Below, piece after piece: positions 1 through 63,548 of a stretch of DNA of 63,548 nucleotides. The stretch covers positions 1 through 63,548 of the forward strand of contig NIVC01000654.1 in NCBI GenBank assembly GCA_002269645.1, given 5' to 3'. The translations under genes were made by a program, and so were the position numbers. The notes beneath the pieces were generated by a model. It ran no database searches, was not told the origin of the DNA, and was given only the letters and a program-made list of their open reading frames with translations. Each line of letters starts with the position of its first letter. Positions within the stretch are counted from its first letter, which is position 1. The DNA comes from Macrostomum lignano. Lineage: Eukaryota.

Positions 1-3000
1 AGATTAAGCTAGAGACAGATTCTTTCTGGGAAGACAGGGACTGACACGCTCTAATGATCTGTAGAATCTCATATCTGAGTCTTCTAATACAGCTTGGCAA
101 TTGCTGATTGATTTTCCTGGATTTCCCTTATTTAAATACATAGAAATTTTCCGGAATCTCGCCTTCGAATATCTGGAAAGCAGATTAAGCTAGAGACACG
201 ATTCTTTCTGGGAAGACAGGGACTGACACGCTCTAATGATCTGTAGAATCTCATATCTGAGTCTTCTAATACAGCTTGGCAATTGCTGATTGATTTTCGC
301 GAATTTCACCATTTGAATGCATTGCAATTTTCTGGAATCGCCCTTCGAATGAATATCTGGAAAGCAGATTAAGCTAGAGACACGATTCTTTCTGGGGAAG
401 ACAGGGACTGACACGCTCTAATGATCTGTAGAATCTCATATCTGAGTCTTCTAATACAGCTTGGCAATTGCTGATTGATTTTCCTGGATTTCCCTTATTT
501 AAATACATAGAAATTTTCGGAATCTCCGCCTTCGAATATCTGGAAAGCAGATTAAGCTAGAGACACGATTCTTTCTGGGAAGACAGGGACTGACACGCTC
601 TAATGATCTGTAGAATCTCATATCTGAGTCTTCTAATACAGCTTGGCAATTGCTGATTGATTTTCGCGAATTTCACCATTTGAATGCATTGCAATTTTCT
701 GGAATCGCCATTTTGAATGAATATCTGGAAGCAGATTAAGCTAGAGACACGATTCTTTCTGGGGAAGACAGGGACTGACACGCTCTAATGATCTGTAGAA
801 TCTCATATCTGAGTCTTCTAATACAGCTTGGCAATTGCTGATTGATTTTCCTGGATTTCCCTTATTTAAATACATAGAAATTTTCCGGAATCTCGCCTTC
901 GAATATCTGGAAAGCAGATTAAGCTAGAGACACGATTCTTTCTGGGGAAGACAGGGACTGACACGCTCTAATGATCTGTAGAATCTCATATCTGAGTCTT
1001 CTAATACAGCTTGGCAATTGCTGATTGATTTTCGCGAATTTCACCATTTAATGCATTGCAATTTTCTGGAATCGCCTTGAATGAATATCTGGAAAGCAGA
1101 TTAAGCTAGAGACACGATTCTTTCTGGGAAGACAGGGACTGACACGCTCTAATGATCTGTAGAATCTCATATCTGAGTCTTCTAATACAGCTTGGCAATT
1201 GTGATTGATTTTCCTGGATTTCCCTTATTTAAATACATAGAAATTTTCCGGAATCTCGCCTTCGAATATCTGGAAAGCAGATTAAGCTAGAGACACGATT
1301 CTTTCTGGGGAAGACAGGGACTGACACGCTCTAATGATCTGTAGAATCTCATATCTGAGTCTTCTAATACAGCTTGGCAATTGCTGATTGATTTTCCTGG
1401 AATTTCCCATTTAAATACATAGAAATTTTCCGGAATCGCCTTCGAATATCTGGAAAGCAGATTAAGCTAGAGACACGATTCTTTCTGGGGAAGACAGGGA
1501 CTGACACGCTCTAATGATCTGTAGAATCTCATATCTGAGTCTTCTAATACAGCTTGGCAATTGCTGATTGATTTTCGCGAATTTCACCATTTAATGCATT
1601 GCAATTTTCTGGAATCGCCTTTTTGAATGAATATCTGGAAAGCAGATTAAGCTAGAGACACGATTCTTTCTGGGGAAGACAGGGACTGACACGCTCTAAT
1701 GATCTGTAGAATCTCATATCTGAGTCTTCTAATACAGCTTGGCAATTGCTGATTGATTTTCGCGAATTTCACCATTTAAATGCATTGCAAATTTTCTGGA
1801 ATCGCCATTTTGAATGAATATCTGGAAAGCAGATTAAGCTAGAGACACGATTCTTTCTGGGGAAGACAGGGACTGACACGCTCTAATGATCTGTAGAATC
1901 TCATATCTGAGTCTTCTAATACAGCTTGGCAATTGCTGATTGATTTTCCTGGATTTCCCTTATTTAAATACATAGAAATTTTCCGGAATCTCCGCCTTCG
2001 AATATCTGGAAAGCAGATTAAGCTAGAGACATGATTCTTTCTGGGGAAGACAGGGACTGACACGCTCTAATGATCTGTAGAATCTCATATCTGAGTCTTC
2101 TAATACAGCTTGGCAATTGCTGATTGATTTTCGCGAATTTCACCATTTGAATGCATTGCAATTTTCTGGAATCGCCTTTTGAATGAATATCTGGAAAGCA
2201 GATTAAGCTAGAGACACGATTCTTTCTGGGGAAGACAGGGACTGACACGCTCTAATGATCTGTAGAATCTCATATCTGAGTCTTCTAATACAGCTTGGCA
2301 ATTGCTGATTGATTTTCGCGAATTTCACCATTTAAATGCATTGCAATTTTCTGGAATCGCCATTTTTGAATGAATATCTGGAAAGCAGATTAAGCTAGAG
2401 ACACGATTCTTTCTGGGGAAGACAGGGACTGACACGCTCTAATGATCTGTAGAATCTCATATTGAGTCTTCTAATACAGCTTGGCAATTGCTGATTGATT
2501 TTCCTGGATTTCCCTTATTTAAATACATAGAAATTTTCCGGAATCTCCGCCTTCGAATATCTGGAAAGCAGATTAAGCTAGAGACACGATTCTTTCTGGG
2601 GAAGACAGGGACTGACACGCTCTAATGATCTGTAGAATCTCATATCTGAGTCTTCTAATACAGCTTGGCAATTGCTGATTGATTTTCGCGAATTTCACCA
2701 TTTGAATGCATTGCAATTTTCTGGAATCGCCTTTTTGAATGAATATCTGGAAAGCAGATTAAGCTAGAGACACGATTCTTTCTGGGGAAGACAGGGACTG
2801 ACACGCTCTAATGATCTGTAGAATCTCATATCTGAGTCTTCTAATACAGCTTGGCAATTGCTGATTGATTTTCCGGAATTTCCCATTTAAATGCATTGCA
2901 ATTTTCTGGAATCGCCTTCGAATATCTGGAAAGCAGATTAAGCTAGAGACACGATTCTTTCTGGGGAAGACAGGGACTGACACGCTCTAATGATCTGTAG

Positions 3001-6000
3001 AATCTCATATCTGAGTCTTCTAATACAGCTTGGCAATTGCTGATTGATTTTCCTGGATTTCCCTTATTTAAATACATAGAAATTTTCCGGAATCTCCGCC
3101 TTCGAATATCTGGAAAGCAGATTAAGCTAGAGACACGATTCTTTCTGGGGAAGACAGGGACTGACACGCTCTAATGATCTGTAGAATCTCATATTGAGTC
3201 TTCTAATACAGCTTGGCAATTGCTGATTGATTTTCCGAATTTCACCATTTGAATGCATTGAAATTTTCTGGAATCGCCTTTTGAATGAATATCTGGAAAG
3301 CAGATTAAGCTAGAGACACGATTCTTTCTGGGGAAGACAGGGACTGACACGCTCTAATGATCTGTAGAATCTCATATCTGAGTCTTCTAATACAGCTTGG
3401 CAATTGCTGATTGATTTTCGCGATTTCCCATTTGAATGCATTGCAATTTTCTGGAATCGCCATTTTTGAATGAATATCTGGAAAGCAGATTAAGCTAGAG
3501 ACACGATTCTTTCTGGGGAAGACAGGGACTGACACGCTCTAATGATCTGTAGAATCTCATATCTGAGTCTTCTAATACAGCTTGGCAATTGCTGATTGAT
3601 TTTCCTGGATTTCCCTTATTTAAATACATAGAAATTTTCCGGAATCTCCGCCTTCGAATATCTGGAAAGCAGATTAAGCTAGAGACACGATTCTTTCTGG
3701 GGAAGACAGGGACTGACACGCTCTAATGATCTGTAGAATCTCATATCTGAGTCTTCTAATACAGCTTGGCAATTGCTGATTGATTTTCCTGGATTTCCCT
3801 TATTTAAATACAGAAATTTTCCGGAATCTCCGCCTTCGAATATCTGGAAAGCAGATTAAGCTAGAGACACGATTCTTTCTGGGGAAGACAGGGACTGACA
3901 CGCTCTAATGATCTGTAGAATCTCATATTGAGTCTTCTAATACAGCTTGGCAATTGCTGATTGATTTTCGCGAATTTCCCATTTAAATGCATTGCAATTT
4001 TCTGGAATCGCCTTTTGAATGAATATCTGGAAAGCAGATTAAGCTAGAGACACGATTCTTTCTGGGAAGACAGGGACTGACACGCTCTAATGATCTGTAG
4101 AATCTCATATCTGAGTCTTCTAATACAGCTTGGCAATTGCTGATTGATTTTCCGCGATTTCACCATTTAAATGCATTGCAATTTTCTGGAATCGCCTTGA
4201 ATGAATCTGGAAAGCAGATTAAGCTAGAGACACGATTCTTTCTGGGGAAGACAGGGACTGACACGCTCTAATGATCTGTAGAATCTCATATTTGAGTCTT
4301 CTAATACAGCTTGGCAATTGCTGATTGATTTTCCTGGATTTCCCTTATTTAAATACAGAAATTTTCCGGAATCTCCGCCTTCGAATATCTGGAAAGCAGA
4401 TTAAGCTAGAGACACGATTCTTTCTGGGGAAGACAGGGACTGACACGCTCTAATGATCTGTAGAATCTCATATCTGAGTCTTCTAATACAGCTTGGCAAT
4501 TGCTGATTGATTTTCGCGAATTTCACCATTTAAATGCATTGCAATTTTCTGGAATCGCCATTTTTGAATGAATATCTGGAAAGCAGATTAAGCTAGAGAC
4601 ACGATTCTTTCTGGGGAAGACAGGGACTGACACGCTCTAATGATCTGTAGAATCTCATATTTGAGTCTTCTAATACAGCTTGGCAATTGCTGATTGATTT
4701 TCCTGGATTTCCCTTATTTAAATACATAGAAATTTTCCGGAATCTCCGCCTTCGAATATCTGGAAAGCAGATTAAGCTAGAGACACGATTCTTTCTAGGG
4801 AAGACAGGGACTGACACGCTCTAATGATCTGTAGAATCTCATATCTGAGTCTTCTAATACAGCTTGGCAATTGCTGATTGATTTTCCGATTTCACCATTT
4901 AAATGCATTGAAATTTTCTGGAATCGCCTTCGAATATCTGGAAAGCAGATTAAGCTAGAGACACGATTCTTTCTAGGGAAGACAGGGACTGACACGCTCT
5001 AATGATCTGTAGAATCTCATATCTGAGTCTTCTAATACAGCTTGGCAATTGCTGATTGATTTTCGCGAATTTCACCATTTAAATGCATTGCAATTTTCTG
5101 GAATCGCCTTTTTGAATGAATATCTGGAAAGCAGATTAAGCTAGAGACACGATTCTTTCTGGGGAAGACAGGGACTGACACGCTCTAATGATCTGTAGAA
5201 TCTCATATCTGAGTCTTCTAATACAGCTTGGCAATTGCTGATTGATTTTCGCGAATTTCCCATTTAAATGCATTGCAATTTTCTGGAATCGCCTTTTTGA
5301 ATGAATATCTGGAAAGCAGATTAAGCTAGAGACACGATTCTTTCTGGGGAAGACAGGGACTGACACGCTCTAATGATCTGTAGAATCTCATATCTGAGTC
5401 TTCTAATACAGCTTGGCAATTGCTGATTGATTTTCCGGATTTCCCTTATTTAAATACATTGAAATTTTCCGGAATCTCCGCCTTCGAATATCTGGAAAGC
5501 AGATTAAGCTAGAGACACGATTCTTTCTGGGGAAGACAGGGACTGACACGCTCTAATGATCTGTAGAATCTCATATCTGAGTCTTCTAATACAGCTTGGC
5601 AATTGCTGATTGATTTTCGCGAATTTCACCATTTAAATGCATTGCAATTTTCTGGAATCGCCTTTTGAATGAATATCTGGAAAGCAGATTAAGCTAGAGA
5701 CACGATTCTTTCTGGGGAAGACAGGGACTGACACGCTCTAATGATCTGTAGAATCTCATATCTGAGTCTTCTAATACAGCTTGGCAATTGCTGATTGATT
5801 TTCCGATTTCCCTTATTTAAATACATAGAATTTTCCGGAATCTCCGCCTTCGAATATCTGGAAAGCAGATTAAGCTAGAGACACGATTCTTTCTGGGGAA
5901 GACAGGGACTGACACGCTCTAATGATCTGTAGAATCTCATATCTGAGTCTTCTAATACAGCTTGGCAATTGCTGATTGATTTTCGGATTTCCCATTTAAA

Positions 6001-9000
6001 TACATTGAATTTTCCGGAATCGCCTTCGAATATCTGGAAAGCAGATTAAGCTAGAGACACGATTCTTTCTGGGGAAGACAGGGACTGACACGCTCTAATG
6101 ATCTGTAGAATCTCATATCTGAGTCTTCTAATACAGCTTGGCAATTGCTGATTGATTTTCCGGATTTCCCATTTAAATGCATAGCAATTTTCTGGAATCG
6201 CCTTCGAATATCTGGAAAGCAGATTAAGCTAGAGACACGATTCTTTCTGGGAAGACAGGGACTGACACGCTCTAATGATCTGTAGAATCTCATATCTGAG
6301 TCTTCTAATACAGCTTGGCAATTGCTGATTGATTTTCGCGATTTCACCATTTAAATGCATTGCAATTTTCTGGAATCGCCTTCGAATGAATATCTGGAAA
6401 GCAGATTAAGCTAGAGACACGATTCTTTCTGGGGAAGACAGGGACTGACACGCTCTAATGATCTGTAGAATCTCATATCTGAGTCTTCTAATACAGCTTG
6501 GCAATTGCTGATTGATTTTCCTGGATTTCCCATTTAAATACATTGAATTTTCGGAATCGCCTTCGAATATCTGGAAAGCAGATTAAGCTAGAGACACGAT
6601 TCTTTCTGGGAAGACAGGGACTGACACGCTCTAATGATCTGTAGAATCTCATATCTGAGTCTTCTAATACAGCTTGGCAATTGCTGATTGATTTTCGCGA
6701 ATTTCACCATTTAAATACATTGAATTTTCTGGAATCGCCTTGAATGAATATCTGGAAAGCAGATTAAGCTAGAGACACGATTCTTTCTGGGGAAGACAGG
6801 GACTGACACGCTCTAATGATCTGTAGAATCTCATATCTGAGTCTTCTAATACAGCTTGGCAATTGCTGATTGATTTTCCTGGATTTCCCATTTAAATACA
6901 TAGAATTTTCGGAATCGCCTTCGAATATCTGGAAAGCAGATTAAGCTAGAGACACGATTCTTTCTGGGGAAGACAGGGACTGACACGCTCTAATGATCTG
7001 TAGAATCTCATATCTGAGTCTTCTAATACAGCTTGGCAATTGCTGATTGATTTTCCTGGATTTCCCATTTAAATACATTGAATTTTCGGAATCTCCGCCT
7101 TCGAATATCTGGAAAGCAGATTAAGCTAGAGACACGATTCTTTCTGGGGAAGACAGGGACTGACACGCTCTAATGATCTGTAGAATCTCATATCTGAGTC
7201 TTCTAATACAACTTGGCAATTGCTGATTGATTTTCGCGATTTCCCATTTAAATGCATTGCAATTTTCTGGAATCGCCTTTTTGAATGAATATCTGGAAAG
7301 CAGATTAAGCTAGAGACACGATTCTTTCTGGGAAGACAGGGACTGACACGCTCTAATGATCTGTAGAATCTCATATCTGAGTCTTCTAATACAGCTTGGC
7401 AATTGCTGATTGATTTTCGCGAATTTCACCATTTAAATGCATTGCAATTTTCTGGAATCGCCATTTTTGAATGAATATCTGGAAAGCAGATTAAGCTAGA
7501 GACACGATTCTTTCTGGGGAAGACAGGGACTGACACGCTCTAATGATCTGTAGAATCTCATATCTGAGTCTTCTAATACAGCTTGGCAATTGCTGATTGA
7601 TTTTCCTGGATTTCCCTTATTTAAATACATAGAAATTTTCGGAATCTCCGCCTTCGAATATCTGGAAAGCAGATTAAGCTAGAGACACGATTCTTTCTGG
7701 GGAAGACAGGGACTGACACGCTCTAATGATCTGTAGAATCTCATATCTGAGTCTTCTAATACAGCTTGGCAATTGCTGATTGATTTTCGCGAATTTCCCA
7801 TTTGAAATGCATTGCAATTTTCTGGAATCGCCTTTTTGAATGAATATCTGGAAAGCAGATTAAGCTAGAGACACGATTCTTTCTGGGAAGACAGGGACTG
7901 ACACGCTCTAATGATCTGTAGAATCTCATATCTGAGTCTTCTAATACAGCTTGGCAATTGCTGATTGATTTTCGCGAATTTCACCATTTAAATGCATTGC
8001 AATTTTCTGGAATCGCCTTTTTGAATGAATATCTGGAAAGCAGATTAAGCTAGAGACACGATTCTTTCTGGGAAGACAGGGACTGACACGCTCTAATGAT
8101 CTGTAGAATCTCATATCTGAGTCTTCTAATACAGCTTGGCAATTGCTGATTGATTTTCCTGGATTTCCCTTATTTAAATACATAGAAATTTTCCGGAATC
8201 TCGCCTTCGAATATCTGGAAAGCAGATTAAGCTAGAGACACGATTCTTTCTGGGAAGACAGGGACTGACACGCTCTAATGATCTGTAGAATCTCATATCT
8301 GAGTCTTCTAATACAGCTTGGCAATTGCTGATTGATTTTCGCGAATTTCCCATTTGAATGCATTGCAATTTTCTGGAATCGCCTTTTGAATGAATATCTG
8401 GAAAGCAGATTAAGCTAGAGACACGATTCTTTCTGGGAAGACAGGGACTGACACGCTCTAATGATCTGTAGAATCTCATATCTGAGTCTTCTAATACAGC
8501 TTGGCAATTGCTGATTGATTTTCGCGAATTTCACCATTTAAATGCATTGCAATTTTCTGGAATCGCCTTTTTGAATGAATATCTGGAAAGCAGATTAAGC
8601 TAGAGACACGATTCTTTCTGGGGAAGACAGGGACTGACACGCTCTAATGATCTGTAGAATCTCATATCTGAGTCTTCTAATACAGCTTGGCAATTGCTGA
8701 TTGATTTTCCTGGATTTCCCTTATTTAAATACATAGAAATTTTCCGGAATCTCCGCCTTCGAATATCTGGAAAGCAGATTAAGCTAGAGACACGATTCTT
8801 TCTGGGGAAGACAGGGACTGACACGCTCTAATGATCTGTAGAATCTCATATCTGAGTCTTCTAATACAGCTTGGCAATTGCTGATTGATTTTCGCGATTT
8901 CCCATTTAAATGCATTGCAATTTTCTGGAATCGCCTTTTTGAATGAATATCTGGAAAGCAGATTAAGCTAGAGACACGATTCTTTCTGGGAAGACAGGGA

Positions 9001-12000
9001 CTGACACGCTCTAATGATCTGTAGAATCTCATATCTGAGTCTTCTAATACAGCTTGGCAATTGCTGATTGATTTTCCTGGATTTCCCATTTAAATACATT
9101 GAATTTTCGGAATCGCCTTGAATATCTGGAAAGCAGATTAAGCTAGAGACACGATTCTTTCTGGGGAAGACAGGGACTGACACGCTCTAATGATCTGTAG
9201 AATCTCATATCTGAGTCTTCTAATACAGCTTGGCAATTGCTGATTGATTTTCCTGGATTTCCCTTATTTAAATACATAGAAATTTTCGGAATCTCCGCCT
9301 TCGAATATCTGGAAAGCAGATTAAGCTAGAGACACGATTCTTTCTGGGAAGACAGGGACTGACACGCTCTAATGATCTGTAGAATCTCATATCTGAGTCT
9401 TCTAATACAGCTTGGCAATTGCTGATTGATTTTCCTGGATTTCCCTTATTTAAATACATAGAAATTTTCCGGAATCTCCGCCTTCGAATATCTGGAAAGC
9501 AGATTAAGCTAGAGACACGATTCTTTCTGGGAAGACAGGGACTGACACGCTCTAATGATCTGTAGAATCTCATATCTGAGTCTTCTAATACAGCTTGGCA
9601 ATTGCTGATTGATTTTCGCGAATTTCCCATTTAAATGCATTGCAATTTTCTGGAATCGCCTTGAATATATCTGGAAAGCAGATTAAGCTAGAGACACGAT
9701 TCTTTCTGGGGAAGACAGGGACTGACACGCTCTAATGATCTGTAGAATCTCATATCTGAGTCTTCTAATACAGCTTGGCAATTGCTGATTGATTTTCCTG
9801 GATTTCCCTTATTTAAATACATAGAAATTTTCCGGAATCTCGCCTTCGAATATCTGGAAAGCAGATTAAGCTAGAGACACGATTCTTTCTGGGGAAGACA
9901 GGGACTGACACGCTCTAATGATCTGTAGAATCTCATATCTGAGTCTTCTAATACAGCTTGGCAATTGCTGATTGATTTTCCTGGATTTCCCTTATTTAAA
10001 TACATAGAAATTTTCGGAATCTCCGCCTTCGAATATCTGGAAAGCAGATTAAGCTAGAGACACGATTCTTTCTGGGGAAGACAGGGACTGACACGCTCTA
10101 ATGATCTGTAGAATCTCATATCTGAGTCTTCTAATACAGCTTGGCAATTGCTGATTGATTTTCGCGATTTCCCATTTAAATGCATTGAAATTTTCTGGAA
10201 TCGCCTTGAATAATCTGGAAAGCAGATTAAGCTAGAGACACGATTCTTTCTGGGGAAGACAGGGACTGACACGCTCTAATGATCTGTAGAATCTCATATC
10301 TGAGTCTTCTAATACAGCTTGGCAATTGCTGATTGATTTTCGCGAATTTCACCATTTAAATGCATTGCAATTTTCTGGAATCGCCTTTTTGAATATCTGG
10401 AAAGCAGATTAAGCTAGAGACACGATTCTTTCTGGGGAAGACAGGGACTGACACGCTCTAATGATCTGTAGAATCTCATATCTGAGTCTTCTAATACAGC
10501 TTGGCAATTGCTGATTGATTTTCCGGATTTCCCATTTAAATACATAGAATTTTCGGAATCGCCTTCGAATATCTGGAAAGCAGATTAAGCTAGAGACACG
10601 ATTCTTTCTGGGAAGACAGGGACTGACACGCTCTAATGATCTGTAGAATCTCATATCTGAGTCTTCTAATACAGCTTGGCAATTGCTGATTGATTTTCCT
10701 GGATTTCCCATTTAAATACATAGCAATTTTCGGAATCGCCTTCGAATATCTGGAAAGCAGATTAAGCTAGAGACACGATTCTTTCTGGGGAAGACAGGGA
10801 CTGACACGCTCTAATGATCTGTAGAATCTCATATCTGAGTCTTCTAATACAGCTTGGCAATTGCTGATTGATTTTCGCGAATTTCACCATTTAAATGCAT
10901 TGCAATTTTCTGGAATCGCCTTGAATGAATATCTGGAAAGCAGATTAAGCTAGAGACACGATTCTTTCTGGGGAAGACAGGGACTGACACGCTCTAATGA
11001 TCTGTAGAATCTCATATCTGAGTCTTCTAATACAGCTTGGCAATTGCTGATTGATTTTCGCGAATTTCCCATTTAAATGCATTGCAATTTTCTGGAATCG
11101 CCTTGAATGAATATCTGGAAAGCAGATTAAGCTAGAGACACGATTCTTTCTGGGGAAGACAGGGACTGACACGCTCTAATGATCTGTAGAATCTCATATC
11201 TGAGTCTTCTAATACAGCTTGGCAATTGCTGATTGATTTTCCGGATTTCCCTTATTTAAATACATTGCAATTTTCCGGAATCGCCTTCGAATATCTGGAA
11301 AGCAGATTAAGCTAGAGACACGATTCTTTCTGGGAAGACAGGGACTGACACGCTCTAATGATCTGTAGAATCTCATATCTGAGTCTTCTAATACAGCTTG
11401 GCAATTGCTGATTGATTTTCGCGAATTTCCCATTTAAATGCATTGCAATTTTCTGGAATCGCCTTGAATGAATATCTGGAAAGCAGATTAAGCTAGAGAC
11501 ACGATTCTTTCTGGGGAAGACAGGGACTGACACGCTCTAATGATCTGTAGAATCTCATATCTGAGTCTTCTAATACAGCTTGGCAATTGCTGATTGATTT
11601 TCGCGATTTCCCATTTAAATACATTGAAATTTTCGGAATCGCCTTCGAATATCTGGAAAGCAGATTAAGCTAGAGACACGATTCTTTCTGGGGAAGACAG
11701 GGACTGACACGCTCTAATGATCTGTAGAATCTCATATCTGAGTCTTCTAATACAGCTTGGCAATTGCTGATTGATTTTCCTGGATTTCCCTTATTTAAAT
11801 ACATAGAAATTTTCCGGAATCTCGCCTTCGAATATCTGGAAAGCAGATTAAGCTAGAGACACGATTCTTTCTGGGGAAGACAGGGACTGACACGCTCTAA
11901 TGATCTGTAGAATCTCATATCTGAGTCTTCTAATACAGCTTGGCAATTGCTGATTGATTTTCGCGAATTTCCCATTTAAATGCATTGCAATTTTCTGGAA

Positions 12001-15000
12001 TCGCCTTGAATGAATATCTGGAAAGCAGATTAAGCTAGAGACACGATTCTTTCTGGGGAAGACAGGGACTGACACGCTCTAATGATCTGTAGAATCTCAT
12101 ATCTGAGTCTTCTAATACAGCTTGGCAATTGCTGATTGATTTTCGCGAATTTCACCATTTAAATGCATTGCAATTTTCTGGAATCGCCTTTTTGAATGAA
12201 TATCTGGAAAGCAGATTAAGCTAGAGACACGATTCTTTCTGGGGAAGACAGGGACTGACACGCTCTAATGATCTGTAGAATCTCATATCTGAGTCTTCTA
12301 ATACAGCTTGGCAATTGCTGATTGATTTTCCGGATTTCCCTTATTTAAATACATTTTCGGAATCTCGCCTTCGAATATCTGGAAAGCAGATTAAGCTAGA
12401 GACACGATTCTTTCTGGGGAAGACAGGGACTGACACGCTCTAATGATCTGTAGAATCTCATATCTGAGTCTTCTAATACAGCTTGGCAATTGCTGATTGA
12501 TTTTCGCGATTTCCCATTTAAATGCATTGCAATTTTCTGGAATCGCCTTGAATAATATCTGGAAAGCAGATTAAGCTAGAGACACGATTCTTTCTGGGGA
12601 AGACAGGGACTGACACGCTCTAATGATCTGTAGAATCTCATATCTGAGTCTTCTAATACAGCTTGGCAATTGCTGATTGATTTTCGGATTTCCCATTTAA
12701 ATACATTGCAATTTTCGGAATCGCCTTGAATATCTGGAAAGCAGATTAAGCTAGAGACACGATTCTTTCTGGGGAAGACAGGGACTGACACGCTCTAATG
12801 ATCTGTAGAATCTCATATCTGAGTCTTCTAATACAGCTTGGCAATTGCTGATTGATTTTCCGGATTTCCCATTTAAATACATAGAAATTTTCGGAATCGC
12901 CTTCGAATATCTGGAAAGCAGATTAAGCTAGAGACACGATTCTTTCTGGGGAAGACAGGGACTGACACGCTCTAATGATCTGTAGAATCTCATATCTGAG
13001 TCTTCTAATACAGCTTGGCAATTGCTGATTGATTTTCGCGATTTCCCATTTAAATGCATTGCAATTTTCTGGAATCGCCTTCGAATGAATATCTGGAAAG
13101 CAGATTAAGCTAGAGACACGATTCTTTCTGGGAAGACAGGGACTGACACGCTCTAATGATCTGTAGAATCTCATATCTGAGTCTTCTAATACAGCTTGGC
13201 AATTGCTGATTGATTTTCGCGAATTTCACCATTTAAATGCATTGCAATTTTCTGGAATCGCCTTCGAATGAATATCTGGAAAGCAGATTAAGCTAGAGAC
13301 ACGATTCTTTCTGGGGAAGACAGGGACTGACACGCTCTAATGATCTGTAGAATCTCATATCTGAGTCTTCTAATACAGCTTGGCAATTGCTGATTGATTT
13401 TCCGAATTTCCCATTTAAATGCATTGCAATTTTCGGAATCGCCTTCGAATATCTGGAAAGCAGATTAAGCTAGAGACACGATTCTTTCTGGGGAAGACAG
13501 GGACTGACACGCTCTAATGATCTGTAGAATCTCATATCTGAGTCTTCTAATACAGCTTGGCAATTGCTGATTGATTTTCCGATTTCCCATTTAAATGCAT
13601 TGCAAATTTTCGGAATCGCCTTCGAATATCTGGAAAGCAGATTAAGCTAGAGACACGATTCTTTCTGGGAAGACAGGGACTGACACGCTCTAATGATCTG
13701 TAGAATCTCATATCTGAGTCTTCTAATACAGCTTGGCAATTGCTGATTGATTTTCCTGGATTTCCCATTTAAATACATTGAAATTTTCCGGAATCGCCTT
13801 CGAATATCTGGAAAGCAGATTAAGCTAGAGACACGATTCTTTCTGGGGAAGACAGGGACTGACACGCTCTAATGATCTGTAGAATCTCATATCTGAGTCT
13901 TCTAATACAGCTTGGCAATTGCTGATTGATTTTCGCGATTTCCCATTTAAATACATTGCAATTTTCTGGAATCGCCTTCGAATATCTGGAAAGCAGATTA
14001 AGCTAGAGACACGATTCTTTCTGGGGAAGACAGGGACTGACACGCTCTAATGATCTGTAGAATCTCATATCTGAGTCTTCTAATACAGCTTGGCAATTGC
14101 TGATTGATTTTCCTGGATTTCCCTTATTTAAATGCATTGAAATTTTCCGGAATCGCCTTCGAATATCTGGAAAGCAGATTAAGCTAGAGACACGATTCTT
14201 TCTGGGAAGACAGGGACTGACACGCTCTAATGATCTGTAGAATCTCATATCTGAGTCTTCTAATACAACTTGGCAATTGCTGATTGATTTTCGCGAATTT
14301 CACCATTTAAATGCATTGCAATTTTCTGGAATCGCCTTTTGAATGAATATCTGGAAAGCAGATTAAGCTAGAGACACGATTCTTTCTGGGGAAGACAGGG
14401 ACTGACACGCTCTAATGATCTGTAGAATCTCATATCTGAGTCTTCTAATACAGCTTGGCAATTGCTGATTGATTTTCCTGGATTTCCCTTATTTAAATAC
14501 ATAGAAATTTTCCGGAATCTCCGCCTTCGAATATCTGGAAAGCAGATTAAGCTAGAGACACGATTCTTTCTGGGAAGACAGGGACTGACACGCTCTAATG
14601 ATCTGTAGAATCTCATATCTGAGTCTTCTAATACAGCTTGGCAATTGCTGATTGATTTTCGCGATTTCCCATTTAAATGCATTGCAATTTTCTGGAATCG
14701 CCTTCGAATGAATATCTGGAAAGCAGATTAAGCTAGAGACACGATTCTTTCTGGGGAAGACAGGGACTGACACGCTCTAATGATCTGTAGAATCTCATAT
14801 CTGAGTCTTCTAATACAGCTTGGCAATTGCTGATTGATTTTCCGATTTCCCATTTAAATGCATTGCAATTTTCTGGAATCGCCTTCGAATATCTGGAAAG
14901 CAGATTAAGCTAGAGACACGATTCTTTCTGGGGAAGACAGGGACTGACACGCTCTAATGATCTGTAGAATCTCATATCTGAGTCTTCTAATACAGCTTGG

Positions 15001-18000
15001 CAATTGCTGATTGATTTTCCTGGATTTCCCTTATTTAAATACATAGAAATTTTCGGAATCGCCTTCGAATATCTGGAAAGCAGATTAAGCTAGAGACACG
15101 ATTCTTTCTGGGGAAGACAGGGACTGACACGCTCTAATGATCTGTAGAATCTCATATCTGAGTCTTCTAATACAGCTTGGCAATTGCTGATTGATTTTCG
15201 CGAATTTCCCATTTAAATGCATTGCAATTTTCTGGAATCGCCTTGAATGAATATCTGGAAAGCAGATTAAGCTAGAGACACGATTCTTTCTGGGAAGACA
15301 GGGACTGACACGCTCTAATGATCTGTAGAATCTCATATCTGAGTCTTCTAATACAGCTTGGCAATTGCTGATTGATTTTCGCGAATTTCCCATTTAAATG
15401 CATTGCAATTTTCTGGAATCGCCTTGAATGAATATCTGGAAAGCAGATTAAGCTAGAGACACGATTCTTTCTGGGAAGACAGGGACTGACACGCTCTAAT
15501 GATCTGTAGAATCTCATATCTGAGTCTTCTAATACAGCTTGGCAATTGCTGATTGATTTTCCGGATTTCCCATTTAAATGCATTGAATTTTCTGGAATCG
15601 CCTTGAATATCTGGAAAGCAGATTAAGCTAGAGACACGATTCTTTCTGGGGAAGACAGGGACTGACACGCTCTAATGATCTGTAGAATCTCATATCTGAG
15701 TCTTCTAATACAGCTTGGCAATTGCTGATTGATTTTCCGATTTCCCATTTAAATACATTGAAATTTTCTGGAATCGCCTTCGAATATCTGGAAAGCAGAT
15801 TAAGCTAGAGACACGATTCTTTCTGGGGAAGACAGGGACTGACACGCTCTAATGATCTGTAGAATCTCATATCTGAGTCTTCTAATACAGCTTGGCAATT
15901 GCTGATTGATTTTCGCGAATTTCACCATTTAAATGCATTGCAATTTTCTGGAATCGCCTTGAATGAATATCTGGAAAGCAGATTAAGCTAGAGACACGAT
16001 TCTTTCTGGGAAGACAGGGACTGACACGCTCTAATGATCTGTAGAATCTCATATCTGAGTCTTCTAATACAGCTTGGCAATTGCTGATTGATTTTCCGAT
16101 TTCCCATTTAAATGCATTGAATTTTCGGAATCGCCTTCGAATATCTGGAAAGCAGATTAAGCTAGAGACACGATTCTTTCTGGGAAGACAGGGACTGACA
16201 CGCTCTAATGATCTGTAGAATCTCATATCTGAGTCTTCTAATACAGCTTGGCAATTGCTGATTGATTTTCGCGATTTCCCATTTAAATGCATTGCAATTT
16301 TCTGGAATCGCCTTCGAATATCTGGAAAGCAGATTAAGCTAGAGACACGATTCTTTCTGGGAAGACAGGGACTGACACGCTCTAATGATCTGTAGAATCT
16401 CATATCTGAGTCTTCTAATACAGCTTGGCAATTGCTGATTGATTTTCGCGATTTCCCATTTAAATGCATTGCAATTTTCTGGAATCGCCTTCGAATATCT
16501 GGAAAGCAGATTAAGCTAGAGACACGATTCTTTCTGGGAAGACAGGGACTGACACGCTCTAATGATCTGTAGAATCTCATATCTGAGTCTTCTAATACAG
16601 CTTGGCAATTGCTGATTGATTTTCCTGGATTTCCCATTTAAATACATAGAAATTTTCCGGAATCTCCGCCTTCGAATATCTGGAAAGCAGATTAAGCTAG
16701 AGACACGATTCTTTCTGGGAAGACAGGGACTGACACGCTCTAATGATCTGTAGAATCTCATATCTGAGTCTTCTAATACAGCTTGGCAATTGCTGATTGA
16801 TTTTCGCGAATTTCACCATTTAATGCATTGCAATTTTCTGGAATCGCCTTGAATGAATATCTGGAAAGCAGATTAAGCTAGAGACACGATTCTTTCTGGG
16901 GAAGACAGGGACTGACACGCTCTAATGATCTGTAGAATCTCATATCTGAGTCTTCTAATACAGCTTGGCAATTGCTGATTGATTTTCCGGATTTCCCATT
17001 TAAATACATTGCAATTTTCTGGAATCGCCTTCGAATATCTGGAAAGCAGATTAAGCTAGAGACACGATTCTTTCTGGGAAGACAGGGACTGACACGCTCT
17101 AATGATCTGTAGAATCTCATATCTGAGTCTTCTAATACAGCTTGGCAATTGCTGATTGATTTTCCTGGATTTCCCATTTAAATACATAGAAATTTTCCGG
17201 AATCGCCTTCGAATATCTGGAAAGCAGATTAAGCTAGAGACACGATTCTTTCTGGGAAGACAGGGACTGACACGCTCTAATGATCTGTAGAATCTCATAT
17301 CTGAGTCTTCTAATACAGCTTGGCAATTGCTGATTGATTTTCGCGATTTCCCATTTAAATGCATTGCAATTTTCTGGAATCGCCTTCGAATGAATATCTG
17401 GAAAGCAGATTAAGCTAGAGACACGATTCTTTCTGGGGAAGACAGGGACTGACACGCTCTAATGATCTGTAGAATCTCATATCTGAGTCTTCTAATACAG
17501 CTTGGCAATTGCTGATTGATTTTCGCGAATTTCACCATTTAAATGCATTGCAATTTTCTGGAATCGCCTTTTTGAATGAATATCTGGAAAGCAGATTAAG
17601 CTAGAGACACGATTCTTTCTGGGGAAGACAGGGACTGACACGCTCTAATGATCTGTAGAATCTCATATCTGAGTCTTCTAATACAGCTTGGCAATTGCTG
17701 ATTGATTTTCCTGGATTTCCCATTTAAATACATTGAAATTTTCTGGAATCGCCTTCGAATATCTGGAAAGCAGATTAAGCTAGAGACACGATTCTTTCTG
17801 GGAAGACAGGGACTGACACGCTCTAATGATCTGTAGAATCTCATATCTGAGTCTTCTAATACAGCTTGGCAATTGCTGATTGATTTTCGCGAATTTCACC
17901 ATTTAATGCATTGCAATTTTCTGGAATCGCCTTTTGAATGAATATCTGGAAAGCAGATTAAGCTAGAGACACGATTCTTTCTGGGGAAGACAGGGACTGA

Positions 18001-21000
18001 CACGCTCTAATGATCTGTAGAATCTCATATCTGAGTCTTCTAATACAGCTTGGCAATTGCTGATTGATTTTCCGGATTTCCCTTATTTAAATACATTGAA
18101 ATTTTCCGGAATCGCCTTCGAATATCTGGAAAGCAGATTAAGCTAGAGACACGATTCTTTCTGGGGAAGACAGGGACTGACACGCTCTAATGATCTGTAG
18201 AATCTCATATCTGAGTCTTCTAATACAGCTTGGCAATTGCTGATTGATTTTCCTGGATTTCCCTTATTTAAATACATAGAAATTTTCCGGAATCGCCTTC
18301 GAATATCTGGAAAGCAGATTAAGCTAGAGACACGATTCTTTCTGGGGAAGACAGGGACTGACACGCTCTAATGATCTGTAGAATCTCATATCTGAGTCTT
18401 CTAATACAGCTTGGCAATTGCTGATTGATTTTCGCGATTTCCCATTTAAATGCATTGCAATTTTCTGGAATCGCCTTCGAATGAATATCTGGAAAGCAGA
18501 TTAAGCTAGAGACACGATTCTTTCTGGGAAGACAGGGACTGACACGCTCTAATGATCTGTAGAATCTCATATCTGAGTCTTCTAATACAGCTTGGCAATT
18601 GCTGATTGATTTTCGCGAATTTCACCATTTAAATGCATTGCAATTTTCTGGAATCGCCTTTTTGAATGAATATCTGGAAAGCAGATTAAGCTAGAGACAC
18701 GATTCTTTCTGGGGAAGACAGGGACTGACACGCTCTAATGATCTGTAGAATCTCATATCTGAGTCTTCTAATACAGCTTGGCAATTGCTGATTGATTTTC
18801 CTGGATTTCCCTTATTTAAATACATAGAAATTTTCCGGAATCTCCGCCTTCGAATATCTGGAAAGCAGATTAAGCTAGAGACACGATTCTTTCTGGGAAG
18901 ACAGGGACTGACACGCTCTAATGATCTGTAGAATCTCATATCTGAGTCTTCTAATACAGCTTGGCAATTGCTGATTGATTTTCGCGAATTTCACCATTTA
19001 AATGCATTGCAATTTTCTGGAATCGCCTTTTTGAATGAATATCTGGAAAGCAGATTAAGCTAGAGACACGATTCTTTCTGGGAAGACAGGGACTGACACG
19101 CTCTAATGATCTGTAGAATCTCATATCTGAGTCTTCTAATACAGCTTGGCAATTGCTGATTGATTTTCCGGATTTCCCATTTAAATGCATTGCAATTTTC
19201 TGGAATCGCCTTCGAATATCTGGAAAGCAGATTAAGCTAGAGACACGATTCTTTCTGGGAAGACAGGGACTGACACGCTCTAATGATCTGTAGAATCTCA
19301 TATCTGAGTCTTCTAATACAGCTTGGCAATTGCTGATTGATTTTCGCGAATTTCACCATTTAAATGCATTGCAATTTTCTGGAATCGCCTTTTTGAATGA
19401 ATATCTGGAAAGCAGATTAAGCTAGAGACACGATTCTTTCTGGGAAGACAGGGACTGACACGCTCTAATGATCTGTAGAATCTCATATCTGAGTCTTCTA
19501 ATACAGCTTGGCAATTGCTGATTGATTTTCCGGATTTCCCATTTAAATACATTGAAATTTTCCGGAATCTCCGCCTTCGAATATCTGGAAAGCAGATTAA
19601 GCTAGAGACACGATTCTTTCTGGGAAGACAGGGACTGACACGCTCTAATGATCTGTAGAATCTCATATCTGAGTCTTCTAATACAGCTTGGCAATTGCTG
19701 ATTGATTTTCGCGAATTTCCCATTTAAATGCATTGCAATTTTCTGGAATCGCCTTGAATGAATATCTGGAAAGCAGATTAAGCTAGAGACACGATTCTTT
19801 CTGGAAAGACAGGGACTGACACGCTCTAATGATCTGTAGAATCTCATATCTGAGTCTTCTAATACAGCTTGGCAATTGCTGATTGATTTTCCTGGATTTC
19901 CCTTATTTAAATACATAGAAATTTTCCGGAATCTCCGCCTTCGAATATCTGGAAAGCAGATTAAGCTAGAGACACGATTCTTTCTGGGAAGACAGGGACT
20001 GACACGCTCTAATGATCTGTAGAATCTCATATCTGAGTCTTCTAATACAGCTTGGCAATTGCTGATTGATTTTCGCGATTTCCCATTTAAATATTGCAAT
20101 TTTCTGGAATCGCCTTCGAATAATATCTGGAAAGCAGATTAAGCTAGAGACACGATTCTTTCTGGGAAGACAGGGACTGACACGCTCTAATGATCTGTAG
20201 AATCTCATATCTGAGTCTTCTAATACAGCTTGGCAATTGCTGATTGATTTTCGCGATTTCCCATTTAAATGCATTGCAATTTTCTGGAATCGCCTTCGAA
20301 TATATGGAAAGCAGATTAAGCTAGAGACACGATTCTTTCTGGGGAAGACAGGGACTGACACGCTCTAATGATCTGTAGAATCTCATATCTGAGTCTTCTA
20401 ATACAGCTTGGCAATTGCTGATTGATTTTCCTGGATTTCCCTTATTTAAATACATAGAAATTTTCCGGAATCTCCGCCTTCGAATATCTGGAAAGCAGAT
20501 TAAGCTAGAGACACGATTCTTTCTGGGAAGACAGGGACTGACACGCTCTAATGATCTGTAGAATCTCATATCTGAGTCTTCTAATACAGCTTGGCAATTG
20601 CTGATTGATTTTCGCGATTTCACCATTTAAATGCATTGCAATTTTCTGGAATCGCCTTTTTGAATGAATATCTGGAAAGCAGATTAAGCTAGAGACACGA
20701 TTCTTTCTGGGGAAGACAGGGACTGACACGCTCTAATGATCTGTAGAATCTCATATCTGAGTCTTCTAATACAGCTTGGCAATTGCTGATTGATTTTCGC
20801 GATTTCCCATTTAAATGCATTGAATTTTCGGAATCGCCTTCGAATATCTGGAAAGCAGATTAAGCTAGAGACACGATTCTTTCTGGGAAGACAGGGACTG
20901 ACACGCTCTAATGATCTGTAGAATCTCATATCTGAGTCTTCTAATACAGCTTGGCAATTGCTGATTGATTTTCCGATTTCCCATTTAAATGCATTGAATT

Positions 21001-24000
21001 TTCCGGAATCTCCGCCTTCGAATATCTGGAAAGCAGATTAAGCTAGAGACACGATTCTTTCTGGGAAGACAGGGACTGACACGCTCTAATGATCTGTAGA
21101 ATCTCATATCTGAGTCTTCTAATACAGCTTGGCAATTGCTGATTGATTTTCGCGAATTTCACCATTTAAATGCATTGCAATTTTCTGGAATCGCCTTTTT
21201 GAATGAATATCTGGAAAGCAGATTAAGCTAGAGACACGATTCTTTCTGGGAAGACAGGGACTGACACGCTCTAATGATCTGTAGAATCTCATATCTGAGT
21301 CTTCTAATACAGCTTGGCAATTGCTGATTGATTTTCGCGAATTTCACCATTTAAATGCATTGCAATTTTCTGGAATCGCCTTTTTGAATGAATATCTGGA
21401 AAGCAGATTAAGCTAGAGACACGATTCTTTCTGGGAAGACAGGGACTGACACGCTCTAATGATCTGTAGAATCTCATATCTGAGTCTTCTAATACAGCTT
21501 GGCAATTGCTGATTGATTTTCCTGATTTCCCTTATTTAAATACATTGAATTTTCCGGAATCTCCGCCTTCGAATATCTGGAAAGCAGATTAAGCTAGAGA
21601 CACGATTCTTTCTGGGAAGACAGGGACTGACACGCTCTAATGATCTGTAGAATCTCATATCTGAGTCTTCTAATACAGCTTGGCAATTGCTGATTGATTT
21701 TCGCGAATTTCACCATTTAAATGCATTGCAATTTTCTGGAATCGCCTTTTTGAATGAATATCTGGAAAGCAGATTAAGCTAGAGACACGATTCTTTCTGG
21801 GAAGACAGGGACTGACACGCTCTAATGATCTGTAGAATCTCATATCTGAGTCTTCTAATACAGCTTGGCAATTGCTGATTGATTTTCGCGATTTCCCATT
21901 TAAATGCATTGCAATTTTCCGGAATCGCCTTCGAATATATCTGGAAAGCAGATTAAGCTAGAGACACGATTCTTTCTGGGAAGACAGGGACTGACACGCT
22001 CTAATGATCTGTAGAATCTCATATCTGAGTCTTCTAATACAGCTTGGCAATTGCTGATTGATTTTCGCGATTTCCCATTTAAATACATTGCAATTTTCTG
22101 GAATCGCCTTCGAATATCTGGAAAGCAGATTAAGCTAGAGACACGATTCTTTCTGGGGAAGACAGGGACTGACACGCTCTAATGATCTGTAGAATCTCAT
22201 ATCTGAGTCTTCTAATACAGCTTGGCAATTGCTGATTGATTTTCCTGGATTTCCCTTATTTAAATACATAGAATTTTCCGGAATCTCCGCCTTCGAATAT
22301 CTGGAAAGCAGATTAAGCTAGAGACACGATTCTTTCTGGGAAGACAGGGACTGACACGCTCTAATGATCTGTAGAATCTCATATCTGAGTCTTCTAATAC
22401 AGCTTGGCAATTGCTGATTGATTTTCGCGAATTTCACCATTTAATGCATTGCAATTTTCTGGAATCGCCTTTTTGAATGAATATCTGGAAAGCAGATTAA
22501 GCTAGAGACACGATTCTTTCTGGGAAGACAGGGACTGACACGCTCTAATGATCTGTAGAATCTCATATCTGAGTCTTCTAATACAGCTTGGCAATTGCTG
22601 ATTGATTTTCCTGGATTTCCCTTATTTAAATACATAGAAATTTTCCGGAATCTCCGCCTTCGAATATCTGGAAAGCAGATTAAGCTAGAGACACGATTCT
22701 TTCTGGGAAGACAGGGACTGACACGCTCTAATGATCTGTAGAATCTCATATCTGAGTCTTCTAATACAGCTTGGCAATTGCTGATTGATTTTCGCGAATT
22801 TCACCATTTAATGCATTGCAATTTTCTGGAATCGCCTTTTTGAATGAATATCTGGAAAGCAGATTAAGCTAGAGACACGATTCTTTCTGGGGAAGACAGG
22901 GACTGACACGCTCTAATGATCTGTAGAATCTCATATCTGAGTCTTCTAATACAGCTTGGCAATTGCTGATTGATTTTCCTGGATTTCCCATTTAAATACA
23001 TTGAATTTTCGGAATCTCCGCCTTCGAATATCTGGAAAGCAGATTAAGCTAGAGACACGATTCTTTCTGGGAAGACAGGGACTGACACGCTCTAATGATC
23101 TGTAGAATCTCATATCTGAGTCTTCTAATACAGCTTGGCAATTGCTGATTGATTTTCGCGAATTTCCCATTTAAATGCATTGCAATTTTCTGGAATCGCC
23201 TTTTGAATGAATATCTGGAAAGCAGATTAAGCTAGAGACACGATTCTTTCTGGGAAGACAGGGACTGACACGCTCTAATGATCTGTAGAATCTCATATCT
23301 GAGTCTTCTAATACAGCTTGGCAATTGCTGATTGATTTTCCTGGATTTCCCATTTAAATACATTGAATTTTCCGGAATCTCCGCCTTCGAATATCTGGAA
23401 AGCAGATTAAGCTAGAGACACGATTCTTTCTGGGAAGACAGGGACTGACACGCTCTAATGATCTGTAGAATCTCATATCTGAGTCTTCTAATACAGCTTG
23501 GCAATTGCTGATTGATTTTCGCGAATTTCCCATTTAAATGCATTGCAATTTTCTGGAATCGCCTTGAATGAATATCTGGAAAGCAGATTAAGCTAGAGAC
23601 ACGATTCTTTCTGGGGAAGACAGGGACTGACACGCTCTAATGATCTGTAGAATCTCATATCTGAGTCTTCTAATACAGCTTGGCAATTGCTGATTGATTT
23701 TCCGATTTCCCATTTAAATGCATTGCAATTTTCTGGAATCGCCTTCGAATGATATCTGGAAAGCAGATTAAGCTAGAGACACGATTCTTTCTGGGAAGAC
23801 AGGGACTGACACGCTCTAATGATCTGTAGAATCTCATATCTGAGTCTTCTAATACAGCTTGGCAATTGCTGATTGATTTTCCGATTTCCCATTTAAATAC
23901 ATAGAAATTTTCCGGAATCTCCGCCTTCGAATATCTGGAAAGCAGATTAAGCTAGAGACACGATTCTTTCTGGGGAAGACAGGGACTGACACGCTCTAAT

Positions 24001-27000
24001 GATCTGTAGAATCTCATATCTGAGTCTTCTAATACAGCTTGGCAATTGCTGATTGATTTTCGCGATTTCCCATTTAAATGCATTGCAATTTTCTGGAATC
24101 GCCTTCGAATGAATATCTGGAAAGCAGATTAAGCTAGAGACACGATTCTTTCTGGGAAGACAGGGACTGACACGCTCTAATGATCTGTAGAATCTCATAT
24201 CTGAGTCTTCTAATACAGCTTGGCAATTGCTGATTGATTTTCCTGATTTCCCATTTAAATGCATTGCAATTTTCCGGAATCGCCTTCGAATATCTGGAAA
24301 GCAGATTAAGCTAGAGACACGATTCTTTCTGGGGAAGACAGGGACTGACACGCTCTAATGATCTGTAGAATCTCATATCTGAGTCTTCTAATACAGCTTG
24401 GCAATTGCTGATTGATTTTCCTGGATTTCCCATTTAAATGCATTGCAATTTTCTGGAATCGCCTTCGAATATCTGGAAAGCAGATTAAGCTAGAGACACG
24501 ATTCTTTCTGGGGAAGACAGGGACTGACACGCTCTAATGATCTGTAGAATCTCATATCTGAGTCTTCTAATACAGCTTGGCAATTGCTGATTGATTTTCG
24601 CGATTTCCCATTTAAATACATTGAATTTTCTGGAATCGCCTTCGAATGAATATCTGGAAAGCAGATTAAGCTAGAGACACGATTCTTTCTGGGGAAGACA
24701 GGGACTGACACGCTCTAATGATCTGTAGAATCTCATATCTGAGTCTTCTAATACAGCTTGGCAATTGCTGATTGATTTTCGCGAATTTCCCATTTAAATG
24801 CATTGCAATTTTCTGGAATCGCCTTTTTGAATGAATATCTGGAAAGCAGATTAAGCTAGAGACACGATTCTTTCTGGGAAGACAGGGACTGACACGCTCT
24901 AATGATCTGTAGAATCTCATATCTGAGTCTTCTAATACAGCTTGGCAATTGCTGATTGATTTTCGCGAATTTCACCATTTAAATGCATTGCAATTTTCTG
25001 GAATCGCCTTTTTGAATGAATATCTGGAAAGCAGATTAAGCTAGAGACACGATTCTTTCTGGGAAGACAGGGACTGACACGCTCTAATGATCTGTAGAAT
25101 CTCATATCTGAGTCTTCTAATACAGCTTGGCAATTGCTGATTGATTTTCCTGGATTTCCCATTTAAATACATAGAAATTTTCTGGAATCGCCTTCGAATA
25201 TCTGGAAAGCAGATTAAGCTAGAGACACGATTCTTTCTGGGAAGACAGGGACTGACACGCTCTAATGATCTGTAGAATCTCATATCTGAGTCTTCTAATA
25301 CAGCTTGGCAATTGCTGATTGATTTTCCGATTTCCCATTTAAATGCATTGCAATTTTCTGGAATCGCCTTTTTGAATATCTGGAAAGCAGATTAAGCTAG
25401 AGACACGATTCTTTCTGGGAAGACAGGGACTGACACGCTCTAATGATCTGTAGAATCTCATATCTGAGTCTTCTAATACAGCTTGGCAATTGCTGATTGA
25501 TTTTCGCGAATTTCACCATTTAAATGCATTGCAATTTTCTGGAATCGCCTTTTTGAATGAATATCTGGAAAGCAGATTAAGCTAGAGACACGATTCTTTC
25601 TGGGAAGACAGGGACTGACACGCTCTAATGATCTGTAGAATCTCATATCTGAGTCTTCTAATACAGCTTGGCAATTGCTGATTGATTTTCCTGATTTCCC
25701 ATTTAAATACATTGAAATTTTCCGGAATCTCCGCCTTCGAATATCTGGAAAGCAGATTAAGCTAGAGACACGATTCTTTCTGGGAAGACAGGGACTGACA
25801 CGCTCTAATGATCTGTAGAATCTCATATCTGAGTCTTCTAATACAGCTTGGCAATTGCTGATTGATTTTCGCGAATTTCACCATTTAATGCATTGCAATT
25901 TTCTGGAATCGCCTTGAATGAATATCTGGAAAGCAGATTAAGCTAGAGACACGATTCTTTCTGGAAAGACAGGGACTGACACGCTCTAATGATCTGTAGA
26001 ATCTCATATTTGAGTCTTCTAATACAGCTTGGCAATTGCTGATTGATTTTCCTGGATTTCCCTTATTTAAATACATAGAAATTTTCCGGAATCGCCTTCG
26101 AATATCTGGAAAGCAGATTAAGCTAGAGACACGATTCTTTCTGGGAAGACAGGGACTGACACGCTCTAATGATCTGTAGAATCTCATATCTGAGTCTTCT
26201 AATACAGCTTGGCAATTGCTGATTGATTTTCGCGATTTCCCATTTAAATGCATTGCAATTTTCTGGAATCGCCTTGAATGAATATCTGGAAAGCAGATTA
26301 AGCTAGAGACACGATTCTTTCTGGGAAGACAGGGACTGACACGCTCTAATGATCTGTAGAATCTCATATCTGAGTCTTCTAATACAGCTTGGCAATTGCT
26401 GATTGATTTTCGGATTTCCCATTTAAATGCATTGAATTTTCTGGAATCGCCTTCGAATATCTGGAAAGCAGATTAAGCTAGAGACACGATTCTTTCTGGG
26501 AAGACAGGGACTGACACGCTCTAATGATCTGTAGAATCTCATATCTGAGTCTTCTAATACAGCTTGGCAATTGCTGATTGATTTTCGCGATTTCATTTAA
26601 ATGCATTGCAATTTTCTGGAATCGCCTTTTTGAATGAATATCTGGAAAGCAGATTAAGCTAGAGACACGATTCTTTCTGGGGAAGACAGGGACTGACACG
26701 CTCTAATGATCTGTAGAATCTCATATCTGAGTCTTCTAATACAGCTTGGCAATTGCTGATTGATTTTCCGATTTCCCTTTTTAAATGCATAGAATTTTCC
26801 GGAATCGCCTTCGAATATCTGGAAAGCAGATTAAGCTAGAGACACGATTCTTTCTGGGGAAGACAGGGACTGACACGCTCTAATGATCTGTAGAATCTCA
26901 TATCTGAGTCTTCTAATACAGCTTGGCAATTGCTGATTGATTTTCCGGATTTCCCATTTAAATGCATTGAATTTTCTGGAATCGCCTTCGAATATCTGGA

Positions 27001-30000
27001 AAGCAGATTAAGCTAGAGACACGATTCTTTCTGGGGAAGACAGGGACTGACACGCTCTAATGATCTGTAGAATCTCATATCTGAGTCTTCTAATACAGCT
27101 TGGCAATTGCTGATTGATTTTCGCGAATTTCCCATTTAAATGCATTGCAATTTTCTGGAATCGCCTTTTTGAATGAATATCTGGAAAGCAGATTAAGCTA
27201 GAGACACGATTCTTTCTGGGAAGACAGGGACTGACACGCTCTAATGATCTGTAGAATCTCATATCTGAGTCTTCTAATACAGCTTGGCAATTGCTGATTG
27301 ATTTTCGCGAATTTCACCATTTAAATGCATTGCAATTTTCTGGAATCGCCTTTTTGAATGAATATCTGGAAAGCAGATTAAGCTAGAGACACGATTCTTT
27401 CTGGGAAGACAGGGACTGACACGCTCTAATGATCTGTAGAATCTCATATCTGAGTCTTCTAATACAGCTTGGCAATTGCTGATTGATTTTCCTGATTTCC
27501 CATTTAAATACATTGAAATTTTCCGGAATCGCCTTCGAATATCTGGAAAGCAGATTAAGCTAGAGACACGATTCTTTCTGGGAAGACAGGGACTGACACG
27601 CTCTAATGATCTGTAGAATCTCATATCTGAGTCTTCTAATACAACTTGGCAATTGCTGATTGATTTTCGCGAATTTCACCATTTAAATGCATTGCAATTT
27701 TCTGGAATCGCCTTCGAATGAATATCTGGAAAGCAGATTAAGCTAGAGACACGATTCTTTCTGGGAAGACAGGGACTGACACGCTCTAATGATCTGTAGA
27801 ATCTCATATCTGAGTCTTCTAATACAGCTTGGCAATTGCTGATTGATTTTCCGATTTCCCATTTAAATGCATTGAATTTTCTGGAATCGCCTTCGAATAT
27901 CTGGAAAGCAGATTAAGCTAGAGACACGATTCTTTCTGGGAAGACAGGGACTGACACGCTCTAATGATCTGTAGAATCTCATATCTGAGTCTTCTAATAC
28001 AGCTTGGCAATTGCTGATTGATTTTCCGATTTCCCTTATTTAAATACATAGAAATTTTCCGGAATCGCCTTCGAATATCTGGAAAGCAGATTAAGCTAGA
28101 GACACGATTCTTTCTGGGAAGACAGGGACTGACACGCTCTAATGATCTGTAGAATCTCATATCTGAGTCTTCTAATACAGCTTGGCAATTGCTGATTGAT
28201 TTTCGCGAATTTCCCATTTAAATGCATTGCAATTTTCTGGAATCGCCTTCGAATATCTGGAAAGCAGATTAAGCTAGAGACACGATTCTTTCTGGGGAAG
28301 ACAGGGACTGACACGCTCTAATGATCTGTAGAATCTCATATCTGAGTCTTCTAATACAGCTTGGCAATTGCTGATTGATTTTCGCGAATTTCACCATTTA
28401 AATGCATTGCAATTTTCTGGAATCGCCTTTTGAATGAATATCTGGAAAGCAGATTAAGCTAGAGACACGATTCTTTCTGGGGAAGACAGGGACTGACACG
28501 CTCTAATGATCTGTAGAATCTCATATCTGAGTCTTCTAATACAGCTTGGCAATTGCTGATTGATTTTCGCGATTTCCCATTTAAATGCATTGAATTTTCT
28601 GGAATCGCCTTCGAATATCTGGAAAGCAGATTAAGCTAGAGACACGATTCTTTCTGGGGAAGACAGGGACTGACACGCTCTAATGATCTGTAGAATCTCA
28701 TATCTGAGTCTTCTAATACAGCTTGGCAATTGCTGATTGATTTTCGCGATTTCCCATTTAAATGCATTGCAATTTTCTGGAATCGCCTTCGAATGAATAT
28801 CTGGAAAGCAGATTAAGCTAGAGACACGATTCTTTCTGGGAAGACAGGGACTGACACGCTCTAATGATCTGTAGAATCTCATATCTGAGTCTTCTAATAC
28901 AGCTTGGCAATTGCTGATTGATTTTCGGATTTCCCATTTAAATGCATTGAATTTTCTGGAATCGCCTTGAATATCTGGAAAGCAGATTAAGCTAGAGACA
29001 CGATTCTTTCTGGGAAGACAGGGACTGACACGCTCTAATGATCTGTAGAATCTCATATCTGAGTCTTCTAATACAGCTTGGCAATTGCTGATTGATTTTC
29101 GCGAATTTCCCATTTAATGCATTGCAATTTTCTGGAATCGCCTTTTTGAATGAATATCTGGAAAGCAGATTAAGCTAGAGACACGATTCTTTCTGGGAAG
29201 ACAGGGACTGACACGCTCTAATGATCTGTAGAATCTCATATCTGAGTCTTCTAATACAGCTTGGCAATTGCTGATTGATTTTCCGATTTCCCTTATTTAA
29301 ATACATTGAAATTTTCCGGAATCTCCGCCTTCGAATATCTGGAAAGCAGATTAAGCTAGAGACACGATTCTTTCTGGGAAGACAGGGACTGACACGCTCT
29401 AATGATCTGTAGAATCTCATATCTGAGTCTTCTAATACAGCTTGGCAATTGCTGATTGATTTTCCGATTTCCCATTTAAATACATTGAATTTTCTGGAAT
29501 CGCCTTCGAATATCTGGAAAGCAGATTAAGCTAGAGACACGATTCTTTCTGGGGAAGACAGGGACTGACACGCTCTAATGATCTGTAGAATCTCATATCT
29601 GAGTCTTCTAATACAGCTTGGCAATTGCTGATTGATTTTCGCGAATTTCACCATTTAAATGCATTGCAATTTTCTGGAATCGCCTTCGAATGAATATCTG
29701 GAAAGCAGATTAAGCTAGAGACACGATTCTTTCTGGGGAAGACAGGGACTGACACGCTCTAATGATCTGTAGAATCTCATATCTGAGTCTTCTAATACAG
29801 CTTGGCAATTGCTGATTGATTTTCGCGAATTTCACCATTTAAATGCATTGCAATTTTCTGGAATCGCCTTTTTGAATGAATATCTGGAAAGCAGATTAAG
29901 CTAGAGACACGATTCTTTCTGGAAAGACAGGGACTGACACGCTCTAATGATCTGTAGAATCTCATATCTGAGTCTTCTAATACAGCTTGGCAATTGCTGA

Positions 30001-33000
30001 TTGATTTTCCTGGATTTCCCTTATTTAAATACATAGAAATTTTCCGGAATCTCCGCCTTCGAATATCTGGAAAGCAGATTAAGCTAGAGACACGATTCTT
30101 TCTGGGAAGACAGGGACTGACACGCTCTAATGATCTGTAGAATCTCATATCTGAGTCTTCTAATACAGCTTGGCAATTGCTGATTGATTTTCGCGAATTT
30201 CACCATTTAATGCATTGCAATTTTCTGGAATCGCCTTCGAATATCTGGAAAGCAGATTAAGCTAGAGACACGATTCTTTCTGGGGAAGACAGGGACTGAC
30301 ACGCTCTAATGATCTGTAGAATCTCATATCTGAGTCTTCTAATACAGCTTGGCAATTGCTGATTGATTTTCCGGATTTCCCATTTAAATGCATAGAATTT
30401 TCCGGAATCTCCGCCTTCGAATATCTGGAAAGCAGATTAAGCTAGAGACACGATTCTTTCTGGGAAGACAGGGACTGACACGCTCTAATGATCTGTAGAA
30501 TCTCATATCTGAGTCTTCTAATACAGCTTGGCAATTGCTGATTGATTTTCGCGATTTCCCATTTAAATGCATTGAATTTTCTGGAATCGCCTTCGAATAT
30601 ATCTGGAAAGCAGATTAAGCTAGAGACACGATTCTTTCTGGGAAGACAGGGACTGACACGCTCTAATGATCTGTAGAATCTCATATCTGAGTCTTCTAAT
30701 ACAGCTTGGCAATTGCTGATTGATTTTCCGAATTTCCCATTTAAATGCATTGAATTTTCTGGAATCGCCTTCGAATATCTGGAAAGCAGATTAAGCTAGA
30801 GACACGATTCTTTCTGGGAAGACAGGGACTGACACGCTCTAATGATCTGTAGAATCTCATATCTGAGTCTTCTAATACAGCTTGGCAATTGCTGATTGAT
30901 TTTCGCGAATTTCACCATTTAAATGCATTGCAATTTTCTGGAATCGCCTTTTTGAATGAATATCTGGAAAGCAGATTAAGCTAGAGACACGATTCTTTCT
31001 GGGGAAGACAGGGACTGACACGCTCTAATGATCTGTAGAATCTCATATCTGAGTCTTCTAATACAGCTTGGCAATTGCTGATTGATTTTCCTGGATTTCC
31101 CTTATTTAAATACATTGAAATTTTCTGGAATCGCCTTCGAATATCTGGAAAGCAGATTAAGCTAGAGACACGATTCTTTCTGGGAAGACAGGGACTGACA
31201 CGCTCTAATGATCTGTAGAATCTCATATCTGAGTCTTCTAATACAGCTTGGCAATTGCTGATTGATTTTCCGATTTCCCATTTAAATACATTGAAATTTT
31301 CCGGAATCGCCTTCGAATATCTGGAAAGCAGATTAAGCTAGAGACACGATTCTTTCTGGGGAAGACAGGGACTGACACGCTCTAATGATCTGTAGAATCT
31401 CATATCTGAGTCTTCTAATACAGCTTGGCAATTGCTGATTGATTTTCGCGAATTTCCCATTTAAATGCATTGCAATTTTCTGGAATCGCCTTGAATGAAT
31501 ATCTGGAAAGCAGATTAAGCTAGAGACACGATTCTTTCTGGGGAAGACAGGGACTGACACGCTCTAATGATCTGTAGAATCTCATATCTGAGTCTTCTAA
31601 TACAGCTTGGCAATTGCTGATTGATTTTCGCGAATTTCACCATTTAAATGCATTGCAATTTTCTGGAATCGCCTTTTTGAATGAATATCTGGAAAGCAGA
31701 TTAAGCTAGAGACACGATTCTTTCTGGGGAAGACAGGGACTGACACGCTCTAATGATCTGTAGAATCTCATATCTGAGTCTTCTAATACAGCTTGGCAAT
31801 TGCTGATTGATTTTCCTGGATTTCCCTTATTTAAATACATTGAATTTTCCGGAATCGCCTTCGAATATCTGGAAAGCAGATTAAGCTAGAGACACGATTC
31901 TTTCTGGGGAAGACAGGGACTGACACGCTCTAATGATCTGTAGAATCTCATATCTGAGTCTTCTAATACAGCTTGGCAATTGCTGATTGATTTTCGCGAA
32001 TTTCCCATTTAAATGCATTGCAATTTTCTGGAATCGCCTTCGAATATATCTGGAAAGCAGATTAAGCTAGAGACACGATTCTTTCTGGGGAAGACAGGGA
32101 CTGACACGCTCTAATGATCTGTAGAATCTCATATCTGAGTCTTCTAATACAGCTTGGCAATTGCTGATTGATTTTTTCCATTTAAATACATTGGAATTTT
32201 CTCGCCTTCGAATATCTGGAAAGCAGATTAAGCTAGAGACACGATTCTTTCTGGGGAAGACAGGGACTGACACGCTCTAATGATCTGTAGAATCTCATAT
32301 CTGAGTCTTCTAATACAGCTTGGCAATTGCTGATTGATTTTCGCGAATTTCACCATTTAAATGCATTGCAATTTTCTGGAATCGCCTTTTGAATGAATAT
32401 CTGGAAAGCAGATTAAGCTAGAGACACGATTCTTTCTGGGGAAGACAGGGACTGACACGCTCTAATGATCTGTAGAATCTCATATCTGAGTCTTCTAATA
32501 CAGCTTGGCAATTGCTGATTGATTTTCCTGGATTTCCCTTATTTAAATACATAGAAATTTTCCGGAATCTCCCTTCGAATATCTGGAAAGCAGATTAAGC
32601 TAGAGACACGATTCTTTCTGGGGAAGACAGGGACTGACACGCTCTAATGATCTGTAGAATCTCATATCTGAGTCTTCTAATACAGCTTGGCAATTGCTGA
32701 TTGATTTTCCGATTTCCCTTATTTAAATGCATTGAATTTTCCGGAATCGCCTTCGAATATCTGGAAAGCAGATTAAGCTAGAGACACGATTCTTTCTGGG
32801 GAAGACAGGGACTGACACGCTCTAATGATCTGTAGAATCTCATATCTGAGTCTTCTAATACAGCTTGGCAATTGCTGATTGATTTTCGCGATTTCCCATT
32901 TAAATACATTGAATTTTCCGGAATCGCCTTGAATGAATATCTGGAAAGCAGATTAAGCTAGAGACACGATTCTTTCTGGGAAGACAGGGACTGACACGCT

Positions 33001-36000
33001 CTAATGATCTGTAGAATCTCATATCTGAGTCTTCTAATACAGCTTGGCAATTGCTGATTGATTTTCGCGAATTTCACCATTTAAATGCATTGCAATTTTC
33101 TGGAATCGCCTTGAATGAATATCTGGAAAGCAGATTAAGCTAGAGACACGATTCTTTCTGGGAAGACAGGGACTGACACGCTCTAATGATCTGTAGAATC
33201 TCATATCTGAGTCTTCTAATACAGCTTGGCAATTGCTGATTGATTTTCCTGGATTTCCCTTATTTAAATACATTGAAATTTTCTGGAATCTCCGCCTTCG
33301 AATATCTGGAAAGCAGATTAAGCTAGAGACACGATTCTTTCTGGGAAGACAGGGACTGACACGCTCTAATGATCTGTAGAATCTCATATCTGAGTCTTCT
33401 AATACAGCTTGGCAATTGCTGATTGATTTTCGCGAATTTCACCATTTAAATGCATTGCAATTTTCTGGAATCGCCTTTTTGAATGAATATCTGGAAAGCA
33501 GATTAAGCTAGAGACACGATTCTTTCTGGGAAGACAGGGACTGACACGCTCTAATGATCTGTAGAATCTCATATCTGAGTCTTCTAATACAGCTTGGCAA
33601 TTGCTGATTGATTTTCCGGATTTCCCATTTAAATACATTGAATTTTCTGGAATCTCCTTCGAATATCTGGAAAGCAGATTAAGCTAGAGACACGATTCTT
33701 TCTGGGAAGACAGGGACTGACACGCTCTAATGATCTGTAGAATCTCATATCTGAGTCTTCTAATACAGCTTGGCAATTGCTGATTGATTTTCGCGATTTC
33801 CCATTTAAATGCATTGCAATTTTCTGGAATCGCCTTCGAATGAATATCTGGAAAGCAGATTAAGCTAGAGACACGATTCTTTCTGGGAAGACAGGGACTG
33901 ACACGCTCTAATGATCTGTAGAATCTCATATCTGAGTCTTCTAATACAGCTTGGCAATTGCTGATTGATTTTCCTGGATTTCCCATTTAAATACATAATT
34001 TTCCGGAATCGCCTTCGAATATCTGGAAAGCAGATTAAGCTAGAGACACGATTCTTTCTGGGAAGACAGGGACTGACACGCTCTAATGATCTGTAGAATC
34101 TCATATCTGAGTCTTCTAATACAGCTTGGCAATTGCTGATTGATTTTCGCGAATTTCACCATTTAATGCATTGCAATTTTCTGGAATCGCCTTTTGAATG
34201 AATATCTGGAAAGCAGATTAAGCTAGAGACACGATTCTTTCTGGGAAGACAGGGACTGACACGCTCTAATGATCTGTAGAATCTCATATCTGAGTCTTCT
34301 AATACAGCTTGGCAATTGCTGATTGATTTTCCTGATTTCCCATTTAAATACAATTTTCCGGAATCTCCGCCTTCGAATATCTGGAAAGCAGATTAAGCTA
34401 GAGACACGATTCTTTCTGGGGAAGACAGGGACTGACACGCTCTAATGATCTGTAGAATCTCATATCTGAGTCTTCTAATACAGCTTGGCAATTGCTGATT
34501 GATTTTCCTGGATTTCCCTTATTTAAATACATAGAAATTTTCCGGAATCTCCGCCTTCGAATATCTGGAAAGCAGATTAAGCTAGAGACACGATTCTTTC
34601 TGGGAAGACAGGGACTGACACGCTCTAATGATCTGTAGAATCTCATATCTGAGTCTTCTAATACAGCTTGGCAATTGCTGATTGATTTTCGCGAATTTCA
34701 CCATTTAAATGCATTGCAATTTTCTGGAATCGCCTTCGAATGAATATCTGGAAAGCAGATTAAGCTAGAGACACGATTCTTTCTGGGAAGACAGGGACTG
34801 ACACGCTCTAATGATCTGTAGAATCTCATATCTGAGTCTTCTAATACAGCTTGGCAATTGCTGATTGATTTTCGCGATTTCCCATTTAAATGCATTGCAA
34901 TTTTCTGGAATCGCCTTCGAATGAATATCTGGAAAGCAGATTAAGCTAGAGACACGATTCTTTCTGGGAAGACAGGGACTGACACGCTCTAATGATCTGT
35001 AGAATCTCATATCTGAGTCTTCTAATACAGCTTGGCAATTGCTGATTGATTTTCCTGGATTTCCCATTTAAATGCATTGCAATTTTCCGGAATCTCCGCC
35101 TTCGAATATCTGGAAAGCAGATTAAGCTAGAGACACGATTCTTTCTGGGAAGACAGGGACTGACACGCTCTAATGATCTGTAGAATCTCATATCTGAGTC
35201 TTCTAATACAGCTTGGCAATTGCTGATTGATTTTCGCGAATTTCACCATTTAAATGCATTGCAATTTTCTGGAATCGCCTTTTTGAATGAATATCTGGAA
35301 AGCAGATTAAGCTAGAGACACGATTCTTTCTGGGAAGACAGGGACTGACACGCTCTAATGATCTGTAGAATCTCATATCTGAGTCTTCTAATACAGCTTG
35401 GCAATTGCTGATTGATTTTCGCGAATTTCACCATTTGCATTGCAATTTTCTGGAATCGCCATTTTTGAATGAATATCTGGAAAGCAGATTAAGCTAGAGA
35501 CACGATTCTTTCTGGGAAGACAGGGACTGACACGCTCTAATGATCTGTAGAATCTCATATCTGAGTCTTCTAATACAGCTTGGCAATTGCTGATTGATTT
35601 TCGCGATTTCCCATTTAAATGCATTGAATTTTCCGGAATCGCCTTCGAATATCTGGAAAGCAGATTAAGCTAGAGACACGATTCTTTCTGGGGAAGACAG
35701 GGACTGACACGCTCTAATGATCTGTAGAATCTCATATCTGAGTCTTCTAATACAGCTTGGCAATTGCTGATTGATTTTCGCGAATTTCCCATTTAAATGC
35801 ATTGCAATTTTCTGGAATCGCCTTCGAATAATCTGGAAAGCAGATTAAGCTAGAGACACGATTCTTTCTGGGGAAGACAGGGACTGACACGCTCTAATGA
35901 TCTGTAGAATCTCATATCTGAGTCTTCTAATACAGCTTGGCAATTGCTGATTGATTTTCCGATTTCCCTTATTTAAATACATTGCAATTTTCTGGAATCT

Positions 36001-39000
36001 CCGCCTTCGAATATCTGGAAAGCAGATTAAGCTAGAGACACGATTCTTTCTGGGAAGACAGGGACTGACACGCTCTAATGATCTGTAGAATCTCATATCT
36101 GAGTCTTCTAATACAGCTTGGCAATTGCTGATTGATTTTCGCGAATTTCACCATTTAATGCATTGCAATTTTCTGGAATCGCCTTTTTGAATGAATATCT
36201 GGAAAGCAGATTAAGCTAGAGACACGATTCTTTCTGGGAAGACAGGGACTGACACGCTCTAATGATCTGTAGAATCTCATATCTGAGTCTTCTAATACAG
36301 CTTGGCAATTGCTGATTGATTTTCCGATTTCCCATTTAAATACATTGAAATTTTCCGGAATCTCCGCCTTCGAATATCTGGAAAGCAGATTAAGCTAGAG
36401 ACACGATTCTTTCTGGGAAGACAGGGACTGACACGCTCTAATGATCTGTAGAATCTCATATCTGAGTCTTCTAATACAGCTTGGCAATTGCTGATTGATT
36501 TTCGCGATTTCCCATTTAAATGCATTGCAATTTTCTGGAATCGCCTTCGAATGAATATCTGGAAAGCAGATTAAGCTAGAGACACGATTCTTTCTGGGAA
36601 GACAGGGACTGACACGCTCTAATGATCTGTAGAATCTCATATCTGAGTCTTCTAATACAGCTTGGCAATTGCTGATTGATTTTCCTGATTTCCCATTTAA
36701 ATACATAGAATTTTCTGGAATCTCCGCCTTCGAATATATCTGGAAAGCAGATTAAGCTAGAGACACGATTCTTTCTGGGAAGACAGGGACTGACACGCTC
36801 TAATGATCTGTAGAATCTCATATCTGAGTCTTCTAATACAGCTTGGCAATTGCTGATTGATTTTCCGATTTCCCTTATTTAATACATAGAATTTTCCGGA
36901 ATCGCCTTCGAATATCTGGAAAGCAGATTAAGCTAGAGACACGATTCTTTCTGGGAAGACAGGGACTGACACGCTCTAATGATCTGTAGAATCTCATATC
37001 TGAGTCTTCTAATACAGCTTGGCAATTGCTGATTGATTTTCCGATTTCCCATTTAAATGCATAGAATTTTCTGGAATCTCCGCCTTCGAATGAATCTGGA
37101 AAGCAGATTAAGCTAGAGACACGATTCTTTCTGGGGAAGACAGGGACTGACACGCTCTAATGATCTGTAGAATCTCATATCTGAGTCTTCTAATACAGCT
37201 TGGCAATTGCTGATTGATTTTCGCGATTTCACCATTTAAATGCATTGCAATTTTCTGGAATCGCCTTTTTGAATGAATATCTGGAAAGCAGATTAAGCTA
37301 GAGACACGATTCTTTCTGGGGAAGACAGGGACTGACACGCTCTAATGATCTGTAGAATCTCATATCTGAGTCTTCTAATACAGCTTGGCAATTGCTGATT
37401 GATTTTCGCGATTTCCCATTTAAATGCATTGCAATTTTCTGGAATCGCCTTTTTGAATGAATATCTGGAAAGCAGATTAAGCTAGAGACACGATTCTTTC
37501 TGGGAAGACAGGGACTGACACGCTCTAATGATCTGTAGAATCTCATATCTGAGTCTTCTAATACAGCTTGGCAATTGCTGATTGATTTTCCTGATTTCCC
37601 ATTTAAATGCATTGAAATTTTCCGGAATCGCCTTCGAATATCTGGAAAGCAGATTAAGCTAGAGACACGATTCTTTCTGGGAAGACAGGGACTGACACGC
37701 TCTAATGATCTGTAGAATCTCATATCTGAGTCTTCTAATACAGCTTGGCAATTGCTGATTGATTTTCGCGAATTTCCCATTTAAATGCATTGCAATTTTC
37801 TGGAATCGCCTTCGAATGAATATCTGGAAAGCAGATTAAGCTAGAGACACGATTCTTTCTGGGAAGACAGGGACTGACACGCTCTAATGATCTGTAGAAT
37901 CTCATATCTGAGTCTTCTAATACAGCTTGGCAATTGCTGATTGATTTTCGCGATTTCACCATTTAAATGCATTGCAATTTTCTGGAATCGCCTTGAATAA
38001 TATCTGGAAAGCAGATTAAGCTAGAGACACGATTCTTTCTGGGAAGACAGGGACTGACACGCTCTAATGATCTGTAGAATCTCATATCTGAGTCTTCTAA
38101 TACAGCTTGGCAATTGCTGATTGATTTTCCTGATTTCCCATTTAAATACATAATTTTCCGGAATCTCGCCTTCGAATATCTGGAAAGCAGATTAAGCTAG
38201 AGACACGATTCTTTCTGGGAAGACAGGGACTGACACGCTCTAATGATCTGTAGAATCTCATATCTGAGTCTTCTAATACAGCTTGGCAATTGCTGATTGA
38301 TTTTCGCGATTTCCCATTTAAATGCATTGCAATTTTCTGGAATCGCCTTCGAATGATATCTGGAAAGCAGATTAAGCTAGAGACACGATTCTTTCTGGGA
38401 AGACAGGGACTGACACGCTCTAATGATCTGTAGAATCTCATATCTGAGTCTTCTAATACAGCTTGGCAATTGCTGATTGATTTTCGCGATTTCCCATTTA
38501 AATGCATTGCAATTTTCTGGAATCGCCTTTTTGAATGAATATCTGGAAAGCAGATTAAGCTAGAGACACGATTCTTTCTGGGAAGACAGGGACTGACACG
38601 CTCTAATGATCTGTAGAATCTCATATCTGAGTCTTCTAATACAGCTTGGCAATTGCTGATTGATTTTCCGATTTCCCATTTAAATACATTGAATTTTCCG
38701 GAATCGCCTTCGAATAATCTGGAAAGCAGATTAAGCTAGAGACACGATTCTTTCTGGGAAGACAGGGACTGACACGCTCTAATGATCTGTAGAATCTCAT
38801 ATCTGAGTCTTCTAATACAGCTTGGCAATTGCTGATTGATTTTCGCGAATTTCCCATTTAAATGCATTGCAATTTTCTGGAATCGCCTTTTTGAATGAAT
38901 ATCTGGAAAGCAGATTAAGCTAGAGACACGATTCTTTCTGGGAAGACAGGGACTGACACGCTCTAATGATCTGTAGAATCTCATATCTGAGTCTTCTAAT

Positions 39001-42000
39001 ACAGCTTGGCAATTGCTGATTGATTTTCCGATTTCCCATTTAAATGCATTGAATTTTCGGAATCGCCTTCGAATATCTGGAAAGCAGATTAAGCTAGAGA
39101 CACGATTCTTTCTGGGGAAGACAGGGACTGACACGCTCTAATGATCTGTAGAATCTCATATCTGAGTCTTCTAATACAGCTTGGCAATTGCTGATTGATT
39201 TTCGCGAATTTCCCATTTAAATGCATTGAATTTTCTGGAATCGCCTTCGAATATCTGGAAAGCAGATTAAGCTAGAGACACGATTCTTTCTGGGAAGACA
39301 GGGACTGACACGCTCTAATGATCTGTAGAATCTCATATCTGAGTCTTCTAATACAGCTTGGCAATTGCTGATTGATTTTCGCGGATTTCCCATTTAAATG
39401 CATTGCAATTTTCTGGAATCGCCTTCGAATATCTGGAAAGCAGATTAAGCTAGAGACACGATTCTTTCTGGGAAGACAGGGACTGACACGCTCTAATGAT
39501 CTGTAGAATCTCATATCTGAGTCTTCTAATACAGCTTGGCAATTGCTGATTGATTTTCGCGAATTTCCCATTTAAATGCATTGCAATTTTCTGGAATCGC
39601 CTTGAATATCTGGAAAGCAGATTAAGCTAGAGACACGATTCTTTCTGGGGAAGACAGGGACTGACACGCTCTAATGATCTGTAGAATCTCATATCTGAGT
39701 CTTCTAATACAGCTTGGCAATTGCTGATTGATTTTCGCGATTTCCCATTTAAATACATTGAATTTTCTGGAATCGCCTTTTGAATGAATATCTGGAAAGC
39801 AGATTAAGCTAGAGACACGATTCTTTCTGGGAAGACAGGGACTGACACGCTCTAATGATCTGTAGAATCTCATATCTGAGTCTTCTAATACAGCTTGGCA
39901 ATTGCTGATTGATTTTCGCGATTTCCCATTTAAATGCATTGCAATTTTCTGGAATCGCCTTGAATATCTGGAAAGCAGATTAAGCTAGAGACACGATTCT
40001 TTCTGGGAAGACAGGGACTGACACGCTCTAATGATCTGTAGAATCTCATATCTGAGTCTTCTAATACAGCTTGGCAATTGCTGATTGATTTTCCGATTTC
40101 CCATTTAAATGCATTGAATTTTCTGGAATCGCCTTCGAATGAATATCTGGAAAGCAGATTAAGCTAGAGACACGATTCTTTCTGGGAAGACAGGGACTGA
40201 CACGCTCTAATGATCTGTAGAATCTCATATCTGAGTCTTCTAATACAGCTTGGCAATTGCTGATTGATTTTCGCGATTTCCCATTTAAATGCATTGAAAT
40301 TTTCTGGAATCGCCTTTTTGAATGAATATCTGGAAAGCAGATTAAGCTAGAGACACGATTCTTTCTGGGAAGACAGGGACTGACACGCTCTAATGATCTG
40401 TAGAATCTCATATCTGAGTCTTCTAATACAGCTTGGCAATTGCTGATTGATTTTCCGATTTCCCATTTAAATACATTGAATTTTCCGGAATCTCCGCCTT
40501 CGAATATCTGGAAAGCAGATTAAGCTAGAGACACGATTCTTTCTGGGGAAGACAGGGACTGACACGCTCTAATGATCTGTAGAATCTCATATCTGAGTCT
40601 TCTAATACAGCTTGGCAATTGCTGATTGATTTTCGCGAATTTCACCATTTAAATGCATTGCAATTTTCTGGAATCGCCTTTTTGAATGAATATCTGGAAA
40701 GCAGATTAAGCTAGAGACACGATTCTTTCTGGGAAGACAGGGACTGACACGCTCTAATGATCTGTAGAATCTCATATCTGAGTCTTCTAATACAGCTTGG
40801 CAATTGCTGATTGATTTTCCGGAATTTCACCATTTAAATGCATTGCAATTTTCTGGAATCGCCTTCGAATGATATCTGGAAAGCAGATTAAGCTAGAGAC
40901 ACGATTCTTTCTGGGAAGACAGGGACTGACACGCTCTAATGATCTGTAGAATCTCATATCTGAGTCTTCTAATACAGCTTGGCAATTGCTGATTGATTTT
41001 CCTGGATTTCCCTTATTTAAATACATTGCAATTTTCCGGAATCTCCGCCTTCGAATATCTGGAAAGCAGATTAAGCTAGAGACACGATTCTTTCTGGGGA
41101 AGACAGGGACTGACACGCTCTAATGATCTGTAGAATCTCATATCTGAGTCTTCTAATACAGCTTGGCAATTGCTGATTGATTTTCGCGATTTCCCATTTA
41201 ATACATTGCAATTTTCTGGAATCGCCTTTTGAATGAATATCTGGAAAGCAGATTAAGCTAGAGACACGATTCTTTCTGGGAAGACAGGGACTGACACGCT
41301 CTAATGATCTGTAGAATCTCATATCTGAGTCTTCTAATACAGCTTGGCAATTGCTGATTGATTTTCCTGGATTTCCCTTATTTAAATACATTGAAATTTT
41401 CCGGAATCGCCTTCGAATATCTGGAAAGCAGATTAAGCTAGAGACACGATTCTTTCTGGGAAGACAGGGACTGACACGCTCTAATGATCTGTAGAATCTC
41501 ATATCTGAGTCTTCTAATACAGCTTGGCAATTGCTGATTGATTTTCCGGATTTCACCATTTAAATGCATTGCAATTTTCTGGAATCGCCTTCGAATATCT
41601 GGAAAGCAGATTAAGCTAGAGACACGATTCTTTCTGGGAAGACAGGGACTGACACGCTCTAATGATCTGTAGAATCTCATATCTGAGTCTTCTAATACAA
41701 CTTGGCAATTGCTGATTGATTTTCGCGAATTTCACCATTTAAATGCATTGCAATTTTCTGGAATCGCCTTTTTGAATGAATATCTGGAAAGCAGATTAAG
41801 CTAGAGACACGATTCTTTCTGGGAAGACAGGGACTGACACGCTCTAATGATCTGTAGAATCTCATATCTGAGTCTTCTAATACAGCTTGGCAATTGCTGA
41901 TTGATTTTCCGAATTTCCCATTTAAATGCATTGAATTTTCTGGAATCGCCTTCGAATATCTGGAAAGCAGATTAAGCTAGAGACACGATTCTTTCTGGGA

Positions 42001-45000
42001 AGACAGGGACTGACACGCTCTAATGATCTGTAGAATCTCATATCTGAGTCTTCTAATACAGCTTGGCAATTGCTGATTGATTTTCCTGGATTTCCCATTT
42101 AAATGCATTGAATTTTCTGGAATCGCCTTCGAATAATCTGGAAAGCAGATTAAGCTAGAGACACGATTCTTTCTGGGAAGACAGGGACTGACACGCTCTA
42201 ATGATCTGTAGAATCTCATATCTGAGTCTTCTAATACAGCTTGGCAATTGCTGATTGATTTTCCGGATTTCCCATTTAAATGCATTGAATTTTCTGGAAT
42301 CGCCTTCGAATATCTGGAAAGCAGATTAAGCTAGAGACACGATTCTTTCTGGGAAGACAGGGACTGACACGCTCTAATGATCTGTAGAATCTCATATCTG
42401 AGTCTTCTAATACAGCTTGGCAATTGCTGATTGATTTTCCTGGATTTCCCATTTAAATACATTGAAATTTTCTGGAATCGCCTTCGAATATCTGGAAAGC
42501 AGATTAAGCTAGAGACACGATTCTTTCTGGGAAGACAGGGACTGACACGCTCTAATGATCTGTAGAATCTCATATCTGAGTCTTCTAATACAGCTTGGCA
42601 ATTGCTGATTGATTTTCGCGAATTTCACCATTTGAATGCATTGCAATTTTCTGGAATCGCCATTTTTGAATGAATATCTGGAAAGCAGATTAAGCTAGAG
42701 ACACGATTCTTTCTGGAAAGACAGGGACTGACACGCTCTAATGATCTGTAGAATCTCATATTTGAGTCTTCTAATACAGCTTGGCAATTGCTGATTGATT
42801 TTCCTGGATTTCCCATTATTTAAATTTTCCGGAATCTCCGCCTTCGAATATCTGGAAAGCAGATTAAGCTAGAGACACGATTCTTTCTGGGAAGACAGGG
42901 ACTGACACGCTCTAATGATCTGTAGAATCTCATATCTGAGTCTTCTAATACAGCTTGGCAATTGCTGATTGATTTTCGCGAATTTCACCATTTGAATGCA
43001 TTGCAATTTTCTGGAATCGCCATTTTTGAATGAATATCTGGAAAGCAGATTAAGCTAGAGACACGATTCTTTCTGGAAAGACAGGGACTGACACGCTCTA
43101 ATGATCTGTAGAATCTCATATTTGAGTCTTCTAATACAGCTTGGCAATTGCTGATTGATTTTCCTGGATTTCCCTTATTTAAATACATAGAATTTTCCGG
43201 AATCTCCGCCTTCGAATATCTGGAAAGCAGATTAAGCTAGAGACACGATTCTTTCTGGGAAGACAGGGACTGACACGCTCTAATGATCTGTAGAATCTCA
43301 TATCTGAGTCTTCTAATACAACTTGGCAATTGCTGATTGATTTTCGCGAATTTCACCATTTAAATGCATTGCAATTTTCTGGAATCGCCATTTTTGAATG
43401 AATATCTGGAAAGCAGATTAAGCTAGAGACACGATTCTTTCTGGGAAGACAGGGACTGACACGCTCTAATGATCTGTAGAATCTCATATTGAGTCTTCTA
43501 ATACAGCTTGGCAATTGCTGATTGATTTTCCTGATTTCCCTTATTTAAATACATAGAAATTTTCCGGAATCTCCGCCTTCGAATATCTGGAAAGCAGATT
43601 AAGCTAGAGACACGATTCTTTCTGGGAAGACAGGGACTGACACGCTCTAATGATCTGTAGAATCTCATATCTGAGTCTTCTAATACAGCTTGGCAATTGC
43701 TGATTGATTTTCGCGAATTTCACCATTTGAATGCATTGCAATTTTCTGGAATCGCCATTTTTGAATGAATATCTGGAAAGCAGATTAAGCTAGAGACACG
43801 ATTCTTTCTGGAAAGACAGGGACTGACACGCTCTAATGATCTGTAGAATCTCATATTTGAGTCTTCTAATACAGCTTGGCAATTGCTGATTGATTTTCCT
43901 GATTTCCCTTATTTAAATACATAGAAATTTTCCGGAATCTCCGCCTTCGAATATCTGGAAAGCAGATTAAGCTAGAGACACGATTCTTTCTGGGAAGACA
44001 GGGACTGACACGCTCTAATGATCTGTAGAATCTCATATCTGAGTCTTCTAATACAGCTTGGCAATTGCTGATTGATTTTCCTGGATTTCCCTTATTTAAA
44101 TACATAGAAATTTTCCGGAATCTCCGCCTTCGAATATCTGGAAAGCAGATTAAGCTAGAGACACGATTCTTTCTGGGGAAGACAGGGACTGACACGCTCT
44201 AATGATCTGTAGAATCTCATATCTGAGTCTTCTAATACAGCTTGGCAATTGCTGATTGATTTTCGCGAATTTCACCATTTAAATGCATTGCAATTTTCTG
44301 GAATCGCCTTTTTGAATGAATATCTGGAAAGCAGATTAAGCTAGAGACACGATTCTTTCTGGGGAAGACAGGGACTGACACGCTCTAATGATCTGTAGAA
44401 TCTCATATCTGAGTCTTCTAATACAGCTTGGCAATTGCTGATTGATTTTCCTGGATTTCCCTTATTTAAATACATAGAAATTTTCCGGAATCTCCGCCTT
44501 CGAATATCTGGAAAGCAGATTAAGCTAGAGACACGATTCTTTCTGGGGAAGACAGGGACTGACACGCTCTAATGATCTGTAGAATCTCATATCTGAGTCT
44601 TCTAATACAGCTTGGCAATTGCTGATTGATTTTCGCGAATTTCACCATTTGAATGCATTGCAATTTTCTGGAATCGCCATTTTTGAATGAATATCTGGAA
44701 AGCAGATTAAGCTAGAGACACGATTCTTTCTGGGGAAGACAGGGACTGACACGCTCTAATGATCTGTAGAATCTCATATCTGAGTCTTCTAATACAGCTT
44801 GGCAATTGCTGATTGATTTTCGCGATTTCACCATTTGAATGCATTGCAATTTTCTGGAATCGCCATTTTTGAATGAATATCTGGAAGCAGATTAAGCTAG
44901 AGACACGATTCTTTCTGGGAAGACAGGGACTGACACGCTCTAATGATCTGTAGAATCTCATATCTGAGTCTTCTAATACAGCTTGGCAATTGCTGATTGA

Positions 45001-46303
45001 TTTTCGCGAATTTCACCATTTGAATGCATTGCAATTTTCTGGAATCGCCATTTTTGAATGAATATCTGGAAGGCAGATTAAGCTAGAGACACGATTCTTT
45101 CTGGGAAGACAGGGACTGACACGCTCTAATGATCTGTAGAATCTCATATCTGAGTCTTCTAATACAGCTTGGCAATTGCTGATTGATTTTCGCGATTTCA
45201 CCTTATTTAAATGCATTGAAATTTTCCGGAATCGCCTTCGAATATCTGGAAAGCAGATTAAGCTAGAGACACGATTCTTTCTAGGGAAGACAGGGACTGA
45301 CACGCTCTAATGATCTGTAGAATCTCATATCTGAGTCTTCTAATACAGCTTGGCAATTGCTGATTGATTTTCGCGAATTTCACCATTTAAATGCATAGAA
45401 ATTTTCCGGAATCTCCGCCTTCGAATATCTGGAAAGCAGATTAAGCTAGAGACACGATTCTTTCTAGGGAAGACAGGGACTGACACGCTCTAATGATCTG
45501 TAGAATCTCATATCTGAGTCTTCTAATACAGCTTGGCAATTGCTGATTGATTTTCGCGAATTTCACCATTTGAATGCATTGCAATTTTCTGGAATCGCCA
45601 TTTTTGAATGAATATCTGGAAAGCAGATTAAGCTAGAGACACGATTCTTTCTGGAAAGACAGGGACTGACACGCTCTAATGATCTGTAGAATCTCATATC
45701 TGAGTCTTCTAATACAACTTGGCAATTGCTGATTGATTTTCGCGAATTTCACCATTTAAATGCATTGCAATTTTCTGGAATCGCCATTTTTGAATGAATA
45801 TCTGGAAAGCAGATTAAGCTAGAGACACGATTCTTTCTAGGGAAGACAGGGACTGACACGCTCTAATGATCTGTAGAATCTCATATCTGAGTCTTCTAAT
45901 ACAGCTTGGCAATTGCTGATTGATTTTCGCGATTTCATTTAAATACGAAATTTTCCGGAATCTCCGCCTTCGAATATCTGGAAAGCAGATTAAGCTAGAG
46001 ACACGATTCTTTCTAGGGAAGACAGGGACTGACACGCTCTAATGATCTGTAGAATCTCATATCTGAGTCTTCTAATACAGCTTGGCAATTGCTGATTGAT
46101 TTTCGCGAATTTCACCATTTAAATGCATAGAAATTTTCCGGAATCTCCGCCTTCGAATATCTGGAAAGCAGATTAAGCTAGAGACACGATTCTTTCTAGG
46201 GAAGACAGGGACTGACACGCTCTAATGATCTGTAGAATCTCATATTTGAGTCTAGTAATACAGCTTGGCAATTTCTGATTGTTCTTACTGGATTTCCCAT
46301 TTA
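1..46303. repeat. Satellite-like tandem array, ~180-187-bp monomers, two monomer types (A/B) forming a ~371-bp dimer; continues past the left window edge
   Basis: Constant segment GAATATCTGGAAAGCAGATTAAGCTAGAGACACGATTCTTTCTGG(G)GAAGACAGGGACTGACACGCTCTAATGATCTGTAGAATCTCATATCTGAGTCTTCTAATACAGCTTGGCAATTGCTGATTGATTTTC recurs throughout. It is followed by type A (GCGAATTTCACCATTT(A/G)AATGCATTGCAATTTTCTGGAATCGCC(A)TTTTTGAAT) or type B (CTGGATTTCCCTTATTTAAATACATAGAAATTTTCCGGAATCTCCGCCTTC). Measured examples: B 44318-44501 (184 bp), A 44502-44688 (187 bp), A 2555-2740 (186 bp), hybrid 2741-2919 (179 bp), B 2920-3103 (184 bp). Confidence 0.98.
46217..46303. repeat. Diverged, partial terminal monomer at the right edge of the array
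   Basis: TCATATTTGAGTCTAGTAATACAGCTTGGCAATTTCTGATTGTTCTTACTGGATTTCCCATTTAA carries several substitutions in the otherwise invariant segment; unique AT-rich sequence follows. Confidence 0.9.
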
Positions 46304-47376
46304 AGAATTGATGACGACACTCATAAAGCAGAAATTTAAAAAATCATCAAAGTTTCATTTCGTAGTTACCTACTTTCAGTAGCATTTATTGAAAAATTCT
46401 TGGCTGAAAGATTCTGAAAAAGCTACTTTTTTGCCGAGAATGATTTTGATAACATACGAGCGTATTATTTCTTGAAATGAGGTTATAGACTTGAAAATTG
46501 TTCAACAAATAAAAATGGAGATCCAGGAACATAAAATTACTAATAATAGACCCTAGACTTGTTTTTTTGAACAGACCCTAGACTCTAGACTTGAAAAGCG
46601 TGTTTTTTTACACAGTGCCCCCCACTCTGCGCCCTCTCGATAGTAAGTAGTACAGTGAAAATTGTGAAAAACTCGGCGTCGAAATTTCGATGTTCTGGCG
46701 CCCAGCGCCATCTGTTGGACCGGGCGCCAGTGCACCACTGGGACAGCGGTCCTGACTTTCTAAATCATCAGGCATGTACATTCTCTGAGCTTTGGAGGTT
46801 GATCCCTATGCCGACAAACCCTCGGCAAATTTTAAATCCTAGTCTGTTAACAGAGATACACCTTTTAATTGGTTCGAATCGTCACTGTTAGTCTTTCCAG
46901 CCTCTGTTCAAAAATCGTATCTGTATGAAAGACAGCTGATTTATGAGACATCGAGAAAGGGCCTGTCAACTCAAGCTCACAAAGTGGAGTTTAAAAAATT
47001 CCAATGTACACAAATGATATGTCATTCTGCTCACAATGACACTAGGAAGCTGGGTTTGGCAAAAGAAGCGACGGAAATTGGACTTGGGATAGGGGAGAAC
47101 AAGCAACGGAATAATTGATGAGCTTAAGTTGACAAAATAGTCGCTAACTATCACCTTTCCTGTTCTCCCAAGTCATATTTTTGTTGCTTTTTTTGCCAAA
47201 CCCTGATTTCTGGTGTCACTCTGAGCAAAATAACGCATCATTTTTGTACATAGGTTACTCGGGCTCCACACATTGTGAGATTAAGTTGACAGGCATTTTC
47301 AGATTATTATAGTTGAATATACATGTAATTCTGTAATTTCTAATTTTCTCTCACAGTTATTTGATGCAATGCTTAC

Positions 47377-50300
47377 CATCTGTCAAATTCACACTTTGTA
47401 CTTTATAAGAGTTTGAGAAGCAAATAAATCCGGCCAAATCTAATTGCCTGGCTACCGCCTCAGCATCTGCCAAGAAGTCTATGGCATCAAACTTTGATGC
47501 GAACTCCGTACCAGGAGAGGGTCGAAAAAGACCTGCCGAATCTGGCGATGAACTGGACGAACTGTCCGAACTGGAGTTCTGAAATGGAAATAAACTAATA
47601 CGATTGATATCCTACTGGCTTCGTACCCCAATTAGTATGAGCGTATCTTGAGGAATGAAGTATTCAAGACAGGCAGTTGTCAAGTTTCGTTTGTTACATT
47701 TCTAAAGACAATATTATTTAAACCCAGACTCCGGATGGTATACATGTACGCCGGAATTTCCCGGCGTATATATATAGAGGGACCTAAATTACACATTGGC
47801 GTACAACTTGGCGTACAAAGGGGCCTGGCGTGCCCTCTTGGCGTACAGCTTGGCGTATAGAGATTGCCGAGACCAGCAGGTGGGACCAAAAGTTCCGAGT
47901 CCCAACAATAAATCTACATAACTAGCATAAAAAATGATTAAGTTTGCATTTGGCATAGTTTCTATGTACATAGTTACAGTAGCTAAATTTTGATCAGAAA
48001 GAAAAGCCGGGTCTTTACGAAGTATAAGTATAACAAAAATAGTTAAAATAAACTAGTTCTTTACAGTTAAGTAAAAATGTTTTCAGTTTTAACACATAGG
48101 TTGTTTAAATACTGAAAATTTTGCAAGCTTTTAATATAAGTTGTAATTTGTAATTTTTATTTTGGCGTATTTTTGTACGCAATAAAAAAGTTCGTTGGCG
48201 TACATCGGCGTGCATGAGCTACGGAAGTAATTTTCGTTCCGGCGTACAGCGGTACACGATCCTGACCCTGGATTTAAACCTTGCGAATACTCTGCAAGCT
48301 GGTGGTTTTTGCAGTTCTGCTCCCAAGGTTTCTGAGACAATTGACTGCCACAAATTGACTGCAAATCTAGCCCTAACCCTAAACGTAATTTCTAAGATTT
48401 AACCCAACTTTATCTTTAACTCTGACGTTTATCCAAATCTAAGCTAAAGCCCCTAACCCTACCACGAATCGACGGCAGTCTAATATCACTGACAGTCAAG
48501 TTGCTGGCAGTCAAGTCTAATTTTGGCAGTTTGGCAAACATTTGGCAGTCACGTGAACAGTATCCCATTACCAAGCACAGACATGGACTTAAGTTTTTTG
48601 TGACTGGAAACGTAAAATCGTAAAATCTATTTATACAAACTAATTACTTCATCAAGTTTTTTTTGCCTTTTTACTGCACCCTTCATCTAGAAGTTTATAA
48701 TGAACTCAAAATGTCCGAATATACTAGTGAAGACAAATGCGTTAAGAGAGTCTCACCGAATTGTTATGCGATTCATTAAGCGAAGAGATCGAAAACCTAG
48801 ACATGCCACTCAAGGCATCCGGCAGCAGCCGCAGCACCGGTTCCAAGTAACCAACAAAAAATGTGCTGATCCCACTGTGGCTGTTTACAATGGGTACCCA
48901 TTTTTGGTTGGATCTTTCAAAATCGGATTTCGATTCGCAGGCGGGCAGAATGAAAGACGAGACTAGTGTTTCCAACAGATCGTACAAAACCACTGGTGCG
49001 TCCTGGGACAATAGCTCCGGAGCTACAAGGTTGATAGCGATGAACACCTGTCTCGAATTCAAGTAGGGATCCTGGCAGAACCAAAGTCGAGCGTTGCACG
49101 ACGACGGCAGTTGAAGTTGACGCGGGCCTGCTCCATGAGGCTAGCAGGTGAAGTTAGAAATTTTGGTTTGGCTTAGAATTGATAATAAAAGGTAATCTGG
49201 AGCTTCTTCTAAGGGGTCACTTTTACGTCAAGAGCCAAAGCTTACTGTTATGGGCTAAACCGACTGCTTGCCGGACCAGTTTGAACTAGAAACGCCGGAT
49301 AGAATTAAACAAAAGTTTTTTGAAGCTAATTGGGGTTCATAGAAGTTGTTTAACTGATACATTTTTTGTTTAACAAGCTTGAGTGTGTTTAAAATTCCAT
49401 AGGGGCTTGCTCACAAAAAGTGGCTGACGAGTGGGGCGCGTCTGCGTACAGTATTGACGCGCGCTTGTACGAGCGAATTATGTTCTAAAGGGAGTTGCTG
49501 GTTGTGGGACGATTGTCGCCGAAGGCGTTGTTTTGCTATGGTTCTGAAAGCCCTTGAAAGTTAGTTGGATGATATCTCTCTATGAGATCTCGACTGCAGC
49601 AGATAGATCTGAAGTTTTTTCTTCGAGCTCCATTTCGGTGGTAAACTTGACATCCCCATTCAGGTAGTTAAAGACAGTATAACTTCACAAGCCAAAAATT
49701 TAACTTGACACTTCTTTCGAAAAGTCTTGATGGCTACTTTCGCGCTAACTATGAAATATTCGTATAATTTTTTGTGTTGTCTCCAAAAGTTTTAAGCTTA
49801 TGAAAATTTGAGTTTGTAAACGCTCACCCCGTAGAGACTGTGAGATTGACAGAACCAATAAAACTCAACTGTGTTTCTTAATTCTATTCTAAATCTTCTA
49901 GATTCTCTTAAATGCAAAACAGAATAAATTGGTGTCGACTAACCTCTTCTCGGGGCTTCAGACTGAAGTCGGTGCACACAAACGGATTCGGCTTTGGCAT
50001 TTCAAATTCTTTCTCCAATTCGCAGTCGTTTGCAGGCCAAGGTGCCGAGCAGGCGGCTAGAAGTTCTGGCGAAAATTCCTCTTCACTGTGCGGAGATGCA
50101 TCTTTGGCCTGGCTGGACGGCTCGTCTGAGATAGAAGGGTATACAAGTTACTGAGTTAGCATTACACCTGTGTATGATAGTGTATTATATGACCCTTTAG
50201 TTCGATTCTGCGGAATTACTACATGTATGAAACGCTTAAATTACGATCAATTTATTTTATTTTATCAACTGCAGTTGTTTCTTCTTTGATTTAATGAAGT

Positions 50301-50881
50301 GTTGTCAGTGTTTCAAACTGAAAGTATGTTTGTAGAATGGGCCTCAATGCCAGCTAGCAAGTGCGTGGTTCTTGTAGGATAATGAAAAATTAGACTAGCA
50401 ATATGTGCCTTCCGGTTGGCAAGACAGCAACAAAGAAAAGAGTTATTTTTTTCTAAATAAACTACATGTAGGTTTTTACTACTGCCTGCGCTCGTAATAA
50501 CTTACTCGAAGCTTCGCCTTTGCGATTTAGATCCGACACGAACACTTTACATTTTTCGGGCGACAAACAAGTCAGAAAGTCCTCGATTGCTCGAGGCGAG
50601 TATTCGTTGAGCAGATAGCCAGCGAAAATTAATTTGTGAATGGGGAATCTCAGTAGTCGAGATGCAACGCTTAAATTTTCGTCCAAAACGTTTATAATGT
50701 TAGCACGGCGATAGAGGATATCTTCAAAGTTTTTAGCAAGTTTTGTTCGCCTTTGGTGTCTAATTTCGTCATGCAGCCATTTTTTTGGTCCAATTTTTCG
50801 TATTAGTGCTATTAAGCGAAATACAAACTTGATCGTCTGAAATGAGAAAAAAGTTTAACAAAAATATATCAAGAAATCACG

Positions 50882-50929
<48 letters not shown>

Positions 50930-53048
50930 CATAAAAATCTGAGTACCTCGTCCTCCATCTCGGCAGAACAGTGCTTCTGGCAAAAAGTTGTATTGAACGA
51001 AATTTGATAGGAGTCAAAGCCAGTATAGCCGTAGTCTAAAAGATTGGCAACTGGACAACGGCGAAGAATTTCCGGTAGCTCTCCTCGTTTTCTTGAATAT
51101 GCATCCGAGAGTTTTCCAAATAATGTTTCGAACAGGTAGCTCACGTACAAGTCTGGCGAGGTCTCAAACAGATCAGACTGATCTGGCACAGGGAAGACAA
51201 ATCTAATCTCGTCCAAGTTGACGCCTCTACTTCGAATCTGTTTTTTGCAATGGAGTATAAGGAATGCAATGTAAAAACTCAGGGATTAATTTTACAGTTT
51301 TCCAACTGGAGTAACAGGGTGCTACACTACATTTTCTTAGAAATCTGCTAGAGGTTGGTAAAGTACAACATTGTGGGAGTTTGCGGGTGCGCTGCTGGCC
51401 ACAGATAAACACTCGTGCAGCTGCAGGTGGCTGCGATGGTGAGCTGCGGAAGCTGTGCTGCCGGCGGGAGGCCCCATGGTTTAAGGAACGTATATCTGCC
51501 GTATTGCTAAAGCATTTAGTATGCTCTCAAGGAGCCGGGTTTTTCTCGACCGAAGTAGTCTATGGTAAAACTTCATTTAGCGCTATGAGAGCATACAAAA
51601 TAAACTAGCTATCGATGTGACAAATGACTTCCCTTTTTACCGGCCTACACAGGGGCGTCGCCAACGGGGGGGGACAGGTTGGGACATGTCCCCTCCAGTA
51701 AAAGATCTGGGGGGCATAATTTTTGCTGCATGGCGACAATTAAAGCCGACAATTAAATGAGTGCCTGTGGCGCTGAAATGAGTGCCTGCGGCGCTGAAAT
51801 GAGTGCCTGCGGCGCTGAAATGAGTGCTTGCAGCGCTGAAATGAGTGCCTGTGGCGCTAAATTAGGTGTGCAGTGCTAAAATGAGTGCTGACAACACCGG
51901 ATCTGAAAATATTGTACATTTAGGAATTTCGTCGTGTACATGTACTTGCAGAATTCTTGGCTTTGTCTAAAACACCTACATGCAGGACGATTTGATTCCG
52001 TGTGCGGCCAGCTTAATTCTAGGTTTCTGCACTACCCGACGTCAGTGGCAAACCCGACGAGTTTCTAGTACCGAGCACTGGAATGCTTTCCCATGAAAAA
52101 TAACGCACCTTGACTCCCATTTTCGTTCCATCGAACGGGTGCGTCCCGAACAGAATCCGATTAGCAAATGCGTCTGGAAGCTGGCCAAAAGTAGCCAAAA
52201 CTAGGGCCTGAAATCGTAGCCAATTGTACTCAAAATTGTACTCAATTTTAAACAATGCAATCCAGCATAACTATTATTAGTTCGTCCCTCACCTCCAAGT
52301 CATCGAGCGAACGCGAGTCCTCCACAACCAGCCTCACCAAATTTCCAGAGTAGTAGAGGCTGTGAAACTGCGTCAATTGGTCCAGCAGCTTTTCCTCAGT
52401 CCAGTTGGTAATTAGCCGCTCGTCAGGCAGCCTATTAAACTGATGGTTTGGATTGCCAGCGCAGCGCTGCAGCCTCTCGACAGGCTGTATACAATCGGTA
52501 GGACTATCAGCCATTCCCCTCATCAGCGCTTGTCCGATTTCATACCTACAAAACTCGGGTCTTAGTATGTCGGCCGCCAGCTGCTCTAAAATCATGGGCA
52601 TTTCCGTGAAACCCTCCATGCAAACGCTGTACTCAGTGTGAGCTTCAAAAACGCGCATCTTTTCATTATAAATTGATTTTAATTTTAATGTCTTTCGAGA
52701 GATAGCTAGACGCTGGCAGAGCCGTGCCAGGCCTCTGCAATCGGGCGGGTCCTGCAGGTGGCCCACACCAATGCTGATAGTCAAAACCGAACCGTTATGG
52801 TTAAAAATGCCGCCAAAACTGTTCTGACTGATCAGATGAGCTTGCACTCCGTTACTCAGCTCGACGCTGCGGTCCAGATATGGCAGCAAGCTACCCTGTG
52901 AGTCGGTTCGTCTCACTACGAACGAAGCAACGTTTAAGGAACTCGATTGTCGTTCAGCTAGAAATTTACAGCCGACCACCTCAAAATAAATGATTGAAAG
53001 ATGGTGATTAGCGCTGTATTGCCTTCTAATTGACAAGAAAGCGATCAT
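47377..53048 (-). CDS. Gene Z: IDE-like (peptidase M16A) pseudo-peptidase, N-terminal half plus first part of domain 3; 3' end not found
   Basis: Hand-built exons (minus): 53048-52293, 52207-52109, 51237-50947, 50836-50506, 50125-49944, 49140-48757, 47578-47377. All junctions are GT-AG with consistent phases, giving 748 open codons plus 1 nt. IDE-like blocks: RSVELSNGVQAHLIS, DPPDCRGL, GNPNHQF, QFHSLYYSGNL..SLDDL, THPF, FVFPVPDQ, GPKKWLHDE, LSPEKCKVFV, EFEMPKPNPF, ARLWFCQD, FVGYLEPVL. HXXEH is replaced by RLCQR (52710-52724). The start codon is uncertain. Confidence 0.82.
47744..48250. repeat. Clustered GGCGTA(C/T)A motifs with a GC-rich hairpin
   Basis: Stem TACGCCGG (47747-47754) / CCGGCGTA (47761-47768). 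About five TGGCGTA-like copies lie in 47798-47858 and four more in 48163-48248, around an AT-rich middle, in intron 6 of gene Z. Confidence 0.5.
48335..48568. mobile_element. Small non-autonomous-element-like insert with GGCAGTC inverted motifs and internal CCCTAA tracts
   Basis: TTGACTGCCA (48341-48350) is the reverse complement of TGGCAGTCAA (48505-48514). Further GGCAGTC copies occur near 48474 and 48544, and CCCTAACCCTA(A) at 48371 and 48451. No TSD identified; class unknown. Confidence 0.4.
49450..49750 (-). pseudogene. Possible degenerate copy of the domain-3 exon inside intron 5 of gene Z
   Basis: Minus frame reads MELEEKTSDLSAAVEIS*RDIIQLTFKGF (TAG at 49580-49582), comparable to C exon MELSISRSSNGIQLCFSGY. 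The similarity is short and judged by eye. Confidence 0.35.
50886..50926. repeat. (GA)20 microsatellite
   Basis: Uninterrupted GA run in the short intron 50837-50946 of gene Z. Confidence 0.98.
51755..51890. repeat. Minisatellite, 21-bp unit, about 5 good and 1-2 decayed copies
   Basis: AAATGAGTGCCTG(C/T)GGCGCTG tandem copies in intron 2 of gene Z, about 100 bp after a CAGGGGCGTCGCC motif (51650-51662). Confidence 0.92.
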
Positions 53049-53159
53049 CCATTTAAAAATACACTAGCAATCCAACAAAAGGGAGCCAACAATAATGGAG
53101 TAAAAATTTTTGAATAAACCACATGCAGCTTCTCTTTGCAATAACCTCAGATACTCGCA

Positions 53160-53330
53160 AGGCTTGACATTTCAGCAATTCCCCCCTGCACAAGCCTCAA
53201 CATATCAACTTCCCCCCCGTGAGCCTTGACATCTCAGCGATGCCCCCCATAAGCCTTGAAATCTAAAAAATCCTCTGTCAACCTTGAAATCTCCCTAACC
53301 CCATCCCTAACTCTAACCCTAATCCTAAAG
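53160..53330. repeat. Imperfect ~30-bp tandem repeats ending in a degenerate CCCTAA tract
   Basis: About five (G/A)CCTTGA(C/A)AT(T/C)TC.. units with C-runs, then CCCTAACCCCATCCCTAACTCTAACCCTAATCCTAA (53293-53328); lies between the last exon of A and the start of Z. Confidence 0.65.
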
Positions 53331-53523
53331 CCGTGACATTTAAGTAATTCTCCCCAAGAGTCATTATAGACCCAGATAATGTTAACATCAATTTGAGTTT
53401 GTCCTACCCCCCCCCCGAGCAATTTTCTTTTCCTAGGGCTTGCAAATTCTAAATAGGATTTTCCATATTTACTTTTTTTCTAAAATTCCCGCATTTGATA
53501 ATCGTCCTTCTGTTCAAACTAAC

Positions 53524-56500
53524 CTGGTTCAATAGAAGATTCTTTGTCATTTCAACTAGGCGCATTGGCGACGGTTTTGGGCGTTGAAATCTTGCATCAA
53601 TTTCGCACTCAGTTGATGGCCAATCAGCCGAGCAGACGGCAAGAAGTTGTGGTTGAAATTTCTCCAGTCTGTACTCAGCGCATTCGTCAAGTTCGCGCTT
53701 ACAACTTGTGCAGTCTATGAGAAACGGATTATGGGGCTTAAAATATTGAATTCGCTTTTACATGTAGTGTTTCATGATCTTCTACTGTCCTATTGTGCAG
53801 TCGTTCATTAATGACGTCTACTGTCCTATTGTGCAGTCGTTCATTAATGACGTCTACTGTCCTATTGTGCAGTCGTTCATTAATGACGTCTACTGTCCTA
53901 TTGTGCAGTCGTTCATTAATGACGTCTACTGTCCTATTGTGCAGTCGTTCATTAATGACGACAATATTGTGAATTTACATGAACTTGACCAACGCGGGTG
54001 CATGAGGGGGGCCGTAGCCCAGCGGTCTAGCGCAGGCTCTGGTGTGCCAGCGACCCAGGCTAGATTCCAAGTGCAGTCACATTAATTTGGGGCTGAATTG
54101 GAATTTTGGCTTGGCTCGCTTGTGCAATTAACGGCCTTGAGAGCCAACCCCCCAAGGCGCAGTGAAGTGTACATGCCTAACGATAAAATAAAGTTAGGGC
54201 CGCTGTACACTCCTGTGTGAGTGTGTGCCTGCGTACGTATCCGCGCGCTTGTATGCCTGCTCAGGGGAGTCGACGGAATGGGCAGTAATGCCTCTCGCCG
54301 GTTGTGTGCCTATGTCGCTTAAAGTGCGCCAGGGTGCACACAACCCCCCTGCCGCTAAAAAAATGCGGGTGCATGCAAAATTGTACAATTAAAATTCTCT
54401 TACACTGAGTTCCCTTAGCCCGTCCGTCAAATTTGGTAACAAACCGCTCGGGCACGAACACTTTGCACCGTTCGGGAGTCAGAAGTTCCAATAAGTCTTT
54501 AATCTCCTCCGCCGAGTATTTCGTTAGCTGGCGACGAGCCGTCAGCACGTGTTGCAGCGGATACCGTCGCAGCCTGAAGCACAGCTCGTCGATGTCAGAG
54601 CGCCTCCATTGTTGATTCGCGTTTACATGTAGTTCGCACTCGTTAAGCCAATCTTGCACCTCATCAAAAAGCCACTTTTGCGTCCCAACTGATCGGAGCA
54701 TGGCCAGGTAGCGAAAGACGGCAGTGATGATCTAAAGGTGCACAACGGGAATCAAGATGTCACAATCAGAGCATCCATAATTAAGGAGTAAACTGCTGCA
54801 CCCTATAGACCACAAATGAGCCACAGGGTACGAAGAAATTTATTATCCATAACAGCTTTAAGCCTTTTATTTAAGAAAAAGTTAAATTTCCTTCCTACAT
54901 GTACCATCCAGGACAATTTTAGAAACTTGTGAGCTGCATGCAAAGTAATATTTTCAAAACTCGTGACCGGAAACTTTTGCCCTGACTTGTCACGAACGCT
55001 GGGGATTTCAGTATCGGGATTCGGGATAAGTCGGAACTTGGAATTGCGTCCAGATTTCCTGAAATCAGTATTCTGGCTGGGATCCGTTCGAGACATGCCT
55101 ACTATACTACTATACTAGCCTCCGTTCGCTACTTGATGCTTGATGGTTTCTCGAAAAAAGGTTGGAAATAGCTTTAAGAAGCTCAGTTTTGTCGGCAATC
55201 TTATTTCTTAATCTAAAAGTGAGCTTCCAGCACTTGTTATCGAGAGGTGTTAATTTTGCTCAATACCGATGAGCTCCTATTAAAGAAATTTACTCGTAAC
55301 ATTACCATGTCCTCACAACGCGGATTCAATTTTCTGTTGCAGTGCACAAAAATGTAAAATGTGTCGTAGCCAGTGGCGGGATCAGAATCCGAGGCAGTAA
55401 CGGCCGCGCTATTAGTCTTCAGAAAAGCATTGAGACCGTACGGTTTGTCGCAAGCTAGCAGGAACTGCAGGTACAGGTCCGGCGACGAGGCGAATTTTGT
55501 CGACTGATCCGGCAGCGGAAAGGCAATGTAGATGCCATTAAAAGATGCATTTAGGGCGCGAATCTGCGAGCGGTATACGGGTTACTTTGTTCGTTTTATA
55601 TTGCAGCCACTGGGCCGCGAAAAATTACAAATAGAGGATGAATATTGTGCTATTCAAATAAATTGCTTCCATGGCTTAGAATAGATAACTATTACAAAAA
55701 GGATGAAAATACCTTGACTGCCGTTTCCGTGCCGTCGTAGGGATGACCGACATTCTCATTCACGATTGGTGAAGAAACGGGCAAGTTTTCTTGCATGCTC
55801 GAAAAAGCAACCTCGATGAGGCTCTGAAATCATCGAAAATTTTAAAACATTTTTGTCCTTTTCTTGTTCTAACAGATACAGTGTGTTCTGTATTCTGACT
55901 TCGATTGCATTATTAAAGATAGTTTGATGGCTTTTTGATGTTAACGAGTTAACTAGAGATTTTAGATGCTGAGATGTTAACAAGCTCTACGAAACAGTTG
56001 GACTTACCTGCAGTTCGTCTAGAGGACGGGGATCCGCCACAGCTATGCGAAAGTCGCTAACGCGGTAGTGCTGCGAATGAAACTCAATTAGGCGGGTGCG
56101 CAACTCGGCCGCGCTGAAAGCGGCAACGGTGGCTGATGGATCGCAGACTGCATGCCGATTGCACGGATGCTGCGGGTTGGAGGTGCGGCTCTCCAGCAGG
56201 TGCAGGGGTGACCGGGCGAAGGAGAGTTTGCGGCTTTCCCTGTCGAGCGATAGCCGCATCAGTCGATTAATGTTTGCCTCCGAAAAGTCCGGTCGCTCGA
56301 GGCTATTGGCAAGCAACTTCGTAACATGATGCAGTTGTTGAAAGGACTTATTTATTATACAAAACATGCTCACGTCTGTTTTTGTCCTGAAGGGTTAAGC
56401 ATCGTGAAGTTTAGAGCTAGTATAAGAACAATGTACGCTCGTATTGACGCAAAACTTTTACTGCATGCATACGCTCGTACCCTATTTCATTTTTGTGAGG

Positions 56501-57075
56501 TGCTTTTTGTCTAAAAATGTCTTCACTTCGTGTTAACAGAAATGGGTAAATATGCAGGATAAAATGTTTCTTATTTTCACTATGTGCATCACTTGCAAAA
56601 TCGTGTCCTCAAAGGTTTCTCATGGATTTCTATTGCTACATTGAGGAGTGTTAAACTACAAGTTTGAATTTTACAAGACTCAGTTTGATCAAAGAAGTTA
56701 TTACTGAGACATGATGTCCTCCAAAGGCGAGGCTCTTTCCGATGCTTCCGTAAGTTCCCAGTAATCATGACTGGTTTGCGGTTGTTGATTATCTAATTCC
56801 AAGCTTTGTTGAGCAGCAATAATTTCGTTACAGAGCTGAGACAGGCCGAGACAGTCAGGCGGGTCGTGCCTTTGGCCGGCACCCATGCTGACGCAGAGAA
56901 ATGACTCCATCGTCCAGTTGCGCTCCGAATCTGTCTGGCAATCGTCGACGTTGTGCCGAATCAGCAGCGCCTGAACGCCGTTGTGCAGCTCGATACCGCG
57001 GCATTCCAAGAAGTTGGACCAAAAACTGCGCGGTGACTCGATGTTATCAAAGCGTTGCTTAATCCTCGACGACAT
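53524..57075 (-). CDS. Gene A: IDE-like (peptidase M16A) pseudo-peptidase, N-terminal half (domains 1-2); ends at an unpaired phase-0 donor
   Basis: Exons (minus): 57075-56705, 56386-56008, 55823-55713, 55563-55306, 54731-54404, 53714-53524. Phases 2,0,0,0,1,0 chain without a stop (546 codons). Blocks: MSSRIKQRFDNIESP, CRGIELHNGVQALLI, HDPPDCLGL, NPQHP, LIEFHSQHY..PLDEL, GHPYDG, IAFPLPDQ, GTQKWLFDE, RYPLQHVLTA, LTPERCKVFV, AEYRLEKF..CSADWP..FQRPKP. Intron positions match gene Z. HXXEH is replaced by QLCNE (56824-56838). Confidence 0.82.
53781..53960. repeat. Perfect minisatellite, 5 x 36 bp
   Basis: TCTACTGTCCTATTGTGCAGTCGTTCATTAATGACG repeated five times without mismatch; lies in intron 5 of gene A. 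Confidence 0.97.
54008..54080 (+). mobile_element. tRNA-like head (SINE remnant or tRNA pseudogene) in intron 5 of gene A
   Basis: GGGGCCG-TAGCCCAGCGG (A box, 54015-54025) ... GGCTAGATTCC (degenerate B box, 54058-54068). The acceptor stem does not pair well, so it is not called a functional tRNA. Confidence 0.55.
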
Positions 57076-57822
57076 TTTAGAACAGTCTGACTGAGAAAAA
57101 CTTGCAGTCGACCTTTAGCTTTACGTCGAAATATAATTTAAATAGGCGTATTGTAGATTAAGACAATCTTATGCTCGTAAAGCGTAAATTTATGCCAAAT
57201 AAATTGAAATTCCACTTTGATGTCCATGATAAAAGTTTAAAGGACTTTTTAGTCTCTGGCCATTCTTGTATTGAGATTTAGAGTAATAAATAGCGCCAAA
57301 TTAACGCTGAGTCGCGAGTGTCTTAGTTTAACTAGACTAGATGCGTTGCAGTAGCTAATTTCTATTTGAAAAACTGCTCCAATGCACTTCATCGTTTCGG
57401 TTGTCATCCCCAAGTACGTAAACGCTTCGTACAATGCACAAGTTCTCCGTATGGTATCCCTGAGACATATTGAATGTTCTTAACTGCGTGATCTCCATCT
57501 CTCATCTCTCCCGGCAGTTGACTATCTGTCGGATAGTACTCGTACATGTAGATCTGTAGATAATGCATTTTTCAGATTTATCACAACTGATGGCCATACA
57601 TTATATTGTATTAGTTTTTTTATTGAAAACAAAAAACAAATGACGTCGCTTCGTACTCGTAAAATGAAATAATTGTCACTATTCTTATAAGCTCGTATAA
57701 GTTAAAAACTGATCGAATTACTTAATGAAAAAAGGCTCGAGTTTATGTTTCGTAATCGTATTTTATTTGATTCAGTAGTACAGCAAGCATACATGAGCGT
57801 TATGTCTAGTTTCAAACTACAG

Positions 57823-59750
57823 TCAATTAAGTGATCGTATTGGATATGCTTCCAGACTACTTTTTAACGTCTCCAAGTCGGAAATGATTGTGCCCTACAA
57901 ATGATTTTAGAAATCACGATTATGAGTTATTTAAAAGCAAAGTCTAGGAAACAAATTTTGAAACTATGGTATATTCAAATTTAAAATAACAAATTACATG
58001 CGTGAAGGTATAACTAGGTTTGTAAAGATTTTTCAACACTTACGGATGTTCCAGATTCATCAATCGCTAGTTTTGAATAGTTCTGTAGCTCGAAAACAGT
58101 TCGATCTGGCGATCCGAAACAGAACCATTTCTGCGGGGAGAAGATAAAGAAATTGAAAGGCTATGGAAATAAACAATTAAGCAACCCCGGTGATCATCCT
58201 TGACGTGACCTTTTAAGGAGATACAAATGTACCAAGCACAAAACCAGCTAACACAAAGTGCGCCCTGTTTAAGTAGAATATAACTAACAACAGGTGTTCG
58301 TGCATGACTCAGCTCAAGATCCATGACACTAATAAGATTGATAGAAGTCCGATCGGTAATCGACTCAGCGACCTAATCAACCAAAAATATACCTTCCAGT
58401 AGTTCAACAGGTCCTCCTTTCCGATGCTGTCCACAATGGCGCGCAGACAGTCCATCGCTCGCGGGTCATCCCAGGTGAATTCGAAGTTGCTGGACATGAT
58501 ACGAGTCCAGTACATGTACATTGAGTACTGCTGCTCAATGCTTTTAGGGACTGTCAATGCTTGCATTGCTTGAAGAGCTTTCTGCTTGTAGGTCTCTAAA
58601 GACTCCGAAGACATTGCAGTCAAGTGATTTTCGATCTCAGCAATAAAAGACTCGATTTGCTTCTCCATCTGAGAGAAAGTAGCAGGGAAATAATGTAAAA
58701 ATATTATTCGACAATTTTAATCTCAAAAATGAATATCATTGCGCAAAGAGACTGGTTACTTCCAAATGACACGTATAAATTAGTATCGCGCATCAAATAT
58801 CACTCAGTAAGGTTTTCGTTTGTCCAACCTTTGCAGGTGAATTGTCGTGGCTCATTTCAACCAGGAAACAATTGCCACTGTAACCTCGCGATACGGCTCG
58901 GAAGACTTTGCATATTTCCACTCCATTAGAAACTTCCAATATATACTGTAGCAGATAGCTGTGACAGGCTCGGTTGCAGAACTCTTCTCCCAGTTTCTTC
59001 ATAGCATTCGTCATCGCCACGGAGGCTCGTCCATCGCCACAGGAATCTGAATGACGAAGCCGCAAGTAGAGGCAGCATGTCGTTGGCGATGAGCTCTGTG
59101 TGATTCTTGGTCCTGGCACCGCTGGATGGTGCTGTGGCTTCCCTTGCAAAGGTGGCGCTCTGGGCGACGGAATCTAGAAAAATCGGACTCTAATTCTGTT
59201 GCTGTCTCAGCTGACAAAGCTGGAATCACTGACAGAACGGATTGAGCAGACGTGATAGCATCATCATGAGCACCAGAATATCAGCGAATAAAATCCAAGG
59301 TGATGCCTCTTCCGTCTGCGGCTGGGACTCGACTTTAGACGAGTTGAGAAAAACATCTACGATGGACTGCAGATCACTCATAGTAACGCCTGTTGAAAAG
59401 GGGCCAATGCTGAATACTTGAACTGTGCCACAAAATTTGCATCACGACCTAGGTACATCCAAAGTAAGACTCACAGTTGTTTCGCTCACGTTCACTTCAT
59501 CAAACTGATCCCGTAAAATACGTCGTATCCCCTTTAAAGTCAAGAGAGGATTTTGGTCCAAAGCTGTCCACATGCTCCAATGTCACCTTCCATGAATGAT
59601 CATCACCAAATTGCAGTCGTTCTTTTCGGCCCGTAATTTTGTATCTCTTCCAATTGTCGCATCGGTCATTGCCTTGATACTCACCCAATGCGAAATGCTT
59701 CCGTTTTTATCGCCTCTATCGAATAAACAAACTGAGAGGAACGGCCTAAG
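57823..59750 (-). pseudogene. Segment B: orphan, damaged C-terminal half (domains 3-4) of an IDE-like gene
   Basis: Exons (minus): ~59750-59475 (degraded, frameshifted), 59389-58829 (about 13-nt deletion near 59272 removing the FGNA seen in C; 1-nt deletion near 59021), 58668-58393, 58130-58044, 57894-57823 (TGA). The exon equivalent to C 62326-62195 is absent. Only ~660 bp separate it from the stop codon of C, so there is no room for its own N-terminal half. The 5' boundary is approximate. Confidence 0.72.
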
Positions 59751-60413
59751 ACAGTGTAGTTTGTGGGCTAAAATGCGTGCCTGATGAATTCATTGGCTTG
59801 ACGATTTGAAACAGTTTTTACCATAGACAATAGACATAAAGGATACGAATTTGTGCACTCTTTCCATATAGAATTACCTAAAAACTATATAAATAAGAAC
59901 ATTGTCTCATTGTGTCATGCTGTACGCTCATTATTCCACGCTTAGGAATCATTATTTTAGGGTTCTAAAAATACATTCATGAGACAATGTGTTTGTCATA
60001 TATCAAATCATTAATATATTTTTAGTAGCCCTACGCAATGCTTTCGAAGCGTTGAGCGTACAATGCGTACAATGGACAATGCTATCGCCAGCTGTGATCC
60101 GCAGTATGGTTGACCCTAAGGCCAATCAATTCCAAGCTGCACTCTTCCAACTGACTGCATTCCAAGTCAGCTTTTTAAAGCTCAATTCTTTCTGGTTAAA
60201 AGACAATCAAGTAGAGAATTTCAAACCAATTATACTGGCTACAGAACTTGGTTTGACACAGGCTCGACAGATTTCAATAAACAAACACTATTTTGTGGTC
60301 GGTCAGGTCAGAGGTGCAGAACTTAAAGCTGTATATTACCTCGTTATATTTTTGCAAACACAAAATGTATACAGCGATCACAATCTTGACAAGGAAGTCT
60401 TAGCTCAATGAGA

Positions 60414-63393
60414 TTAGGCGTCGTGCACAGTCTTGAGACAGCTTGGTATCGGTAGGGCAGCCGGCTCAAGAGAGTTCTTGAACTTCTCCAGATCCGCGAT
60501 GACTTTGCCCTGCAACATTTTTTGACGGATAGACGGCTAAAACGATAAATAAAAAGGCACGGTAAAAAATACTTACAGACGTTCCGGACTTGTCGATGTC
60601 CATTCGGCAATAGTTTTGGAGACAGAGCATGGAGCGGTCTTTAGATTCCGAACAAAACCATTTCTATAGATTTAGGGGCGTTAGGTTGGGGATGATTATT
60701 GACGTCTTACTGATAAAAGGGTTTGCACGTCTTGGAGTGCAGTAGCAACTAAATCACTCATTTATTTATTGATCAGGGATTTACCGACAGTTGGCTGTCA
60801 CAAAATTGAATTGAATTTATATGTAAAGCCAGACGTTTACCTTCCAGTAGTTCAACAGGTCCTCCTTTTTTATACTGTCCACAATAGCGCGCAGACAGTC
60901 CATCGCTCGCGGGTCATCCCAACTGAATTCGAAATTTCTGGACATGATGCGAGTCCAGTACATTGAGTGATGCTGCTCAATGCTTTTAGGGACTGTCAAT
61001 GCTTGCATTGATTGAAGAGCTTTCTGCTTGTAGGTCTCTAAAGACTCCGAAGACATGGCAGTCAGGTGATTGCCGATCTTAGCAATAAAGGGCTCGATCT
61101 CTTTTTCCATCTAAAATAAGAATTTTTCATTCTGGGGCTTCAAATCAGCACGATTTTTATAATAGTAATTCCTGCCCTCAAATCCCTTCATACGGCTCGT
61201 TTCGCTGCGTAAGGACTGGGGGATCGCTACACACACCATCAATTACCCCAGCTAATGCTGTTGCCCATTTTGCAGCTGGTTTAACTGAAGCAACGATGCA
61301 GAGTTAAGTGTCTTGCTCAAGGACATAAAGGTTATTTCGCGTGGGTCCGCATCTTTCAGTGCTGAGTGTGACGCTCTAACCACTAGGCTACGACCCTAAG
61401 ACTTAAGACAAGACTTAAGTTTACTTATAATAGGCTATAATTCTGAGTTCACAAGGAATTATCACCATGGCAGGAAAACCTAACTACTGGGGAAAATGGC
61501 AAACTTGGCAAAAAATGCTTGAAACTTACCTTAGCAGGTGACTGCTCGATGATCTTCTGAAATATGACACAGTTCGCGCCGTAACCAAGCGATATTTTAC
61601 TTTCAATCCTGTCAGAAGGCGTAGCAACAGCAGCTGCTAGCATCATCTGTAGCAGACAATCGTGACTTGCTCGCGTGAAAAACTCTTCCCCTAGCGCTTT
61701 CGTTGCGGCACTCATCGATATTGGAGGCTTTGCTTTTGCTAATGGAATTTGAATGAGAATGGCGCAGACGCAGGAGGTGCTGCTGTAGCAGTCGCTCTGA
61801 CTGACAGCCACGCATTTTTCAGCGCCTCCAAGTTGCACTGTACTGTAACTGCCTTTGCTAAGAAGGTGCTCAGGGCGACGCTGCTGGTCTTTAGGATTCG
61901 ATGTCATCTTTGCTGTTGACGAGAGCGACGGCAGGGCAGTCAGGATCGATTGAGCAGCTTTGACTGCATCGTCCGCGGTAGCGTTGCCAAACACCAGGAT
62001 GTCAGCAAACAGACCCGGTGCAGATTTCGCACCGGTCTTGGGCTTTTGCTCGGCTGTTTTTGTACTGTTTTGGCGGCTTCGCAAAAGTAACTGGCAACGG
62101 ACATTAAATCCTTGATTGGTACGCCTAGAGTGTCGCAAAATTGGATAGTGCAAGCAGATATGCCTTTTGACGAAACAACAGTATAACTGCTCACCATTGA
62201 GACTGCTCCATCCAGTTTCTGCTGCATATGCGAGTAGCCAGCCAAGTTCAACTGGCACGCGAGCTGGTCGACTTCTTCATCTTTGCTCGCCGATTCATCT
62301 GCAAGGTGCAAAACCTTTGAGCCGACCTGAAATTAGTATTGGTAGGCAAAGTATGTAATTAAAGTAAAATTTGACAAGTCTTTAAAGGATATGAATAACG
62401 CCACAGCAGACCTTGTGAACGCTTTCTTTGGTGATCTTCAGATCGGCAATCTGATGCAGAGCAGTCGTTATTAACTTGAGCAGCGGTTCGTTGTATCCGG
62501 AAAAGCACAGCTGGATACCGTTGCTGCTACGGGAGATGCTCAACTCCATACAGACTTCGGCAGCTTGCTTCTTGAGCTTGTGCAACGCTTTAGAAAATAG
62601 TTGAACCAAAATTTCCAAGATAATTTGATTCTTTGGACTGCATTCAATTGGAGGAATTAGGTCGATTGAAATGTAGGCCAAATCGGACTGAAACCTGTCG
62701 TCCTGTCTGAACCAGAGTCGGGAGTTTGACGAAACCGAGTTCGGCATTGGTGGTATGCGAAGCTGCCTAGGCCCCGGAAGCTGAGGGAAAATGCGGATAA
62801 GCAGCAGGTGTTCAAATAAAGAAATTGTGACGCACGCCTGTTGGGATCAATTAAGAGCTGACACAACTTCGTGAAAATGCGATTTTATCTTTTTTGTCCT
62901 CAGATGAGGTCCAGTTGTACGAGTATTACATGGTTAAACAAACTTGGTAATAATTACTGAAAAAAGTAACTTTTCATAGCTTTTGTTTACTATCGACAGC
63001 AAATTATTGCAATCCTGATTAAGATGTTAGTATGAAGTTTTATTAGAAGATTATAAAAGAAGTAGCAAAAGCACGCGATTTTAGCTTTTATTAATCGAAG
63101 ATTGACTGATAAACAGCTTTAAATCAAAAGTACAATTAAAGTTTTCGTTCAACCTTGTAATTTGACTACATATCAAATCAAAGTTCTTACCTGAGCTTTG
63201 CTAACTCTCGGTCTTAAACTAATATCCGAAGGCATAAATGGCTTTGAATGCGGCATCTTGAACTCTCTATCCAAATCGCAGTCTTGTTTCGGCCACGGAG
63301 CTGAACAGAGGTTCAAAAGAGCTGGTGACAGCTTTTCGGTGGAGTACTCAGCCTGCTGACCTTCCGGCACGCAGCAGAGCTTGCCACTGGGAG
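60414..63393 (-). CDS. Gene C: C-terminal half of an IDE-like (peptidase M16A) gene; 5' exons lie beyond the right window edge; two apparent frameshifts
   Basis: Exons (minus): 63393-63191, 62780-62412, 62326-62195, 62124-61530, 61110-60841, 60663-60577, 60536-60414 (TAA). Blocks: EFKMPHSKPFMP, SRLWFRQDDRF, FSGYNEPLL, DILVFGNAT, KSIEQHHSMYWTRIMS, KEDLLNYWK, KVIADLEKFKNSL, all collinear with the IDE C-half. A phase mismatch at 62195/62124 and a frame change near 62057-62071 mean it may be a pseudogene or carry assembly indels. Confidence 0.75.
61150..61396 (-). mobile_element. tRNA-derived CORE-type SINE in an intron of gene C
   Basis: Minus strand starts GGGTCGTAGCCTAGTGGTTAGAGCG (Pol III A box), then GTCCTTGAGCAAGACACTTAACTCTGCATCGTTGCTTCAGTTAAACCAGCTGCAAAATGGGCAA (~61262-61327). 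This follows the MIR/CORE pattern GACCTTGGGCAAGTnACTTAACC..GCCTCAGTTTCCTCATCTGTAAAATGGGGA as I recall it. No clear B box; the 3' boundary is approximate. Confidence 0.7.
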
Positions 63394-63548
63394 CTGCAAG
63401 GTCAAGATTAAGACGTCTTTAAATACTACTGTTTAAGCATTGACGTTAAGTCTTTCGGTAATTAGATGTGAGACTTAATGTTAATTAGTAGCTGGGAGCT
63501 TCGACACGGCTGGAAGTCAGACAAGCAGTCATACCCATTCCGCAGACC

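Follow-up and report, generated by a model that had tools for sequence, protein, structure and literature searches.

The window analysed here, a 63,548-nucleotide stretch of Macrostomum lignano contig NIVC01000654.1, carries at 57075..47377 on the minus strand the 5' 80% of one M. lignano gene, Mlig015450g1 (the GenBank name of the window copy). Splicing within the window gives a single minus-strand open reading frame of 13 exons, 3814 nucleotides and 1271 codons, which contains no stop and has GT-AG boundaries at every intron. The predicted protein consists of an N-half of IDE (insulysin) comprising domains 1 and 2 and the hinge, a second N-half, and a C-half made up of domains 3 and 4; the two N-half repeats are termed A and Z below. 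The gene maps to the window as follows.

56705..57075, minus strand: exon 1 of A, with the ATG at 57075 and the degenerate site GLSQLCNEII at 56847..56818
56008..56386, minus strand: exon 2, preceded by an A-specific intron, 56704..56387
55713..55823, minus strand: exon 3
55306..55563, minus strand: exon 4; in the sister copy (L001) one base is missing from a CCC run here, possibly through an assembly error in a homopolymer
54404..54731, minus strand: exon 5, ending in phase 1
53524..53714, minus strand: exon 6, closing the first repeat at ...LLLNQ with the phase-0 donor GTTAGT and no stop
52980..53048, minus strand: part of intron 6, comprising the 23 codons (ATG at 53048) first taken as the start of Z and ending with the acceptor tttattttgag
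52293..52979, minus strand: exon 7, opening the second repeat, Z, with the degenerate site GLARLCQRLA at 52733..52704
52109..52207, minus strand: exon 8
50947..51237, minus strand: exon 9
50506..50836, minus strand: exon 10, ending in phase 1 like exon 5
49944..50125, minus strand: exon 11, matching the IDE hinge region
48757..49140, minus strand: exon 12, domain 3 (Peptidase_M16_M); the GenBank model runs through its donor to VRLS*
47377..47578, minus strand: exon 13, the final exon in the window, with 67 codons plus 1 nt and the donor GTAAGC in phase 1

Only RNA-seq and transcript assemblies, along with TransDecoder, went into the GenBank annotation of M. lignano (Wudarski 2017, PMC5730564), and the window frame agrees with its transcript-based model PAA79061.1 (P0017; annotated on the same contig at 57075..48742) up to and including exon 12. 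A UniProt model of 1271 aa (P0023) has the same 13 exons with few residue differences and terminates exactly at the end of exon 13, while P0019 (1602 aa) extends past that exon into domain 4; the translation of exon 1 is identical to residues 1-124 of both P0019 and P0017. The full-length form of the gene is 1602 aa long (UniProt A0A1I8HM42). At the base composition of the window, frames of 546, 748 and 1271 codons would stay open by chance with probabilities of about 2e-14, 2e-19 and 2e-32, respectively.

The last four exons, 14-17, lie outside the window, beyond an insertion bounded by terminal inverted repeats (TIRs) and 46 kb of satellite. The insertions and the satellite, together with two pieces of related sequence upstream of the gene, are located as follows.

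47722..48274, minus strand: insertion of ~550 bp in intron 12, not present in the sister copy, with gene-strand AATAAA at 48161 and 48135
46305..46743, minus strand: start of the intron-13 insertion bounded by TIRs (CCCAGTGGTGCA...); homology to the sister copy ends at 46743
1..46304, no strand assigned: 183-bp satellite, ~256 copies, reaching the contig start and lying between the window copy and exons 14-17
60417..63418, minus strand: gene C, a family member (cluster 5, P0005) with the site GLAELCAELT and frame changes; its 5' end is beyond the window
58393..59322, minus strand: fragment B, an incomplete, degenerate duplicate of the 3' portion of gene C, with homologous pieces in three frames

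Across 46-63.5 kb, no tRNA or Rfam family was found; a tRNA-like stretch is seen near 54000. The flanks of the intron-12 insertion resemble a TTAA-type target duplication, which is best treated as a candidate. The intron-13 insertion has CCCAGTGGTGCA and TGCTCCACTGGG as inverted repeats at its ends. The window and the sister copy cease to be homologous at 46743, equivalent to position 17862 of the latter, and another contig (L003, NIVC01002566.1) picks up at position 17863. On that contig, exons 14-17 are intact, accompanied by the matching insertion end, and transcript-annotated as P0018. The window copy thus appears to be parted from its last four exons, now on another contig, by a large satellite-bearing insertion. 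The GenBank CDS of the window copy ends after exon 12 via intron read-through (1208 aa), and this stop, along with the two intronic insertions, leaves room for a copy that may make a truncated product only or may be decaying. Pushed further, this becomes a less likely but serious reading, in which the window copy is a decaying or non-functional duplicate, ended early by the intron-12 insertion and deprived of exons 14-17, with the sister copy being the functional one. The missing 3' exons, the 46 kb or more of satellite and the TIR-bounded insertion in intron 13, the AATAAA-bearing 550-bp insertion in intron 12, the closure of the GenBank CDS at VRLS* and the frame changes in the adjacent gene C and fragment B all speak for it. 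However, none of the 13 exons is disrupted and their splice sites are canonical, NIVC01002566.1 carries intact, transcript-annotated 3' exons together with a matching insertion end, and the differences between copies are skewed to synonymous sites. Between the near-identical copies, 15 changes are synonymous and 17 non-synonymous, for an omega of ~0.33 (binomial P=0.002, from 32 substitutions only), with a dS close to the intron divergence; exons 1-6 are uninformative here because they are identical between the copies. The near-identical copies therefore look moderately constrained, in a manner suggestive of purifying selection.

The sequence-only reading took A and Z for two paralogous genes within 52710-56838. 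This span merely connects the two degenerate motifs; instead, A and Z belong to one frame, as its first and its second N-half repeat, and the gene runs over 57075..47377 and on past the window. The 546-codon, six-exon, stop-free frame proposed for A, with all introns GT-AG, was reproduced, and so was the open frame of the 748 codons assigned to Z (six exons with 681 codons, plus the 67-codon exon 47578..47377), except that the first 23 of these (53048..52980) are intron. The claimed retention of intron positions also held up: five are common to A and Z in both position and phase, A having one in addition. Exon 6 of A has no stop codon, and its donor at 53523 joins an in-frame acceptor at 52980 within what had been read as Z, pairing a phase-0 donor with a phase-0 acceptor (tttattttgag/GTG) that has a pyrimidine tract. 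The annotated proteins P0001, P0017, P0019 and P0023 cross this junction unbroken as ...LLLNQ/VVGCKFLAERQ, with P0017 spanning it as ...LLLNQVVGCKFLAERQ.... An earlier idea that A and Z are truncated gene fragments came from the fact that each closes on a donor to which no exon seemed to attach; it was dropped after the junction and the exons further downstream had been located. It is highly improbable that A and Z are nonetheless separate tandem genes, each encoding a truncated pseudo-peptidase, and that the fused models are read-through or polycistronic artefacts. M. lignano does have precursor transcripts that are polycistronic and trans-spliced (PMC5730564), read-through of the exon-6 donor meets a stop after 24 codons, and there is an in-frame ATG at 53048. 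Yet the annotation pipeline, which uses trans-splice and poly(A) signals to split transcription units (PMC5730564), left the A/Z junction uncut, the 23 codons following that ATG are in no annotated protein, and an unbroken two-unit frame is conserved in paralogues at ~35% identity. These observations, along with the stop-free end of A and the matched consensus splice sites, argue for a single gene with an internal duplication.

In phmmer searches against PDB, the best match of both repeats is human IDE (Z, E=2e-26 over residues 60-578; A, E=1e-29 over residues 23-488), and the best PDB matches are IDE and pitrilysin rather than MPP. The Pfam Peptidase_M16_C model scores 25.6 bits in Z and 38.5 bits in A, both above the cut-off of 23; M16_M (cut-off 29.7) scores 73.1 bits in Z, above it, and 28.2 bits in A, and the N-domain model is under its cut-off in both. 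In the full-length P0019, Peptidase_M16_C and M16_M are each matched twice. An AlphaFold2 model of the domain-1 exon of Z, made from an eight-sequence alignment, was of low confidence (mean pLDDT 51.8); hence, the M16 fold is assigned to A and Z by sequence homology. On that footing, they would retain the fold with the catalytic residues replaced, as expected of non-peptidase homologues within M16. The phmmer alignments place GLARLCQRLA of Z and GLSQLCNEII of A on the GLSHFC(E/Q)HML helix of IDE, in line with the sequence-only reading. In these two predicted former active-site helices, neither the zinc histidines nor the catalytic glutamate is left, the aligned HXXEH column reading RLCQR in Z and QLCNE in A. 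An alternative exon supplying an intact HXXEH, which would have spoken against this view, is absent from every frame of 46.3-63.5 kb, and H..EH occurs in 0 of 26 family sequences (P0001-P0006 and P0017-P0034, some of them fragmentary or mis-merged). In contrast, the canonical M. lignano IDE, P0035 (BOX15_Mlig019571g1), retains HFCEH at residue 94. The segment with the third zinc ligand (E189 of IDE, ExxxxxxE; REVNAVDSEH) is deleted in seven of eight units, namely Z and six others, while in A the position is ambiguous, being R by MAFFT and the E of LDRES by HMMER. The substrate-anchoring LRTxxQLGY motif of domain 4 (IDE R824/Y831) is present in all aligned canonical IDEs, including P0035, and was not found in the C-halves of clusters 1, 2 and 3 in the same alignment; for the window gene it is judged from the sister-copy protein P0019, because this region falls outside the window. 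Taken together, these losses predict a protein that would be unable to bind catalytic zinc or to cleave peptides. That the family members are still peptidases through a non-canonical metal or catalytic site built from the His, Asp, Cys and Glu of GRLHDPPDCxGLAELC is barely credible: the best-conserved block of the family, G(R)LHDPPDCxGLAELCxRL, does offer possible ligands that IDE does not have at those positions, but A and Z have diverged at several of them (GQRHDPPDCLGLSQLC and GHLQDPPDCRGLARLC), H108, E111 and H112 are lost, as are the E189 segment in Z (A being ambiguous) and the domain-4 Arg/Tyr pair in the sister copy, and M16 enzymes that function without HXXEH are not known.

Similar genes are arrayed in tandem with the window gene, and M. 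lignano has at least five clusters diverged beyond 50% identity, with eight IDE-like units in total, all without HXXEH. The proposal of an expanded, maintained set of M16A pseudo-peptidases is supported by these clusters, by their transcript-built models and by the omega between the near-identical copies. In a neighbour-joining tree, the family is monophyletic (100% bootstrap) and sister to the M. lignano IDE (94%). The motif had been thought lost in different ways in A and Z; since all eight units lack HXXEH and form one clade, with a site consensus of GLAELCQRL, a single ancestral loss is likelier than two separate ones. The zinc site would then have been lost once, ahead of both the internal duplication and the family expansion, with A and Z probably drifting afterwards from an ancestral GLAELCQRL. 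The N-half/N-half/C-half (1.5x) layout recurs in the divergent paralogues P0002 (1650 aa; also modelled from transcripts in GenBank) and P0003 (1653 aa) at 31-37% identity, each with two DPPDCxGLAELC sites and with a first unit that stops at the same hinge point. No duplicated form of canonical IDE emerged: the one candidate, P0036 (1589 aa), is P0035 with an unrelated N-terminus and no second M16 unit. The units are mutually only 30-45% identical, yet their frames stay open. In the databases searched, including an exhaustive HMMER search with the contiguous exon 7 as query, no orthologue was found outside M. lignano, so long-term constraint is read from paralogues. Z exon 1 and the gene-C M16_M exon had no matches in word-index homology searches, and P0019 had only five, from M. 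lignano or generic. These genes appear to constitute a flatworm-lineage pseudo-peptidase family of IDE relatives, found across the databases searched in M. lignano only.

Expression data point to the male germline for one paralogue of the family. Mlig000040.g2, g3 and g9, whose length of 4953 nt equals that of the P0002 CDS, are classed as 'Testes' and flagged germline_FACS, and g2 has 6 reads in the head fragment as against 724, 876 and 592 in the other fragments (Brand 2020, PMC7336406, Tables S6 and S8). The testis-specific pattern is seen for the paralogue Mlig000040 alone, and RNA-seq reads of the near-identical copies are indistinguishable from each other.

Several known systems bear comparison with this family. 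MPP alpha and the cytochrome bc1 core proteins have the M16 fold without the catalytic residues and are kept by selection. They are ancient, eukaryote-wide, half-size M16B subunits paired with a partner, whereas the M. lignano proteins are M16A-derived, 900-1650 aa long and group with IDE in the tree. IDE itself (MEROPS M16A; human IDE, PDB 2G47; P0035) has the same Peptidase_M16_C and Peptidase_M16_M domains, and its hinge and flanking motifs are alike (DPP..GL...C, LWF.QD), but the family lacks HXXEH, has an additional N-half in front (~1600 aa versus ~1000 for IDE) and is only 18-29% identical to canonical IDEs. The INS family of Cryptosporidium parvum is likewise a lineage-specific M16 expansion with many members devoid of the active site, 10 of its 22 members having HXXEH (PMC8092296). 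It is, however, an independent apicomplexan expansion that mixes active and inactive members, many of them secreted and invasion-linked, with no N-half/N-half/C-half layout reported. As a functional analogy, inactive IDE is reported to inhibit amyloid formation, and the E111Q mutant to be a 'dead-end chaperone', a non-catalytic cage that binds peptides and alters their aggregation (PMC3623905). Peptide binding is a feature of E111Q, an engineered point mutant that still binds zinc, which the flatworm proteins are predicted not to do.

We put at roughly three in four the probability of the reading as a whole: one transcribed gene, derived from IDE by internal duplication of the N-half, which lost its zinc site once, belongs to a maintained family and may have a binding role. 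Since peptide capture can persist in dead IDE and one paralogue is testis-specific, the most likely mechanism would be that of a cage or scaffold in the male germline that binds peptides or proteins without catalysis. The sequence-only reading had named peptide trap, chaperone and inhibitor as candidate roles. Two of the three halves could close on each other, which would leave the third free for partner binding. It is a long shot that the three-half layout is a functional innovation in which a dead cage carries a spare N-half pairing with another molecule, such as a C-half from canonical IDE or from within the family, such that these proteins serve as regulators in stoichiometric amounts or as sequestrators of peptides in the male germline, evolving fast under sexual selection.

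Pseudo-enzymes derived from M16 are already known, but an IDE-derived family in an animal lineage is undescribed in the literature searched, where queries with M. lignano and IDE and with the gene identifiers found nothing. The locus also provides two warnings for annotation, namely that internal tandem repeats of intron-rich genes can mimic separate paralogues and that a satellite-filled intron can divide one gene between contigs. The family is distinctive in its tandem expansion, its conserved 1.5x three-half layout and its inclusion of at least one testis-specific member. As such, it would represent a natural experiment on the capabilities of the IDE cage once catalysis is removed, in an animal, M. 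lignano, that offers both transgenesis and RNAi.

The frames A and Z, the first and second N-half repeats of an insulin-degrading enzyme (IDE)-like protein, were rebuilt by hand from their splice sites. This recovered the sequence-only reading's A exactly and its 748-codon Z as 681 + 67 codons:

57075-56705, 56386-56008, 55823-55713, 55563-55306, 54731-54404 and 53714-53524, minus strand: six exons of A (546 codons, no stop)
From ATG 53048, minus strand: six exons of Z (681 codons), with a seventh (67 codons) at 47578-47377 (total 748)
56847..56818, minus strand: GLSQLCNEII, degenerate site of A
52733..52704, minus strand: GLARLCQRLA, degenerate site of Z

All introns are GT-AG. Retained intron positions had been noted; five introns are common to A and Z in position and phase, with one additional intron in A; the chance probability of such long open frames is <=1e-14. 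Human IDE is the top PDB match of both A (E=1e-29) and Z (E=2e-26) in phmmer, and the site peptides align with its GLSHFC(E/Q)HML, in agreement with the replacements reported at the column of the catalytic zinc motif, HXXEH. In Pfam, Peptidase_M16_C exceeds the cut-off in both frames and Peptidase_M16_M in Z (73.1 bits; cut-off 29.7) but not, by a small margin, in A (28.2), while the catalytic N-domain model is under cut-off in Z and has no match in A.

A and Z had been taken for two paralogous genes, but they belong to a single ORF. A has no stop codon and terminates at a phase-0 donor (CAG/GTTAGT), and is joined to Z at this acceptor:

52980, minus strand: tttattttgag/GTGGTC

Within the window the joined ORF comprises 13 exons (3814 nt, 1271 codons) and is stop-free. 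Z's large exon was compared exhaustively with 1.84 billion representative proteins in HMMER, giving sixteen matches. The six with E<1e-9 are all M. lignano family proteins; beyond this species the next are ordinary fungal, fish and bacterial IDEs (E ~1e-4). The best match, P0001 (PAA48429.1), reads MTKNLLLNQ/VVGCKSLAERQ, with A exons 5-6 running directly into Z at a point 23 codons after the ATG originally assigned to it. The A-to-Z path is followed from A's first codon by P0017 (PAA79061.1, 1208 aa), annotated on the window's own contig at 57075..48742, as well as by P0023 (1271 aa) and P0019 (1602 aa, UniProt A0A1I8HM42), further models of this gene. The contig, NIVC01000654.1 of the Mlig_3_7 assembly, agrees with the window at every base over 38742-63548 with unchanged numbering, which makes the window its first 63.5 kb. 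The GenBank annotation of Mlig_3_7 was built solely from RNA-seq/transcript assemblies (StringTie/TACO, de novo transcriptome, TransDecoder), and its pipeline split transcription units at any trans-splice or poly(A) evidence (Wudarski 2017, PMC5730564); thus, the A/Z junction is RNA-supported. The same layout is seen in the divergent paralogues P0002 (1650 aa, a GenBank transcript model) and P0003 (1653 aa), at only 31-37% identity, each with two DPPDCxGLAELC sites and a first unit stopping at the same hinge point. In P0019, Pfam finds two matches each to M16_C and M16_M. The predicted protein order is an IDE N-half, a second N-half and a C-half.

The suggestion of an expanded M16A set lacking HXXEH holds for at least five M. 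lignano clusters, which adjoin one another in a single tandem array:

Family clusters at 50% identity
Cluster 1: Mlig015450 and Mlig021631, the gene under study
Cluster 2: Mlig000040
Cluster 3: Mlig028065
Cluster 4: P0004
Cluster 5: P0005, gene C of the window

All 26 family sequences compared lack H..EH, which is present as HFCEH in the canonical M. lignano IDE (Mlig019571g1, P0035). A search of 46.3-63.5 kb of the window for an alternative exon encoding HXXEH found none. When eight IDE-like family units were aligned with canonical IDEs, both zinc histidines were missing from all eight and the REVNAVDSEH segment (E182/E189) was deleted from seven; the domain-4 motif LRTxxQLGY (R824/Y831), present in all canonical IDEs aligned, is lost in the family. 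The units form one clade (100% bootstrap), sister to the M. lignano IDE (94%), within which the branching is not resolved. Their site consensus is GLAELCQRL; of the three catalytic positions, Z departs from it at one and A at every one. The motif had been described as lost in different ways in A and Z; given one clade of motif-less units with a common consensus, a single ancestral loss followed by drift is more parsimonious than two different losses.

The last four exons, encoding P0019 residues 1272-1602 (domain 4), are absent from the window. The sister-copy contig NIVC01004151.1 (L001) is collinear with it (97.8% identity) as far as window 46743 (L001 17862), breaking off 160 bp ahead of L001 exon 14, and homology restarts at the exact next base (L001 17863) on NIVC01002566.1 (L003 9842), which holds intact exons 14-17, separately annotated as the partial gene P0018. 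Foreign DNA at the breakpoint starts CCCAGTGGTGCA in the window and finishes TGCTCCACTGGG in L003; the two ends agree as inverted repeats at 11/12 positions and show no obvious target-site duplication. Since both contigs lose L001 homology at the same base and carry inverted-repeat ends, one gene copy seems to have been split over two contigs by a transposon-plus-satellite insertion. We infer that intron 13 carries a TIR-bounded insertion containing, or then adjoining, the satellite, and that the assembly broke there. The satellite starts 440 bp past the breakpoint, and L003 1337-1424 has a weak (82%) 90-bp match to its monomer. A second insertion, in intron 12, is missing in L001, and its flanks resemble a TTAA-type duplication (MITE-like). 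The GenBank CDS of the window copy stops by read-through past exon 12 (VRLS*), just upstream of this insertion, which, with its AATAAA signals, may explain that end. The IDE-like coding pieces, minus strand throughout, occupy the 17 kb outside the satellite:

1-46304: satellite, 183-bp unit, ~256 copies, 93% matches, uniform 39% GC, extending to the contig start
47722-48274: ~550-bp insertion, intron 12, two AATAAA on the gene strand
50886-50926: (GA)20 microsatellite, intron 9
51755-51888: 21-bp x 6.5 repeat, intron 8
53159-53330: 30-bp repeats, then a telomere-like CCCTAA-rich patch, intron 6
53781-53960: perfect tandem repeat, 36-bp x 5, intron 5
58393-59322, minus strand: degenerate partial duplicate of gene C's 3' part, in three different frames
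60417-63418, minus strand: gene C (P0005 site GLAELCAELT), with frame changes in domains 3-4

Over gene C and its duplicate GenBank annotates only a 244-aa fragment; another M16_M gene lies upstream of the window (record position >66834) on the opposite strand. Intron 5 is shorter in L001 by 73 bp (about two 36-bp units). A tRNA-like, SINE-like stretch (~54000-54300) adjoining the 36-bp repeat is unrecognised by ARAGORN and Rfam, and its CCGCTGTACACTCCTGTGTGAG core is found again at the intron-13 insertion site.

Units only 30-45% identical to one another retain long open frames and common splice sites. The stretch from exon 1 to exon 6, introns 1-5 included (53524-57075 and L001 8235-11712), is 100% identical in the window and L001 save length differences, and the next 10 kb are 1-3% diverged; this pattern points to gene conversion or recombination of the copies in the recent past, or to assembly collapse. 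In exons 7-13 there are 9 synonymous and 13 non-synonymous differences (dS 0.018, dN 0.008), with ~1.8% divergence in the introns of this part, and exons 14-17, compared between L001 and L003, have a further 6 and 4. The combined omega over exons 7-17 of these near-identical copies is ~0.33 (binomial P=0.002 versus neutrality). The L001 counterpart of exon 4 (L001 9747-10003; window 55306-55563) is frameshifted by a 1-bp deletion within a run of CCC, and hence P0001 begins at MIITAVF; the deletion may be genuine, or it may be an assembly error of long reads at a homopolymer. Expression evidence covers the paralogue Mlig000040, of which transcripts g2, g3 and g9 are classed 'Testes' and also carry the germline_FACS flag, with g2 read counts of 6 in the head fragment and 724, 876 and 592 in the others (Brand 2020, PMC7336406). 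Their length, 4953 nt, equals that of the P0002 CDS.

The zinc-binding, water-activating and substrate-anchoring residues are gone from the family proteins, which are probably not peptidases. Inactive IDE reportedly still captures peptides (PMC3623905); by analogy with this, and because of the testis-specific paralogue, our best guess is that in the male germline they would act as a cage or scaffold that binds without catalysis. The three-half layout could leave one half free to engage a partner.

Non-catalytic M16 proteins are well known, as in MPP-alpha and the bc1 core proteins. The INS family of C. parvum is likewise an M16 expansion confined to one lineage, and many of its members are inactive, HXXEH being found in ten of 22 genes (PMC8092296). 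Database entries for the M. lignano family are solely uncharacterised or domain-named, and a literature search for its proteins found no paper. Non-catalytic M16 proteins and lineage-specific M16 expansions with inactive members are already known kinds; the flatworm family is, judging from its sequences, a set of IDE-derived, tandemly expanded and internally duplicated pseudo-peptidases.
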